A DNA stretch of 64,000 bases from an uncultured Clostridia bacterium (GCA_934792465.1 CAKVOK010000008.1:3206-67205), one strand, 5' to 3'; numbered from the stretch's first letter, positions 1-64,000 are shown. Numbers and translations: made by a program. Notes: generated by a model not told the origin, from the letters alone.

Positions 1-388
1 ACCGGAGCTTAGCCTGAAAGAATTGGATTTTTCCGAGAAATCTTCGGTTATAGTCTATGGCAAGCTTATAATGATGAAAACCGCAAATTGCCCGTCTTAT
101 ACGCTATACGGGAAATGCGGTCAGACAGACGGCACTTCGCTGACGGACAGGAAAAACGAAAGCTTCGCAATGTCTTCCGATTGCAGGGAATGCGTCACAT
201 ATATATACAACTCAAAGCCCGTATATATGGCGGATAAACTGCACAGCATTAAAAATGTCGGTGCGTTTGATATTGTCTTTACGGATGAAACGCCCGAAAT
301 GTGCAGAAAAATCATAAAACTTTATAAAGCGGAGCTACATTGCCCGTTTGAGTTTACAAGAGGGCATTTTACAAGAGGTGTGATGTGA
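1..388 (+). CDS. C-terminal fragment of a U32-family peptidase-like protein (5' end outside window)
   Basis: The frame is open from base 2 to the TGA at 386-388, with no stop upstream of the tabulated TTG at 23. The product is Cys-rich and its tail ...FTRGHFTRGVM resembles the conserved end of clostridial U32 peptidases. Recognition is from memory only. Confidence 0.4.
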   Translation, partial: PELSLKELDFSEKSSVIVYGKLIMMKTANCPSYTLYGKCGQTDGTSLTDRKNESFAMSSDCRECVTYIYNSKPVYMADKLHSIKNVGAFDIVFTDETPEMCRKIIKLYKAELHCPFEFTRGHFTRGVM

Positions 389-885
389 AATACAGAAAAC
401 TTATATTGATTGCCGTAATCGGTGCTTTGAGCGGTGCTTTGGCAGCGGCGGAAAGCATGATTTCCGTTAATATTCTGCCCGGCGGCAGAATAGGACTTGC
501 CAATATTGCACTTATAATCGTGGTTGAACTTTACGGGTTTAAAGAAACAGCGGCGGTTGCCATGCTCAAAAGCGTATTGGCACTGCTTATAACCGGCAGC
601 GTGACAGGATTTGTATATTCGGTGTGCGGCGGAATTGCTTCGACGTTCGTCATGTCCGCCTGTAAGCGCATAAAGAGCGTAAGCCTTGTGGGTGTCGGTG
701 TTTCCGGTGCATTTGCAAATAATGTTGTGCAGACTGCCACAGCGGCGGTTATTATGACAAATCCGTATGTACTGTATTACATCGGCATATTGGGACCTGT
801 AAGCGTTGTGACCGGAATATTTACGGGAATTACGGCGAAAATGTGTATTAAATATATAGACAAAAAGGGAATATTATATGTGTAA
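385..885 (+). CDS. Gx transporter family membrane protein (Hpre_diP_synt_I-like)
   Basis: The GTG start overlaps the upstream stop (GTGA). The 166-aa polytopic protein has a motif pattern (GGRIGLANI..., LLITGSVTGFVYS, GGIAS) typical of the Gx transporter family. Confidence 0.7.
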   Translation: MKYRKLILIAVIGALSGALAAAESMISVNILPGGRIGLANIALIIVVELYGFKETAAVAMLKSVLALLITGSVTGFVYSVCGGIASTFVMSACKRIKSVSLVGVGVSGAFANNVVQTATAAVIMTNPYVLYYIGILGPVSVVTGIFTGITAKMCIKYIDKKGILYV

Positions 886-1453
886 ATTTGTTTTGGCGTC
901 AAAATCGCCCAGGAGAAAAGAAATATTAAAGGGAATCGGCGCAGACTTTAAAGTGTCCGCTTCGGACGCCGATGAAAATATCGATAAAAACCTTGAGCCT
1001 TTCATGTATGTGCAGGAGCTGGCAATGATTAAAGCGGCAGCTGCAAAGAATGAGAGTGCGGAATATATCATTGCGGCGGATACCGTGGTATATTTTAAAG
1101 GTAAGATAATGGGAAAACCCCATACAAAGGAAGAAGCGTTCGAGATGCTTGAAGCACTTTCGGGGAATACGCACAGCGTTTATACCGGAATATGCGTATG
1201 CAATCCGAAAAGCGGAGTATCCGTAACGGATTACGAAAAGACGGACGTTACGTTTAATAAGCTCACACACGATGAAATCCGCAGATATATCGAAAGCGGA
1301 GAGCCGTTCGACAAAGCGGGAGGCTACGGCATACAAGGCAAGGGCGCACTGCTTGTCGGAAAAATATCGGGAGATTATTTTAACGTCGTGGGTTTGCCGG
1401 CGTCAAAGCTCAATAAATTGTTAAAAAAAGAATTTAATACGGAATTGATATAA
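878..1453 (+). CDS. maf: Maf-like nucleoside triphosphate pyrophosphatase (septum formation protein)
   Basis: N-terminal LASKSPRRKEIL and C-terminal AGGYGIQG...GDYFNVVGLP are hallmark Maf motifs. It lies immediately upstream of mreB. Confidence 0.9.
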   Translation: MCKFVLASKSPRRKEILKGIGADFKVSASDADENIDKNLEPFMYVQELAMIKAAAAKNESAEYIIAADTVVYFKGKIMGKPHTKEEAFEMLEALSGNTHSVYTGICVCNPKSGVSVTDYEKTDVTFNKLTHDEIRRYIESGEPFDKAGGYGIQGKGALLVGKISGDYFNVVGLPASKLNKLLKKEFNTELI

Positions 1454-1466
1454 AGGAGAGATATAA

Positions 1467-2486
1467 ATGTTTTCAAAAGATATAGGAATCGACCTCGGAA
1501 CAGCGAATACACTTGTATATTTAAAGGGTGACGGCATAGTGGTAAACGAACCGTCTGTTGTTGCAATAAACCAGGCTACGGGCGAGGTTTTGGCAGTGGG
1601 AAACGAAGCTAAAGATATGATAGGAAGAACACCGGGAACAATAACGGCAGTAAGACCGATGAAAAATGGTGTTATTGCGGATTTTGAAGTTACACAGGTT
1701 ATGATAAAGAAGTTTATAGAAAAGGCAATTAAGAAAGGAAGCTTTTTCTTTAAACCGATGCTTGTTGTTGCAATTCCGTCGGGTGTTACGGAAGTTGAAA
1801 AACGTGCCGTTGAAGAAACCGGATTGCAGGCAGGCGCAAAGGAAGTGTTTATGGTATATGAGCCGATGGCTTCGTCGATAGGTTCGGGACTACCGGTAGG
1901 CGAACCTACAGGCAGTATGATTGTTGATATAGGCGGCGGCACGAGCGAGGTTGCGGTTATTTCTCTCGGAGGAATTGTTATCTGCAATTCCCTCAGAGTT
2001 GCCGGAGATGCTTTTGATTCTACAATAGTAAATTATGTAAAGCGCGAATGTAATCTCCAGATAGGCGACAGGACCGCCGAAGAAATAAAAATAGCTATAG
2101 GCTCGGCATATCCGTATGAAGATGAAGCATACATGGACATAAAAGGACGTGACATGGTAACCGGGCTTCCGAAAGTGACGAAAATCAAGGCTTCGCAGAT
2201 TAGGGAAGCTTTGAGCGAGCCTGTCAGCGAAATTATCGAATGTATAAAGCTTACTCTTGAAAAAACTCCTCCGGAACTTGCGGCGGATATCATGGAAAGA
2301 GGTATTATGCTTGCCGGCGGCGGAGCACTTTTGAGAGGTCTTGATAAGATAATTTCGATTGAAACAAAAATACCGGTTAATGTAGCAAATGAACCGCTTA
2401 ACGGCGTAATAAGAGGTATAGGAACAATACTTGAGGGAGATGAACGGGAAAAGCTCCGCAAAATTCTTGAAGCATCAAAAAGATGA
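1467..2486 (+). CDS. mreB: Rod shape-determining protein MreB
   Basis: Actin-fold motifs [42 protein letters not shown] and [15 protein letters not shown]. An AAGGAGAG RBS precedes the ATG. Confidence 0.95.
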
Positions 2487-2842
2487 TTAAAAAAGCGGAT
2501 TGGGCGATAATTTGTTTTGTATTGTTATTTTCCGCTGCGACATATTTTTTCTGCGGATTTTCCGACAGCAAGCCGAAAACGGCAGTCATAGAAGTTGACG
2601 GCAAAGTTTTTGCGGAATACGAAATGAGCGGTATTAAAGGCGAAAAGATAGTCGACGTGTATGGGAAAAATAAAGTAAAAATCACACGGGATTATGCCGA
2701 GGTGATATATGCGGATTGTCCGGATAAACGTGATGTGAAGCAAGGAAAAATCACAAAATCCGGACAGATAATAGTTTGTCTGCCGAACAAAATGACAGTT
2801 ACGGTAAAGGATAAGAAAGAGTACGATGATATAAGCAGATAG
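2483..2842 (+). CDS. NusG domain II-containing small membrane-anchored protein
   Basis: ATGA overlap with mreB. It has an N-terminal TM helix and ...[27 protein letters not shown]..., which matches the CPD..C...G.I...G..IVCLPN signature of NusG_II proteins. Confidence 0.65.
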
Positions 2843-2883
2843 GGATAAAATAACGGCCGGATTGCGGCGGAATGGAGATATTC

Positions 2884-3735
2884 ATGTTAATCGGAGTTTT
2901 AAAAAAGAAGTTTATTCCGTTTATTCTCGTGGTTGCAATTGTAATAGGAGGAGTTGCGGCGGCGAAACATATATTTTTTAAAGACAGCGGAGGAAAGGTC
3001 AATTTCATATCGGACGCAGTAGGTATTGTTGTTTCTCCCGTTCAGGGGGCGTTTTCGTGGGTGTTCGACAATATATCGCATATCGGCGTGTATTTTTCCA
3101 ATCTGAACAGGCTTGAAAAAGAAAATCTGCAATTGAAAAAGAATGTTTTGCAGCTTCAGGCGGATTTGAGCGAAAAAGAAAAATATGAACAGGAAAACGA
3201 ACGTCTGAGAGGTCTGCTGGATTTAAAGACCGTGAACAAGGATTTTGATACGGTAGGGGCATCTGTGATAGGCAGAGATGCGAATTTCAGCACCGGTATA
3301 ATCAAAATAGATAAAGGCACTATAGACGGAATTTCAAAAAATGATGTCGTAATAGACAGCGGCGGACTGGTGGGATATATTTCCGCAATCGGTACGACGT
3401 GGGCGAACGTAACAACAATATTGGCTCCGGAAACGAGCGTAAGCTGCATACTTCCGAGAACAGGCGAAATAATCATGCTCGGAGCGGAGCTTTCGGGAAG
3501 CAGAAAAAATCTGTGCAAGCTTTCGTATATTGCGGCGGACAGCACAATATCCGTAGGCGAAGCAGTGGAAACGTCCGGCGAGGGCGGCATATATCCGGAA
3601 GGGCTGTTCGTGGGACGTGTTGAAGCCATAACGGACGAGAAAAACGGCATTTCAAAAGAAGCCACTCTTAAACCTATGGCGGATTTTTCGTCGCTCAGAG
3701 AAGTACTTGTAATAAAACTCGGCGGAGAAGATTAA
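2884..3735 (+). CDS. mreC: Rod shape-determining protein MreC
   Basis: TM anchor, coiled-coil (LEKENLQLKKNVLQLQADLSEKEKYEQENERLRGLL), then a beta-rich domain (VVIDSGGLVGYIS...GIYPEGLFVGRV). GGAG sits 6 nt before the ATG at 2884. The alternative ATG at 2872 lacks an RBS. Confidence 0.85.
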   Translation: MLIGVLKKKFIPFILVVAIVIGGVAAAKHIFFKDSGGKVNFISDAVGIVVSPVQGAFSWVFDNISHIGVYFSNLNRLEKENLQLKKNVLQLQADLSEKEKYEQENERLRGLLDLKTVNKDFDTVGASVIGRDANFSTGIIKIDKGTIDGISKNDVVIDSGGLVGYISAIGTTWANVTTILAPETSVSCILPRTGEIIMLGAELSGSRKNLCKLSYIAADSTISVGEAVETSGEGGIYPEGLFVGRVEAITDEKNGISKEATLKPMADFSSLREVLVIKLGGED

Positions 3736-3763
3736 CAGAAAAGGAAGAACGGAGATAAATACA

Positions 3764-4252
3764 ATGTCGGAAGCAATAACCGCTATATTAATATTTGTAT
3801 TTTATATAATAAAAACAACAGTTGCGGCAAGAATCGGAATCACTGCGGTTTTGCCGGATTTTGTCATGGTTCTTGTGATTTGCTATGCCATGTGGGGCGG
3901 CAGAGAAAAAGGCGTGCTTATGGGGATTGCCGCAGGAATTTTTGCGGATGTTTTAAGCGGCGGATTCGGAAAATTCACGGCTGTATATATGTTTTCCGCT
4001 GCGGCGGCAGGTATGCTCGGCAGCGGCCTTTTCGGAAAAAATTTTGTAACGGCTTCGATTATAACACTGCTTATATCGATTGTGTACGGAATTATATCTG
4101 CGGCGTGTGTTTATATACTTAAAATAGATAATGCAATCGGAACGTATATTATATATAGGGTTGTTCCGTTTGTTATATACAATGTAATATGTGCGGCGGT
4201 ATTCTATCCAATTATAGACGCTGCCGGAGTATCATACAGAAGATATATTTAA
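3764..4252 (+). CDS. mreD: Rod shape-determining protein MreD
   Basis: 162-aa polytopic membrane protein directly after mreC. Size and position are typical of MreD. Confidence 0.7.
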   Translation: MSEAITAILIFVFYIIKTTVAARIGITAVLPDFVMVLVICYAMWGGREKGVLMGIAAGIFADVLSGGFGKFTAVYMFSAAAAGMLGSGLFGKNFVTASIITLLISIVYGIISAACVYILKIDNAIGTYIIYRVVPFVIYNVICAAVFYPIIDAAGVSYRRYI

Positions 4253-4271
4253 TCGGAGAAAGGGAACCTAA

Positions 4272-6317
4272 ATGTTAAAGAAAATCTTCAGACGTGAAAA
4301 TATTTTAATATTTATGGCTGTTGTTGCCGGTATTGCTTTGCTTGCCAGAATTATGGATTTACAGATTGTGAAGGGCGAGTATTACCGCAAGGTTGCGGAC
4401 AGCAGAATGTACAGAAGCACTGCGATTAAAGCGCCGAGGGGAGAAATTACCGACAGATACGGAAGAGCCATTGTCACGAATAAGGCAGCTTTAAGCATTA
4501 TGATTAATGATGATTTTGAAAACGACAAGGAAATGCACAGCGTCTTATCAAACTTACTTAAAATTACGGCGGCGGACGGCAGAGAATATGACGATTCTTT
4601 ACCGATTACTTATAAAAAACCGTATAAATTCAGATTCGATCACATGAACATATCGGCAACAGAAGAAGAATGGAAGAAAAATCATGATTTTGCCGACGAT
4701 GAAGATGCGGACGGCATTATGAAAAAGCTTATTAAAGAGTATAAGATTTCAAATAAATTCGATGATGATGAAACACGCAGTCTTGTCGGACTTATATACG
4801 ATATGAAAGAGCGTAATTTCAGTTCGAGAAGCTCATTTTTGTATATGAACGATATAGGACTGGAGCTTGTGTCGAAAATCAAGGAAAATTCAAAAATTTC
4901 AAAAGCCGTGGAGATTATGTCCGAACCGGTCAGAGATTATCCCATGGGGAAGATTGCTGCGCACATTTTAGGGCAGGTAGGTATTATATATAAAGAAGAA
5001 TACGATACTTTAAAGGACGAGGGCTACAGCATGAATGATATGCTCGGCAAAGACGGACTTGAAAAATATCTTGAACATTACCTCAAAGGTAAAGACGGTC
5101 TGAACAGCGTCGAAGTGGATATAAACGGCGAAACGGTCACGCTGTCGGAAAATAAAGAGGTAGTACCCGGAAACCGTGCAATATTGACAATCGATTCCGA
5201 TGTTCAGCGTGCGGCGGAAGAAACACTGGAACAGTCTGTGAAGAATTTGTACCGTGACGGTGCGCATGGCGTTGGCGGCGGTGCTGCCGTTGCAATAAAG
5301 GTAGATACCGGAGATGTTCTCGCACTTGCAAATTATCCTACCTATAATCCCGCAACCTTTAAGGAAGAATACGAGGAATTGGTAAATGATGTTAAGAAGC
5401 CGATGTTCAACAGAGCTATTGCGGGGGCGTATCCTCCCGGTTCAACATTCAAACCGCTTACGGCAATAGCCGGGCTGCAAACCGGAAATATTACGGGAAG
5501 CACGCTCATAAACTGTAACGGTCCGTATCAGTATTATGCGCCGTCATATACACCGGCGTGTTGGATATACAATGATTACAGAGGTAAACACGGACCTATA
5601 AACGTAGAAAAAGCACTTGAAGTTTCGTGCAACATATTTTTCTATGAAACAGGAAGAAGAGTAGGAATAAATACGCTCAACGAATACGGAAAGAAAGTCG
5701 GGCTCGGAGAAAAAACGGAAATCGAACTCAGCGGAGAGGTATCCGGAGTTCTCGCAGGACCGGAATATAGAAAGAAAATGGGCGAAGAATGGTTCCCGGG
5801 AGATACGATTCAGGCTGCGATAGGGCAGTCCGACAATACATTTACGCCTATTCAAATGGCAAACTATGCGGCAACGATAGCAAACGGCGGAACGAGATAC
5901 GCACCGCATCTTGTAAAAGATATTGTAAGCTACGACGGCACGGAAACCATACTTTCCGTCGAACCGAAAGTTTTGAGCAGTCTGGACGCCGACAAGGGAA
6001 ATATACAGCTTGTTCACAACGGAATGAGGCGTGTTGTGACGGAGGGCAGTCCGAAGAATGTCTTTAAAGACTGTGCCTTTTCGGTAGCCGGAAAAACGGG
6101 AACGGCACAGACGAGAAAAGATAAAACACCTCACAGCTGGTTTATTTCGTTTGCACCGTATGAGAATCCGCAGATTGCGATTGCGGTTGTTGTTGAAAAC
6201 GCAGGTGTAAACGGACTCGGAAAACACGTTTTTGAGGTTGCGAAAAATATGTATGAAGCGTATTTTTACGGAAATGAAACAGAAAGCACATCGGCAAAGA
6301 ATACTTTGCTGAATTAA
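4272..6317 (+). CDS. mrdA: Penicillin-binding protein 2 (elongation transpeptidase)
   Basis: N-terminal TM and dimerisation domain (APRGEITDRYGR). Transpeptidase motifs STFK (PPGSTFKP), SCN (EVSCNIFFY) and KTG (GKTGTAQ). Confidence 0.9.
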   Translation: MLKKIFRRENILIFMAVVAGIALLARIMDLQIVKGEYYRKVADSRMYRSTAIKAPRGEITDRYGRAIVTNKAALSIMINDDFENDKEMHSVLSNLLKITAADGREYDDSLPITYKKPYKFRFDHMNISATEEEWKKNHDFADDEDADGIMKKLIKEYKISNKFDDDETRSLVGLIYDMKERNFSSRSSFLYMNDIGLELVSKIKENSKISKAVEIMSEPVRDYPMGKIAAHILGQVGIIYKEEYDTLKDEGYSMNDMLGKDGLEKYLEHYLKGKDGLNSVEVDINGETVTLSENKEVVPGNRAILTIDSDVQRAAEETLEQSVKNLYRDGAHGVGGGAAVAIKVDTGDVLALANYPTYNPATFKEEYEELVNDVKKPMFNRAIAGAYPPGSTFKPLTAIAGLQTGNITGSTLINCNGPYQYYAPSYTPACWIYNDYRGKHGPINVEKALEVSCNIFFYETGRRVGINTLNEYGKKVGLGEKTEIELSGEVSGVLAGPEYRKKMGEEWFPGDTIQAAIGQSDNTFTPIQMANYAATIANGGTRYAPHLVKDIVSYDGTETILSVEPKVLSSLDADKGNIQLVHNGMRRVVTEGSPKNVFKDCAFSVAGKTGTAQTRKDKTPHSWFISFAPYENPQIAIAVVVENAGVNGLGKHVFEVAKNMYEAYFYGNETESTSAKNTLLN

Positions 6318-6335
6318 ATAAGGAGGCAAAATCAC

Positions 6336-6935
6336 ATGGAATTTGTACAGTTAAAGGGAACAAGAGATGGATTTAAAATAGTTGTTTCCGCAATTGCGAA
6401 AGGAGAAGATATATTACCGGAGCTTAAGGAAAAGCTTGAAGGTGCAAAAGAGCTTTTTGCGGCAAAACCGGAGCTTACCGCAGCAATAGAGGGAATAACG
6501 CTTACCTTCGCCGAAAAAGTAAATATTCAAAAATGTATACATGACGTGTTCGGCGAAAACGTTTTGATAGTATCCGAACAGCAGAAAAAGGCGGCACCGA
6601 CTGTACCGGAAACCATATTTCATACGGGAACGGTACGTTCGGGTATGAACCTTAAATCAGAGGGTCACCTCGTAGTTAAGGGAGATGTAAATCCGGGTGC
6701 GGAAATAAGTGCAGCGGGGAACATAGTGGTTCTCGGTGCATTAAAGGGCATTGTCCATGCCGGTACGGGCGGCAACAGAGATGCATATGTTGCGGCACTT
6801 CAGCTTTCACCTACGCAGATAAGAATTGCCGATATTATAACGAGAGCACCGGACGATGCGGTTGATGCCATTGTTCCGGAATATGCATATATTAAAGACG
6901 ACCGCATATACATCGACGACATTGTGAAAAAATAA
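6336..6935 (+). CDS. minC: Septum site-determining protein MinC
   Basis: C-terminal beta-helix motif GTVRSG...GDVNPGAEISAAGNIVVLGALKGIVHAG...A, upstream of minD and minE. Confidence 0.85.
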   Translation: MEFVQLKGTRDGFKIVVSAIAKGEDILPELKEKLEGAKELFAAKPELTAAIEGITLTFAEKVNIQKCIHDVFGENVLIVSEQQKKAAPTVPETIFHTGTVRSGMNLKSEGHLVVKGDVNPGAEISAAGNIVVLGALKGIVHAGTGGNRDAYVAALQLSPTQIRIADIITRAPDDAVDAIVPEYAYIKDDRIYIDDIVKK

Positions 6936-7012
6936 TGAAATTTCATGTCGAAAAATGCAATTTTAGTCAAAAATGCACAACATATTGTAGTGTGTATTAT
7001 ATAAATTAGATA

Positions 7013-7041
7013 TGGACAAATCGCAGTTTTTGTGGTATAAT
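7013..7041 (+). promoter_or_regulatory. Sigma-A-type promoter inside the minC-minD gap
   Basis: TGGACA (7013-7018), 17 bp, TATAAT (7036-7041), with an extended TG at 7033-7034, 44 nt upstream of the minD ATG. Confidence 0.5.
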
Positions 7042-7084
7042 ATATATAAGTGTTAAAAATGAACAAATTTAAGGGTGTGAAAAT

Positions 7085-7876
7085 ATGAGTAAAGTAATAG
7101 TTGTAACATCGGGAAAGGGCGGAGTAGGTAAAACTACGACAACCGCAAATATAGGAACGGCCCTTGCGATGGCGGGTTATAAGGTTGTATTGGTTGACGC
7201 CGATATAGGTCTTAGAAACCTGGATTTGGTTATGGGACTCGAAAACAGAGTTGTATATGACCTTGTAAATGTTGTTGAGGGTACTTGCAGACTGAAACAA
7301 GCCCTTATTAAAGATAAACGTCAGAAAGAGCTGTATATGCTTCCGGCGGCGCAGACAAGAGATAAAGATGCAGTGTCGGCAGAGCAGATGAAACAGCTTT
7401 GTGATGATTTGAGAAAAGATTTTGATTACATATTTATAGATTGTCCGGCAGGTATCGAACAGGGATTCAAAAATGCGATTGCCGGTGCGGACGAAGCTAT
7501 TGTTGTTACTACTCCGGAGGTTTCCGCAGTGCGTGACGCAGACAGAATTATAGGTCTGCTCGAAGCGAACGAGATAAGAGATCCGAAGCTTTTGGTAAAC
7601 CGTGTTCGTGTGAATATGGTTAAAAGCGGCAATATGCTGAATGTTGAAGATATAATAGAGCTTTTGGCAATAAACCTGATAGGCGTTGTTCCCGATGATG
7701 AGGATATAATTATAACATCAAACAAGGGCGAACCGGCTGTAATGAACCGGAATGCAAAAACAGGACAGGCTTATATGAACATTTCAAAGAGAATACTCGG
7801 CGAAGAAGTGCCGCTGCTCGATTTGAACAAAGATACAGTGCTTAAGAAATTTATGAACCTGTTCCGCAAAGACTGA
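7085..7876 (+). CDS. minD: Septum site-determining ATPase MinD
   Basis: Deviant Walker A SGKGGVGKTT, DCPAGIE, and a C-terminal amphipathic tail (LKKFMNLFRKD). Confidence 0.95.
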   Translation: MSKVIVVTSGKGGVGKTTTTANIGTALAMAGYKVVLVDADIGLRNLDLVMGLENRVVYDLVNVVEGTCRLKQALIKDKRQKELYMLPAAQTRDKDAVSAEQMKQLCDDLRKDFDYIFIDCPAGIEQGFKNAIAGADEAIVVTTPEVSAVRDADRIIGLLEANEIRDPKLLVNRVRVNMVKSGNMLNVEDIIELLAINLIGVVPDDEDIIITSNKGEPAVMNRNAKTGQAYMNISKRILGEEVPLLDLNKDTVLKKFMNLFRKD

Positions 7877-8035
7877 TAAAATATTTCGACTGAATTGCCG
7901 GCAGAATTAAAAATGCTGTCGGGAAGTCTTTGCCATGATTCGATACGGCAGTGAATTTTCCTATTATTCAGCCTTGCGTTAGGAGATTGCCGATACTAAA
8001 ATATGCCGGTGCAGGGCGGCGGAATGGAGATTAAT

Positions 8036-8314
8036 ATGTTTGAAAATTTTTTGGGAATGTTTTCACGGCAGAAATCCGGTGCTGTCGCAAAAGACAGAAT
8101 GCAGCTGCTGTTGGCTGTTGACCGCCAGAAAACATCTATTATTTCAGATGATACCATAAATAAAATAAAAGAAGAAATAATGCAGGTAATCAGTAAATAT
8201 CTTGACGTGGATATGACCGAACTTGATATTAAGGTCGAAAGGAAGACAGATGACACGGGCAGGGTTATGTCTGCCGTTGTTGCCAACATACCGATAAACA
8301 AAGCGTCAAAATAA
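8036..8314 (+). CDS. minE: Cell division topological specificity factor MinE
   Basis: ...[22 protein letters not shown]... is the MinE signature. GGAG sits 6 nt before the ATG at 8036. The tabulated ORF begins at 8003. Confidence 0.85.
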
Positions 8315-8334
8315 TCTTGCAGGAGGGAACGCAA

Positions 8335-8754
8335 ATGAATATAGCATTAATTGCTCATGATAAAAAGAAAGAGCTTATGGTGCAGTTTTGTATTGCATAT
8401 AAGGGAATATTGGAAAAACATAATATATGTGCTACTGCAACGACCGGCGGACTTGTTGCCGAAGCAACAGGGCTGACTATCCATAGATTTCTTTCGGGTC
8501 CCCAGGGCGGAGATCAGCAGATCGGCGCAAGAATTGCATATAATGAAATAGACATGGTGCTGTTTTTCAGAGATCCGCTTACGGCGCAGCCTCATGAACC
8601 GGATATAACGACTCTTTTACGTCTTTCGGATATTCACAATGTTCCCATAGCAACGAATGTCGCTACTGCAGAGGTGCTTGTTCAGGGCTTGGCAAGAGGT
8701 GATCTTGATTGGAGAGAAATAGTTAATCCAAAAGCAAAAATCGGTATAAGCTGA
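8335..8754 (+). CDS. mgsA: Methylglyoxal synthase
   Basis: [12 protein letters not shown]...ATATTGGLV...[12 protein letters not shown]...FFRDPL..QPHEPDI.. are classic MgsA motifs. An AGGAGG RBS lies upstream of the ATG at 8335. Confidence 0.9.
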
Positions 8755-8769
8755 TTTTGATTTATAAGT

Positions 8770-8811
8770 AAAAGTTATATAGCAGACAAAGAGCTGCCAT
8801 ATAACTTTTTT
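8770..8811. terminator. Bidirectional stem-loop terminator between convergent mgsA and the TIGR03915 gene
   Basis: 16-bp inverted repeat with one mismatch (8770-8785 / 8794-8809), flanked by an A-run on one side and a T-run on the other. Confidence 0.6.
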
Positions 8812-8824
8812 GCACCTTGCCGGC

Positions 8825-9559
8825 TTAATCGGTATCGTACATTTCTATAATATTTTCCCAATACTTTTTTGGCATGAAGCTTTGGCGCAGCTTGTGATTT
8901 GTGCGTTCGTCAATTGCTATTGTTTTATAGAATACTTTCCATGCATGTTCAAATTCGTCTTCTTTGATTTCGGGGGAAACTTCATCAGTGTATTCGCTGA
9001 AATTCGTAGTTCCGTTAAATCGTATTACTACACGCTTTCTTTTTGTATCGCGTATAATCCAGTTTTCGTTACACATTCGGTTTTCAAAATGCTTGTAGAA
9101 TATAGGCAGAATGTTATAATCCGGCGAAATATCCGCAACATAAAAATTTTCGGCTTTTCTGAAACGCAGCAAGCCTTTTAATCTGTGGTTTTCAAACAAT
9201 ATCCTTTTATATAATTTCATAGCCTTGCCGATGATATCGACATTCAGATAAGTTTCGGTGTATTTCCCGTATTTCAGTCCTGCGGCGATGTATTCAGATA
9301 TAATATTTCCGGTTTCCGGCAGGTCGGAAAGATAGAGTATATATATCTGATGAACGAATCTGTCCGATATTTTGGTTCGGCAGCCGTTTAAAACCCTTTC
9401 AGCAAGCTCATCGTCCGTAGTTACCTCAATAATATCAAAAAAAGAGCAATTTTTAAAATATTTTACGGATTTTATTTCGGCATTTTTGCTTTTGTTTTTG
9501 TAGCACAAAAAGATTGCTGTCAGCAGTCCGTAAAAGCTGTCGTCATATAAGTAATACAT
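8825..9559 (-). CDS. TIGR03915-family probable DNA metabolism protein (partner of the radical-SAM repair protein)
   Basis: N-terminus MYYLYDDSFYGLLTAIF is typical of this family. It overlaps the 3' end of the radical-SAM gene by 17 nt. Confidence 0.7.
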   Translation of the reverse strand: MYYLYDDSFYGLLTAIFLCYKNKSKNAEIKSVKYFKNCSFFDIIEVTTDDELAERVLNGCRTKISDRFVHQIYILYLSDLPETGNIISEYIAAGLKYGKYTETYLNVDIIGKAMKLYKRILFENHRLKGLLRFRKAENFYVADISPDYNILPIFYKHFENRMCNENWIIRDTKRKRVVIRFNGTTNFSEYTDEVSPEIKEDEFEHAWKVFYKTIAIDERTNHKLRQSFMPKKYWENIIEMYDTD

Positions 9560-10814
9560 TTTTATTCTCCCTCACGGTATCAAATAAAGAAAGTTGGTGA
9601 TAGGCAGTATCGTTTTCCACGAGTTTAAGCCCTACGGCTTGGGGTGAAAACTGGAGCATAGATGCGTTTTTATAACTGTCTGCGGTGACAATAAAATATT
9701 TGGCACGCTTCAAGACTACACCAATGGCTTTCAGATTTTGCATGGTAAGCTTGCTGTGCCTTCTGGCGCTTATTATCCTTTTGGCAGATAAAACACCTAT
9801 TCCCGGTACACGTAAAATCGTATGATAATCCGCTTTGTTTATATCTACGGGGAAAATCTGCGGATTGCGCAGCGCCCATGCGCATTTCGGGTCAACTCCG
9901 ACGGATAAAAACGGATTGTATTCGTCGAGAATTTCATCGGCACGGAATCCGTAATATCTCAAAAGCCAGTCTGCCTGATACAGCCTGTGTTCTCGAAGCA
10001 GGGGAGGGGCTGTGTCGAGAGCCGGCAGCTTTGGATCGCTGACTACGGGAACATATGCGCTGAAATAAATGCGCCTCAGTTTGAATTTATCATAAAGCCC
10101 CTGTGTCAGAGAGATTATCTGCAAATCGGTTTCGCCGCTTGCGCCTATTATCATTTGCGTGCTTTGACCGGCAGGAGCAAATGCCGGAGCATTTTTGAAG
10201 CTTTTTCGCTCAACGATGGAATTGCTTGATTCACAGGCTATTTGCTTCATCGGCGAGATAACAGCTTTGCGGCTTTTTTGCGGAGCTAAGCGTTTGAGTG
10301 AATTTTCGGACGGCAGCTCAATGTTTACACTTACTCTGTCCGCCAAGAGTCCGGCTTTTTTAATCAGTATATCGGAAGCACCCGGAATTATTTTGACATG
10401 GATATATCCGAAAAATTTATAGTTGTTGCGGAGCAGTTCAAGAGTTTTTATAATCAGCTCCATTGTATAATCCGGATTTTTTATAACTGCGGAGCTTAAA
10501 AAAAGTCCTTCAATATAATTTCTTTTATAAAACTCGATTGTCAGATCCGCCACTTCTTTCGGAGTAAATTCCGCGCGGGGAATATCGTTGCTTCGTCTGT
10601 TGAGACAATATGCGCAATCATATATACAATTATTTGAAAAAAGTATTTTAAGCAGAGAAACACAGCGTCCGTCGGCAGACCAGGAATGGCATATTCCGGC
10701 GGCGTTGCCGTCGCCCAGACCTCCGCTGTTTTTGCGCTTGCTGCCGCTGGAAGCGCATGACGCATCATATTTTGCACTGTCCGCAAGTATTTTCAGTTTT
10801 TCTGAAACAGTCAT
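9543..10814 (-). CDS. Putative DNA modification/repair radical SAM protein (TIGR03916 family)
   Basis: LKILADSAKYDASCASSGS..., radical-SAM cluster CIYDCAYC, and a C-terminal HhH-like region (ILRVPGIGVLSAKRII). AAGGAG sits 8 nt before the ATG at 10814. The tabulated GTG at 10823 overlaps the RBS. Confidence 0.85.
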   Translation of the reverse strand: MTVSEKLKILADSAKYDASCASSGSKRKNSGGLGDGNAAGICHSWSADGRCVSLLKILFSNNCIYDCAYCLNRRSNDIPRAEFTPKEVADLTIEFYKRNYIEGLFLSSAVIKNPDYTMELIIKTLELLRNNYKFFGYIHVKIIPGASDILIKKAGLLADRVSVNIELPSENSLKRLAPQKSRKAVISPMKQIACESSNSIVERKSFKNAPAFAPAGQSTQMIIGASGETDLQIISLTQGLYDKFKLRRIYFSAYVPVVSDPKLPALDTAPPLLREHRLYQADWLLRYYGFRADEILDEYNPFLSVGVDPKCAWALRNPQIFPVDINKADYHTILRVPGIGVLSAKRIISARRHSKLTMQNLKAIGVVLKRAKYFIVTADSYKNASMLQFSPQAVGLKLVENDTAYHQLSLFDTVRENKNVLLI

Positions 10815-10831
10815 ATAAAACACTCCTTAAA

Positions 10832-10845
10832 AGAACGTTAGTTCT
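10832..10845. promoter_or_regulatory. LexA (Cheo/SOS) box 1
   Basis: AGAACGTTAGTTCT is a perfect GAAC-N4-GTTC palindrome. It lies immediately downstream of the -10 of the radical-SAM promoter. Confidence 0.65.
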
Positions 10846-10874
10846 ATTATACCACAAAACTTTTAATTTGTCAA
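10846..10874 (-). promoter_or_regulatory. Sigma-A promoter of the radical-SAM/TIGR03915 operon
   Basis: On the minus strand: TTGACA (10874-10869), 17 bp, TATAAT (10851-10846), with an extended TG. Confidence 0.6.
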
Positions 10875-10885
10875 ACATTTGTTCT
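10872..10885. promoter_or_regulatory. LexA (Cheo/SOS) box 2 (one core mismatch)
   Basis: CAAACATTTGTTCT (AAAC-N4-GTTC) overlaps the -35 of the radical-SAM promoter. Confidence 0.45.
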
Positions 10886-10909
10886 TAAATTTATAAAAAT
10901 AACAATTAC

Positions 10910-10938
10910 TTGACATTTTTTTTGCGTTATGATAAAAT
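10910..10938 (+). promoter_or_regulatory. Sigma-A promoter of the helicase operon
   Basis: TTGACA (10910-10915), 17 bp, TAAAAT (10933-10938), preceded by TGA (extended -10 like). Confidence 0.55.
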
Positions 10939-10956
10939 ATATATATCAGAATTTAT

Positions 10957-13900
10957 TTGAAAGGTAATGTTTTCGTGAATTTTTTAAGATTTGACAACAG
11001 CATTAATTTTAAACTTAATATTTATACCCGCATTAATTCCATTGCGTTTTCCGAAATGTGCGAAATATTCGGAAACAAGTCCGAACCGTCGAAAGAAATA
11101 AAGCTGATTTTTTCAGGCAAATATTCATTTGATACATACATATCAAACACAGGTAATGACAAAAACGAAATCAGTATCGTAATAGCGACAGACACGGACA
11201 AAAAGACAAACGCCGCTTTTTTGAAACCCCTGCAAGGATTTACAATATCTATGTTTGCCGTGGTAACCGATGACGGGATTTTTATTACGAAAGTGATAAA
11301 AGCGCCCGGAATCGTAGGCAATGTTTCAAACAGATGCGTAAAATGTGCCTTGACGTTCGATTCGACAGGGAACAACGGCGGCACACCGCTTCCGGAGGAT
11401 ATATGCGAAACGGTGCGGCAGCTTGCACCTATAGGTGCGAGCGATATTTCGGAGGATATTGCGGCGTGGGACGAGTATCTTAAAATAATGGAACGGTATG
11501 CGCATTTTGACGAATGTACAGTGAAATATTCTTCGGTAGAAAACGGAAAAAATCAGTTTTCCGTTGTGTTTTATACAGAAGAAAATAAGCTCAATCAGCA
11601 TCATATAAATTCATCCGTAATGCTTGTCGAACGCTGTTATGAAGAAAACGGCGATACCGTATTTTGCGGCGATATGTTCGGCACGATTACAGGATTTGAA
11701 AGCGACAGCATTACCGTGTTGCTTGATGAACCTTTCAAGGAAAACTTTGAATTTCCGAGAAACGGCGTTTTGCATATAACAAAACACGGCGATTTGGTTC
11801 AGATAAAGCGTATGCGCAGCGGACTTAAACGATTTTCAAACGGACGTGCATTGAACCCGTATCTCGATTTGTTCATGTTCAATTCGGCAAAGGCACGTGT
11901 TCCGAATAAGTTTATAGATTTGTCCGATGAGAAGCTTCTGATGAAAAATATGAATGAGGAACAGCGTAAAGCCGTCTGTGGCGCTTTGAGCAGCGAAGAT
12001 ATGTTCCTGATACAGGGACCGCCCGGAACCGGCAAAACCACGGCAATTGCGGAAATATGCTATCAAAATGCGCTTATGGGCAAAAAAACATTGATTGCCT
12101 CGCAAACAAATTTAGCCGTTGACAACGCATTGAGCAGACTTGCTTCAAACCCCAAAATCCGTGCGTTAAGACGAGGAAACGAAAAGTCCGTGCAACGGGA
12201 GGGACTTGCGTTTACGGAGGACAACGTTATTTCAACGTGGATTGAAAGAACAACGGCTGCCTGTAAAGAAAATTCGGAGAAATACGAAAAGACTATATTT
12301 GAGCTTGCGGAACTTGAAAAAGCACTTGAAAAGCCTTGCACACTTCACGAAAAATATATAAACGATACGGCGGAACGGCGTGATACCGCTTTGCGCAACA
12401 GGCTACTCGAAAAACTGCTGAATTTCGGAAAAAGGGATTGCGAAGAGCTGGAATGTGATATTGAAAAATTTAAGGAAAACCATGACAGTGCCGTTATAAA
12501 ACGTGCGCTTATGGCGGAACTTGGTGATTTCAAATGCAGCGAAACGGCGGCGGAGCTTCTGAACGAGAAGAAAAAAGCGCTTGAAGAAGCACTTGCAAAG
12601 TCCAACAGCGCAGTTACGGGAGTGGAACTTGTGCAAAACGCGCTTAAAACGGTGTCGGCTTGCAGGGAAAGCCTTGATCGTGCGTTTGAGATAACACGCC
12701 CCAAATATTCGGAATTTATATTAAATCCCGCAGTTCTCACAAAATCGGGAATTATGCAGCTTTATGCAGAACTTTCGACGCAGACGGACGATTTGCTGAA
12801 GCATATACCGGGCGGATTTTTCAGGATGTTCAATTTGTATGGCAGATGGAACAGAAAGGCTATGCCGATATATGAAAGACTGGTATGTGCGGAAGCTGAT
12901 TTGAAGCTTACTTTGCCGGTTTTTAAAGAGGAAGAACGTTTTGTTTTCGCAAAATATTCGGTTGACGAAAAAATTGAAGAGGCATACAGCACATTAAAAG
13001 AAATATCCGATGATTATAAAGCATATATAGAAACTCTGGAAACGGAACATAATGAGAATATCAGAAAATTAAAGGAGCTTTCGGATTTGGGCGAGGAACT
13101 CTTCGATGCCTTGCGTGAATTTGACAAAAAAATTCCCGAAAAATTCAAAAGAAAAACTCCGGAAGAAGCTATGCACGAAGAAAATTTGCGTGAATATTAC
13201 AAATCCGTATGGAGTACGGAGCTTTACTGTGCGCAGTCGCTGAAAGTGCTGACGCAGAAATGGATAAAGCGTATAAATTCGGGCAATCGTGAAGATTATG
13301 AGGAATTGAAACGGATTTATATCAATAACGCAAACGTAATAGGTATAACGTGCAGCGGCAGCGGCAGCAGTGAGTTTATGCAAAGTTATCCGGAGTTTGA
13401 TATGGTTATCATAGACGAGGTCAGCAAGGCAACACCACCGGAGCTTATTTTGCCGGCACTTAAAGCAAAAACAATTGTGTTGGTTGGCGACCATAAGCAG
13501 CTTCCGCCAATGATAGGCAGCGACACGTATGAGGAAATATCGGAAGAACTCGGCGATGAACGCCTGAACCGTATGAAAATAAGTCTTTTTGAAAGCCTGT
13601 ATCTTAATGCGCCGTCGGATTTGAAAGTAATGTTAAGAAAACAATATCGTATGCACAGCCAGATTATGAATACGATAAATCAGTTTTATGCGGAGGAAGG
13701 CGGGCTTATATGCGGTCTTGACGATGCTTGCCATGAGCATGGCATTGAAGGCGGATTTATAAAAAAAGATGTCCATGCCATGTGGGTATATACTCCGTAT
13801 GAATCGAGATTTAAAGAAAAAAGGGATGATACCAGCTTCTATAATGATTACGAGGTTCTGTGCATCGAAAAAATACTCGAACAGCTTAACGAAAATGCGA

Positions 13901-14265
13901 GAAGAAAAGGAATAAAAAAAGAAGTCGGTGTAATCACGTTTTATTCAGGGCAGACAGAACGGCTGTACGGCAGGATTTCGGACAGGCAGTTTGACAATCT
14001 TGATATACGCATAGGCACCGTGGACAAGTTCCAGGGCGTTGAAAAGCCTGTTATCATATGCAGCTTTGTGCGAAACAACCCGATGTGCGACATAGGATTT
14101 GCGAAAGACCCGCGGCGTATAAACGTTGCGCTTTCACGTGCGCAGGAGCTTCTGATTATAGTGGGGTGCAGCGAGATGTTCTGCATGGCGGACGAGAAAT
14201 ATGCCGCCGTATTTAATACCATTAAAGAAATCGGAGGTGATACCGATGCTCTGGACATCGTTTGA
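10957..14265 (+). CDS. Upf1/DNA2-NAM7-like superfamily-1 helicase with an unassigned N-terminal domain of about 330 aa and a long coiled-coil insertion
   Basis: Walker A LIQGPPGTGKTT, Ia LIASQTNLAVDN, II VIIDEVSKATPPE, III LVGDHKQLPP, then KQYRMHSQI, VITFYSGQ, GTVDKFQGVEKPVII and RRINVALSRAQ. The start is uncertain: TTG at 10957 or GTG at 10975, the latter preceded by AAAGG. Confidence 0.85.
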   Translation: MKGNVFVNFLRFDNSINFKLNIYTRINSIAFSEMCEIFGNKSEPSKEIKLIFSGKYSFDTYISNTGNDKNEISIVIATDTDKKTNAAFLKPLQGFTISMFAVVTDDGIFITKVIKAPGIVGNVSNRCVKCALTFDSTGNNGGTPLPEDICETVRQLAPIGASDISEDIAAWDEYLKIMERYAHFDECTVKYSSVENGKNQFSVVFYTEENKLNQHHINSSVMLVERCYEENGDTVFCGDMFGTITGFESDSITVLLDEPFKENFEFPRNGVLHITKHGDLVQIKRMRSGLKRFSNGRALNPYLDLFMFNSAKARVPNKFIDLSDEKLLMKNMNEEQRKAVCGALSSEDMFLIQGPPGTGKTTAIAEICYQNALMGKKTLIASQTNLAVDNALSRLASNPKIRALRRGNEKSVQREGLAFTEDNVISTWIERTTAACKENSEKYEKTIFELAELEKALEKPCTLHEKYINDTAERRDTALRNRLLEKLLNFGKRDCEELECDIEKFKENHDSAVIKRALMAELGDFKCSETAAELLNEKKKALEEALAKSNSAVTGVELVQNALKTVSACRESLDRAFEITRPKYSEFILNPAVLTKSGIMQLYAELSTQTDDLLKHIPGGFFRMFNLYGRWNRKAMPIYERLVCAEADLKLTLPVFKEEERFVFAKYSVDEKIEEAYSTLKEISDDYKAYIETLETEHNENIRKLKELSDLGEELFDALREFDKKIPEKFKRKTPEEAMHEENLREYYKSVWSTELYCAQSLKVLTQKWIKRINSGNREDYEELKRIYINNANVIGITCSGSGSSEFMQSYPEFDMVIIDEVSKATPPELILPALKAKTIVLVGDHKQLPPMIGSDTYEEISEELGDERLNRMKISLFESLYLNAPSDLKVMLRKQYRMHSQIMNTINQFYAEEGGLICGLDDACHEHGIEGGFIKKDVHAMWVYTPYESRFKEKRDDTSFYNDYEVLCIEKILEQLNENARRKGIKKEVGVITFYSGQTERLYGRISDRQFDNLDIRIGTVDKFQGVEKPVIICSFVRNNPMCDIGFAKDPRRINVALSRAQELLIIVGCSEMFCMADEKYAAVFNTIKEIGGDTDALDIV

Positions 14266-15802
14266 TTATATAGACGAAACCGTGAAAAAAGCGGTTCGCC
14301 TTATGCCGGGACTGGAGGCTGTGTCGTATAGGGAATTCAGCCTGCCGCTTGAATATTGCGAAGTTAAATTCAAAGTGAGCACCGGCAGAAAAGCAGATAT
14401 TACGGAACAATTTGTTTTGGAAAGCCTCGGATATAATTTTAAGGTAACACCGGCATTTTTGGCTAAAGTATTCGGTATTGACGGCGTATTTACGGAGGAA
14501 TGTGTAAAGCGGCTTAAGCGGCTTAAAATAGTCAAGGAAGAAGATGATTCCATACGGCTGACAAAGCTCGGAAAGGTATTTGCTTCCGGCGGATACCTGC
14601 CGGACGGCAGCGAGGAAAAAAGCATAGGCTTTTACTATGAGAAAAAATTCGGTATGTATTATATATCGGACAGCGGATTTTGTCCGATATACGATAAATA
14701 TGACAAGCTTACAATGCCGGAAAAGACAAAGTTTATAAGCAGAGAGCTTATAGTCGCAGCGGCAAAGGATAAGGGCGAAAATCCCGAAAATATCGGCGAG
14801 GGCAAAATAATAAACGAATTTGTAAGCTTTAATAAGACGCCGGCAGGCAAAACCGATTATATTGAAATATGGCTTTATGACATTGTGAACGAAAAGCTGA
14901 TATGCAAGATTTATGACAAGGCGAAAAGCATATTCCGTGACGATATGGCGGAATATATCGAAAACAGCGTATGCCCGGCAGACATAACGGTGAACGGCAT
15001 ATACGAAATAATTAAAGGCAATGAATACGCAAAAGAACCGAGCGAGCCTTTTAAAAGGGCAAGGCTTGTGTATGCGGACGCACGCTTTGAGGGGACAAGT
15101 ATAAACGATGATATTGTGCTTGCGGATTGTTTTGATATTGAAAAGTATTTTGATAAATATACGCAGAACATATCGGGCAGAATATATATGATTTCGCCGT
15201 GGCTTTACGGAGAGGTGTTCGACGAGAAAATGCTCGGAATCATAAAGAATGTCGATTTTATCGTAATCGGCAGAAACAAAGGTCTTATGAAAAGCGGCGA
15301 TACGGAAAATATGCTTTTGAATTCGACCGACAGCCGGGGAATACCGAACGTGCTTATTTGCAGTATTTTATCCGGAAACAAGGTGTTCTGCACAGAGAAC
15401 GTATATATGGAGGGAAGCACCGACTATACCGAACAGCAGGATTTTTATATGCCGGGCGAAACCGTATGCATATGCCGCAGCGGCGCATATTTCAAAAGGC
15501 TTGAAGATATGTTTCTCGAAACCGTGGAACGTGAAATTATAACAGATGATTCACGTAAAATTATAGCGTGTCTGAATTTTTGTCTTAAATGCGGAAAAGT
15601 GGATTTGATGAACAGACTGGCGGCAGCCGTTATAAATATGTTCAAAAATAATAAAACCGTAATTCGGAATGTGTTTGTATTTCTGAAAATAAACGGTATG
15701 CTGGAAATAAACGATGATAATAAGGATATGCTGAAATCGGTGGGTCTGACGGACGAAAATTATAATATACTGCACGAAAAATGGAGTTTTATATGGAACT
15801 GA
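14246..15802 (+). CDS. Hypothetical protein: predicted N-terminal winged-helix region plus C-terminal degenerate PLD-like region (helicase partner)
   Basis: GGAGG sits 8 nt before the ATG at 14246, and the gene overlaps the helicase stop by 20 nt. wHTH-like stretch: ITEQFVLESLGYNFKVTPAFLAKVFGIDGVFTEECVKRLKRLKIVKEEDDSIRLTKLG. PLD-like stretch: RIYMISPWLY...VDFIVIGRN...SGNKVFCTENVYMEGSTDYT. Functional assignment is inference only. Confidence 0.6.
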   Translation: MLWTSFDYIDETVKKAVRLMPGLEAVSYREFSLPLEYCEVKFKVSTGRKADITEQFVLESLGYNFKVTPAFLAKVFGIDGVFTEECVKRLKRLKIVKEEDDSIRLTKLGKVFASGGYLPDGSEEKSIGFYYEKKFGMYYISDSGFCPIYDKYDKLTMPEKTKFISRELIVAAAKDKGENPENIGEGKIINEFVSFNKTPAGKTDYIEIWLYDIVNEKLICKIYDKAKSIFRDDMAEYIENSVCPADITVNGIYEIIKGNEYAKEPSEPFKRARLVYADARFEGTSINDDIVLADCFDIEKYFDKYTQNISGRIYMISPWLYGEVFDEKMLGIIKNVDFIVIGRNKGLMKSGDTENMLLNSTDSRGIPNVLICSILSGNKVFCTENVYMEGSTDYTEQQDFYMPGETVCICRSGAYFKRLEDMFLETVEREIITDDSRKIIACLNFCLKCGKVDLMNRLAAAVINMFKNNKTVIRNVFVFLKINGMLEINDDNKDMLKSVGLTDENYNILHEKWSFIWN

Positions 15803-16224
15803 ACAATCTTAAAGAAAGTTATGTAAAAGACCTTGCGGATATTGAGAAAGAATGCTTTGAAGCACCCTGGACAGAAACGGCATTTTTAAAAGATATAACG
15901 AATGAAAATGCCGTATATTCCATAGCGGATGCGGACGGAAGTGCAATAGGATATATAGGCGGTTACGTTGCTTTCGATACCGTGTATATAAATAATATCG
16001 CAGTAAAATCAGATTACCGAAATATGGGAGTAGGCACTGCTCTGCTGAAAGATTTCATAAACAAAACGAAAAATAAAATACTTACGCTTGAAGTCCGAAA
16101 AAACAATACGGCGGCGATACATTTGTACAATAAATTCGGGTTTGATACGGTGGGCGAACGCAAAGGCTTTTATTCCAAACCGAAAGAGGATGCACTTATA
16201 ATGACAAGGGAGATTCAAGAATGA
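15793..16224 (+). CDS. rimI: GNAT acetyltransferase, ribosomal-protein-alanine N-acetyltransferase (RimI)-like
   Basis: DIEKECFEAPWTETAF..., NIAVKSDYRNMGVGTALL and LEVRKNNTAAIHLYNKFGF are typical of RimI-type GNATs. GGAG sits 6 nt before the ATG at 15793. Confidence 0.7.
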   Translation: MELNNLKESYVKDLADIEKECFEAPWTETAFLKDITNENAVYSIADADGSAIGYIGGYVAFDTVYINNIAVKSDYRNMGVGTALLKDFINKTKNKILTLEVRKNNTAAIHLYNKFGFDTVGERKGFYSKPKEDALIMTREIQE

Positions 16225-17357
16225 AACCGCTCGGTATAATATGCGAATACAATCCGTTTCATACGGGACATAAATATCAAATCGAGAAAACGCTCGAACG
16301 GTGCAACAGCGTTGTATGTGCGATGAGCGGCAGCTTTACGCAAAGAGGGGAAGCAGCGCTGTTTGATAAATATACACGTGCAAAATGCGCCGTGATGTGC
16401 GGTGCAAGTCTTGTGGTGGAGCTGCCGTTTTTTGCGGCGGTGTCAAGCGCAAATTATTTTGCGGAATACGGTGTTCGCCTTTTGTCGAGAATATGCTCCG
16501 GCATATCGTTCGGCAGTGAGTGCGGAAGCATTGAAGAACTGAAAAACCGAGGGGAAGCGTCGGCGGAAGAGATAAAGCAACGCCTTAAAGAGGGCAGAAG
16601 CTATGCGTCGGCGGTGTCTGTCGCAGACAGAGGCACTCCGAATGACATTCTCGGTATGGAATATCTGCGTGCAGCGGAAAAATATAATATGACGGCAATG
16701 ACTGTAAAACGCTGCGGAGAGGGATATGACAGCGAAAATGCGGCCGGAGATTTTATAAGTGCCGCCGCCTGCCGAAAATATGTTTTAAACGGCGAAATCG
16801 AGCGGATATTGAAGTATATCCCGAAAGAAGTTCGGTATATTTTTGAAGAATGTACGAAAAGCGGCGACTATGCCGTGACGCCGGATATTCTTGCGGTAAT
16901 ATTGCGGTATAATAAGAATGCTCTTGCGGATAATCCGTATATCAAAGAGGGAATAGAGAACCGATTTTACGAAGCGGCGGATATGTTCGTACACAACAGC
17001 GATATTCTTAGTTACGTCAAGTCGAAGAGATATACAATGACGATGCTTTCGAGGATTGCCGCCTGTGCGTATGTCGGACTGAAAAAGCAGGATTTTTTGA
17101 AATACATGAACGGCGGTGTCGAATATATACGTGTGCTTGCAGCCGATAAAAAAGGCATGGAAATCGTTTCGCAGCTGAAAAAGAACGGCGAAACGATTGT
17201 TGTAAATTACAGCGATTCAAAAAATCTGTCACCAATCGGAAAAGAAATATTCGAGCTTGAAAAAAAGGCTTCGGATATACGTCTGCTCGGCATGAAAAAT
17301 TCGGCATTGCAGAAAAACGAATATACAAATAAATTTGAAATCACGACACGTCCCTAA
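16221..17357 (+). CDS. tmcAL: tRNA(Met) cytidine acetate ligase TmcAL (UPF0348/DUF795 nucleotidyltransferase)
   Basis: N-terminal GIICEYNPFHTGHKYQI (HxGH nucleotidyltransferase motif) and the size match YlbM/TmcAL. ATGA overlap with rimI. Confidence 0.8.
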   Translation: MKPLGIICEYNPFHTGHKYQIEKTLERCNSVVCAMSGSFTQRGEAALFDKYTRAKCAVMCGASLVVELPFFAAVSSANYFAEYGVRLLSRICSGISFGSECGSIEELKNRGEASAEEIKQRLKEGRSYASAVSVADRGTPNDILGMEYLRAAEKYNMTAMTVKRCGEGYDSENAAGDFISAAACRKYVLNGEIERILKYIPKEVRYIFEECTKSGDYAVTPDILAVILRYNKNALADNPYIKEGIENRFYEAADMFVHNSDILSYVKSKRYTMTMLSRIAACAYVGLKKQDFLKYMNGGVEYIRVLAADKKGMEIVSQLKKNGETIVVNYSDSKNLSPIGKEIFELEKKASDIRLLGMKNSALQKNEYTNKFEITTRP

Positions 17358-17378
17358 TAAGAGCGTGCCGTGATTCTT

Positions 17379-19520
17379 TTAATATACAATTGTCGTAATG
17401 CCTGTATTAAGCCGGATTTCCTTTCCGCCACTGCGCAAAACGGTGTTAATGCCGTCGGGAATTTCGACTTTGATACAGCTTTCGCTGTATTCAACGGAAA
17501 TTCTTCCTTTTACCGTTGTAATGCTGCCTTTTGCCGTTTTTATAACGTCACGGCACACAGGCTCGATTATGACATTTTCGTATGCAACGGAATTTGCCGC
17601 CTGTCTGATACCGAGAATATATTCATATAAATAGCGGGTAACCGCTCCGAACATCGGATGACACTGTGATCGAACGCCGTTCCAGTATTCTTTGAGCGTA
17701 GTAGCTCCGCCTTTCATCTGACTGTAAAATGAAATGTCTTTTTCCGACGTGAGCAGTGAAACCGCCGTATGCGCATAACCGTTTTTAAACAGGATTCTCG
17801 TTAATATATCCGTTCCGAAAATACCCGTATCGTAATATCCGTTTTGGTTGTATTTTTCAACGGTATTTTTGAGCGTCCGTTCGTCGCCGATACCCAAATC
17901 TACAGCATAGGCGTTCGAGCCTTGCTCATCGTTTGCGAAGTTCCCGGTGCTTTCATCAAAATAATTGCGTATCAACGCACTCTTTTTCTTTTCAATACGT
18001 TCGCTCAGCATATCGTCATTTTCATGAATGTTGAGTATATTGCCTATCTCGATTATTTGAAGCATTGATTTTATATAAAAATACGTGTTTACAAACGGCT
18101 CGGGGATTATCATGCCGCCGAATTTGTTAAGGCTGTCCTGCGCCGGTGCGCACCAGTCGCCCAGACACCATGCATTTTCCATATCGGAAGTCACAAGCTC
18201 GTTTTCGCTGTGATTTTCCATAAATTCAAGCCATTTTATCATGTGCGGATACATATCACGCAATATCTCCGTATCTCCGCACGCCCTGTAATATTCGTAA
18301 GGAACGTTTACAACGGCGCAGCCCCAGCCGCCCGGACCTCCGCCGGAGGGTGTGAAAGGAGCGGTGTATTGAATATGTCCCGTCTTTCTGTCCTGACAGT
18401 CCGCAATATCATATATCCATTTTTTATAGAACTTCAATGCGTCAAGCTGCATTAATGCAGCACCGCACGTCAGCTGACCGTCGCCTGTGTAACCTCGGCG
18501 TTCCGTATGCGGACAGTCCGACGGTATGCCGCAATGCATATTATCAAGCTGTGTACGTACATACGCTTTTGCAAGCCAGTTTAAAACTTCAACATCGCAC
18601 TCGAATTCGGAGGTTACGGCAACGTCACTGTGAATAACGTCACATTCTGTCACTTCGGCTTCTCCGATTACTTCAAAATAGCGGAAACAAAGCCATGTAA
18701 ACCGAGGGTAAAGCATACGGTTTTCGCCGTTTATATATGTAGTATGCTGGTTGTATACATTTTCCTCACACAGCGTGCCGTCCTCGTTCAGCAATTCGCC
18801 GTAGCGAACCGTTATTTTCGCCGACAACCCCTTTAATATGGGGTATCCCGAAATTATTTCGCCGACGTCATATATGTTTTTGCCTATTTTCTTCGGCATG
18901 ATGCATCGGATAACCCTGTCAGGCGGACAGTCCTGAATGTATAACGATGTTTCGGGCGCTTTGCGAATCTCCACAGGCTTTGCCGACGCATTTCCATACG
19001 AGCCGTAATCGTGCGTTTCGCCGAGAGTAAGACTGTATTCCGTTATATATCCCGGTTTCCATGTTTCGCCGCCGTCGGAACAAACAGTGCGTGTAATTTC
19101 GTTTTTGTTTATGTATTCAGCTTTCCAGCATATTTGGACTTTGCCGTAGTCGTAGTCGCAGCCTCGCATTTCATACCAGCCGCCGCCCATAACAAAACAT
19201 ATCGCATTTGTTTCACGATCAAGATATTCCGAAATGTCGTATACGGGGCAGTATAAGCGATGCCCGAGGCTTTCTTTAAAAGGAATATCGTTAAAGATAA
19301 GCTTATCCCTTTCGTGAAAATCCGTATTCAGCGGAAGAAACAAATCGTTTCCCACTTTTCTGCCGTTTATGAAAAGCTCAAACATTCCGAGAGAGCCTAT
19401 TGTTATTTTTACGGTTTCGCCGTTTGCGGATGGCAGCGAGGAATAAATCATCGGGGATATACATTCCTCCGACGGTGCAATCCACACAGCCTTGCCGAAC
19501 TCGGCTTTTTTATATGCCAT
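17379..19520 (-). CDS. Glycoside hydrolase family 78 (alpha-L-rhamnosidase-like)
   Basis: Bac_rhamnosid_N-like FELFINGRKVGNDLFLPLNTDF. Six-hairpin catalytic-domain motif IPSDCPHTERRGYTGDGQ. GGAG sits 6 nt before the ATG at 19520. Confidence 0.75.
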   Translation of the reverse strand: MAYKKAEFGKAVWIAPSEECISPMIYSSLPSANGETVKITIGSLGMFELFINGRKVGNDLFLPLNTDFHERDKLIFNDIPFKESLGHRLYCPVYDISEYLDRETNAICFVMGGGWYEMRGCDYDYGKVQICWKAEYINKNEITRTVCSDGGETWKPGYITEYSLTLGETHDYGSYGNASAKPVEIRKAPETSLYIQDCPPDRVIRCIMPKKIGKNIYDVGEIISGYPILKGLSAKITVRYGELLNEDGTLCEENVYNQHTTYINGENRMLYPRFTWLCFRYFEVIGEAEVTECDVIHSDVAVTSEFECDVEVLNWLAKAYVRTQLDNMHCGIPSDCPHTERRGYTGDGQLTCGAALMQLDALKFYKKWIYDIADCQDRKTGHIQYTAPFTPSGGGPGGWGCAVVNVPYEYYRACGDTEILRDMYPHMIKWLEFMENHSENELVTSDMENAWCLGDWCAPAQDSLNKFGGMIIPEPFVNTYFYIKSMLQIIEIGNILNIHENDDMLSERIEKKKSALIRNYFDESTGNFANDEQGSNAYAVDLGIGDERTLKNTVEKYNQNGYYDTGIFGTDILTRILFKNGYAHTAVSLLTSEKDISFYSQMKGGATTLKEYWNGVRSQCHPMFGAVTRYLYEYILGIRQAANSVAYENVIIEPVCRDVIKTAKGSITTVKGRISVEYSESCIKVEIPDGINTVLRSGGKEIRLNTGITTIVY

Positions 19521-19609
19521 AATAATCTCCGTTCCGCCGCTGCGCTTCGGCAAATAGTAATGAAACCAATCTCCCTCGGCGCAGTAAAAGAAACGGGGGA
19601 GATTATTAT
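19518..19609 (-). promoter_or_regulatory. Structured 5' leader of the GH78 gene with a 12-nt anti-SD element
   Basis: Minus-strand RNA AUAAUAAUCUCC (19609-19598) is a perfect complement of GGAGAUUAUUAU (19530-19519), which covers the SD and the first 2 nt of the start codon. A decoy GGGAGAUU (19575-19568) lies between them. Confidence 0.5.
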
Positions 19610-19630
19610 TTTCTGAAATATTGCAATTTT

Positions 19631-19659
19631 ATTGTAGCATATACATAAATATATGTCAA
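19631..19659 (-). promoter_or_regulatory. Sigma-A promoter of the GH78 gene
   Basis: On the minus strand: TTGACA (19659-19654), 17 bp, TACAAT (19636-19631). Confidence 0.55.
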
Positions 19660-19702
19660 TTTGTTGTTCGGAAAGGGGTCGATTCATGCTTGAAAATTCG
19701 TT

Positions 19703-20590
19703 TTATCCTTTTACCGCACCTATCATAACGCCTTTTACAAAATATTTCTGTATAAACGGGTATACACATAAAATAGGAAGCGTTGCTATGACGATAACGG
19801 CATATTTAATGCTTTCACCAATCATTTCTTTGTCGCCGTCGGCTACGCCCTGCGTCATGGAAGCGGTATCGTTCGCAATGAGAATTTGTCTGAGTACGAG
19901 CTGCAAAGGCCATTTTTCCGCACTGCCCTGGAGGAATATGGAAGCGTTGAACCAGCCGTTCCAATATCCTACACCGTAATAAAGTGCGATAACTGCCAGG
20001 CTTGCCTTGGAAAGAGGTATCATTATTTTAAATAATATCGTAAAATGTCCCGCTCCGTCAATAAATGCGCTTTCCTCAAGCGAGGTGGGAACGGAGGCAA
20101 ACGCCGTGCGCAGAATTATCATGTTGTATGTGTTTATTGCCGTGGGAATTATCAGCGACCACAAGCTTCCCGTGAGATTAGCTTCTTTAACAACAAGGTA
20201 AAAGGGGATAAGTCCGCCGGAAAACCACATTGTAAACATTATAAGTATTGTTATCGGTTTTAAGAAGAATACGTCTTTTCTCGAAAGAAAATACGCACCT
20301 ACAGACGACAGCGCAAGGCTGATTATAACGCCGAAAACCAATATAAATAATGTGTTCATATATCCGCTGACGATACTCGGATTCTTAAACGCTTTCACAT
20401 ATGCGTCCGTGGTGAAATTGAGCGGACGAAGCAATATTCCGCCGCCGAGCCTTGTCAGCGCGGCAGAATCCGAAAACGACGCAAATAATACGTATAACAG
20501 CGGATACAGCGTAATTATTACCATAAAAATCATAAAAACGGTGTTAAATATTTCAAATGCAATTCTTGATTTGCTTTCTTTTATTTTCAT
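19703..20590 (-). CDS. Carbohydrate ABC transporter permease (LplC/MalG-like)
   Basis: Six-TM protein with the EAA loop ESAFIDGAGHFTILFKIMIPLSK. It is adjacent to an LplB-like permease. Confidence 0.9.
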   Translation of the reverse strand: MKIKESKSRIAFEIFNTVFMIFMVIITLYPLLYVLFASFSDSAALTRLGGGILLRPLNFTTDAYVKAFKNPSIVSGYMNTLFILVFGVIISLALSSVGAYFLSRKDVFFLKPITILIMFTMWFSGGLIPFYLVVKEANLTGSLWSLIIPTAINTYNMIILRTAFASVPTSLEESAFIDGAGHFTILFKIMIPLSKASLAVIALYYGVGYWNGWFNASIFLQGSAEKWPLQLVLRQILIANDTASMTQGVADGDKEMIGESIKYAVIVIATLPILCVYPFIQKYFVKGVMIGAVKG

Positions 20591-20602
20591 GAAAAATCCC
20601 CC

Positions 20603-21547
20603 TTACCATAAGCTGGTTTCGCTTATGCGGCGGCTGATTGAGTTTGCGCCGATAACGAAAATACAATTTATCAGCGAATTAAAAAGACCTGCCGCTGTCG
20701 CAAGACCGTATTCGCCTCCGCCGATACCTTTTTTGTAAATATAGTAGGAAAGAACTTCGGAGGTCTGCGCATTGTATGCATTTGTAAGAAGAATTATTTT
20801 TTCGTATCCTACGGAAAGTATACCGCCGAGGCGCAGTATGAACAGCGTTATTATCGTCGGCAGAATACTCGGCAGCGTAATGCTGAGAGTCTGGCGGAAA
20901 CGTCCGGCACCGTCGATTTTCGCCGCTTCGTAGAGCGACTGGTCAACACCGGCAAGCGCCGCTATGTATATAATGGAACCCCATCCCACTTCCTGCCATA
21001 TATCCGATATAATGTATATCGGAACGAAAAGAGAAGCATTGTTAAGCAAGGATTCTTCCGGATAGTTTCCGCTTATCGCTCCGATAACGGAGGAAACTAT
21101 GCCGGTTGACGATACAAAGCTTTTTACCATCGAGCATATAACAACCAACGAAATAAAATGCGGCATATATGTAATCGTCTGCACGAACTTTGAAAAATAT
21201 TTTGTACGCAGTTCGTTTATCAGGAGCGCCAGAATAATGGGTGCCGGAAATCCGAAAACTATACTTGCCAAGCTTATCGTTACTGTATTTACGATGTTTC
21301 GCATGAAATACGGGTCGGCAAAAAATCTTCTGAAATTTTCAAATCCTACCCAAGTGCTGCCCGATATTCCTTTTCGCATACTGAAATCCTGAAAAGATAT
21401 GAGAATACCGTACATCGGCTTATAGCAAAAATAAATATAAAACAACAGCACAGGTATCATCATGAGATAAAGAGGTGCGTTTTTGTGCATATCTCTTTTT
21501 AGAACTTCAGACAATGTTTTGTTGCCGTATGATTTAAGTCTGATCAT
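20603..21547 (-). CDS. Carbohydrate ABC transporter permease (LplB-like)
   Basis: EAA loop EAAKIDGAGRFRQTLSITLPS and polytopic topology. AGGAG lies before the ATG at 21547. Confidence 0.9.
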   Translation of the reverse strand: MIRLKSYGNKTLSEVLKRDMHKNAPLYLMMIPVLLFYIYFCYKPMYGILISFQDFSMRKGISGSTWVGFENFRRFFADPYFMRNIVNTVTISLASIVFGFPAPIILALLINELRTKYFSKFVQTITYMPHFISLVVICSMVKSFVSSTGIVSSVIGAISGNYPEESLLNNASLFVPIYIISDIWQEVGWGSIIYIAALAGVDQSLYEAAKIDGAGRFRQTLSITLPSILPTIITLFILRLGGILSVGYEKIILLTNAYNAQTSEVLSYYIYKKGIGGGEYGLATAAGLFNSLINCIFVIGANSISRRISETSLW

Positions 21548-21631
21548 AGTTATCTCCTTGTCTGCCGCCCTGCACGGCAAAAAAATTACTTAACCACCTT
21601 TTGCAGGGCAGAAAAAGGGGATTAGTGAGAG

Positions 21632-21663
21632 TGGCAATGTGCAAAGTTCAATGCACATTGCCA
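21632..21663 (-). other. Intercistronic 12-bp stem-loop downstream of the SBP gene
   Basis: TGGCAATGTGCA / TGCACATTGCCA perfect inverted repeat with an 8-nt loop and no U-run. It probably acts as an mRNA stabiliser or partial attenuator between the SBP and permease genes. Confidence 0.4.
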
Positions 21664-21675
21664 ATTTATCAATGC

Positions 21676-23286
21676 TTATTTCGCTCTGGCTTTAGACCTG
21701 TCGTATGCACTCTGAACGATTTTAATAACATCTTCGATTCCCATTCTCTTAAGCTCGGAATAGTACTCGTCAAGCTTGTTTATGTTCATTTTGCCCGAAA
21801 TAAGCTTCATCATTGTTTCTTTCTGATATGTTTCTATAGGCGTCATCATATCATTGTATTTTTTCTGTTCCTCGCTTGTGTAATAAAGGGGAGGAAGCTT
21901 GTAGTCGTATGTATCGGACGACGTGAGCTCAAGAGCTTCTTTCTGCTCGTCTGTCTGATAATACTGATATACATATTCAATATCCGCTATAAAAGGACCG
22001 CTGAGCGCCGCACGTGTATATTTCGATATACCCTGTGCGAGAGTAAGACCGCCGTTTTTGCTGCTATCGGTTACGAGAGCCGTATATGTCGGAATATGCT
22101 TGCCTCTTTCGCTGTCCTGATATGTGAATGATTCGTTTTCAACACCGAAATTATAAAGAAGCGAGCCTTCTTTGCTATAGCCGAAATCGAGGAAACGTGC
22201 CGCAATTTCTTTATTTTTTGAGGTTCCGGAAATGGCTGCGCAGTCGAGTGCCGGCCAGTCCTTTTGGCTCCACATCGGTCTGTCGCCTTTGTTTTTCACA
22301 GGGGTTTTCATACCCTCGTATTCAATGCCGCTGTCCGGAAGAATAGATTTTATGTAGTTGCCGAATTCGCCGCCGATTGTTGCGTCTATAACGCCGTTTT
22401 CGCCGTTTGTAACCATTGCCGCACGGCGGTTTTCGTCCTCGTCCGCAAATTCCTTGTCGAGTATTCCGTCTTTATACCATTGATTCAGTTTTTTAACATA
22501 ATCGCCGAAAGCTTCTTCGTAAAGGCCGTATTTAACCTTGCCGTCTTTGTCGTGGTAGAAAGTTCCGGCAAATCCGAATGCCGACGTCAGCGGCGAAAGG
22601 CTTGCCATTTGGCTCATGCGTAGAGAAAGAGGAGATTTTATTCCCATATCCTTAAATTTGTAGAGTGCCGTTTCGAGTTCGTCCAATGTTTCGGGACGTT
22701 TAAGACCTGCTTTGTCGAGCAAATCTTTTCGGATTATATATGTTCTGAACGAAGCCTGTATTTCGTTCGGACGGATAAACGGATACTGGAAGTAGTTTCC
22801 GTCATCTGTTTTTATAAAGTTTTCGTAATCCGGATTTTCCTTCAAAACCTTTTTGAGGTTCGGAGAAACCTTGTCGATATAAGAATTGAGGTTTGCGATA
22901 ACGCCTTCGTCAATAGCTTTTTGAGGTCCGCCGGCATATGTGCTCCAGCTGTATTCCATGATGTCCGGCAGGTCGTCGGAGCTTATGAGTATATTGAACG
23001 ATTCGGTTTCCTGTCCGGAAACGGGGTGTTCGAATTTAAGCTTTATACCCGTTGCTTCTTCAAGATATTTTTTTATTTCCGTATCGTTGAAGCTTGTGCA
23101 GCTTGCGCTTATGTGCGGATGCATACTCATCCAATATCTCAGAGTAACGTCTGTCTTGATAGGATAGCTGTCCGAAGTAGTAACTTTTTCAAGCGTATCG
23201 CTGTCGGATGTATTGTTGTCGGTGTTCTTGCAGCCGCCGCATACGAGCATCGAAGCGACAAGAACAAGAGTCAGAATTTTCTTCAT
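21676..23286 (-). CDS. Extracellular solute-binding lipoprotein (LplA-type, large family-1 SBP)
   Basis: Signal peptide plus lipobox LVCGGC. The 536-aa size and operon with LplB/LplC-like permeases fit this type. Confidence 0.85.
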   Translation of the reverse strand: MKKILTLVLVASMLVCGGCKNTDNNTSDSDTLEKVTTSDSYPIKTDVTLRYWMSMHPHISASCTSFNDTEIKKYLEEATGIKLKFEHPVSGQETESFNILISSDDLPDIMEYSWSTYAGGPQKAIDEGVIANLNSYIDKVSPNLKKVLKENPDYENFIKTDDGNYFQYPFIRPNEIQASFRTYIIRKDLLDKAGLKRPETLDELETALYKFKDMGIKSPLSLRMSQMASLSPLTSAFGFAGTFYHDKDGKVKYGLYEEAFGDYVKKLNQWYKDGILDKEFADEDENRRAAMVTNGENGVIDATIGGEFGNYIKSILPDSGIEYEGMKTPVKNKGDRPMWSQKDWPALDCAAISGTSKNKEIAARFLDFGYSKEGSLLYNFGVENESFTYQDSERGKHIPTYTALVTDSSKNGGLTLAQGISKYTRAALSGPFIADIEYVYQYYQTDEQKEALELTSSDTYDYKLPPLYYTSEEQKKYNDMMTPIETYQKETMMKLISGKMNINKLDEYYSELKRMGIEDVIKIVQSAYDRSKARAK

Positions 23287-23392
23287 GATAAAATCTCCTT
23301 TGCGAATATTTTTTCTTAATCACATTGTATCACTAAAAAATGTTTTAGTAAACACGTTTTTTTTGCGAATAGACCTCAATTTTTATCATTTA

Positions 23393-23433
23393 CAAAAAAA
23401 TACCGTATAAAGGCATGTTTTGCCCTTATACGG
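23393..23433 (-). terminator. Rho-independent terminator after the AraC-type regulator
   Basis: Minus-strand hairpin CCGTATAAGGG...CCTTTATACGG (23433-23403) followed by a U-run (A-run 23394-23400 on the plus strand). Confidence 0.6.
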
Positions 23434-23443
23434 CTGTATAGAT

Positions 23444-25603
23444 TCAGTCTATTCTTTTTAAATAATCACTCGGCGACATACCTGTGTTTTTTATGAAAAT
23501 TCGGGTTAAGCTGTCCGCACTGTTAAGACCTACAAGCGAAGCAACATCTTTGATTTTCACAAACGGATTTTGCTCCATGATTTCCTTTGCTTTCAAAAAT
23601 CTGTAGTTTGAAAGAGTGTCCTTGAAATTGTAGCCGGTCAGCTGCTTGAATAATCTGCTCACATACGATTGCGACATATTAAGATGCTCCGCAAGGTCGA
23701 GCAAGGATATATCTTTTTGGTAATTGCTGTGTATAAAGTCAATCATTGCAGCACATACACGCTCATCTGAAGAAGCTTCCGTCTGCTTTATGTTTGCGAT
23801 TATGGAATCAAATATTTTTATCAGCTGCAAACAAAATTCTTCACGTGTTTTACATTCTTTCAGGTCGAGATATACAATAGTGTCCGGTGGGAGTACGTCT
23901 GCGGTCTTTTTACCTATTGTATAAAGTATACGGTTGATTGTGGAATTGAACACAATAACCATAATATCGAATTGGTCCTGCGTCATTATATCCGTGTTTA
24001 CGATTTCGTGTATGAGTGTACGCATTTTTTCGGAATTTCCCGAAAGTACGGCTTCAACAAGCGTGTTTTCGGTTGAAGGCGGATAAGAGAAAATGGCGTT
24101 GCCGTTTTCAAAATCCGACGGGGTGAGCAGCGTTGCGTGTCCGGCGAATATTCTGTTGTTGCGTATGATGTTTCTTGCGGAAAGATGCGACTTGTATATG
24201 TCCGCTGCAGAATTAACGGTTTTTCCGACTGCTCCGCAAAGCACTATATTAAGCTTGGTTTCTATGGTTAATAATGTGTGTTTCAGCTTTGCCAAAAACT
24301 CATTTTCGTTTGTTACGGATATTATAAGCGTCTGCGACCAGAAATCGGTATCTATGATTTTAAATACTTCATACGGCGGCAGCGATTTTTTTAAAAATTC
24401 CTGCACGGATTTTTTTATCGTCAGTATACCCTCTCTTGTAATTGCAGTTACAAGCTGTTTGCTGCCGGAATAATCGAGTATTGCGCAGATGTAATGTCCG
24501 TTCGGCTCTATTCCGCCGGAAGAAAGACCGCTGCGAAGTTCGCTGTCCGAGAGAGTTCCGTTCAAAAGGTTTATAAGAAACGTATTTTCTATAGGCTGCT
24601 TGTAATTTTCCATAAGCGCCGTAAGACGTGAGTTTTTCTGATTAAGAGAAAGCACGGCATTTGTAATCGAACCTATCTCATCTTCGCCGACATCGCCGCC
24701 GGCGCTGTCTATAATCTTCAAAACCTCATTTATCGGCTGATAATTCTTGTTTGTTACAACATATATGAGTATTCCGCTCAAAACAAATACGATTATAAAC
24801 AGCGGAAAAGCAAGCAGAATCGGTTTGTTCGCTTCTATAATATATTTCATGTGCGGAACATAGAATATACACCCGAAATCCGAAACGGCGTCCGAAAAAT
24901 TCAGCGAACGTGAAAGCGTAATATATTTGCTGTCGAAAGTGCTTATATTTTTGGCATCGTCCGAAGATATACTGTTATAATAAAAGGGAACGCCTTTCGC
25001 TGTTATTATGCACTTGCCGGATTCGGCGGAAATAAGATTATTTGCGTTAAACGCCGATATGTAATATATGTTTTTGCCGTTGAAATCCGCTTTTTGTATG
25101 AAATTTATTGTTTTTTCGACAGTACCGGAGACGTTTGATTCCGAAATAAATACCGTTGACGAAAGTCCGTCATCAAAATATTTTTCGGGGTTTTCCGATA
25201 TTCCGGTCATATATGCGAAATATTTTTTCGACATAGAACCCATTGTTGTTATAACATATTCGTCGTCGCTGTTGTAGCAGGCACTGTATACGTTCGACGG
25301 TGCGGTAAGATTGTTATACATAAGCAAAGAAATCTTGCTTCTTGTGTATCCGGAACTGTTGCCGGTATAGTTCAGCATATCAACCGAATTGTTCAGCATG
25401 GAAACACAGCTGTCAAAAGAGGAAAACGCAAGGTCGATTCTGTCTGCGGCGAGCGAAAAATCGTTTTCGTATGCCGACTGAATTTTTGAACTGTTATATT
25501 TTGTATAAATCGAATAGACGGCTATGCAGAATATTATATTGAAAATAAAAATCAATGCAAGGTTGCGCTTCAGCGTCTGATGATAATAGCTCATTCCGTG
25601 CAT
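23444..25603 (-). CDS. Membrane-anchored AraC-family transcriptional regulator with an extracytoplasmic sensor region
   Basis: Two TM segments flank a region of about 230 aa. C-terminal AraC HTH (DISLLDLAEHLNMSQSYVSRLFKQLTGYNFKDTL...VASLVGLNSADSLTRIFIKNTGMSPSDY). AGGAGA sits 7 nt before the ATG. Confidence 0.8.
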   Translation of the reverse strand: MHGMSYYHQTLKRNLALIFIFNIIFCIAVYSIYTKYNSSKIQSAYENDFSLAADRIDLAFSSFDSCVSMLNNSVDMLNYTGNSSGYTRSKISLLMYNNLTAPSNVYSACYNSDDEYVITTMGSMSKKYFAYMTGISENPEKYFDDGLSSTVFISESNVSGTVEKTINFIQKADFNGKNIYYISAFNANNLISAESGKCIITAKGVPFYYNSISSDDAKNISTFDSKYITLSRSLNFSDAVSDFGCIFYVPHMKYIIEANKPILLAFPLFIIVFVLSGILIYVVTNKNYQPINEVLKIIDSAGGDVGEDEIGSITNAVLSLNQKNSRLTALMENYKQPIENTFLINLLNGTLSDSELRSGLSSGGIEPNGHYICAILDYSGSKQLVTAITREGILTIKKSVQEFLKKSLPPYEVFKIIDTDFWSQTLIISVTNENEFLAKLKHTLLTIETKLNIVLCGAVGKTVNSAADIYKSHLSARNIIRNNRIFAGHATLLTPSDFENGNAIFSYPPSTENTLVEAVLSGNSEKMRTLIHEIVNTDIMTQDQFDIMVIVFNSTINRILYTIGKKTADVLPPDTIVYLDLKECKTREEFCLQLIKIFDSIIANIKQTEASSDERVCAAMIDFIHSNYQKDISLLDLAEHLNMSQSYVSRLFKQLTGYNFKDTLSNYRFLKAKEIMEQNPFVKIKDVASLVGLNSADSLTRIFIKNTGMSPSDYLKRID

Positions 25604-25817
25604 ATATTTTTCTCCTTTCGGTTTTAGACTGTGTTATTATTGTACCACCCAAAATCAAAATTGTCAAGTGTTTTTTGTATGGCTAAACCTGTATATTTAC
25701 GCCTTAAATTTGCAAAAAGCAAAAAATCGGGGTAAATGTAAAATTGTTGATGTTGAAAAAAATCGGCATATGGTATACAATATATACAGAACGTTTGTTG
25801 TGAAGTGAGGACTCATT

Positions 25818-27308
25818 ATGAAAAAATTTAAAAAGATAATTGCAGCGGCACTTGCTCTTTGCATGACGGGCTGTTCCATGCCGGGCAGTAAACATACATT
25901 AACAATACATATGAACTTTTTCGGTTATTGTGTATATAACAACGATTGGCCGATATTTAAAGAAGCCGAAAAGAAAACGGGCATAGCACTGAAAGGAACT
26001 ACGGATAATGTAAACAGCTTTACGGCATTTAATACAATGCTTTCGTCAAAGAAGCTGCCGGATATAATTCACTTCCAGGCCGATTACCTTAATAAAGCGG
26101 GTCAAAAAGGTTCGCTTATTCCTCTCAACGATTTGATTGAGGAACACGCACCGCATATTAAAGAAATATTTGATAAGTATGAGTATATAAAGAACGCAGT
26201 CACTGCGCCGGACGGAAATATTTATTATATACCGTATCTGGCATTCGACCCGAAAGACAGTATTCAGCCTTCAAAAGCGTTTTTCATACGAACGGATTGG
26301 TTGGATAAACTCGGACTTGAAACACCGAAAACCGTTGACGAATATAAAAACGTGCTAAAAGCATTTAAAGAGGGCGACCCGAACGGCAACGGTCTTGCGG
26401 ACGAAGTACCGTACTTTGAACGCGGAGATGAATTTATAGGACTTTATCAGCTGTTCGGTGCGAAAGTCGATTTTAATATATATAACAGCGATACCGTGAA
26501 AAGAGGGGAAATACAGCCGGAATTTAAAAATGCCGTAAAAAACCTCGCGCAGTGGTATAAAGAGGGGCTTGTATACAGCGAAATTTATACGAGCGGGCAG
26601 AGCGTTCTCGACCAGCTGTTTTCCGATAACAGAGCCGGTTCGACATTCGACTGGATTTCTTCCACATCATCATACAACGGACTGTATGCGAAGAGTATTC
26701 CCGGGCTTAAATTCGAATCCATGCTTCCTCCGGCAGATATAAACGGCAATGTCAAATGCGATATTTCGCGTTCCTGTGTAAATAACCTCGGCTGGGGAAT
26801 TTCAAAGGATAATAAATATCCCGAACAGACTATGAAATATTTTGATTTCTGGATGAGTAAGGAGGGCGAAATTCTCCAAAGCTACGGAGTTGAAAATGTT
26901 CATTATACGAAAGAAAACGGAAAATATAAGTATAAAAAAGAGGTTCTGAATGCAAAAGGCGGAGTGCCGACATATATGAGAACGCAGGGTCAGGTAGAAA
27001 TAGGCGTTGTACGAGATATAAATTCGGAAATACTCGGAATGAATAAAATAGGCAGACAAGCTTTTGAAAGTTATAAAGGCGTTATCAGGGAAGCAATGCC
27101 GTATCTGCCGTTTTCAAGCAGTGAACAGGAAATAATAGACAAATATCTTCCGCCGATAGAATTGTATATAGATAAAAGCGTTCGTTCTTGGATAATGGGA
27201 AACAGTGACGTGGAAAGCGAATGGGACGAATATCTGAAAGAAATAGACCGGCTCGGAATGAATAAGATTGAGAAAATTTACAATGCCGCATATGTGCGGT
27301 ACAATTAA
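25818..27308 (+). CDS. Extracellular solute-binding lipoprotein (orphan carbohydrate-type SBP)
   Basis: Lipobox ALCMTGCS. The 496-aa family-1 SBP-like sequence (KKLPDIIHF..., DPNGNGLADEVPY) has no adjacent permeases on this strand. Confidence 0.8.
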   Translation: MKKFKKIIAAALALCMTGCSMPGSKHTLTIHMNFFGYCVYNNDWPIFKEAEKKTGIALKGTTDNVNSFTAFNTMLSSKKLPDIIHFQADYLNKAGQKGSLIPLNDLIEEHAPHIKEIFDKYEYIKNAVTAPDGNIYYIPYLAFDPKDSIQPSKAFFIRTDWLDKLGLETPKTVDEYKNVLKAFKEGDPNGNGLADEVPYFERGDEFIGLYQLFGAKVDFNIYNSDTVKRGEIQPEFKNAVKNLAQWYKEGLVYSEIYTSGQSVLDQLFSDNRAGSTFDWISSTSSYNGLYAKSIPGLKFESMLPPADINGNVKCDISRSCVNNLGWGISKDNKYPEQTMKYFDFWMSKEGEILQSYGVENVHYTKENGKYKYKKEVLNAKGGVPTYMRTQGQVEIGVVRDINSEILGMNKIGRQAFESYKGVIREAMPYLPFSSSEQEIIDKYLPPIELYIDKSVRSWIMGNSDVESEWDEYLKEIDRLGMNKIEKIYNAAYVRYN

Positions 27309-27364
27309 AATGTATTTAACGGCACGTGCCGATTAAATAATATAATAAAAGGAGAGGATAAAAA

Positions 27365-29395
27365 ATGAAAAAAATACTGGCAATTATCTGTACAGTGCTG
27401 ATGATGGGCGCAGCAATGCCGAGCACACTGGCAGCAGACACCGCTGTAGGGGAATACAGCTGGGACTTTGAGGACGGCAATATACCGGAGCAGTTCACGC
27501 AAATGTCAAAAGAAGCTCCGTACAACGTACATGGCGACCCGCTCGGACAGCACGGCAAAACTTTTAGAATTTGGAACGGTTTGGGCGGAAAAGGACAAAA
27601 CGACGGTTTCCTGAATCAAAACAACTTCGGTGTAATTATTACTCCGGACGGCTGGGCTGATAATGCGGTAAACGATACCATGGTTATTGCAAGCGCAGAT
27701 TTCATGATGCCGAGATACAGAGAAGCATTGAACGTTATCTCGCCGTATAACAGCGGAAATATTTATGGATTTGAGGGTTCTGTTCAGGTTATGCTCGACA
27801 GAAACGTTGTGTTTAATACCGGAAGAGAAAAAATTATAATCGGTGAAGTAGATATTAACGAATGGCATACCACAGCTGTTAAATACTCGCTTTCTTCTGC
27901 GGATAATACAACGGCAGACGTATATCTTGACGGTGTAAAGGTGCTTGAAAATATCACGGTTCCGGGTCTTACAAACGGAATAAACGGCTTCAGACTTTCT
28001 ATGAACTGTAATTCCACGGACGCAGAATTTGCAGCTTCGGTTCGTGCCGATGACAGAAATGAGATGGCTTATTTCGATAATATATACATAGGAACAAATA
28101 CCGCCAATCTCGAAAAATTCCAAGTGACGGGAACAAGCTTCTCTCATGCAACACCGAATAAAGTAACGGTGCATTTTAACGGTGCTGCCGACACAAACGA
28201 TTTCGCTGCCGATACTCTGATAGCAAAAACAGGCGATACAAATATTGAAATTGCTTCCGCAGAATGGACAAACGGAAACAAAGACCTTGTTATAGATTTC
28301 GGCAATGCACTCACATTCGGAAATACATACAGCATAATACTTCCGTCAATCGCTTCTGCAAGCGGTGCTGCCGAATATGAAGGCGGAACGGTTTCCTTTG
28401 AAGCGAAAGCCGGTCTTAATATTGTTGAAAATAATTTTGAAAGCATGGACAGCATAAAATCCGTTTCTTTGAAATCAGCAAGAGGAAAAGAACTTCCGGG
28501 CACTATTAAAGACGGAGCGTTAAGAGTTTGCTGCGGCGTCGGCGGCGGTGGCGGCGACGGTACGTACGGTGACAGAAACCAAAACGGACTGGAAATTTAT
28601 CAGGACGGTTTGGGCAACTACGCAGGTTATATTATAATAAGCTGGAAGATGATGGTTGAAAAAGACAATATTACGGCTGTTATGGCTCCTCGTTCAACTT
28701 CAAACGGATATTTTGAAGGACTTTATTTCGGTGTAAAAGGAACGAATGTAATATGCAATAATGATTCGACTGTCGTAGGTACGGTACAGCCGGGCGAATG
28801 GCATACATATACAGTTAAATATAACATTGCTCCGGGTTCGAAAGCTTGGGCGTGGGAATATTATCTTGACGGCGAAAAAGTAAGTGCAAGCGCTCTCGGA
28901 AGCCATAGAAATAACTGTACTTCGCTTACACTTATAGTAAATGTAAACGTAGATGATGCGACACTTGCGGAAACACCTCGCTACGACAACAGAGGCGAAT
29001 ATTTCAATATAGACGATATGGTTGTTTCTACGGAAACAGGTCTTTACAGTGCCTACACGGGCGGAGATTTCGCTTCGGCATACGGCGCATACATGGATAA
29101 TTTGAACGAAACAAGCATAAATACCTATATTTGCTATACAAACGGCAAGCTCAGAGGTGTCGACGGCAGCGTTGACGCAAGCATTATATCCGGACTTTCG
29201 GGCAATGCCTGCGCAGCTGTTTACGATGAAAACGGCAAGCTGAAAAGCGTTGCTGTAAAAGGCTTCGACCTTGAAGCCGGAGAAGCCGCACATCTTGCAT
29301 GGGTTCTCGAAAATGTCGAAGAAACGGACAAAATCCGAACTTTCGTTTGGAACGGTTCTTCCGCTCCGTATGTATCGGCAAATCCGTTACAGTAA
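27365..29395 (+). CDS. Secreted protein: LamG-like module, Big_5/SbsA-type Ig domain, second LamG-like module, C-terminal beta-rich tail
   Basis: Signal peptide MKKILAIICTVLMMGAAMPSTLAA. LamG_3-like signatures WHTTAVKYSLSS...VYLDGVKV ... AYFDNIYIG and WHTYTVKYNI...YYLDGEKV ... EYFNIDDMVVS. The Ig-like segment ends ...FGNTYSIILPS. Confidence 0.6.
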   Translation: MKKILAIICTVLMMGAAMPSTLAADTAVGEYSWDFEDGNIPEQFTQMSKEAPYNVHGDPLGQHGKTFRIWNGLGGKGQNDGFLNQNNFGVIITPDGWADNAVNDTMVIASADFMMPRYREALNVISPYNSGNIYGFEGSVQVMLDRNVVFNTGREKIIIGEVDINEWHTTAVKYSLSSADNTTADVYLDGVKVLENITVPGLTNGINGFRLSMNCNSTDAEFAASVRADDRNEMAYFDNIYIGTNTANLEKFQVTGTSFSHATPNKVTVHFNGAADTNDFAADTLIAKTGDTNIEIASAEWTNGNKDLVIDFGNALTFGNTYSIILPSIASASGAAEYEGGTVSFEAKAGLNIVENNFESMDSIKSVSLKSARGKELPGTIKDGALRVCCGVGGGGGDGTYGDRNQNGLEIYQDGLGNYAGYIIISWKMMVEKDNITAVMAPRSTSNGYFEGLYFGVKGTNVICNNDSTVVGTVQPGEWHTYTVKYNIAPGSKAWAWEYYLDGEKVSASALGSHRNNCTSLTLIVNVNVDDATLAETPRYDNRGEYFNIDDMVVSTETGLYSAYTGGDFASAYGAYMDNLNETSINTYICYTNGKLRGVDGSVDASIISGLSGNACAAVYDENGKLKSVAVKGFDLEAGEAAHLAWVLENVEETDKIRTFVWNGSSAPYVSANPLQ

Positions 29396-29410
29396 AATTT
29401 TAAATTAACC

Positions 29411-29504
29411 GCAGGGCGATAAGGCACCGCACGAGCCTTTCAACTCCACAGCGCCCTGCGGCGTATAAAAGGTCATAATTGATTATTTGTGACCTTTTAT
29501 ACGC
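29411..29504 (+). other. Two abutting intercistronic stem-loops
   Basis: CCGCAGGGCG (29411-29420) pairs with CGCCCTGCGG (29451-29460). Directly after it, a perfect 15-bp stem pairs GCGTATAAAAGGTCA (29461-29475) with TGACCTTTTATACGC (29490-29504). There is no U-run, and the structure ends 10 nt before the next RBS. Confidence 0.5.
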
Positions 29505-29524
29505 TATGTGATTGGAGGAAAATC

Positions 29525-32473
29525 ATGAAAAAATTTTTATCTTTTATGCTTACTTTTGCTTTATGTTTTTGCGGTACGGCGTTTTGTTATACGCCGGAAT
29601 ATGATATATCATACGACACGGCGGAATCCCTCGGACATACGCTCACGGCAACGTATATCGAAAGAAGTCTGACGACATACGAGGACGGCAAGCCCATTTC
29701 CTGCGTATCGATATCAGGAAGCGACGGAGCGCTTATAAATATCGTGGATATAAACGCTGCGAAAGTCCTCCGTACATTTAAAATGGATTTTTCGGGGTAT
29801 TTCTATTTCGGAGCGGTAAACTACGAAAACTTCAATGTATATATGGGAATAGGAAGACACGTCGTGGAATATAATCCGACGACGAAGAAAGCGACAGACC
29901 TCGGAGCTGTACCGACAACAAATTCGGGAACGGTAAACGGTGCGGCCGTTGACTCCGAAACCGGCGATGTATTCGGTGTGGCAACTCCGTATTCGTATAT
30001 ATGGAAATACGATGTTTCGGAAAAGAAATTAAGCACTTTCACAACGACCCTTTCGGGTTCGGCGGGATTGAACGGGCTTGCAATATCGGGAAATTATATT
30101 TATGTTTATGCGCAGGACAGCAATAAAAACCCGGTTATGGCGAAAATTAACAAAGCGAATGCGTCGGACATTACATATATAAGCTTGCCTACAGATTTCG
30201 GCACGCCTACCTCCGTAGGTCAGATATATTCCGGCGGAAACCGCATAATAGCGCAGATAAACTCAAGCTCGGGTACATATATGAGGATTTACACTATCGA
30301 TACCGGCGTATGGGAAAAGACAAAATTTCAAATGGGTACGACAAGCATGACGGATATGTTTGAAAATAAGTTTTATTACGCATATAACGGCTATCTCTGT
30401 TCCATAGACGTAACAACGCTTAAGATTACGGAATACAGAAGTATAAGGATAGGCTCTCATCTGCGGGGAAACGGAATGTTCATAGAATATGAGGGTATGT
30501 CGGGATATTCTTTTGTAAATTCGCAGTACGGAGGAAATCTGTATGCCATAAACCCGGCACTCGGGAAATCGGTGCAAATACCGGTTACATTGAAAGGTGC
30601 GACAATAGCTCACAGAATTTCACGGCTCGGAGTGGACGGCAGAATATATGTCGGCGGCTTCAAGGCGTCAAGCGGTGCGGCAGTGAATCCCGATACGGGA
30701 GAAAAAGAAACATATGCTTCCGACCAGACGGAGGGCATAACCGGTTACGGTACGAAAATGTATCTCGGCGGATATGCCGGCGGCGATATATACGAGCTTG
30801 ATACCACGAAACCGTATAAAAATGATTATAAAAGCAATCCGAAAAAAATATGCACTATAGGCGAGAATCAGATAAGACCTTTCGACCTTGAAGTGCTGAA
30901 CGGCGGAAAGACTCTTGCCGTAGCGTCGCAATGCGTTGCCGGTGAATACGGCGGTGCGCTTACAATCATAAATCTTGATACATATGCAAAAAAGGTATAC
31001 AGAAATATTGTTGCCGACCAAAATCTTGTTACGGTTACGAGCAAGGGAACCAAGGTTTATGCCGGTTCTACGATAACGAGCGGCGGAAACCTTGCCCCGA
31101 AAGCGGACAATGCTCATGTGATTGCATTTGATACGGAAACAGAAACCGTTACGGCAGATGTCGAATTGAAAATACCCGGCTGCGACAAGTCCATACCTAT
31201 TGTAAAAGGACTTGTCACAGGAGCGGACGGCGATATATACGGATATACACCGGGAGCATATTTCGTTTTGGATTCCGAAACGCTGGAAATGAAGAGGTAC
31301 AATCTTTTTGACGAATCGCAGATTGAAACAGACCGTTCCGCTTCGCTTCAGCTATGGCACGAAACGTTTATGCAGTTCGACCCGACAAGCGGATATTTAA
31401 TAGTAAACGGAACGTTTGTAAATCCGATTACGCTGAAAGATATTGCAACACCTCCGCAGGACCTTGCTTCGGCAATGTTTGCCGGAATTTCGGAGAACGG
31501 CACGGCATATTTTGTGGATTCAAACACAACTTTGTATAAAATAAAGGTATTTTGCAATGAAGTGCCGAAAGAAATATATACGGAGAGTTTTGACGGCGGC
31601 GAAAGCACGGTATTTTCCAATGTGGGGCTCAGACGTCCGCAGGCATTGCCGACAGAATATATAAACGGCGCTGCGAGAATATGTGCCGGTATAGGCAGCG
31701 GATACGGTGACGGCGGATATAAAGACAAAAATTTGCGGTCATGCGAAATACTGAACAGCCGTATGAGCAGCGGTTATACCGGAAAGCTGATTGCAGCCGC
31801 AGATATAATGCTTGAAAAAGATAATATAACGGCGGTTTTGGCGCCGAGAGGAACTCATTACGGCGATTTCGGAGGACTTTATTTCGGATTCTGCGGAACA
31901 AATGTTGTAGCGCAAGACGAAACGGTCGGCAAGATAAGCGTCGGCAAATGGTACAGGCTGACGGCAAAATATAATATAACCGGAAGTACATGGTGCGGTG
32001 AATATTATCTTGACGGAGTGAAAGTCGGTGAGGCACAGACATCATACAGTGTTCCGTGCGTTTCCTTAAGTCTGAATATAAACGTTAATGCAGATGAATC
32101 AACGACTACGGAAACACGCTTCGACAGCAGGGGAGAATATTTCAGAATAGATAATCTCGCCGTATCAGCAGACGAAGATTTGTATGAAAGCTACAGCGGC
32201 GGTGTTTTCGGGAAATTCGATATGAACACGGAATTTTCGGAGAAATACGCAACAACGCATATCAGCGCAGGATTCTTTGAGAATGCCGAGGGCAATATTT
32301 ATACCGCATATTACAGCGGCGGAAAGCTTGTAAAGGCTGAAAAAACACCGTTTAATGTTAAAAAATACAGAGATGCGTATTTTGTGACAGATACGGAAAA
32401 TTGTGATGAAACAAAGGTTTTTGCATGGGGAGCGGACGGCGAACCGAAATGCATACCGAATATCAAACAATAA
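29525..32473 (+). CDS. Secreted protein: beta-propeller-like core of about 690 aa, LamG-like module, C-terminal tail
   Basis: GGAGG sits 6 nt before the ATG at 29525, followed by a signal peptide. Blade-like motifs recur (GNYIYVYA, GGNLYAIN, DGRIYVGG, GGDIYELD, GTKVYAGS, DGDIYGYTPG). The C-terminus carries WYRLTAKYNI...YYLDGVKV...EYFRIDNLAVS. Confidence 0.6.
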   Translation: MKKFLSFMLTFALCFCGTAFCYTPEYDISYDTAESLGHTLTATYIERSLTTYEDGKPISCVSISGSDGALINIVDINAAKVLRTFKMDFSGYFYFGAVNYENFNVYMGIGRHVVEYNPTTKKATDLGAVPTTNSGTVNGAAVDSETGDVFGVATPYSYIWKYDVSEKKLSTFTTTLSGSAGLNGLAISGNYIYVYAQDSNKNPVMAKINKANASDITYISLPTDFGTPTSVGQIYSGGNRIIAQINSSSGTYMRIYTIDTGVWEKTKFQMGTTSMTDMFENKFYYAYNGYLCSIDVTTLKITEYRSIRIGSHLRGNGMFIEYEGMSGYSFVNSQYGGNLYAINPALGKSVQIPVTLKGATIAHRISRLGVDGRIYVGGFKASSGAAVNPDTGEKETYASDQTEGITGYGTKMYLGGYAGGDIYELDTTKPYKNDYKSNPKKICTIGENQIRPFDLEVLNGGKTLAVASQCVAGEYGGALTIINLDTYAKKVYRNIVADQNLVTVTSKGTKVYAGSTITSGGNLAPKADNAHVIAFDTETETVTADVELKIPGCDKSIPIVKGLVTGADGDIYGYTPGAYFVLDSETLEMKRYNLFDESQIETDRSASLQLWHETFMQFDPTSGYLIVNGTFVNPITLKDIATPPQDLASAMFAGISENGTAYFVDSNTTLYKIKVFCNEVPKEIYTESFDGGESTVFSNVGLRRPQALPTEYINGAARICAGIGSGYGDGGYKDKNLRSCEILNSRMSSGYTGKLIAAADIMLEKDNITAVLAPRGTHYGDFGGLYFGFCGTNVVAQDETVGKISVGKWYRLTAKYNITGSTWCGEYYLDGVKVGEAQTSYSVPCVSLSLNINVNADESTTTETRFDSRGEYFRIDNLAVSADEDLYESYSGGVFGKFDMNTEFSEKYATTHISAGFFENAEGNIYTAYYSGGKLVKAEKTPFNVKKYRDAYFVTDTENCDETKVFAWGADGEPKCIPNIKQ

Positions 32474-32497
32474 ATAATCATGAAAGGAAAGAAGAAT

Positions 32498-35011
32498 ATG
32501 TTAAAAAGGTTTATGGGAATCTGCCTTGCGGCGATAATGCTTGCCGCAACGGTATCAGCTGCCGAGGATACGGCAAGGGAAGAAGTGGCATACGGAAAAC
32601 CGCAGTCGCTTGGTTATACCCTTACGGCGGCATATACAGAGCGTTCACTCACGACGCTTGAGGACGGGAAACCGATTACCTGTGTTTCCGCTTCGACGAC
32701 GGAGGGTGCAATTATAAATGTTGTAGACATTGACGATGAAAAATTATTGCGCACATTTAAAATGAAATTCAGCGGATATATGTATTTCGGAGCTGTAAAC
32801 CACGAAACACATATTGTATATATGGGTATCGGAAACCACCTTGTGGAATACAATCCCGAAACGAAAAACGTTACAGACCTTGGTAGGGTTCCGACAACAA
32901 ATTCGGGAAATGTAAACTGGGCGGCAATTGATTATGAAACCGGCAATGTCTGGGGAGCAGCTTCCGTATACTCCGGTATATGGAAATTTGATGTTAAGAC
33001 ACGGCAGCTTTCTACATTTAAGACTATGGTAGATGGAGATACAAAGGGCATAGGCGGAATAGATATTTTAAACGGCTATCTGTATGTACGCGGACAAAAT
33101 TCCGACAGAAAAGAATGCCTTGCAAAAATAAACAAAGACAATGCGGACGACGTAACTTATTACGACCCGCCGTCATATCTCACGAACGTGACGAGTATAG
33201 GACAGATATACGCCGGCGGCAAATATATAATAGCACGAATTGATGCGGCGGAGGGAACGTGGAACTGCATTTTCAACACGGAAACGGAAAAATGGGAGGA
33301 CACGAAGTTTCAGGCGCATACAACGAGCATGACGGATATTTATGACGGCAAATTCTATTATTTATATGACCGGTATATCCATTCGATTGATATGGAAACT
33401 CTCGAATTTGAGGAATTTCCGGATTTGAAATACGGCTCTCACCTGCGAGGAAACGGTATGTTTGTGGAATTAAGCGACCCGGAAATGCCCGGATATTCGT
33501 TTATAACCGCCCAATACAGCGGCAATATATACGCACTTAACACCCAAAGCCAAAAGATGAAGAAAATTGATGTTGTACTCGTCGGCGGGCCGCTTATTCA
33601 CAGAATTTCAAGGCTCGGCAATGACGGCAGGATATATGTCGGCGCATTCAAAGGTTCTGTAGCTGCTGCCGTAAATCCGAATACCGGTGAAAAAGAATAT
33701 TTTTCCGGAGAACAGCCGGAGGGTATGTTCCCGTGGAAAGATAAAATGTTTGTCGGAGCATATGCCGGCGGAGATATTTATATGTTAGATACAACAAAAC
33801 CGTACAGCCTCGGAGTACATGATATAAATTCGGGAATGAACCCCGTAAAGCTGTGTACAATCGGTGAGGAACAAAACAGACCTTTCGATATAGACGTTGC
33901 GGAGGACAGAATCCTTGTTGCGGTATCGCAGCCGCACGCCGGAGAATACGGCGGCGCGCTTACTCTTATCGACCTCGAAACCTATGAAAAACACGTATTC
34001 AGAAACCTTGTCGAAAATCAAAGTCTGCTGACTGTATGCACGAAAGGAAATATCGCATATTTCGGTACAAGCATTACAAGCGGAGGAAATGCGAAGCCAT
34101 TAGCAAACAATGCGCACGTTACGGCGTTCAATGTCGATACGCATGAGGTAGTTCGTGATGTGGAGCTTAAAATACCCGGCTGTGCGAAAGCAATTCCCTG
34201 GGTAAGAGGATTGGTTATCGGACCGGACGGCGATTTGTACGGATATACACCCGGCGGATATTTCGTAATGAATCCCGACACGCTCGAAATAAAACGTTCC
34301 AATATGTTTGACGACAGTCAGATTATAACGGACAGAAGCGATACATTGCAGCTTTGGCATCAGACGCAGATGGAATTTGACAAACGCACGGGATATTTGA
34401 TAGTAAACGGTACGTTTGCAGACCCGGATACTCTCGAAAATGTATTAACACCTCCGGCAGAATTGAAAGACGCTATGTGGGCGGGAACAGACGATAATAA
34501 TATGGCATATTTCGTTGACACTTCGACAACGCTGTACAAAGTACCAATGATATACGGTGATGATAAATCATATCTGATAAGCGATATGACGTTCCTGCTC
34601 GGAAACAAGCTTTATTCGTCGGGAACAGCCTCTGATATTGCCGTATACAAAGAAAACGGCAGAACAATGGTGCCGGTAAGGCTGTTTGCGGCGGCTATGG
34701 GAGCAAGTGTGAATTATGATGCGGAAACAAGCACTGTCGAACTCACCAATGCCGACGGAAAAAGTCTTAAGTTTATTACAAATGACAACAAGACGGTAAA
34801 CGGCAATGGCGAAGTAAAGAAAATAGGTGCTGTGCTTAAAGAGGAAAACGGTGTTTCGTATCTTCCTCTCCCATACTTTGCGGAGTTCTGCGGAAAAGAA
34901 ACGGTAAACGGCGAATACGGAACGGTGTTCATTACGGATAAGGGCAAAAATATAAACGACAATCCGGCTGCGCTTGAATATATTTACAGCGAATTATGCG
35001 GCGAAAAATAA
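32498..35011 (+). CDS. Secreted paralogue of the preceding beta-propeller-like protein with a C-terminal copper-amine-oxidase-N-like (stalk) domain
   Basis: It is collinear and highly similar to the previous gene over about 690 aa (for example HRISRLG.DGRIYVG.FK, AGGDIY.LDTTKPY, AGEYGGALT, ELKIPGC.K.IP). The C-terminus VPVRLFAAAMGASVNYDAETSTVELT...SYLPLPYFAEFCG is typical of Cu_amine_oxidN1 stalk domains. The start could be 32480 or 32498; the latter has an AGGA upstream. Confidence 0.6.
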   Translation: MLKRFMGICLAAIMLAATVSAAEDTAREEVAYGKPQSLGYTLTAAYTERSLTTLEDGKPITCVSASTTEGAIINVVDIDDEKLLRTFKMKFSGYMYFGAVNHETHIVYMGIGNHLVEYNPETKNVTDLGRVPTTNSGNVNWAAIDYETGNVWGAASVYSGIWKFDVKTRQLSTFKTMVDGDTKGIGGIDILNGYLYVRGQNSDRKECLAKINKDNADDVTYYDPPSYLTNVTSIGQIYAGGKYIIARIDAAEGTWNCIFNTETEKWEDTKFQAHTTSMTDIYDGKFYYLYDRYIHSIDMETLEFEEFPDLKYGSHLRGNGMFVELSDPEMPGYSFITAQYSGNIYALNTQSQKMKKIDVVLVGGPLIHRISRLGNDGRIYVGAFKGSVAAAVNPNTGEKEYFSGEQPEGMFPWKDKMFVGAYAGGDIYMLDTTKPYSLGVHDINSGMNPVKLCTIGEEQNRPFDIDVAEDRILVAVSQPHAGEYGGALTLIDLETYEKHVFRNLVENQSLLTVCTKGNIAYFGTSITSGGNAKPLANNAHVTAFNVDTHEVVRDVELKIPGCAKAIPWVRGLVIGPDGDLYGYTPGGYFVMNPDTLEIKRSNMFDDSQIITDRSDTLQLWHQTQMEFDKRTGYLIVNGTFADPDTLENVLTPPAELKDAMWAGTDDNNMAYFVDTSTTLYKVPMIYGDDKSYLISDMTFLLGNKLYSSGTASDIAVYKENGRTMVPVRLFAAAMGASVNYDAETSTVELTNADGKSLKFITNDNKTVNGNGEVKKIGAVLKEENGVSYLPLPYFAEFCGKETVNGEYGTVFITDKGKNINDNPAALEYIYSELCGEK

Positions 35012-35027
35012 AATAATTTCCGTTTGA

Positions 35028-35066
35028 CGGCTTATCTGCCCATGATAAGCCGCCGGGAGATTTTTT
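35028..35066 (+). terminator. Possible terminator after the second propeller gene
   Basis: CGGCTTATC (35028-35036) pairs with GATAAGCCG (35044-35052). A T6 run follows 8 nt downstream, which is non-canonical spacing. Confidence 0.35.
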
Positions 35067-35102
35067 ATAAATACCTGTGGGCAGAAAGGCTATGGAATCA
35101 TT

Positions 35103-37673
35103 GTGAAAATAAGAAATATTATACTCAGCTTTATTTTGGTTGTTTCATTTATAATACCGACGTTCGGCGTAACGGCATATGATGACGTTTCGGACTACAC
35201 GGAGGAAATAAACCTGCTTACCCGTATGGGATTTATGGACGGCGAAACAAGCGATTTGTTCTATCCGGACGATAAGATAGACAGAGCCGAAACCGTTAAA
35301 ATACTTATGCGCCTGCGCAATCTCCCAAGCGGCGGCGACGGCGAACAGCGCTTTATTGATGTTAAAAAAGATTATTATGTATTTGATGAAATAGATTCCG
35401 CCGTTGTAAACGGATATATCGGTGTGCCGGCAGACAGAAAATTCAATCCGGAAAGCCCGATTACGGCGGAGGACGCACTTTCGATACTTCTTCGGATAAT
35501 GAATTACGGAATATATCTCGATTCAACGGGAAAATCCGTTATAGCAACGGCTTCGGACGCAGGACTTCTTAAGGGCGTACGCCTTTCGGGAGGATATATC
35601 ACAAAAGGTCAGCTGGCGGCAGTTATATACAATTCGTTTTCATGCGGAATGCCGGAAATATCTTCCGTTTCCTCGGATTCCACAAAGCTTGACAGCAGCG
35701 ACAAGACCACGCTTTCGTATCATGATATGAAGCTGATAAAAGGCGTTGTAACATCGACCGATGTGTCCGGAATATATTACAGTGCAAAGCCGCTTGCAAA
35801 AGGCAAGATAATGATAGGCGATACCGAATATATCAGAACGTCCGAAGAACAAACGGAGTATCTCGGATATGCCGTGGACGCAATAATAACGGACGATTCT
35901 GAAGAAACGACTCAAAAGCTTCTGTATTGTCTGCGCAGCGAAAACAACACGGAAGAAACCATAGATTTGGAAGATATAACGGACGTAAACGGCTACAAAA
36001 TATCTTACAGCACGAACGACAGAAAGAAAACTTTGAATCTGAAGGAAAGGGATTGTATAATATACAACGGCACGGCGGTTAAATACAGCCCGGATTATAT
36101 AAAAGATGCCAACGGCACAATAACTACACTCGAAAACGCTTTTGCGGAACGAATCGTATTTATAGATTCGTATGTGAGCTACGGTGTGGCTTCCGTAAAC
36201 ATAAACGAAAAGCAAATAAACCTTGCGAACGGAACATTTAATAACAAAACATATATAGACCTCGATAACGACGATTATAAGGCGATACGTATTTATATGG
36301 ACGGTGCGGAAATAAGTTTTTCCGATATTTTAATCGGCGACGTAATAAGCGTTATGGGGTCGGATAGATTTATAAAAATAATCAACTGCCGAAGCGCACG
36401 TGAAATATCCGTAAGCGGCATAACCGATGATGATAAAGTGATGGCGGACGGCAAGGAATACGAAATAGGCAAATATTGCACCGGCAAGGATATTTTAAAT
36501 ATCGGTACATCATTTTCGGTAACGCTTGATGTATACGGCAGAATTATGTCGTTTAAGAAAATATCCGAAACCGATGTCTACGGCTGCATACTCAAAACGA
36601 AGTATGAAGATGCGGAGGACAAAGGATATGTAAAGATTCTCGATGCGGATTCAAAGATAAATTCATACGAATTTACAGATAAGGTTAAATATACAAATGG
36701 TGATAAGATAAAAAGAATTTCCGCAAAAGAGGTTTGCGGCCTTATCGGAAATATTCAGGTAATCAAATATGTAAAAGACGGTTCGGGAAAGATAAAAGAG
36801 GTTAAACAGGCTGCGGACATAACGGACGACCTGCGTTATAACGAACAGATATTTACAAAATATCAGATAGCTTCCGCAAGGGCAAGCTATGTATCAATTG
36901 CCGGCGTCGGTTACGGAAATTGTAACGTATTTGTCGTACCGAATGCAGACGACAGCGGAAATGTGGACGAAAAAGGCTGCGGCGTGAAGCTCGGTTATTT
37001 CTCCGGCGGTTCAAACTACAACAGTATTACATTTTATGATGTGGGAACGGACGGTATGGCGAAAGCAGGTCTTGTGCGTGCAAATTCCGGTTCGAAAATA
37101 GACAACTATGCGGCAGGTCTTATACTCGTTGAAAAGACGGGCAAGGTACTCGGCAGCGACGAAACCGAGAAAACGGCTGTAATAGGTTACAGCGGCGGAA
37201 ACCGCGTTACATATGCGGTAGCGGATAATTATTCCGGCGATTTTAATCCGGAGGATTTGAGTCTCGGCGACCTCATACTTATTGCAACCGATTCAAGGGG
37301 CGAAATAGGCAATATTCTTGTTTGCTACGATGACAGTGCAAACGTATGGGGAAACACAACGAATGCCGGTGCAGGTCAGTATTATACGGTTGAATGCTCG
37401 GTATATCACGGAACAGTGCGTTATTTCGACGGCAATACGCTGACGCTGGAATTCGGCGGCACACTGGCACAGCACCCCTACGGAACGTTTTTCCCGCAGA
37501 TGACAAACACGGTAAGTTCTGTTTATTATGTAAATAGGGAAACAAAAAAGATTTCTATGGGCGACATGAGCAAGATTGCGTCGAACAACTATTACAACGG
37601 CGCTGTCGGCTCGGAAGTTGTAACACGTTCAAACAGAGGCGGAGTTCAGGAGGTTGTGGTATATGAGAACTAA
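35103..37673 (+). CDS. Cell-surface protein with three N-terminal SLH domains and a large uncharacterised beta-rich body
   Basis: GTG start and signal peptide. SLH-like repeats: YDDVSDYTEEINLLTRMGFMDGETSDLFYPDDKIDRAETVKILMRL, then FIDVKKDYYVFDEIDSAVVNGYIG...FNPESPITAEDALSILLRI, then a third. Confidence 0.65.
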   Translation: MKIRNIILSFILVVSFIIPTFGVTAYDDVSDYTEEINLLTRMGFMDGETSDLFYPDDKIDRAETVKILMRLRNLPSGGDGEQRFIDVKKDYYVFDEIDSAVVNGYIGVPADRKFNPESPITAEDALSILLRIMNYGIYLDSTGKSVIATASDAGLLKGVRLSGGYITKGQLAAVIYNSFSCGMPEISSVSSDSTKLDSSDKTTLSYHDMKLIKGVVTSTDVSGIYYSAKPLAKGKIMIGDTEYIRTSEEQTEYLGYAVDAIITDDSEETTQKLLYCLRSENNTEETIDLEDITDVNGYKISYSTNDRKKTLNLKERDCIIYNGTAVKYSPDYIKDANGTITTLENAFAERIVFIDSYVSYGVASVNINEKQINLANGTFNNKTYIDLDNDDYKAIRIYMDGAEISFSDILIGDVISVMGSDRFIKIINCRSAREISVSGITDDDKVMADGKEYEIGKYCTGKDILNIGTSFSVTLDVYGRIMSFKKISETDVYGCILKTKYEDAEDKGYVKILDADSKINSYEFTDKVKYTNGDKIKRISAKEVCGLIGNIQVIKYVKDGSGKIKEVKQAADITDDLRYNEQIFTKYQIASARASYVSIAGVGYGNCNVFVVPNADDSGNVDEKGCGVKLGYFSGGSNYNSITFYDVGTDGMAKAGLVRANSGSKIDNYAAGLILVEKTGKVLGSDETEKTAVIGYSGGNRVTYAVADNYSGDFNPEDLSLGDLILIATDSRGEIGNILVCYDDSANVWGNTTNAGAGQYYTVECSVYHGTVRYFDGNTLTLEFGGTLAQHPYGTFFPQMTNTVSSVYYVNRETKKISMGDMSKIASNNYYNGAVGSEVVTRSNRGGVQEVVVYEN

Positions 37674-40600
37674 AATATTATCAATTTTGCTTGCGGCTGT
37701 GTTGATTTTCGGCGGCAACTGCATGGCACAGGATTTTGAATACAGCTGGAATTTCGACAGTGCGGATATTCCGGAATATTTTTCCGCAAATACATCAAGA
37801 AAGCTTGAAGTAATAAACGATGCTCCGGGAACGGGTGCGGAAAGCGGAAACCATGCCTTTGCATGGGTTCGTTCCGGAAATACGAAAGGCAACGGAGTAC
37901 TCGGAGCATCGACCGACGGATATAATATCGGAAAAGATGTTATGGGCTGTATAAACGATACAACGCTTGTATACAGCGTAAGCTTTAAATCCATGAACAA
38001 ATCTATGCATTCGTATATTGCCGCACCGAGATTCGGCGAAAATGCGGAATTTATATTGCCTGTTAAAATTGAGGACGGCAGCCTTTATTTCGGCGACACT
38101 CAAACAGGTGAAATAAAAACGGGCGAATGGACGACTGTCGGCGTGAAATATGAGCTTTCCTCAGAAAACGGCGTAACGGCTACGTTATATGCGGACGGAG
38201 AAGAAAAAGCTTCGCAGACGGACGATTCGGACAGTGCCAAAGCCGGTATCGTATATTTTTCTCTGCTTGGCGTAGGCAAAACAACTACGGAAGAATATCT
38301 TGCCGAGCAGACGGCAAAAGGACGAAATGAAATCGTATATTTTGATGATTTGTATATCGGAAACGATTTAAGCAAGCTTGCGGCAAACTTTTCGGTTGTG
38401 TCTGTAAAGCACACTATGAAAACGCCGGGCAATATTACGGTAAGCTTCAATAAGGAAATTGACGAATCCTCCTTTTCTTCTGATTTTATTACGGTTGAGG
38501 GGAGAGAGATAAGGTCGTATACATTCGGTGATGATAAAAAGACTGTTTTGCTTACGCTGAACAGCCCTCTTGAAATCGGCACGGAATACAGCATTACATT
38601 CAGCACGGATATAAAGGATATATCCGGCAATGCGCTGCCGAAAGAAACAACCGTAAGTATCACTGCGGTAATAGACCCCGGCGTAAACAGAAGCTGGAAT
38701 TTCGATAATTTAACCGATATGCCGGACGGCTTTAAATATAATAATAAATCAGTACCTCTCGTGCTTGCGGAAAGCGGCAGAAGCGGTGATGACAAATGCT
38801 TCGGCTGGCTTGCCGGAATAGGTAACGGTGCCGGCAGCGGCAATGTTGACAAATATTCAAACGGTGTAGTGATTTTGCGTGACGAATATGACGGCGGCAA
38901 GATAAACAACGTTACGATTGCCGTGGATTATGATTTTAAATTTAAAATAGATTATATGTGCGCATGGATGCTTCAGCCGATATTTGCCGGCGGCGAATTT
39001 ACACCGGTTTCTATGTCGGAAAACAATGTGTATTTCAACGGCGAGCTGTTGGGACATATTGAAAAAGATACATGGCACAACATAGGTGTGGTATACAATC
39101 TTTCGTCAACGGACGGACTCAAAATGGATATATACCTTGATTCGGTGAAAAAAGTATCGGATTATACGGTTTCAAATTCTGTTACAAGGTCGGGAATAAG
39201 CTGTTTCAGAATACTCCAACTTCCCAATACTCCGGCAGAGCTTGCGGCGCAATATCCGAGATTCGATACACGTAACGAGTATTATTTTATGGATAATCTC
39301 TATATCGGAGAGGATACGGGAAAAGCATATCCGAATCAGTCGGTTGCATCCGCTTCTCCGGAAAACGGCAGCAAAGACGTTGATATTTCAAGCAATATTA
39401 CATTGAAATTTGCGGCAGACCTTGACGAAAGCACAATATCGGATATAACACTCAGTGATGAAAACGGAAATTCCGTTCCGGCAGAAAAAACACTTGCCGA
39501 ATCCGATACGGTTGTTATTACGCCGAGCAGCAATCTTTTATACGGAACGAATTATAAATTAACTGTACCGAAAGAAGTGAAATCCACCGAGGGCAAAAGT
39601 ATGGCGGAAGATGCGAAGATAAGCTTCAAGACCGCTACAAATTACGATTTTGAAATAGACGCCGTATCGCAAGACGGCGGTATAACGGTTGACGTATCGA
39701 ATAAATCGTATCTCAAAAATAATGTATATGCGGCTGCGATAACGAAAAAAGACGGAAATATCACGGGAATGCAGATTAAGAATGCCGAAATTCAGACTAC
39801 GGGGAAAATCGAATTTGATGCTGCTGGCGAGGGCGAAACGCCGAGCATAATTCTGTTTGACAATGAATTTAATATTATGTCCGCGCCATGGTATGAAAAT
39901 GTTAAAACCTCGTGCATAGATTATTCAAAAACTTCACTGAATGCCGAAGCGGTAACGCAGGATAAGAAAATTACGATAAGCGGAACGGCAGAACCGAAAA
40001 ACGGATTTGTAATATGCAAGGTTACCAAAAGCGGCAAAAACGTATCTTCCGAAAATGCGGACGATTATATATTAATTGATGTATGCACGCCGGACGATAA
40101 CGGAAATTATTCGTTTACAGCACCGGTGACGGAGCTGAACGGCGAATATGAATATGCCGTATCCGCATACGGTACGGAAGCAATCAAAGGAAAAATCTCA
40201 TATGCGCTTGCGACGGATAATAAGATAGAAAGCTTCAGCCTGAACGGAACTGCGTGTTCGATAAGCGGAACTGCGGCAAGCGTTTCGATAAACGGTGATT
40301 TGTCGGGTCTTATTGCCGAATTTAAGCTTTCGGATAAAGCGTATATCATGCTGAACGGCGAAAGACTGGAAAGCGGAAAATCAAGAATAGATTGCAGAAA
40401 CAGCGTTGTGCTGACGGTATATTCCGAGGCCGGCGAAAGCAGAGAATACACTCTGCGGGTTTCCGGCGGCTCATCATCCGGTTCGGGCGGCTCCGGCAGT
40501 TCGTCAGGCGGCGGAAGTGTCAAGAAGCCGGTAACAGCTTCCGTAGATACCGGTATAATTAAAAAGCCGGAAATCGCAGACCCGATTGATTACGGCACAT

Positions 40601-41127
40601 TTACAGATGTTAAAAAGAGTCACTGGGCATATGAAGCAATCGAAAGTCTTGCGGAAAAGAAAATCGCAAGCGGCGACGGCGCAGGAAATTTCAATCCCGA
40701 TGCAAACGTTAAACGTGAGGAATTTGCAAAGCTGATAGCGGCGGCTTTCGGATTTGAAAAGGCTTCGGAAAAAGTGAGCTTTGCAGATGCGCCGGAGGGA
40801 GCATGGTATAAGGAATATGTGGAAAATCTCGCTTCCAACGGTGTTATAAAAGGAATTGACGAAAACAATTTCGGTGCCGGAATCAACATAACAAGGCAGG
40901 ATATGTCGGTTATAATACTGCGTGCGGCACAGGCAAAAGGAATTGATTTGACGCCTGTACGAGAATATGCCGGCTTTGACGATGAAGCGGATATTGCGGA
41001 CTACGCAAAAGAAGCGGTAAAAACGCTTTATGAAGCAGGAATCATAAACGGCAGAGGAAATAGCTTTGAACCGAACGAAAATGCTTCGAGAGCGGAAAGT
41101 GTCTATATAATATTTAAATCAATATGA
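37663..41127 (+). CDS. Large cell-surface protein: (LamG-like module + Big_5 Ig) x2, beta-sandwich region, Gly/Ser linker, three C-terminal SLH domains
   Basis: AGGAGG sits 9 nt before the ATG at 37663, which overlaps the upstream gene by 11 nt. Signatures: WTTVGVKYELSS...LYADGEEK...VYFDDLYIG and WHNIGVVYNLSS...IYLDSVKK...YYFMDNLYIG. Ig motifs: EIGTEYSITFSTDIKDISGNAL and YGTNYKLTVPKEVKSTEG. Linker GGSSSGSGGSGSSSGGGS. SLH: FTDVKKSHWAYEAIESLAEKKIASG... x3. Confidence 0.7.
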   Translation: MRTKILSILLAAVLIFGGNCMAQDFEYSWNFDSADIPEYFSANTSRKLEVINDAPGTGAESGNHAFAWVRSGNTKGNGVLGASTDGYNIGKDVMGCINDTTLVYSVSFKSMNKSMHSYIAAPRFGENAEFILPVKIEDGSLYFGDTQTGEIKTGEWTTVGVKYELSSENGVTATLYADGEEKASQTDDSDSAKAGIVYFSLLGVGKTTTEEYLAEQTAKGRNEIVYFDDLYIGNDLSKLAANFSVVSVKHTMKTPGNITVSFNKEIDESSFSSDFITVEGREIRSYTFGDDKKTVLLTLNSPLEIGTEYSITFSTDIKDISGNALPKETTVSITAVIDPGVNRSWNFDNLTDMPDGFKYNNKSVPLVLAESGRSGDDKCFGWLAGIGNGAGSGNVDKYSNGVVILRDEYDGGKINNVTIAVDYDFKFKIDYMCAWMLQPIFAGGEFTPVSMSENNVYFNGELLGHIEKDTWHNIGVVYNLSSTDGLKMDIYLDSVKKVSDYTVSNSVTRSGISCFRILQLPNTPAELAAQYPRFDTRNEYYFMDNLYIGEDTGKAYPNQSVASASPENGSKDVDISSNITLKFAADLDESTISDITLSDENGNSVPAEKTLAESDTVVITPSSNLLYGTNYKLTVPKEVKSTEGKSMAEDAKISFKTATNYDFEIDAVSQDGGITVDVSNKSYLKNNVYAAAITKKDGNITGMQIKNAEIQTTGKIEFDAAGEGETPSIILFDNEFNIMSAPWYENVKTSCIDYSKTSLNAEAVTQDKKITISGTAEPKNGFVICKVTKSGKNVSSENADDYILIDVCTPDDNGNYSFTAPVTELNGEYEYAVSAYGTEAIKGKISYALATDNKIESFSLNGTACSISGTAASVSINGDLSGLIAEFKLSDKAYIMLNGERLESGKSRIDCRNSVVLTVYSEAGESREYTLRVSGGSSSGSGGSGSSSGGGSVKKPVTASVDTGIIKKPEIADPIDYGTFTDVKKSHWAYEAIESLAEKKIASGDGAGNFNPDANVKREEFAKLIAAAFGFEKASEKVSFADAPEGAWYKEYVENLASNGVIKGIDENNFGAGINITRQDMSVIILRAAQAKGIDLTPVREYAGFDDEADIADYAKEAVKTLYEAGIINGRGNSFEPNENASRAESVYIIFKSI

Positions 41128-41129
41128 CT

Positions 41130-41168
41130 AACAAACGGTCGGTGCATTCAAAGCGTTGACCGTTTGTT
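41130..41168 (+). other. Perfect 11-bp stem-loop after the large SLH protein gene (possible terminator without a U-run)
   Basis: AACAAACGGTC (41130-41140) pairs with GACCGTTTGTT (41158-41168), with a 17-nt loop. Confidence 0.35.
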
Positions 41169-41260
41169 AAATTTATGTAACATCTTGACTTTTATATTGA
41201 TTTTTAATGTAAAGTGTGATACAATATGAATATAAATTTTAATTTTGGAGGGAAAATATC

Positions 41261-41677
41261 ATGAAAAAAATAATTGCATTTGTATTAACGGTATTTATGT
41301 TTATGGGAATGACGTGCTTTGCACAGGATATAAACGTTACAATATCGGGTAAAAAGCTTGATTTTGACGTTCAGCCCGTAATGGAAAGCGACCGTGTGCT
41401 TGTGCCTATGAGAGCAATATTTGAAAATCTCGGTGCAACCGTAAGCTGGGACAATGACACGTCAACGGCAATAGCGGTTAAAGGGGATAAGGTTATAATA
41501 ATACAGATTGATAATTCGAAAGCATTTATCAATACGGAAGTAAAAGAACTTGATGTTCCGGCAAGGCTTATTTCGGACAGAACACTTGTTCCGGTAAGAT
41601 TTGTAAGCGAAGCACTCAATTGCAAAGTGGATTGGAATCAAGATGAACAGACAGTTGTAATAACTCCCGGACAGTAA
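41261..41677 (+). CDS. Small secreted copper-amine-oxidase-N-terminal-like (stalk) domain protein
   Basis: Signal peptide, then VLVPMRAIFENLGATVSWDNDTSTAIA...DRTLVPVRFVSEALNCKVDWNQDEQTVVI, which is the classic Cu_amine_oxidN1 repeat. Confidence 0.75.
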   Translation: MKKIIAFVLTVFMFMGMTCFAQDINVTISGKKLDFDVQPVMESDRVLVPMRAIFENLGATVSWDNDTSTAIAVKGDKVIIIQIDNSKAFINTEVKELDVPARLISDRTLVPVRFVSEALNCKVDWNQDEQTVVITPGQ

Positions 41678-41689
41678 GGAGGAAAATCA

Positions 41690-43279
41690 ATGAAAAAGTT
41701 TGCAGCACATATTATTACATTTACACTCATCATACAAACCGCATTTGCGGCAATGCAGACAACTCCGACGGATATTCGCGTGTTTATCGACGGAAAGGAA
41801 ATGCCTGCCGTATGTCTGTACAATACAATGTATATTGCTGCGGACGATTTGATTTATTTCGGATATAATCTCAAATATGACGAAAATATCCGCACACTGT
41901 TTTTGAATAAAACAGGCTTGCCCTCAGATACGGAAGTTCCGAAAAATGCTGTCGCAAGCCTTGAGAAAACGGATATAAACCTTGTTATAAACGGACGTGC
42001 CGTAAAAACCCTTTTGTGCGCGGCAAACGGCAAACTGTATGTGAGTGCCGCATATCTTTCTTATGAACGTGACGGATACGATACCGCACAGCCTGAAAAA
42101 GGAAATTATTTCGGAATGGAAAGTTATTGGAACGGCGATACAAGAACACTGGATATAAAATCAATTAGCCTGCCGACGAAAGAAGAACAGATTAAAGAGT
42201 TTTCGACACAGGACGAATCAACGAGCTTTCTTTCGTGGACGGAAACGGCACATTGGCAGGGTTCGTTTTTCGATGTGGTTCGGTTCGCACAGAGCGGAAC
42301 TTCGCACGGCACATATTTTTATACGAAATATATTGCGGATAACGGCGTGAGTGCCTATTTGGAAAATATATTTAAATTGTACGATTTTTACGATTCTTGG
42401 GGACATACGACAACGTATAATGAAGAATTCAGGGACGATAAGCTTTATTTTGAGGGAACGAAAACAGACGGCAGAACGGGTAAATATTATCTCGATTTTA
42501 ATACACTGGCGATTATAACCCTTGAAGAAACAGAACCCGACGACTCAAAGAGAACAATACCGAAATATGAATCGCCGATAGGGAAAATACCGCAAAAAGC
42601 AAGCTTTAAAACGACTATGGACGGCACGGAAATTCCTGCATGGGTAATTTTGAACGGCACGTACATAGACGCTGATTTGCTGCTTAATTTCGGATATGAA
42701 AAAACATATCTGAACGACAGGGCTCTTTTGTATATCAAGACAGGAAAAGTTACACAGTATACAGCACCGAACGTTACAGAGCCGACAGGCTCAAGCGGTG
42801 CGCCGACTGTATACGTAGACGGCAGAAGTATGCCGACTTTTAACACGGGTAATATTAATCTGATTTCGACAGAGGTTTGGACGGTGCTTTTTAATAAATC
42901 CACCGTTTCGGCAAAGTGGGACGCAGAGAAAAACACGCTTGAAATCAATACAAATAACAAGATGTTCGAAACCTTTGAAGATGCGGAAGCATATGCAAAG
43001 AATTATTATAACGGCGATGACGGAAACGAGAAAATCATGTATAGCGGTGCGGACTTTTCGATAATGATATGTCCGAGCGAATACGGTACGGAGGTTTTCA
43101 AGATAAGCTCGGATTTTAATGTATCTTGCATAAGTGAGATTGTCATGAATGTGTATTCGCTGTCGTTTGAATCCGCAGACAGTATAAAGGTTTCCGAGGA
43201 CGGCAGAAAGCTTGAATTTACAAGCAGCGGAGCGTCATACGGATTGGATTTATATAATTATACTTTAATTAATGACTGA
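41690..43279 (+). CDS. Secreted hypothetical protein with internal stalk-like repeats
   Basis: Signal peptide. A module recurs (IRVFIDGKEMPAVCLYNTMYIAADDLIYFGYNLKYDENIRTLFLNKTG / TTMDGTEIPAWVILNGTYIDADLLLNFGYEKTYLNDRALLYIKTG). I recognise no catalytic motif. Confidence 0.5.
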   Translation: MKKFAAHIITFTLIIQTAFAAMQTTPTDIRVFIDGKEMPAVCLYNTMYIAADDLIYFGYNLKYDENIRTLFLNKTGLPSDTEVPKNAVASLEKTDINLVINGRAVKTLLCAANGKLYVSAAYLSYERDGYDTAQPEKGNYFGMESYWNGDTRTLDIKSISLPTKEEQIKEFSTQDESTSFLSWTETAHWQGSFFDVVRFAQSGTSHGTYFYTKYIADNGVSAYLENIFKLYDFYDSWGHTTTYNEEFRDDKLYFEGTKTDGRTGKYYLDFNTLAIITLEETEPDDSKRTIPKYESPIGKIPQKASFKTTMDGTEIPAWVILNGTYIDADLLLNFGYEKTYLNDRALLYIKTGKVTQYTAPNVTEPTGSSGAPTVYVDGRSMPTFNTGNINLISTEVWTVLFNKSTVSAKWDAEKNTLEINTNNKMFETFEDAEAYAKNYYNGDDGNEKIMYSGADFSIMICPSEYGTEVFKISSDFNVSCISEIVMNVYSLSFESADSIKVSEDGRKLEFTSSGASYGLDLYNYTLIND

Positions 43280-43445
43280 AAAGTCATATGCGCAATACGT
43301 GTCGGAGCATATATAAATGACAGATTTGAACACAGGTTGGCTGAACATTTTAAATATTGATATGTACATAGTGCTTTTTGCGTTAAAAAAAGCTTATAAC
43401 AAAGCAGCTGCGAAAATTATTTTTTACAGCTGCTGTTTTGTTGCG

Positions 43446-44132
43446 TTATTCAAGGATTTCGTGCCGAAGCTTTTCTATTGCACGTTTTTCTATACGTGAC
43501 ACATACGAACGGGAAATACCCATATTTTCGGCTATTACGCTTTGGGTTTGAACAGGTGTATTGTCAAGACCGTAGCGTTTGGTCAGAATCTCTATTTCGT
43601 CGGGCTTCAATACAACATTCATTTTTTTTCGCAATGCCGAGGACATCAGCTTAATATTAACTTCATCGTCAACATGGCGACCGTTGTCCTCTAAAATATC
43701 CATAAGCGTTATTTCGTTTCCGTCTTTGTCCGAACCTATTGTGTCGTCTATGGAAACCTCGTTTTGAAGCTTTTTGCTGCTTCTTATATACATTAAAATT
43801 TCGTTGTCTATGCAGCGTGCCGCATATGTTGCAAGCCTTGTGCCTTTTTCGCCCTTGAAGCTGGTTATTCCTTTAATAAGTCCTATTGTTCCTATGGAAA
43901 TCAAATCTTCGTTGTCGCAGCCTTTCGGCGAATATTTTTTTGCAATGTGCGCTACAAGCCGAAGGTTATGTTCTATTAAAATATTTTTTGCATTTTTGTC
44001 GCCGCTTTTCATAAGTGCGATATAGTTTTCTTCCTCTGTAGGTGTAAGCGGCTTGGGGAAACCGCCGTTTTTGCCCATAAATCCTGCCAAAAACCATACA
44101 TTGTACAGTATCGACAGCAAAAAAGAAAACAT
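43446..44132 (-). CDS. sigK: Sporulation sigma factor pro-sigma-K (uninterrupted)
   Basis: Hydrophobic pro-sequence followed by ...KNGGFPKPLTPTEEENYI..., NILIEHNLRLVAHIAKKY, DLISIGTIGLIKGI, LATYAARCIDNEILMY and GISRSYVSRIEKRAI. This is closest to the B. subtilis SigK pattern (YVKNNAFPQPL), not SigE. The ATG at 44132 is preferred over the TTG at 44153. Confidence 0.8.
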   Translation of the reverse strand: MFSFLLSILYNVWFLAGFMGKNGGFPKPLTPTEEENYIALMKSGDKNAKNILIEHNLRLVAHIAKKYSPKGCDNEDLISIGTIGLIKGITSFKGEKGTRLATYAARCIDNEILMYIRSSKKLQNEVSIDDTIGSDKDGNEITLMDILEDNGRHVDDEVNIKLMSSALRKKMNVVLKPDEIEILTKRYGLDNTPVQTQSVIAENMGISRSYVSRIEKRAIEKLRHEILE

Positions 44133-44272
44133 AAAAAAATCAACCCCTTGCAAATATTTATGTTAAATTATATGTTCCGGGACGAACCGTTTAGACGTTA
44201 AGATTTCGGATAATGTATTGGAAATTCCGAACTAATTAGAAAAAGTGATACAATGTTTGTGCAATAAAGCTA

Positions 44273-44301
44273 TTTACAAGCCGGCTAAAATATGATACAA
44301 T
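44273..44301 (+). promoter_or_regulatory. Sigma-A promoter upstream of trmD
   Basis: TTTACA (44273-44278), 17 bp, TACAAT (44296-44301), with TG at 44293-44294. Confidence 0.5.
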
Positions 44302-44320
44302 ATGTTGGGGGAAGATTTTA

Positions 44321-45082
44321 ATGCATTTTGATATATTAACTTTATTTCCGGATATGTTTCGGGGAGTTTTCGGTGACAGCATTATAAAACGTGCCGCCGA
44401 TAACGGGATTTTATCTTTTAATTACGTAGATATCAGGGATTTTACGGAAAATAAACACAGAAAAGTTGATGATTACGCTTTCGGCGGAGGAACGGGACTT
44501 GTCATGTCCGTACAGCCCATAGTGGACGCATACAAAAGCGTTACGAACGGCGAAAAAGTGTTTACCGTGTATATGTCGCCGCAGGGCAAGGTTTTTAACC
44601 AGAGCATGGCACGTGAATTTGCGAAAAAGAAGCGTATGGTGATTCTGTGCGGTCATTACGAGGGCATAGACGAGCGTGCGATAGAAGAAATTGTCGATAT
44701 GGAGGTTTCCATAGGAGATTTTGTTCTTACGGGAGGAGAAATACCGGCAATGGCACTTGTGGACAGCGTTGCGAGAATGATAGACGGGGTATTGCCGAAT
44801 GAGGAAGCATATTCCATGGAATCGCATTACGGAGGTTTGCTGGAATATCCGAATTATACACGTCCGTATGAGATACACGGCAAAAAGGTTCCGGATATTC
44901 TGCTTTCGGGGCACCACAAGAATATTGAAATATGGAAGCATAAACAGGCGCTGTATCGTACATGGCTGAAGCGTCCGGATATGATAAGAAAATATAAGCT
45001 TACCGAGGATGACAAAAAGTTTCTCGCAAAGTTCAAAGGAAAGCGGAGAAAAAATCTGCCTGCGGTATATGATGGGGAGTGA
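44321..45082 (+). CDS. trmD: tRNA (guanine37-N1)-methyltransferase
   Basis: MHFDILTLFPDMF, YVDIRDFT..KHRKVDDYAFGGGTGLVM, ILCGHYEGIDERA, SIGDFVLTGGEIPAM and LLEYPNYTRP. Confidence 0.95.
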   Translation: MHFDILTLFPDMFRGVFGDSIIKRAADNGILSFNYVDIRDFTENKHRKVDDYAFGGGTGLVMSVQPIVDAYKSVTNGEKVFTVYMSPQGKVFNQSMAREFAKKKRMVILCGHYEGIDERAIEEIVDMEVSIGDFVLTGGEIPAMALVDSVARMIDGVLPNEEAYSMESHYGGLLEYPNYTRPYEIHGKKVPDILLSGHHKNIEIWKHKQALYRTWLKRPDMIRKYKLTEDDKKFLAKFKGKRRKNLPAVYDGE

Positions 45083-45698
45083 TTTGTTGCGCCTTTTTGA
45101 AACGATTTTGTTTAAGGATATAAAGGACACTGACGAATACGGCATACATATTAAAAAATATGAGAGGGGAGAGCTTATATCTCCCGACGAGATAACCGAT
45201 GTGGGAATTGTTTTAAACGGCAATATAAAAATCTATAAAAACGATTTGAGCGGAGGTATCAGCATAATAGAACATATCGACCCCGGCGAGCTTATCGGAG
45301 AAACGAGCGTAATGCTTTCGGATACTTCCGAAAACATTACGTACATATGCAGCAAAAAAACAGATGTTGCATATTTTGATTGGAAAAGCGTGTTTAAAAA
45401 TCCGCAGCTTGCGGAGCGTTTCGCCGTAATGCTGGCGGAAAACCGAAAAAAACTGCGTGAGAGAGCTATGGTTCTTTCCGGCAGAAGTATTCGGGATAAG
45501 CTGAAATGTTATTTTGAGATTATAATGGCAAAAAAAGGCAAAAAGAGCTTCACACTTCCGGGAACAATGGGTTCGATTGCAAATTTTCTTTCTGTGGACA
45601 GAAGCGCAATGTCGAGAGAAATAAAAAAAATGAAAGAAGAAGAGCTTATTAGAATAGAAAAACACACGGTAACGATATTGTGGGAAATTGACAGTTAA
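45069..45698 (+). CDS. Crp/Fnr-family transcriptional regulator
   Basis: cNMP-binding-like beta-barrel (GELIGETSVM) and a C-terminal HTH (GSIANFLSVDRSAMSREIKKMKEEELI). The start at 45069/45072 overlaps the trmD stop. Confidence 0.75.
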   Translation: MMGSDLLRLFETILFKDIKDTDEYGIHIKKYERGELISPDEITDVGIVLNGNIKIYKNDLSGGISIIEHIDPGELIGETSVMLSDTSENITYICSKKTDVAYFDWKSVFKNPQLAERFAVMLAENRKKLRERAMVLSGRSIRDKLKCYFEIIMAKKGKKSFTLPGTMGSIANFLSVDRSAMSREIKKMKEEELIRIEKHTVTILWEIDS

Positions 45699-45708
45699 CG
45701 GAGCTTTT

Positions 45709-45724
45709 ACACAATATATAGGTT
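45709..45724. promoter_or_regulatory. NrdR box 1
   Basis: ACACAATATATAGGTT compared with the NrdR-box consensus acaCwAtATaTwGtgt. Confidence 0.65.
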
Positions 45725-45739
45725 TACATATTTATAAAA

Positions 45740-45755
45740 ACACAATATATTGTAA
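45740..45755. promoter_or_regulatory. NrdR box 2
   Basis: ACACAATATATTGTAA lies 31 bp (three helical turns) from box 1. It overlaps a candidate -10 (TATATT, 45746-45751) paired with TTTACA (45723-45728). Confidence 0.65.
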
Positions 45756-45912
45756 AAAATATTTACAAATGTGACTTTTGCAACAACATTGGATTAGCAT
45801 ATATGGTATAATTATATACGTTAGTATACAAGATATAGTATATATGCTGATTTTTTATGATCTAATTCCATTTACAGATAAAACAGAAGATAAACAGAAA
45901 GGAGCAAAGGTT

Positions 45913-48039
45913 ATGCAGGTTGTAAAAAGAGACGGTCGCGGAGTTGACTACGACAGAAGCAAAATAATTACGGCTATTAATAAGGCTAACAATGAGGTGG
46001 AAGAACAGGAACGTGCAAGCGAGGACGATATATATTCCATACTTGAATATATCGAGGGCAAATCGAAAAAGAGAATGCTCGTCGAGGATATTCAGGATAT
46101 TATCGAGAAAAAGCTCATGGAGAAGAAAAAGTTTACTCTTGCGAAAACGTATATTTTATACAGATATACAAGAGCGCTTGTCAGAAAGGCGAATACAACG
46201 GACGAATCGATACTCAGCCTTATACAAAATTCAAATAAGGACGTTATGGAGGAAAATTCAAATAAGAACGCAACGGTTGCTTCAACGCAGCGAGATCTTA
46301 TAGCCGGCGAGGTTTCAAAAGACCTTACAAGACGAATACTGTTACCGGAAAAAATCTCAAAGGCGCATGAAGACGGTGTTTTGCATTTTCATGACGCCGA
46401 TTATTTTTTGCAGCCGATATTCAATTGTTGCCTTATAAATATAGGCGATATGCTGGACAACGGAACCGTTATGAACGGCAAGCTCATAGAAAGTCCGAAG
46501 AGCTTTCAGGTTGCCTGCACTATAGTAACGCAGATTATAGCGGCGGTTGCAAGCAGCCAATACGGCGGACAGTCCGTGGATATAAGACACCTCGGAAAAT
46601 ATTTAAGGCTCAGCCGTGAAAAATTCAGAGAGCATTTCAAGGAAGAATGCGGCGACAGCGTTTCCGGCGAGATAATCGAAAAGCTTACGGAAAGACGCTT
46701 GAGAGAAGAACTGAAATCCGGCGTGCAGACAATCCAGTATCAGATAAATACATTGATGACGACGAACGGGCAGTCGCCGTTTGTAACGCTGTTTTTGTAT
46801 CTTGACAAGGACGATGAATATATAGAGGAAAATGCGCTCATTATAGAAGAAATTCTGCGCCAGAGATATGAGGGAATCAAGAACGAATGCGGTGTATACG
46901 TTACTCCGGCATTCCCGAAGCTTATATATGTGCTTGATGAGCATAACTGCTTAAAGGGCGGAAAATACGACTACATAACACGTCTTGCCGTAAAATGCTC
47001 CGCAAAGAGAATGTATCCCGATTATATTTCGGCAAAGAAAATGCGTGAGAATTATCAGGGCAACGTATTTAGCTGTATGGGCTGCCGCAGCTTCCTTTCA
47101 CCTTGGAAAGACGAAAACGGCAACTATAAATTCGAGGGCAGATTCAACCAGGGTGTTGTAAGTCTTAACCTGCCTCAGATCGGCATTATCGCAAGAGGCG
47201 ATGAGGAAAAATTCTGGAAGCTTATGGACGAAAGACTTCAGCTTTGCTACGAAGCTTTGATGTGCCGTCACGATGCGCTTATGGACGTAACCTCGGACGT
47301 AAGCCCGGTACACTGGCAATACGGCGCAATCGCAAGACTTAATAAAGGCGAAAAGATTAATAAATATCTTCTTGACGGATATTCAACGCTTTCACTCGGA
47401 TATATCGGTCTTTACGAAGTTACGAAGCTTATGAAAGGCGTATCTCATACAGACCCTGTAGGCAGAGAATTTGCACTTCGTGTTATGGAATATATGCGTG
47501 CGGCTACGGATCACTGGAAAAAAGAAACAGGACTCGGTTTCGCACTCTACGGAACGCCTGCCGAATCGCTCTGCTACAGATTTGCACGTATAGACAAACA
47601 GCGTTTCGGAACGATTGAAGACGTAACGGACAAAGGATATTATACAAATTCGTATCATGTTGATGTGCGTGAAGAGATAGACGCATTTTCAAAATTCGAT
47701 TTTGAAAGCGTATTCCAGAATATTTCTTCCGGCGGTGCAATTTCTTATGTTGAAATACCGAATATGCGTCACAATCTTGAAGCCGTTGAGGACGTCGTAA
47801 GATATATATACGACAATATACAGTATGCCGAATTTAATACGAAAAGTGATTATTGCCAGGTATGCGGATATGACGGTGAAATCATAATAAACGACGACAA
47901 CGAATGGGAATGCCCGAACTGCCATAACAAAGACCACAGGAAAATGAATGTAACAAGACGTACCTGCGGATATTTGGGTGAAAACTTCTGGAACGAGGGC
48001 AAGACGAAAGAAATCAAGGCAAGAGTTCTTCATTTATAA
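45913..48039 (+). CDS. nrdD: Anaerobic ribonucleoside-triphosphate reductase (class III)
   Basis: N-terminal ATP-cone (VVKRDGRGVDYDRSKI). C-terminal Zn-ribbon CQVCGYDGE...WECPNCHN. Glycyl-radical motif RRTCGYLG. AAAGGAG RBS before the ATG at 45913. Confidence 0.95.
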   Translation: MQVVKRDGRGVDYDRSKIITAINKANNEVEEQERASEDDIYSILEYIEGKSKKRMLVEDIQDIIEKKLMEKKKFTLAKTYILYRYTRALVRKANTTDESILSLIQNSNKDVMEENSNKNATVASTQRDLIAGEVSKDLTRRILLPEKISKAHEDGVLHFHDADYFLQPIFNCCLINIGDMLDNGTVMNGKLIESPKSFQVACTIVTQIIAAVASSQYGGQSVDIRHLGKYLRLSREKFREHFKEECGDSVSGEIIEKLTERRLREELKSGVQTIQYQINTLMTTNGQSPFVTLFLYLDKDDEYIEENALIIEEILRQRYEGIKNECGVYVTPAFPKLIYVLDEHNCLKGGKYDYITRLAVKCSAKRMYPDYISAKKMRENYQGNVFSCMGCRSFLSPWKDENGNYKFEGRFNQGVVSLNLPQIGIIARGDEEKFWKLMDERLQLCYEALMCRHDALMDVTSDVSPVHWQYGAIARLNKGEKINKYLLDGYSTLSLGYIGLYEVTKLMKGVSHTDPVGREFALRVMEYMRAATDHWKKETGLGFALYGTPAESLCYRFARIDKQRFGTIEDVTDKGYYTNSYHVDVREEIDAFSKFDFESVFQNISSGGAISYVEIPNMRHNLEAVEDVVRYIYDNIQYAEFNTKSDYCQVCGYDGEIIINDDNEWECPNCHNKDHRKMNVTRRTCGYLGENFWNEGKTKEIKARVLHL

Positions 48040-48052
48040 TTTAAATATATAT

Positions 48053-48077
48053 CTGCGGCGGTGCAAATCCGCCGCAG
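48053..48077 (+). other. Perfect 9-bp GC-rich stem-loop between nrdD and nrdG
   Basis: CTGCGGCGG (48053-48061) pairs with CCGCCGCAG (48069-48077), with a 7-nt loop and no U-run. Confidence 0.5.
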
Positions 48078-48111
48078 AGTCATTAAATCATTATATGTTA
48101 GGAAGATTTGT

Positions 48112-48660
48112 ATGAATTATGCAACGATAAAAGCTCATGATGTGGCGAACGGTCCGGGCGTCAGAGTGTCTTTGTTCGTAAGCGGATGCACACACCATTG
48201 CAAAGGCTGTTTCAACAGCGAAACCTGGGATTTTGCTTACGGAAAAGAATTTACAAAAGAAACGGAAGACAAGATTATAGAGGCGCTCAAACCCGATTTT
48301 ATAAAAGGATTTTCCCTGCTCGGAGGCGAACCTTTCGAGCCTGCGAATCAGAGGGTATTGTATCCGTTTTTGAAACGTGTAAAGGAAATGTATCCGAATA
48401 AAAAAATCTGGTGCTACAGCGGTTATCTTTTCGATAAAGAGCTTTTGGGAGAAAGCCGTGCAAGATGCGAAGTGACGGACAGAATGCTCTCGCTTATAGA
48501 CGTTCTTGTGGACGGCGAATTTAAAGAAGAATTGAAAAAGCTTTCTTTGAGGTTTAAAGGTTCCGAAAATCAGAGGATTTTAGATGTTAAAGAATCGCTC
48601 AAAAAGAGAGAAGCCGTGCTTTGGACGGACGAGCATTTGAAATTGGAGGCGAAAGTATGA
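48112..48660 (+). CDS. nrdG: Anaerobic ribonucleotide reductase activating protein (radical SAM)
   Basis: DVANGPGVRVSLFVSGCTHHCKGCFN (CxxxCxxC cluster) and LLGGEP. The ATG is at 48112. Confidence 0.9.
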   Translation: MNYATIKAHDVANGPGVRVSLFVSGCTHHCKGCFNSETWDFAYGKEFTKETEDKIIEALKPDFIKGFSLLGGEPFEPANQRVLYPFLKRVKEMYPNKKIWCYSGYLFDKELLGESRARCEVTDRMLSLIDVLVDGEFKEELKKLSLRFKGSENQRILDVKESLKKREAVLWTDEHLKLEAKV

Positions 48661-49088
48661 AAGTAAAAAAGCTTAATGAAAAAGCAATACTTCCGACATA
48701 CGGAAGCGAATTTTCCGCCGGGGCGGATTTGTATGCACTGACAGACGAAACCATAACGGTAAATCCCGGTGAAACCGTGCTTGTACATACGGGACTTGCA
48801 ATGGAAATACCTGTGGGCTACGGCGGCTTTATATACGCACGCAGCGGACTTGCGACGAAAAAGGCGCTTGCACCCGCAAACAAAGTGGGCGTTATAGATG
48901 CAGATTACAGAGGCGAAGTAATGGTGGCTCTTCATAATCATTCGGAAAAGGCTGCCGTTATAGAAAACGGCGAGAGAATAGCACAGCTGGTTATAGCACC
49001 GTTTTATAAAGTTGAATTTGAGCTTGCGGACGAGCTTTCCGATACAGTGCGAGGCAGCGGCGGATTCGGCTCGACAGGAACAAAATAA
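48657..49088 (+). CDS. dut: dUTP diphosphatase
   Basis: GSEFSAGADLYA, ARSGLA, GVIDADYRGEV, RIAQLVI and RGSGGFGSTG. ATGA overlap with nrdG. Confidence 0.9.
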   Translation: MKVKKLNEKAILPTYGSEFSAGADLYALTDETITVNPGETVLVHTGLAMEIPVGYGGFIYARSGLATKKALAPANKVGVIDADYRGEVMVALHNHSEKAAVIENGERIAQLVIAPFYKVEFELADELSDTVRGSGGFGSTGTK

Positions 49089-49102
49089 TGAATAATGAAA
49101 AC

Positions 49103-49140
49103 GAGGGTGCTGCAAAACGAAATTGTTTTGCAGCACCCTC
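49103..49140. terminator. Bidirectional hairpin (copy 1 of a repeated 38-nt element) between dut and azlD
   Basis: Perfect 16-bp stem pairing GAGGGTGCTGCAAAAC with GTTTTGCAGCACCCTC, with a 6-nt loop. A near-identical copy lies at 58152-58189. Confidence 0.55.
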
Positions 49141-49168
49141 GTTTGGGGCTTTGGAAAAATGCCCATTA

Positions 49169-49495
49169 TCAGAACACCAATTGAACAAGAAACATATATA
49201 TTACAGTTCCTGACGCTATGGATACGAGCATATTTCGCTTTAAAGCATGAATCAATACAATAGCCGCAATCGAGATAAGCTCCGGTATTCCGTGGTTTCC
49301 CGTGAGTATATTTGTGCTTTTCAGACTGTATACAACGAGCAGTGCGAACATTGCACCGGGCAGCACAGTTCCGAGATATTCAATATATTTCGGAGTGCGT
49401 TTTTTGCCGGAGAATATGAAAAACGGCAGAAAACGTGTGAGCATTGTTGCGAGAGCAACAGCCGCAATGATTATTATTTGCTGATTTATACTCAT
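49169..49495 (-). CDS. azlD: Branched-chain amino acid transport protein AzlD
   Basis: 108-aa, 3-4 TM protein ([25 protein letters not shown]...). Its ATG at 49495 overlaps the azlC stop (ATGA). The upstream part of the tabulated 187-aa ORF overlaps azlC and is not coding. Confidence 0.7.
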
Positions 49496-50196
49496 GTCTT
49501 CCCCTCCAAATGTTTCCTTGATATGCTGAGCAAGAGAAGAATTGCAACCATAGACGGAATTATAAAGCCGTCTGTTCCGAAAAGTATAAGGCATATTACG
49601 GATATTATAAGTCCCATGGTCGAAGCGGTATGATTGCTTTCTTTCAGCCACTGTTCGAGAAAGATAACGACAAACAGTGCCGTCATGGAAAATTCGATTC
49701 CGTTGGTATTGAATTTCAGCAGCGAACCGCATATGCCGCCGAGTGTAGAACCGAAAAACCAGTAAAACTGATTAAGCAGCGTTACAAACGTCATAAAAAG
49801 CCCTTCGTCAACGTCATGCGGTATATTCGCAGTGTAATTTATTGAGAAAGTTTCGTCGCACATACCGAATATAAGATACGGTTTCAGCTTGCCCGTACCC
49901 TTGAATTTGTCCAACATGGATATGCCGTAGAATAAATGCCGTGCATTTATCATCAATGCCATTAGAAATGCCTGAACGGGATTGAACGGCGAAAGCAGCA
50001 TATTAACCGTGACAAATTCTACCGAACCTGCAAATATTACAAGGCTCATTATCATGGGATATACAAAAGAAAATCCCGATACATTCATATAAATTCCGTA
50101 TGTAAGTCCCAAAAACCAAAATCCGGCGAATATCGGCACGGTATAAGGGAATGCTGCTTTAAAAGCTTTTGCGATTTCTTTTTTGCCATGTTTCAT
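49492..50196 (-). CDS. azlC: AzlC-family branched-chain amino acid permease component
   Basis: Polytopic 234-aa protein (...[23 protein letters not shown]..., NARHLFYG) paired with azlD. Confidence 0.8.
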
Positions 50197-51857
50197 TAAT
50201 CGATAACCGCTCCTTTGTCTGCCGATGAAACATTTTTCGCATATCTTGCAATATATCCTTTAAGATTTTCTTTTTTCTTAATCTGCATTTCAGATTTTCG
50301 CTTTTGAAGCTCATCTGCCGATATATCTATGTCTATTTTGTAGTTCGGAATATCAATATTTATTATATCGCCCTCTTTAATGTATGCAATCGTTCCGCCG
50401 TTTGCGGCTTCGGGAGATATATGCCCGATTGCGGCACCACGTGTCGCACCGGAGAATCTTCCGTCAGTTATCAGCGCAACGTCTTTGTCGAGTCCCATAC
50501 CGGCAATTGCCGAGGTGGGGGAGAGCATTTCGCGCATTCCCGGACCGCCTGCCGGACCTTCGTAGCGTATAACAACTACATCGCCTTTGCTTATCTTGCT
50601 GTCGTATATTGCGGAAATAGCTTCTTCCTCACTGTCGAATACTCTTGCTTTTCCACTGTGAACAAGCATTTCGGGTGCTACGGCACTGCGCTTTACGACC
50701 GCACCGTTTTCGGCAAGCGAGCCGAATAATACGGCAAGACCACCGGTCTTGGAATACGGATTGTCTATGCTTCTTATAACATCTCCGTGTATGCATTTTG
50801 CATTTGAGATATTTTCCTTAACCGTTTTACCGGTGACGGTCATTTCGTTTTCGTGCAGCATATTTTTTGTTGAAAGTTCACGCATTACGGCGTATACTCC
50901 GCCTGCCGCATGAAAATCCTGAATATGGTATTTCCCTGCCGGTGCGAGATGACAGATATTCGGTGTTTTTTCGCTTATTTCATTTACCTTTTTGAGGTTG
51001 AAATCAATGCCTGTTTCGTGCGCCAATGCGGTTAAATGGAGCAGTGAGTTGCTGGAACAGCCTATAGCCATATCAACCGTCAAAGCGTTTTCGATAGCAT
51101 TTTCCGTTATTATATCAAGCGGACGTATGTCTTTTTCCACAAGCTCGGCAATCTTCATTCCGGTGTCCTTTGCAAGTCTTATGCGTTCGGCATATACTGC
51201 CGGGATTGTTCCGTTTCCTTGGAGTGCGATACCGAGTGCCTCGCACAGACAGTTCATGGAATTTGCCGTAAACATACCGGAGCAAGAACCGCAGCCGGGG
51301 CAGGCATTATCTTCAAAATATTTAAGCTCATTTTCACCCATTGAGCCTTTTTTATATGCGCCGACCGCTTCGAATACGCTGTTCAAATCCATGTGTTTTC
51401 CGTCGTCGGAACAATTGGAAAGCATCGCACCGCCCGAAACGAATATAGACGGTATGTTCAGACGAACTGCCGCCAGGAGCATACCGGGGACGATTTTGTC
51501 GCAGTTCGGTATAAATACAAGCCCATCGAAAGCATGAGCCATAGCCATACATTCGATGCTGTCGGCGATTATCTCACGGGAGGCAAGGGAATATTTCATT
51601 CCCTCGTGTCCCATTGCGATACCGTCGCAAACGCCTATTGTATTAAATTCAATCGGAGTTGCGCCGGCAGCAAGTATACCGTCTTTAACAGCACGTGCTA
51701 TAGTGTTCAAATGAACGTGTCCCGGTACAATTTCATTGAAAGAATTTACAACGCCTATAATCGGACGGCGGATTTGCTCATCGGTCAGTCCGAGAGCCTT
51801 TAAAAGTGATCTCTGAGGTGCCCGTTCCGCTCCTTTTTTTATGTTATCACTTCTCAT
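50196..51857 (-). CDS. ilvD: Dihydroxy-acid dehydratase
   Basis: [70 protein letters not shown] and [10 protein letters not shown]. Confidence 0.95.
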
Positions 51858-51870
51858 GTTTATCCTCTCC

Positions 51871-52890
<1,020 letters not shown>

Positions 52891-52922
52891 TTACTCCTTT
52901 TTATTTTTATTGGTTTACCCAA

Positions 52923-53426
52923 TTATTTTTTTTCGTCTTTCAGGCAGCGTTTGCCCCTGTCCATGGAAACTGTGCCGGTTCGGCAAAGCTCCAGTATACC
53001 GTAAGGTTTCATTAAATCTATGAAAGCTTCAAGTTTTCCGGTTTCGCCCGTCATCTCAATGCAGACGGATTTCGGTGTATAATCTATTATTTTACTTCTG
53101 AATACATTTGCAGCATCCATAATCTCATGGCGGTTTTCCTTGGTTGCCGCCACTTTTATCAGCACAAATTCACGTGATACGATTTCACCCGGAATCATTT
53201 CCTTTATTTCGTATACATCATGCATCTTGGAAAGCTGCTTGATACTTTGGTCGCGATCGTAATCCTCACCGGTCATTGTTATTGTCATTCGTGAAAATTT
53301 CGGATTTTCCGTTTCGCCTACGACAAGGCTGTCTATGTTAAATCCCCGCCGCCCGAACATTCCGGATATTCTTGTCAATACGCCGGCTTTGTTCAGAACA
53401 AGCATTCCTATTATATATTTTTTCAT
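52923..53426 (-). CDS. ilvN: Acetolactate synthase small (regulatory) subunit
   Basis: The ACT domain LVLNKAGVLTRISGMFGRRGFNIDSLVVGETE and the 167-aa length fit, and it lies downstream of ilvB. Confidence 0.9.
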   Translation of the reverse strand: MKKYIIGMLVLNKAGVLTRISGMFGRRGFNIDSLVVGETENPKFSRMTITMTGEDYDRDQSIKQLSKMHDVYEIKEMIPGEIVSREFVLIKVAATKENRHEIMDAANVFRSKIIDYTPKSVCIEMTGETGKLEAFIDLMKPYGILELCRTGTVSMDRGKRCLKDEKK

Positions 53427-53435
53427 ATGTATCTC

Positions 53436-55082
53436 CTACCTTATTATTAAATCATCGAATGTACCGTTCGGCGGTATCATCGGAAGAACTCTGTCGTTTA
53501 TGTCGATTTTGCAATCTATTACGAAAGGCTCATTCTGCATAAACGCTTCTTTGATAATGGGTTCGAGTTCGCTTTCGTTAAGTATGCGTTTTGCTTTTAT
53601 CCCGAAAGCGTCCGCAAGCTTTACGAAATCCGTTTTGCGGTGAAGTGTTGTCTGCGAATAATGTCCGTCGAAAAACATCGTCTGCATTTGACGTACCATT
53701 CCCAAAGTGCCGTTGTTCATTATGAGAATTATCAGCGGAATGTTGTGTGTGCCGACTGTTGCAAGTTCGTTCATATCCATACCGAAGCTGCCGTCGCCCG
53801 TAATCAGTACGGTTTTTCTGCCGGTCGCCATTGCCGCACCTATCGCACCGCCGACACCGAATCCCATTGCCCCAAGACCGCCGCTCGATATGAATGTGCG
53901 GGGATTTTTGAATTTATAATACTGCGCCGTCCACATCTGATGCTGTCCTACGTCCGTAACGATTGGCGTATTGTCCTTTGCATATTTTCTTATGCATTCG
54001 ACAATTTCACGAGGATAAAGCTTAGAGACTTCCGTTTTTGCCTGCTCGGTTTTCAGCATTTTTATTTCATCTCGCCACTCGGGATTGTTCTTTTTCGGGA
54101 GCAAGGGAATAATGGCATTGAGCGTATCCTTTACATCTGCGTTTATTCCTATATTGGACGTTACGTTTTTATCAATCTCCGCATTGTCTATATCAACATG
54201 AATGATTTTTGTTTTCTTGTTCATCTTGAATCGGCTGTTTATCGCACGGTCGCTGAACCTTGCGCCGAGTGCTATAATCAAATCGGAATCGCCCTTTGCT
54301 TTTGTGGCGGCATATCTGCCGTGCATACCCGTCATGCCGAGCATATTCGGATTGTCCGCCGATACTGCGGTAAGCCCCATCATAGACGTCCCTATCGGTG
54401 CGTCAATGATTTCCGCAAGCTCCGCAATTTCTTTTTCGGCATTTGCCGCAATTGCGCCGCCGCCGCAATATATAAAAGGCTTTTTGGATTTTTCGATAAG
54501 CTTTGCCGCCTGATTTATTAGCGTTGCGGACGGTTTCCGCATTTTGCTTTTTTTCACCTTTTCGGCAGGGATATACTTAATTTCCGCTGTCTGAACATCT
54601 TTCGGAATATCAACAAGTACAGGACCTGTTCGACCTGAAATTGCAATTCTGAACGCTTCGCGCAGCGTATCCGCAAGCTCATCAATTGATTTCACGATAA
54701 AACCGTGTTTTACTATAGGCATTGTAATGCCGGCAATATCAACTTCCTGAAAACTGTCCCTGCCTATAAGAAAATTGGGGACGTTTCCCGTCACGGCAAC
54801 CATAGGCACGGAATCAAGATACGCATTTGCTATTCCGGTTACAAGGTTTGTAGCACCCGGCCCGGAGGTTGCTATAACAACGCCGCACTTTCCCGAAGCT
54901 CTCGCATAGCCGTCTGCGGCGTGTGCCGCACCCTGTTCGTGTGCCGTGAGCACGTGAGTTATTTTGTCGGAATACTTATAGAGTGCGTCATATATATTCA
55001 CGACCTGACCGCCGGGATACCCGAATACGGTATCGACATCCTGTTCAAGAAGCACGTTAATCAAAATTTCAGAACCGTTCAT
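53436..55082 (-). CDS. ilvB: Acetolactate synthase large subunit (biosynthetic, ThDP-dependent)
   Basis: GYPGGQVVNIYDAL, ATSGPGATNLVTGIA, GGLGAMGFGVGGAIGA and ThDP motif GDGSFGMDMNELATV...NNG. Confidence 0.95.
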   Translation of the reverse strand: MNGSEILINVLLEQDVDTVFGYPGGQVVNIYDALYKYSDKITHVLTAHEQGAAHAADGYARASGKCGVVIATSGPGATNLVTGIANAYLDSVPMVAVTGNVPNFLIGRDSFQEVDIAGITMPIVKHGFIVKSIDELADTLREAFRIAISGRTGPVLVDIPKDVQTAEIKYIPAEKVKKSKMRKPSATLINQAAKLIEKSKKPFIYCGGGAIAANAEKEIAELAEIIDAPIGTSMMGLTAVSADNPNMLGMTGMHGRYAATKAKGDSDLIIALGARFSDRAINSRFKMNKKTKIIHVDIDNAEIDKNVTSNIGINADVKDTLNAIIPLLPKKNNPEWRDEIKMLKTEQAKTEVSKLYPREIVECIRKYAKDNTPIVTDVGQHQMWTAQYYKFKNPRTFISSGGLGAMGFGVGGAIGAAMATGRKTVLITGDGSFGMDMNELATVGTHNIPLIILIMNNGTLGMVRQMQTMFFDGHYSQTTLHRKTDFVKLADAFGIKAKRILNESELEPIIKEAFMQNEPFVIDCKIDINDRVLPMIPPNGTFDDLIIR

Positions 55083-55098
55083 AATCTCTTATCCTTTC

Positions 55099-55136
55099 AA
55101 AAAAAATATGGATTTGCGACTGTTCGGCGCAAACCC
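55099..55136 (-). terminator. Rho-independent terminator (attenuator) immediately upstream of the ilvB RBS
   Basis: Minus-strand RNA GGGUUUGCG-CCGAACAGU-CGCAAAUCC followed by AUAUUUUUUUU. It ends 16 nt before the ilvB ATG. Confidence 0.6.
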
Positions 55137-55202
55137 AGAAAAATACATATATATCAATAAAACATGATTATATCCATTTCATTTGTTATACGACAAACAG
55201 CG

Positions 55203-55280
55203 CTATATTCCGCATGCCACGACGACGAGCACGAGAACAGCGCTGACTGCTGCCAAAACTACAAATGAAAAACCAATCAT
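55203..55280 (-). CDS. Candidate ilv leader peptide (25 aa, Val/Leu/Ile-rich)
   Basis: AAGGAGA sits 7 nt before the ATG. The peptide is MIGFSFVVLAAVSAVLVLVVVACGI: 13 of 25 residues are branched-chain, including the run VLVLVVV. It lies between a consensus promoter and the terminator preceding ilvB. Confidence 0.5.
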   Translation of the reverse strand: MIGFSFVVLAAVSAVLVLVVVACGI

Positions 55281-55316
55281 CTTTTTATCTCCTTTACAAA
55301 AAATAAATATGTATAT

Positions 55317-55345
55317 ATAATACCACAAAGCAAGAAAAATGTCAA
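55317..55345 (-). promoter_or_regulatory. Sigma-A promoter of the ilv leader/operon
   Basis: On the minus strand: TTGACA (55345-55340), 17 bp, TATTAT (55322-55317), with an extended TG. Confidence 0.55.
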
Positions 55346-55439
55346 TGCTTTTTTGAAATTTTATGCATTTTATTAATTTTTTTGTATGAAATTTGTTTAG
55401 TATGGATAAAAAGTGCCAAAAAATAAATTCAGAAAAAAT

Positions 55440-55468
55440 TTGACTAATTAAAAAAAATATTGTATAAT
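55440..55468 (+). promoter_or_regulatory. Sigma-A promoter of cimA
   Basis: TTGACT (55440-55445), 17 bp, TATAAT (55463-55468), about 38 nt upstream of the ATG. Confidence 0.55.
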
Positions 55469-55506
55469 ATATAGTAGGGAAAATTATCAAAAACGGAGTG
55501 AACTGT

Positions 55507-57066
55507 ATGAAAAAAGTGTATACGCTTGATACTACGCTTAGGGACGGAATGCAATCTGCCAAAATATCCTTTACGATTGAGGATAAAATCAAAATTATAA
55601 AATATCTTGACAGACTCGGGATAGACTATATAGAAGCGGGAAATCCTTATTCCAATATAAAAGATGCAGAGCTTTTTGAAAGACTTGCCTGTATTAAGCT
55701 GAAGCACTCGAGGATTGCCTCGTTCGGAAGCACGAGAAAAGTCGGCATAACGGCAGAAAAAGACCCCGGTTTGCGTGTGCTGAAAGAATGCAGCGCCGAA
55801 ACCGCCGTAATATTCGGAAAAGCATGGAAGCTGCATATAAAAGAAATTCTCGGAACAACGCCGGAGGAAAACCTTGCTATCATAAGAGAATCAATAGAGT
55901 ATTTATGCAAAAACGGAAAAAAAGTCATATTTGATGCCGAGCATTTTTTTGACGGATATAAAGCGGATAAAGAATATGCGATAAAGGTTATACGGACGGC
56001 GCACGAGGCAGGAGCGGAATATGTTGTCCTGTGCGATACGAACGGCGGAAGCTTTCCGGCGGAAATATACGAAATCGTATCGGAAATTACAAAAGAAACG
56101 GACGTACCTATAGGAATACATACGCATGACGATTCCGGAATGGCGGTAGCCTGCGGAATAGCGGCGGTGCAGGCCGGAGCAGTACATATCCAGGGAACAA
56201 TAAACGGCGTGGGCGAACGATGCGGAAACGCAAATCTTGCTACAATGATAGCAAATTTGCAGCTGAAAAAAGGGTATCAATTAATTCCGGAAGAAAGTAT
56301 GCCGACGCTTACGGAAACTGCAAGGGCAATCGCCGAAATCTCCAATATATCCACAACCGGACTGCCGTATATCAGCAAAAGCGCATTTTCTCACAAAGCC
56401 GGTATGCATATAGATGCAGTGATGAAAAATCCGGCTTCTTTCGAGCATATCGACCCGGAATGTGTTGGCAACAGCAGAAATATTCTGCTTTCCGAAATGT
56501 CCGGCAAGGCGGCGATTCTGCCGGCGATAAACAAAGTCGTGCCGGGAACAAAAAAAGATTCTCCCATAGTGGATATGATTTTGCGCAGACTGAAAGAGCT
56601 TGAATTTAAAGGCTATCAGTTTGAAGCGGCAAATGCTTCTTTGGATTTGGTAATAAGAAAAACTCTCGGAATATACAGGCCGTTTTTCGAGCTTGTAAAG
56701 TTCAAGGTTTTCGGCGAATATGACAACAGCGAAAGCAGTGCTTCCGCAATCGTTAAGATAATGGTCGGAAGCAGAGAAGAGCTCACGGCGGCAGACAGCA
56801 CGGAAGGTCCTGTCCATGCTATAGACACTGCGCTCAGAAAAGCTCTGTACGTCTTTTATCCGGAGCTTAAGGAAACGAAGCTTACGGACTATAAGGTTCG
56901 TGTGCTTAATTCCAGCGATACACGTTCTATGGTACGTGTTCTCATAGATACGCGAGATAATAACGATACATGGAGCAGCGTAGGTATATCGGCGGATATA
57001 ATCGAAGCGTCAAAAAATGCGCTTATGGAATCGCTTGAATATAAATTGATAAAAACCCGCGGATAA
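55507..57066 (+). CDS. cimA: Citramalate synthase (LeuA/CimA family, TIGR00977-like)
   Basis: YTLDTTLRDGMQSAKISFTIEDKIKI...LGIDYIEAGNP, HTHDDSGMAVA and a C-terminal LeuA-type regulatory domain. The length of about 520 aa and the GNP (rather than GFP) motif fit CimA better than LeuA. Confidence 0.7.
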   Translation: MKKVYTLDTTLRDGMQSAKISFTIEDKIKIIKYLDRLGIDYIEAGNPYSNIKDAELFERLACIKLKHSRIASFGSTRKVGITAEKDPGLRVLKECSAETAVIFGKAWKLHIKEILGTTPEENLAIIRESIEYLCKNGKKVIFDAEHFFDGYKADKEYAIKVIRTAHEAGAEYVVLCDTNGGSFPAEIYEIVSEITKETDVPIGIHTHDDSGMAVACGIAAVQAGAVHIQGTINGVGERCGNANLATMIANLQLKKGYQLIPEESMPTLTETARAIAEISNISTTGLPYISKSAFSHKAGMHIDAVMKNPASFEHIDPECVGNSRNILLSEMSGKAAILPAINKVVPGTKKDSPIVDMILRRLKELEFKGYQFEAANASLDLVIRKTLGIYRPFFELVKFKVFGEYDNSESSASAIVKIMVGSREELTAADSTEGPVHAIDTALRKALYVFYPELKETKLTDYKVRVLNSSDTRSMVRVLIDTRDNNDTWSSVGISADIIEASKNALMESLEYKLIKTRG

Positions 57067-57138
57067 TAATATCTGCGTCGGGATAAAATAACAAGGAAGA
57101 TCATATATGCCGTGCAAACGGCGGAAAAGGAGGCTATT

Positions 57139-58092
57139 ATGTCATACGATAAAAGAAAAATAGTTCTTATAGGAACGGGAATGGTGGGCATGAGCTTTGC
57201 ATATGCTCTGCTCAATCAGAGTGCCTGCGATGAGCTTGTACTTATCGATATAAACAAGGAACGTGCAATGGGCGAGGCTATGGATTTAAACCACGGTTTG
57301 GCATTTGCTACGTCGAGCATGAAGATATATTCGGGAGATTATCCCGACTGCTCCGATGCGGATATAGTCGTTATATGTGCCGGAGTTGCGCAGAAAGAGG
57401 GAGAAACAAGGCTCGACCTCCTGCAGCGGAATGCAAATGTGTTCAGCTCGATTGTAAAGCCTGTCGTTGCGTCCGGATTTGACGGAATTTTCCTCATTGC
57501 AACCAATCCTGTTGATATAATGACAAGAATTACGTGCCAGCTTTCGGGGTTCCCGTCAAACAGGGTAATAGGTTCGGGTACAACTCTTGATACGGCAAGA
57601 CTGCGTTATCTCGTCGGGGAATATCTGAGCGTAGACCCAAGAAACATCCATGCATACGTAATCGGTGAACACGGCGACAGCGAGTTTGTTCCGTGGTCAC
57701 AGGCGCTTGTTTCGACAAAACCGGTGCTTGCCGTGTGCGAGGAATCGGGCGGAAAATTCTGCAAAGCGGAGCTTGAAAAAATAAGCGAACAGGTGAGAAC
57801 CTCCGCATACACCATAATAAAAGCAAAATCCGCAACATACTACGGTATAGGAATGGCGCTCGTGCGAATAGTAAAAGCGATTTTGGGAGATGAAAGCAGC
57901 GTACTCACAATATCCGCAAGGCTGAAAGGCGAATACGGAAAGAGCGGCGTGTATGCCGGTGTTCCGTGCATTGTAAACAGAGAGGGAGCAAGAGAAATTC
58001 TTACACTTTCGCTGAATGACGATGAGCTTAAACAGTTCAGAGAATCCTGCGACATTTTGGAAGGATATTATTCCAAGCTTAAAGTTGAATAA
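57139..58092 (+). CDS. ldh: L-lactate dehydrogenase
   Basis: KIVLIGTGMVGMSFAYAL, DLNHG, ICAGVAQKEGETRLDLL, GSGTTLDTARLR and VIGEHGDSEFVPWS. AAAGGAGG RBS before the ATG at 57139. Confidence 0.9.
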   Translation: MSYDKRKIVLIGTGMVGMSFAYALLNQSACDELVLIDINKERAMGEAMDLNHGLAFATSSMKIYSGDYPDCSDADIVVICAGVAQKEGETRLDLLQRNANVFSSIVKPVVASGFDGIFLIATNPVDIMTRITCQLSGFPSNRVIGSGTTLDTARLRYLVGEYLSVDPRNIHAYVIGEHGDSEFVPWSQALVSTKPVLAVCEESGGKFCKAELEKISEQVRTSAYTIIKAKSATYYGIGMALVRIVKAILGDESSVLTISARLKGEYGKSGVYAGVPCIVNREGAREILTLSLNDDELKQFRESCDILEGYYSKLKVE

Positions 58093-58151
58093 ACGTGGCA
58101 TTATAAAAATGCACAGACTGCATAGAACACTATTTTTATAAAGACACTAAA

Positions 58152-58189
58152 GAGGGTGCCGCAAAACAAAATCGTTTTGCAGCACCCTC
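58152..58189. terminator. Bidirectional hairpin (copy 2 of the repeated 38-nt element) between ldh and prs
   Basis: GAGGGTGCCGCAAAAC pairs with GTTTTGCAGCACCCTC (one C-A mismatch). It is identical to 49103-49140 at 35 of 38 positions. Confidence 0.55.
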
Positions 58190-58201
58190 GAAATATATGC
58201 A

Positions 58202-59197
58202 TTATACGTTTTTAAGTTCTTTTGATTTCTGCTCCGGTTCAACGTACAGAGGACTTACGGATATATCTTCGTAAATTCTCGTTATTGCTTCCGCACATAT
58301 CGGAGCAACGGACAATACTTTGATGTTATCAAGCGTATGCTCTTTTGTAAGAGGTACGGTATCGAGAACAACAAGCTGTTCGATACACGAAGCTTTAAGT
58401 CTTTCTATTGCCGGTCCGGAAAGTACCGCATGAGTACAGCAAGCGTATACGGCTTTCGCACCGTTTTTCTTGAGTGCTTCCGCACCTACCGTAATAGTTC
58501 CGGCAGTATCTATCATATCATCAACCATGATACAATATTTGTCTTTAATATCACCTATAATGTTCATTACCTCAACAGCGTTCGGTTTCGGACGGCGTTT
58601 GTCAACAATTGCAAACGGAACGTTAAGTCTTTGAGCAAACTGTCTTGCTCTGCCTACGCTGCCGTGGTCGGGAGAAACGATTACAACGTCTTCCATGATG
58701 CTTTTAAGCTGATGCTTGAAATAATTCGCAAGAAGAGGAAGTCCGTATAAATGATCTACCGGAATGTTGAAAAATCCCTGAATCTGCGGTGCATGAAGGT
58801 CGAGAGTAAGCACTCTGTCTGCACCTGCCGCTGTGATTAAGTCAGCCACTAACTTGGCAGATATAGGATCACGCGCTTTGGCTTTTCTGTCCTGACGTGC
58901 GTAACCGAAATACGGGATTACCGCCGTAATGCGTGCGGCAGAAGCGCGCTTGAACGCATCAATCATAATCAGCAGTTCCATTATATTATCGTTTACAGGG
59001 CTACAAGTGGACTGCAGCACAAAAACCTCTGAACCTCTCACTGTTTCGTTAATGTTACAAAAAATCTCACCGTCGCTGAATGTCTTTACATCGGAATTTC
59101 CGAGAGGAATATTAAGCTTTGCAGCTATTTCCTTGGCAAGTTTTCTGTGTGAGTTCCCCGCAAAAAGTTTAATATTTTTTCCGTGGGTGGCCATCAT
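58202..59197 (-). CDS. prs: Ribose-phosphate pyrophosphokinase
   Basis: [37 protein letters not shown] and [15 protein letters not shown] precedes the ATG at 59197. The tabulated GTG at 59206 overlaps the RBS. Confidence 0.95.
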
Positions 59198-59228
59198 CAG
59201 TATCACTCCTAATTAATTTGATACTTTT

Positions 59229-59257
59229 ATTATATACCTTAACTCATATAATGTCAA
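59229..59257 (-). promoter_or_regulatory. Sigma-A promoter of prs
   Basis: On the minus strand: TTGACA (59257-59252), 17 bp, TATAAT (59234-59229). Confidence 0.55.
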
Positions 59258-59288
59258 TACACTATATGCTTAAATTTATAAAAAAAAT

Positions 59289-60533
59289 TTATCTTTTTTT
59301 GTTGAATTGTTTTATTTCCGATAAATCCTTGTACAAATAAAGCGAACCGCAGATGATGATTAGAGCATTTTCGCACTTTGCGGCGGAAACGGCGTCCGCT
59401 ATATCGGGCATAGGCACGGCGCAGATTCCCGCATCGGCGGCTTTTTGCGCAAGCAAAGTTTCGTCCATGGCTCTCGGATTGTTTTTCACCTTAACCGTGT
59501 ACATTTTTTTAATACCCGTTTTTTTCAATATTTCAAGTTCGCATATCATATCCTTGTCCTTCATGCATGAGAAAATGAAAACCTTGTCGCGGTCTTTGAA
59601 ATATCTGTTCAGATTTTCCGCAAGCGCTTCCGCTCCGTCCGGATTGTGCGCACCGTCGTAAATTGTATTTTCGTCAAGCATTTCAAATCTCGCCGGATTT
59701 TTTGCCCGTTCTATACCGGAAGCTATATATTCCGGGTTTATACCGAGCCGCAGTGCCGTTTCGGCGGCAATACAAGCGTTTTCAATCTGATATATTCCGC
59801 ATAAACCCGATTTTAAATTTTTCAGATTTTTATATGAAAATATTTCGTGACAGCCGTCATGCACGTCCGGGGATGGATAGTCAACGGTGTATAATTCGTT
59901 TCCTTTTAGGTCAGCCGCTTGCTTTAATACGTCGTAAACCTCTTTATGCTGCAAAGTTGTAACGCAAAAACCGCCTTTTTTTATTATTCCCGCTTTTGCA
60001 CGGGCAATGTCCGTAATGGTATTTCCCAAATAATCTGTGTGGTCCATACTTATTTTCGTTATAACGGAACACATATTTGTATCTATTATGTTTGTTGCGT
60101 CCTTTTCGCCGCCAAGACCTGTTTCGAGAACTACGATTCCGCAGCCGCAGCGGTAAAAATATAAAAATGCGGCAGCTGTCCAAATTTCAAATTGAGTCGG
60201 CGAAATATCTTTCGGAAGTTTTGCGCAGTACGTTTCCATTTCGTGCAGAAGATTTTCCATTTCCGTTTCGGAAATGTTTTTGCCGTCTACGGAAATTCTT
60301 TCGCATACAGAGATTAGATTCGGCGAGGTGTATTTGCCGGTCTTGATTCCCGAAGCCGTCAGAATTTCTTGCAAATATGTGCAGACAGAACCTTTGCCGT
60401 TTGTGCCGGCAATATGAATGAACTTAAGATTTTTCTGCGGATTTTTCATTACTTCAAGCAATGCACGTATTGATTCGAGTCCGGGCTTGGCGATTGCCTG
60501 AAAGCTGTTTGCGAATTTTTTAAAATTGTCCAA
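59289..60533 (-). CDS. folC: Bifunctional folylpolyglutamate synthase / dihydrofolate synthase
   Basis: Mur-ligase fold HIAGTNGKGS, LETGLGGEKDATN and DGAHNPDGAEAL. Its start overlaps the folT stop. Confidence 0.9.
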   Translation of the reverse strand: MDNFKKFANSFQAIAKPGLESIRALLEVMKNPQKNLKFIHIAGTNGKGSVCTYLQEILTASGIKTGKYTSPNLISVCERISVDGKNISETEMENLLHEMETYCAKLPKDISPTQFEIWTAAAFLYFYRCGCGIVVLETGLGGEKDATNIIDTNMCSVITKISMDHTDYLGNTITDIARAKAGIIKKGGFCVTTLQHKEVYDVLKQAADLKGNELYTVDYPSPDVHDGCHEIFSYKNLKNLKSGLCGIYQIENACIAAETALRLGINPEYIASGIERAKNPARFEMLDENTIYDGAHNPDGAEALAENLNRYFKDRDKVFIFSCMKDKDMICELEILKKTGIKKMYTVKVKNNPRAMDETLLAQKAADAGICAVPMPDIADAVSAAKCENALIIICGSLYLYKDLSEIKQFNKKR

Positions 60534-61035
60534 TTTTTTTCGCCGCCTTTCTCAGCGCATTGTTTTTACTTAAAACGGAAAGCAGTACAATCTGTATTCC
60601 GGTGTTTAAAATTGCCGTCGGCAGACGTGTCAGCACCGCTGCCGAATATTTGTCGCCGAAAAAGCCTTTTAAAACATATGATGTGCCGAACAAATTGATA
60701 ATCAGCATCTGTATTGCCGCACATATAACGATTTTGAGTATGCTCATGTCTTTTTTGTAAAACATTATTCCGAAAATAAATCCGTAAACAAATTCGATTG
60801 CGCTTACCTGCGGAAGAAACGAAGCCGTCGGACTTAAGAAAAATGCTATGATGTCGGATAATAACCCGACCAAACCGCCGACAATCGGACCGAAAAGATA
60901 TGCGGACATAAACACGGTAACGAATTTGAACGTTATCTTAATACCTCCGCCGATTCGCACCGTCAGATATGCTCCGAGGACGACACTTACCGCTATTAAC
61001 ATGGATACAGTACAAAGTTTCTTGATTTTAGACAT
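60520..61035 (-). CDS. folT: Folate-family ECF transporter S component
   Basis: 171-aa, 5-6 TM protein (...ITFKFVTVFMSAYLFGPIVGGLVGLLSDIIAFF...). It is preceded by a THF riboswitch and followed by folC. Confidence 0.7.
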   Translation of the reverse strand: MSKIKKLCTVSMLIAVSVVLGAYLTVRIGGGIKITFKFVTVFMSAYLFGPIVGGLVGLLSDIIAFFLSPTASFLPQVSAIEFVYGFIFGIMFYKKDMSILKIVICAAIQMLIINLFGTSYVLKGFFGDKYSAAVLTRLPTAILNTGIQIVLLSVLSKNNALRKAAKKIGQF

Positions 61036-61116
61036 AAAAAAACTCCTTCTTGTCTTAAAATTTTAAGCAACGTATATACAAAGACTAAAGGATATAAAAA
61101 ATTATTTAGTTTTTGC

Positions 61117-61215
61117 AGCAACGGAATGCAAAACAAACACCGCAAACTTTCGTTTTTCGTAAAAGAGACAACTTCCCGTCCTCTTTTCACTTAACGCATT
61201 TGTTTCTACTTTGCT
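61117..61215 (-). promoter_or_regulatory. THF (tetrahydrofolate, folT-motif) riboswitch aptamer
   Basis: The minus-strand RNA AGCAAAGUAGAAACAAAUGCGUUAAGUGAAAAGAGGACGGGAAGUUGUCUCUUUUACGAAAAACGAAAGUUUGCGGUGUUUGUUUUGCAUUCCGUUGCU contains the conserved AGUAG, GCGUUAAGUG, GGGA.GU, ACGAA, GCGGUG and UGCAU.CCG blocks. Pairing is covariant at P1 (AGCAA/UUGCU) and P2 (AAACAAA/UUUGUUU). Confidence 0.8.
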
Positions 61216-61225
61216 TTATAGTACA

Positions 61226-61254
61226 ATTATAGCCCTTTTTTAGGGCAAAGTCAA
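61226..61254 (-). promoter_or_regulatory. Sigma-A promoter of the riboswitch-folT-folC transcript
   Basis: On the minus strand: TTGACT (61254-61249), 17 bp, TATAAT (61231-61226). The predicted TSS is a few nt upstream of aptamer P1. Confidence 0.6.
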
Positions 61255-61293
61255 CAAAAAAATCAAAAATCTTCCTTATGCACAAAAAAAGTA

Positions 61294-61322
61294 TTGATTT
61301 TAATTTGAAAATATGGTATAAT
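61294..61322 (+). promoter_or_regulatory. Sigma-A promoter of the amino-acid ABC transporter operon
   Basis: TTGATT (61294-61299), 17 bp, TATAAT (61317-61322), with an extended TG. Confidence 0.55.
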
Positions 61323-61367
61323 ATACATATGTCTATATAAAATATATTTGAAAGGGAGACTTTTAAA

Positions 61368-62159
61368 ATGAAAAAATTAACGGCATTGTTACTTACATTG
61401 GTAGTAGGTATGTCTTTTGCAGGCTGCGGAAACAAAAACGTCGCACCGGCAGAAAACGGAAAAACGGACAACAAAACCGAAAGCAAAAAATATGTTATTG
61501 CTACGGACAAAGGATTCAGCCCGTTTGAATTCCAGGACGAAAAAGGAAATATCATAGGTATTGATATGGATATTCTTGCCGAAGTTGCAAAAGACCAGGG
61601 ATTTGAATACGAGATTCAGTATGTCGGCTGGGACGCAGCTATTGCAGCTTGTCAGGCAGGTCAGGCAGACGCTATGATTGCCGGTGCATCAATTACGGAT
61701 GAAAGAAAAAATTCCGGCTGGACATTCTCCGACGGTTACTATGATGCAACACAGGGGATGGCTGTCGAAAAAAATTCTTCGATTAAAGGGTTTGAAGATT
61801 TAAAAGGTCAGAAAGTTGCTGTTAAAAACGGAACAATGAGCAACAATTATGCCGAAAGCATCAAAGATAAATACGGCTTTGAGGTTGTTACCTTCTCGAC
61901 ATCGCCGGATATGTATCAGGCAGTTCTCGGCGGACAGGTTGCGGCTTGTATAGACGATACGCCGATACTCAAATATAATATTAAAATCGGCGAGCTTGCC
62001 ATGAAATTCGTAGACGGTACGGAAAACGAGCCGGCACAGTACGGTATGGCAATATTCAACAGCGACAAGCAGGAAATTCTGGACACTTTCAACAAAGGTC
62101 TTAAAAACATTAAAGAAAACGGCAAATATGATGAAATAATCAAAAAATACCTCGGCTAA
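61368..62159 (+). CDS. Polar amino acid ABC transporter substrate-binding lipoprotein
   Basis: Lipobox SFAGCGN. Family-3 SBP motifs (KYVIATDKGFSPFEF, GIDMDIL, GWDAAIAACQAGQADAMIAGASIT). Confidence 0.85.
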   Translation: MKKLTALLLTLVVGMSFAGCGNKNVAPAENGKTDNKTESKKYVIATDKGFSPFEFQDEKGNIIGIDMDILAEVAKDQGFEYEIQYVGWDAAIAACQAGQADAMIAGASITDERKNSGWTFSDGYYDATQGMAVEKNSSIKGFEDLKGQKVAVKNGTMSNNYAESIKDKYGFEVVTFSTSPDMYQAVLGGQVAACIDDTPILKYNIKIGELAMKFVDGTENEPAQYGMAIFNSDKQEILDTFNKGLKNIKENGKYDEIIKKYLG

Positions 62160-62319
62160 TTATTTCATAAGTAAATAGACCGCAGGGGGCTGCGGCGGAA
62201 TGACTTTTTCGCTGCACGCCCTTGCGGAATGTTTGCGGCTCTTATCCCCGTAATGCCCTGCGATAAGAGATAACAATATACATCGGCTCTGCAGGGCGGC
62301 AGAATGGAGTTTTCTAACT

Positions 62320-62985
62320 ATGAACCAGCTTATAACTACATACGGTGCATTGCTTATGACTGCAATGGGTCAGACTTTGCTGCTGGCACTGTGGGGTCTT
62401 GCGTTCGGCTGCGTTTTCGGAATATTTTTCGGCTTGCTAAGCGTTGTGGATAATAAGTTTTGTCATGCGATTTCTCTTATATATGTAAATATCATAAGGG
62501 GTGTGCCTATGATAGTTCTTGCGTTTTTCGTATTTTACGGATTGCCATACGGATTGAAAGCCTTAGGAATAAAAACAACGTTTTCGGCACTTCAGGCAGG
62601 AACAATATGTCTTTCGCTCAACTGTGGTGCATATATGGCAGAAATTATCCGCGCCGGCATACAGTCTATAGATCCGGGGCAGATGGAAGCGGCACGCAGT
62701 CTCGGACTTCCGTACTGGAAATCAATGTTCAGAGTTGTTTTTCCTCAAGCGATTAAAAATATGATTCCGAGCATAGTAAATCAGTTTATTATAACGCTTA
62801 AAGATACGTCAATACTTTCGTGTATAGGTTTCCCGGAGCTTGTAAACAAGGCGCAGAATGTTATTGCCATTACGTTTAAATCCTTTCAGATGTGGACTAT
62901 CGTTGCAATTATGTACCTTGTGGTAATTCTTGCTCTCCAGCAGATTGCAAATGCGTTGGAAAGGAGATTGAAACATGGCAGATAA
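62320..62985 (+). CDS. Polar amino acid ABC transporter permease (HisM/GlnP family)
   Basis: EAA loop [28 protein letters not shown] in a 5-TM protein. Confidence 0.9.
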
Positions 62986-63712
62986 TATTAAAATCAGCGT
63001 GCAGGGACTTAATAAAAAGTTCGGACACAATGAAGTAATAAAGAATATTTCAACCGAAATCCGCGAGGGAGAAGTGGTTGTTATAATAGGTCCGTCCGGT
63101 TCGGGCAAATCTACGTTTTTGAGATGCATGAACCGTCTTGAAAGTATCTCGGGCGGAAAAATAATCGTTGACGGATATGATATTTCGGATAAGAAAATAA
63201 ATATTAATAAGGTGCGTGAAAACGTAGGCATGGTTTTCCAGCATTTCAATTTGTTTAATAATCTGAATGTTATAAAGAACCTTATGCTTGCGCCCGTGGA
63301 TTTGAAAAAAGCCACGAAAGAGGAAGCACGAAAACAGGCAATGCATATGCTTGAAAAGGTAGGGCTTGCCGATAAGGCGGAAGCGTATCCGTCGCAGCTT
63401 TCCGGAGGACAGAAGCAGAGAGTTGCGATAGCGAGAGCGCTTTGTATGAATCCCGATATTATGCTTTTCGACGAACCGACTTCGGCGCTTGACCCGGAAA
63501 TGGTCGGCGAGGTTTTGCAGGTTATGAAACAGCTTGCGGCAGACGGAATGACAATGGTTATCGTTACGCACGAAATGGGATTCGCTCGTGAGGTGGCAGA
63601 CAGAGTTATATTCATTGATGAGGGAATTATAATGGAAGAGGGAACACCGGAAGAGGTATTCCAGCATACGAAAAACCCCCGTGCGATAGACTTTTTGAAT
63701 AAAGTATTGTAA
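62975..63712 (+). CDS. Polar amino acid ABC transporter ATP-binding protein (GlnQ-like)
   Basis: Walker [11 protein letters not shown]-loop, signature [15 protein letters not shown], Walker [12 protein letters not shown] and H-loop VTHEM. Confidence 0.95.
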
Positions 63713-63750
63713 ATGCATAACACCGATTGAATAAAATTTTATAAAAAAAT

Positions 63751-63792
63751 ACCGCAGAATGATTTTTCAATCACGCTGCGGTTTATTTTTTT
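63751..63792. terminator. Bidirectional rho-independent terminator between the ABC ATPase and the symporter gene
   Basis: ACCGCAGAATGATT pairs with AATCACGCTGCGGT (7 + 5 bp with a 2x2 internal loop). It is followed by TTTATTTTTTT and preceded by an A-run. Confidence 0.65.
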
Positions 63793-63800
63793 GTACTTTT

Positions 63801-64000
63801 TTAATTTTTGCAGATACGGCAAACTTCTTCAAATTCATCCGTAATTTCTTTTTCCGGAGCTTTTGTCAAAAGGCTTACAACAACGATTGCGATGCAAGCG
63901 AATATGAATGCCGGTAAAAGCTCATATATTGCGAATATACCGCCGAGTTTTGCTGCGATTATGTATTTCCAAACGAATACCATGATTCCGCCGGCAAGCA
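63801..64000 (-). CDS. 3' end of a sodium:solute (PutP-like) symporter gene (5' part outside window)
   Basis: The frame is open to the window edge. The hydrophobic C-terminal TM helices end in a charged tail (...LTKAPEKEITDEFEEV...), which is reminiscent of SSF-family symporters. The assignment is weak. Confidence 0.4.
   Translation of the reverse strand, partial: LAGGIMVFVWKYIIAAKLGGIFAIYELLPAFIFACIAIVVVSLLTKAPEKEITDEFEEVCRICKN

Follow-up and report, generated by a model that had tools for sequence, protein, structure and literature searches.

The two-gene locus at positions 10,957 to 15,802 of the window (the whole 64,000-nucleotide stretch of DNA analysed, from an uncultured Clostridia bacterium) is best explained as a diverged, nuclease-dead Mokosh type I-like module that probably works without cutting nucleic acid, a reading to which we assign a probability of roughly 0.6. 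A resemblance to Mokosh had been remarked upon in the initial annotation, and both proteins indeed prove homologous to MkoA and MkoB respectively. The same homology (MkoA E 8e-112, with a partner that is a remote MkoB) overturns its further statement that the pair fits no described system.

Results

The open frame of the helicase gene spans 10957-14265 as first annotated, while the length originally given, 1100 residues, becomes 1096 on the basis of a GTG start at 10975, which is preceded by GAAAGG at 10959-10964 and whose position is kept in orthologues. That this is a complete SF1 helicase of the Upf1 type is borne out by Pfam AAA_11 and AAA_12 matches (E 1e-45), by its nearest solved structures (IGHMBP2, Upf1/NAM7 and DNA2) and by the motifs legible in its translation (GPPGTGKT, DE, GDHKQLPP, QYRMH, TVDKFQG and RRINVALSRA), the ATPase motifs all being intact. 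Profile searches with the PADLOC MkoA models gave E values of 7.8e-112 (PDLC03920) and 4.6e-106 (PDLC03921), and the MkoA score is on par with those of plasmid MkoA proteins that adjoin an HKD-intact MkoB on two cyanobacterial plasmids.

The N-terminal ~330 residues, at first thought unassignable, can be aligned with the pre-helicase region of MkoA proteins (five-sequence alignment), match the MkoA genes of plasmids CP024913.1 and AP018308.1 by tblastn (E 2e-17 and 9e-16, respectively) and are 38% identical to the helicase of a further family locus, L090. A Pfam search of this region at E up to 10 returned no specific family and no kinase or nuclease family, and neither a nuclease nor a kinase motif is visible in it; likewise, no kinase family appears among the Pfam hits to the whole helicase at E up to 0.01. 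On both points, the missing nuclease motif and the missing kinase domain, the initial annotation was correct. The AlphaFold2 model of the N-terminal domain has a pLDDT of only 31.6, and the domain may harbour a cryptic effector activity. The insertion in RecA1, which we assume to be helical or coiled-coil in character, matched no specific family in a Pfam search and evolves faster than any other part of the helicase (73-85% identity, against 94-98% in the core).

Table 1. Features of the locus and its surroundings, in window coordinates
Feature	Position	Strand	Basis and remarks
Two LexA-type boxes (GAACN4GTTC)	10833..10884	.	Pattern search; over divergent promoter of radical-SAM/DUF4130 repair operon
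Divergent promoter of radical-SAM/DUF4130 repair operon	10874-10846	minus	Promoter scan
Sigma-70-type promoter: TTGACA, 17-nt spacer, TG-extended TAAAAT	10910..10938	+	Consensus scan, 11/12 matches
MkoA-like Upf1-type SF1 helicase, 1096 aa	10975..14265	+	PADLOC MkoA, Pfam, nearest structures, conserved start
N-terminal pre-helicase domain, ~330 aa	10975..11961	+	tblastn, five-sequence alignment; common to MkoA proteins
Walker A, GPPGTGKT	12016..12039	+	Translation read directly
RecA1 insertion, ~350 aa, between Walker A and rest of RecA1	12244..13296	+	Gap between two AAA_11 stretches
Walker B, DE of VIIDEVS	13414..13419	+	Translation read directly
GGAGG RBS of partner gene	14233..14237	+	Sequence; within 3' end of helicase gene
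MkoB-like partner, 518 aa	14246..15802	+	HMMER, hhalign, PADLOC MkoB, AlphaFold2, Foldseek
Winged helix-turn-helix, partner residues ~52-105	14399..14560	+	Model secondary structure; Foldseek
PLD-fold domain, partner residues ~290-420	15113..15505	+	Foldseek; alignment to relatives' PLDc_2-positive domain
Degenerate HKD site GNKVFCTENVYMEGS	15374..15418	+	Motif table, hhalign; relatives there have HxKEIxVDxxxHLxGS(F)N
rimI, ribosomal protein S18 alanine N-acetyltransferase	15793..16224	+	TIGR01575, 128.7 bits vs cutoff 86.4
HIGH_NTase1 (tmcAL-type) nucleotidyltransferase gene	16221..17357	+	Pfam PF05636, E 1e-94

The partner had been described as a protein of 518 residues with its own GGAGG, its gene overlapping that of the helicase by 20 nt, and as a winged-helix protein with a degenerate PLD domain lacking the His. 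All of this holds: the ATG at 14246 gives the 20-nt overlap with the helicase stop, and AlphaFold2, Foldseek and the motif table agree on the domains and on the missing His. No match was found in NCBIfam or in Pfam (E up to 0.01). In the AlphaFold2 model (pLDDT 83) the winged helix is followed by a middle domain rich in beta strands, then by a pseudo-nuclease domain of PLD fold and, C-terminally, by a bundle of helices. By Foldseek the winged helix resembles those of the MarR, DtxR and TrmB types, and the PLD-fold domain resembles NucT (6ehi, TM 0.57-0.60), with other matches to Nuc (1byr), PLD1, FAM83 and the TrmB C-terminal domain. The direct match to the PADLOC MkoB model is weak (E 1e-7, residues 26-125 only); comparison by hhalign of the partner's profile with that of 30 HKD-intact relatives gave a probability of 100% and E 3.4e-41 over 450 columns. 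The partner is a genuine but remote member of the MkoB family.

No His is present at the aligned HKD position in the window partner or in five close relatives. The hhalign register leaves the partner with a gap at the His column and with N standing in place of K, T in place of D and D in place of N; the register is ambiguous by one residue, such that the K is either retained or lost, with the His missing either way. A search of the operon for a second PLD gene found none. Given the loss of the catalytic motif (HxKx4D...GSxN) from the partner's subclade, the pair holds no recognisable nuclease.

An exhaustive HMMER search of 1.84 billion proteins with a profile of the window partner's clade yielded 61 representatives, and in most of these the aligned position carries a canonical HxKx4Dx6GS. 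Across an alignment of the partner with 29 relatives, nine of them without the His, PADLOC MkoB matches every sequence (30/30) and Pfam PLDc_2 matches 23 of the 30. A rough neighbour-joining tree groups the PLD-dead members as one clade, sister to the HKD-intact proteins P0007 and P0012, and so puts the window partner in an apparently deep MkoB subclade that has lost HxKx4D. Members of this clade are only 20-35% identical to each other, yet are still paired with a helicase. Each family member that was looked up has an overlapping gene directly upstream, and at the eight loci covered by the homology statement (L002, L005, L006, L007, L088 and L090-092, with L089 left out) that gene is a homologous helicase. 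The PLD-dead pair at L006 adjoins Azaca ZacA/ZacB and IS21, and HKD-intact relatives sit in plasmid defence islands.

The consensus promoter first reported upstream of the helicase gene was recovered: both of its hexamers are kept at two related loci (L001 and L004) despite intergenic indels, and at an orthologous locus with proteins 82-83% identical it is the same base for base, the intergenic indels there being 26 and 75 nt. It is predicted to be strong and is constitutive-looking, and neither LexA-type box overlaps it. The SOS box of the divergent repair operon, also noted initially, is present as a perfect GAACN4GTTC (10833-10844) over the promoter of that operon, and the setting of the boxes is conserved in L001.

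Of the proposed "orphan two-gene operon", the pairing of the genes was upheld, while the rest was not. The partner stop lies within a 10-nt overlap with rimI, rimI and tmcAL share 4 nt, and the promoter scan found no promoter-like site on the + strand within 15000-17357; the pair is therefore probably not a two-gene operon. Instead, it is physically fused to rimI-tmcAL by overlapping frames and is no orphan, and it probably lies on one transcript with these genes, tmcAL being the last. The overlap between partner and rimI is kept at L001, L003, L004, L095 and L096, including contexts with another upstream neighbour. The conserved elements include ribosome-binding sites and gene overlaps, and translation of the partner gene is predicted to be coupled to that of the helicase gene.

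The housekeeping context described initially was confirmed, with mgsA, the TIGR03915/TIGR03916 radical-SAM repair pair, rimI and the HIGH_NTase1 (tmcAL-type) gene as neighbours and no defence or mobile-element gene among them. The pair has the GC content of its flanks and, within its narrow lineage, is syntenic and evolves as fast as core genes do. A scan of 78 other radical-SAM loci, from more distant species, did not find the pair next to that gene. Both genes of the pair show strong purifying selection (dN/dS 0.05-0.08, at a synonymous divergence >1), and the dead PLD domain itself has a dN/dS of 0.06-0.12, values not above those of tmcAL or rimI. Neither reading frame is broken in any relative examined. 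We take the pair to be vertically inherited in this gut Oscillospiraceae lineage. The idea of a defence system had been set, at the outset, against that of a syntenic core module with no enrichment near defence or mobile genes: the latter in part describes the pair within its narrow lineage, but not its distant relatives, which are found on plasmids and in defence islands.

Comparison with known systems

Mokosh type I (MkoA and MkoB; Millman et al. 2022, bioRxiv 10.1101/2022.05.11.491447) has the same order of genes, a COG1112/Upf1-like helicase followed by a PLD-family gene. Homology of the window partner to proteins positive for the MkoB model extends over 450 columns, and the pre-helicase domain and RecA1 insertion of the window helicase also occur in plasmid MkoA proteins. 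The differences are that the window partner lacks the HxKx4D active site needed by the systems that have been tested, which lost defence when their PLD active site was mutated (bioRxiv 10.1101/2022.05.11.491447); that the window helicase lacks the Ser/Thr kinase domain of the original description, a domain that is not universal; that the window proteins are smaller, at 1096 and 518 residues versus 1478-1626 and 594-621; and that the locus is chromosomal, syntenic, fused to rimI-tmcAL and outside a defence island.

The closest annotated records are the MkoA/MkoB pairs of Cyanobacterium sp. HL-69 pCHL69-1 (CP024913.1; E 4e-9 between its MkoB and the window partner) and Aulosira laxa NIES-50 plasmid1 (AP018308.1). 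Their genes have the same order and overlap by ~23 nt, and their MkoA proteins, like the window helicase, have no Pfam kinase hit, so that the missing kinase does not disqualify the window pair. Their MkoB proteins differ in retaining HAKEVIVD...GS(H/N)N and in matching PLDc_2. These pairs adjoin either a type I restriction-modification system, toxin-antitoxin genes and XerD or GajB-like and Upf1-like helicases, on plasmids that, unlike the window locus, are mobilizable or conjugative.

Two other identities were rejected. Mokosh type II (MkoC) joins an N-terminal helicase and a C-terminal PLD in one polypeptide, whereas the window has two overlapping ORFs, and the MkoC hit (E 1e-32) covers part of the helicase only. 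Nhi is a nuclease fused to a Upf1-like helicase; no Nhi model is among the PADLOC hits to the window helicase (E up to 0.01), and no nuclease family was found at its N-terminus.

The best whole-model Foldseek matches to the partner are TrmB/TrmBL2 (PDB 5bpd, 5box, 3qph and 2f5t; E 8e-6), in which an N-terminal winged helix likewise precedes a non-catalytic domain; the 2f5t match concerns the C-terminal sugar-binding domain of TrmB on its own, a domain with a PLD-like fold. Whole-chain TM-scores are low (0.2 and 0.37), however, and TrmB proteins are not known to have a helicase partner; membership of the TrmB family was rejected, since Pfam gave nothing at E up to 0.01, and the likeness is structural only. 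TrmB/TrmBL2 nonetheless sets a precedent for binding rather than cleavage by a winged helix joined to a pseudo-PLD. FAM83 domains are catalytically inactive PLD folds that serve as binding scaffolds. Two FAM83 (DUF1669) structures (5qhm and 5lzk) match the PLD-like domain of the partner (TM ~0.52, Foldseek), but FAM83 is eukaryotic, has no sequence relation to the partner, and lacks a winged helix and a helicase partner. Finally, MOV10L1-Zucchini/PLD6 of the animal piRNA pathway, a proposed relative of Mokosh (bioRxiv 10.1101/2022.12.12.520048), likewise sets a PLD protein with a single HKD beside a helicase of the Upf1 type, a likeness drawn from shared families alone; the HKD of Zucchini/PLD6 is intact and the protein is an active nuclease, in contrast to the dead PLD of the window.

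Discussion

Our preferred reading is that of a Mokosh type I-like module without a nuclease. Helicase and partner would form a complex, as the gene overlap and conserved pairing suggest, in which the partner, through its winged helix and pseudo-PLD pocket, would serve as a pseudo-enzyme subunit for nucleic-acid binding, targeting or regulation, with TrmB/TrmBL2 and FAM83 as comparable pseudo-PLD proteins. The ATP-driven 5'-3' helicase would be the sole catalytic activity; its targets would be RNA or DNA of foreign origin or aberrant form, and it would work by unwinding, protein displacement or stalling rather than by cleavage. The pair may act in defence, or it may have been domesticated. Some points speak against the preferred reading. 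Since the tested Mokosh systems need the PLD active site and their PLD mutants lost defence, a PLD-dead pair may not defend at all; furthermore, the lack of defence or mobile neighbours, the synteny and the core-gene rates are unusual for a defence system.

It is conceivable, though less likely, that the pair derives from Mokosh but has been co-opted for housekeeping and no longer takes part in phage defence, possible jobs being RNA- or translation-linked quality control and DNA-damage tolerance. The frames overlap rimI-tmcAL in 5/5 related contexts, even with a different upstream neighbour, with no internal promoter-like site between the pair and rimI-tmcAL, and such domestication would also accord with a divergence and dN/dS equal to those of flanking core genes, with the unremarkable GC content, with the loss of the nuclease motif and with the adjoining LexA-boxed repair operon. 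The helicase promoter lies clear of the LexA boxes, however, and the linkage to rimI-tmcAL could merely mark an insertion site. A widely needed function is unlikely to be distributed as this pair is, limited to one narrow lineage and missing next to the radical-SAM gene at 78 further loci, and the company kept by relatives (Azaca and IS21 for another PLD-dead pair, plasmid defence islands for those with an intact HKD) also argues against it.

Could the module instead be a conventional, nuclease-competent Mokosh type I, its partner cleaving via non-canonical residues or another PLD subunit? The PLD fold is retained under purifying selection, and one possible register leaves a Lys and an acidic residue (G-N-K...E). 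We consider this improbable, given that the PLD mechanism requires a phosphohistidine intermediate (bioRxiv 10.1101/2025.07.10.664194) while none of the six clade sequences has a His at or next to the nucleophile position, that the hhalign alignment shows a gap for the His and replacements of K, D and N, and that the operon is without a second PLD gene. The loss of the catalytic motif might equally be taken to mark a decaying remnant, an inactivated defence system drifting to pseudogenes, but this reading is effectively refuted by the selection analysis: at a synonymous divergence >1 the low dN/dS (0.05-0.08) includes the dead domain. Both frames are intact in all relatives examined, the helicase motifs are intact, and the loss is ancient, being common to a clade 20-35% identical yet helicase-paired.

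More speculatively, and with still less confidence than we would grant to domestication by itself, the Mokosh-derived pair may have been domesticated in gut Oscillospiraceae as a nuclease-independent RNA/DNA-surveillance complex wired into rimI-tmcAL, the whole PLD-dead MkoB clade representing a helicase-only mode of Mokosh. If this were true, the PLD-dead MkoB clade would remodel or stall nucleic acid by the helicase alone, without cleavage.

Homology to MkoA and MkoB

The helicase and its partner are homologues of MkoA and MkoB, with the ATPase motifs of the former intact and the PLD catalytic residues of the latter lost. Pfam places the helicase in AAA_11 and AAA_12 (E 1e-45), the PADLOC model it matches is MkoA (E 7.8e-112), the solved structures closest to it are IGHMBP2, Upf1/NAM7 and DNA2, and the complete SF1 motif set, intact ATPase motifs included, can be read in its translation.

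The initial annotation had called the first 330 residues of the helicase unassignable, and Pfam gives them no family. Searching with this N-terminal region, we obtained only chance matches when its profile was compared with the PDB, and one fragment as the sole return of a word-indexed protein search; an AlphaFold2 model of residues 1-345, for which the input was nearly a single sequence (the window protein plus one fragment), was unusable at pLDDT 31.6. Searching plasmids by tblastn, we found that residues 46-345 match two cyanobacterial genes (E 2e-17 and 9e-16), whose products of 1626 and 1478 aa match MkoA (E 4e-114 and 3e-116). In both cases an MkoB gene comes next (E 1e-30 and 2e-34), overlapping the MkoA gene by 23 nt, and its product retains the HAKEVIVD...GS motif and matches PLDc_2. 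In a five-sequence alignment, the N-terminal region of the window helicase is collinear throughout with the pre-helicase region of the plasmid MkoA proteins, and the collinear stretch takes in the signatures GD(L/I)VQI(K/Q)R and NP(Y/F)L..F.F...AR. Given the plasmid match and this collinearity, the region, far from being an orphan, is an MkoA domain without a recognised fold. The original Mokosh description includes a kinase domain (bioRxiv 10.1101/2022.05.11.491447); both plasmid MkoA proteins lack a Pfam match to any kinase, and thus that domain is not universal.

One of these plasmids, pCHL69-1 (CP024913.1 34000-56000), has its 1626-aa MkoA and 594-aa MkoB both annotated just as "hypothetical". 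A type I restriction-modification system accompanied by five toxin-antitoxin pairs lies on one side of the two genes and a XerD recombinase gene on the other, with an SNF2 helicase gene farther downstream.

Loss of the nuclease motif in the partner

Neither Pfam nor NCBIfam has a match for the partner, and its profile matches none of the PDB sequences. A word-indexed protein search returned only five relatives, 78-99% identical, and found no further ones when repeated with a 30-sequence family alignment (the window partner and 29 relatives). The distant family was reached solely through an exhaustive HMMER search, which, using the alignment of the five close relatives as query, recovered 61 representatives among 1.84 billion proteins. 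The family is rare. All 30 aligned sequences match the PADLOC MkoB model (best E 1e-37), and 23 of the 30 match Pfam PLDc_2.

The canonical HxKx4Dx6GS is present in most distant relatives, for example as HNKEIIVDDKIHLAGSFNW, and the aligned site of the window partner reads GNKVFCTENVYMEGSTDY. Profile-profile comparison of the window clade with 30 HKD-intact members gives a probability of 100% (E 3.4e-41, 450 columns); in this register the His column is a gap, K has become N, D has become T and N has become D.

Modelling the partner with AlphaFold2 from the 30-sequence alignment gave a good model (pLDDT 83, pTM 0.70). Its top Foldseek matches in the PDB are TrmBL2 and TrmB (E 8e-6), followed by the PLD nucleases NucT (TM 0.57-0.60) and Nuc, and then by PLD1, the FAM83 pseudo-PLD, vaccinia F13 and PPK1. 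Residues ~52-105 match MarR/DtxR-type winged helices. The winged helix and degenerate, His-less PLD domain proposed from the sequence were read correctly. The C-terminal helices carry a CX3CX2C motif (CLNFCLKC, residues 442-449, window 15569-15592), which is probably not a metal site, being invariant only in the clade of 78-99% identity and absent in the next relative, P0006.

A nuclease-dead clade that remains paired with the helicase

In a rough neighbour-joining tree of profile-aligned sequences, the window clade groups with the partner relatives P0006, P0010, P0008, P0025, P0020 and P0036 in one clade, all members of which lack the His. Sister to this clade are the HKD-intact P0007 and P0012. 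As its members are just 20-35% identical to the window partner, the loss of the motif is old.

Contig look-ups show that each family member examined has a gene directly 5' that overlaps it by ~17-29 nt. A homologous helicase occupies this position in L002, L005, L006, L007, L088 and L090-092 (L089, which holds P0020, lay outside the comparison), with 41-57% identity to the window helicase where compared. Translationally coupled pairing of helicase and partner is conserved. The N-terminal domain is shared by the full-length helicase of L090, at 38% identity across 449 aa; that of L088 was left out of the N-terminal comparison, its 624-aa ORF corresponding to the C-terminal part only, and its gene is probably split or truncated.

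In the metagenomic contig L006 (3016-7087) the PLD-dead pair is immediately followed by the Azaca genes ZacA (E 2e-95) and ZacB (E 1.5e-91) and by IS21, which puts a pair of the nuclease-dead clade in a defence-island setting. The IS21 genes are an IstB-family gene and a second, putative ORF. At L090 (497-6391, 12068-17487) the PLD-dead pair containing P0036 lies amid many small ORFs with no Pfam match; the only PADLOC matches in its surroundings are weak (AbiEi, E 2e-4; BrxA, E 7e-4), and these surroundings may represent a mobile or defence region that has yet to be characterised. We found no relatives of the helicase among IMG/VR viral contigs, none of its N-terminal alignment among JGI metagenome contigs, and only generic winged-helix matches in BFVD (E above 0.03); these searches thus give no hint that the pair came from phages.

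Promoter, gene starts and transcription unit

The promoter, SF1 helicase and coupled partner described in the initial annotation all proved real on ORF listing, promoter scan, Pfam search and orthologue alignment. The listing gives + strand frames of 1102 aa (10957-14265) and 533 aa (14201-15802). The intergenic region was compared by alignment with its counterparts at the orthologous loci L004 (proteins 99% identical) and L001 (82-83% identical). Both promoter hexamers, a GAAAGG ribosome-binding site and the GTG at 10975 are conserved across the two, and the spacer around the promoter elements varies, with 26- and 75-nt indels. GTG 10975 is the start of the orthologous helicase protein, and so the window helicase is 1096 aa, slightly short of the 1100 aa given earlier.

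Features of the helicase-partner locus (window coordinates)
Feature	Position	Strand	Details
Perfect LexA-type box (GAACN4GTTC), GAACGTTAGTTC	10833-10844		Pattern search
One-mismatch LexA-type box	10873-10884		Pattern search
Helicase promoter	10910-10938	+	TTGACA-17-TAAAAT with upstream TG; 11/12 matches
Partner start, ATG	14246	+	GGAGG just before, at 14233-14237; 20-nt overlap with helicase stop
rimI start	15793		Own GGAG; overlaps partner stop by 10 nt
tmcAL-type HIGH_NTase1 gene	rimI-tmcAL span 15793-17357		4-nt overlap with rimI

Both LexA-type boxes lie over a perfect sigma-70 promoter (10874-10846), divergent from that of the helicase, which serves the TIGR03916/TIGR03915 radical-SAM repair operon, and both are conserved in L001, an 82%-identity relative. 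Because of this placement, and because the boxes stop 26 nt short of the helicase -35, we rejected LexA/SOS control of the helicase operon as unsupported. Elsewhere in the window, another perfect GAACN4GTTC box, GAACACTTGTTC (41580-41591), precedes by ~100 nt an ORF of 529 aa (41690-43279). This ORF, for which Pfam gives no match, could be a further SOS-regulated gene. Four large genes lie in succession on the + strand at 29489-41127; Pfam likewise gives no match for the 994-aa product of the first, and the remaining three, with Cu_amine_oxidN1, SLH and Big_5 domains, probably encode cell-wall-anchored surface proteins.

Downstream of the partner, rimI is a true equivalog match (TIGR01575, 128.7 bits against a cutoff of 86.4). 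Given the gene overlaps and the absence of any + strand promoter-like site in 15000-17357, helicase, partner, rimI and tmcAL probably form a single four-gene transcription unit. A hairpin at 14244-14260 was rejected as an inter-gene terminator, having 5 pairs, lying within the coding overlap and being of a kind expected by chance. These overlaps, together with the MkoA/MkoB homology, lead us to downgrade the proposal of an uncharacterised orphan system.

Distribution

The closest genome is recorded as that of an uncultured Oscillospiraceae bacterium, and near-identical contigs occur in samples that include human gut metagenomes. Scanning species-representative genomes with the adjacent radical-SAM gene as anchor gave 80 loci (56-89% identity). 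The best segment reached at least 64% in two of these, L008 (the closest) and L012, and helicase and partner are present in L008 alone. With the pair in 1 of 80 loci, it does not regularly accompany the repair operon, and its occurrence is restricted to a narrow lineage. Within this lineage, helicase, partner and rimI stay together as a block in five independent contexts (L001, L003, L004, L095 and L096), in four of which tmcAL follows; in L001, rimI is followed instead by oppositely oriented YoaP and DUF6273 genes, and in L095 an AraC-type regulator replaces the upstream radical-SAM pair.

Possible roles of the pair

In the Mokosh systems that have been tested, defence depends on the ATP site of the helicase as well as on the PLD site (bioRxiv 10.1101/2022.05.11.491447). 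Our favoured explanation is that the partner acts as a pseudo-nuclease, which would use its winged helix and pseudo-PLD pocket to bind nucleic acid or a ligand and would direct or gate the helicase, leaving the latter as the sole enzyme of the pair. That the partner is still an active nuclease is unlikely. A register shifted by one residue would keep the K and an acidic residue; the His is absent in every register, and PLD-family nucleases work via a phosphohistidine intermediate (bioRxiv 10.1101/2025.07.10.664194). Nor is a compensating nuclease domain visible in either protein, neither of which is longer than its HKD-intact counterpart.

Least probable of all is that the pair is a decaying remnant. 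Compared with three orthologous loci, dN/dS is 0.05-0.06 for the helicase, 0.06-0.08 for the partner and 0.06-0.12 for the dead PLD-like domain, against 0.08 for tmcAL and 0.08-0.18 for rimI, all values being approximate since synonymous divergence is near or above saturation. Every domain of the pair is under purifying selection, and we rejected pseudogenisation on this basis. Ranked next after the pseudo-nuclease model, and a possible though clearly less probable reading, is domestication of the module, which would now serve this lineage in a housekeeping role. The pair and the neighbouring genes have diverged equally at the amino-acid level, which fits vertical co-inheritance, and the GC content of the pair is that of the flanks, so that we rejected a horizontal-transfer signature.

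Relation to Mokosh

By homology the pair is a relative of Mokosh type I, yet it lacks the defining functional feature of that type, an active PLD nuclease. We therefore file it as a Mokosh variant, neither a member nor a new system; the open-access literature searched describes no PLD-dead Mokosh variants. Should the pair be merely a weak or inactive relative, its meaning would be modest. The two points of note are the nuclease-dead clade and its fusion to a housekeeping operon.

Mokosh is among the commoner anti-phage systems, and its mechanism is known only as a need for the helicase ATP and PLD sites. An ancient PLD-dead clade, maintained by selection, that still has its helicase shows that the MkoB scaffold has a function beyond catalysis. 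It could bind, target or regulate the helicase, and the clade offers natural separation-of-function variants with which to dissect Mokosh. Vertical inheritance and fusion to rimI-tmcAL make the window pair a possible example of the domestication of a defence module, which bears on how eukaryotic Upf1/MOV10-type pathways may derive from such systems (bioRxiv 10.1101/2022.12.12.520048).
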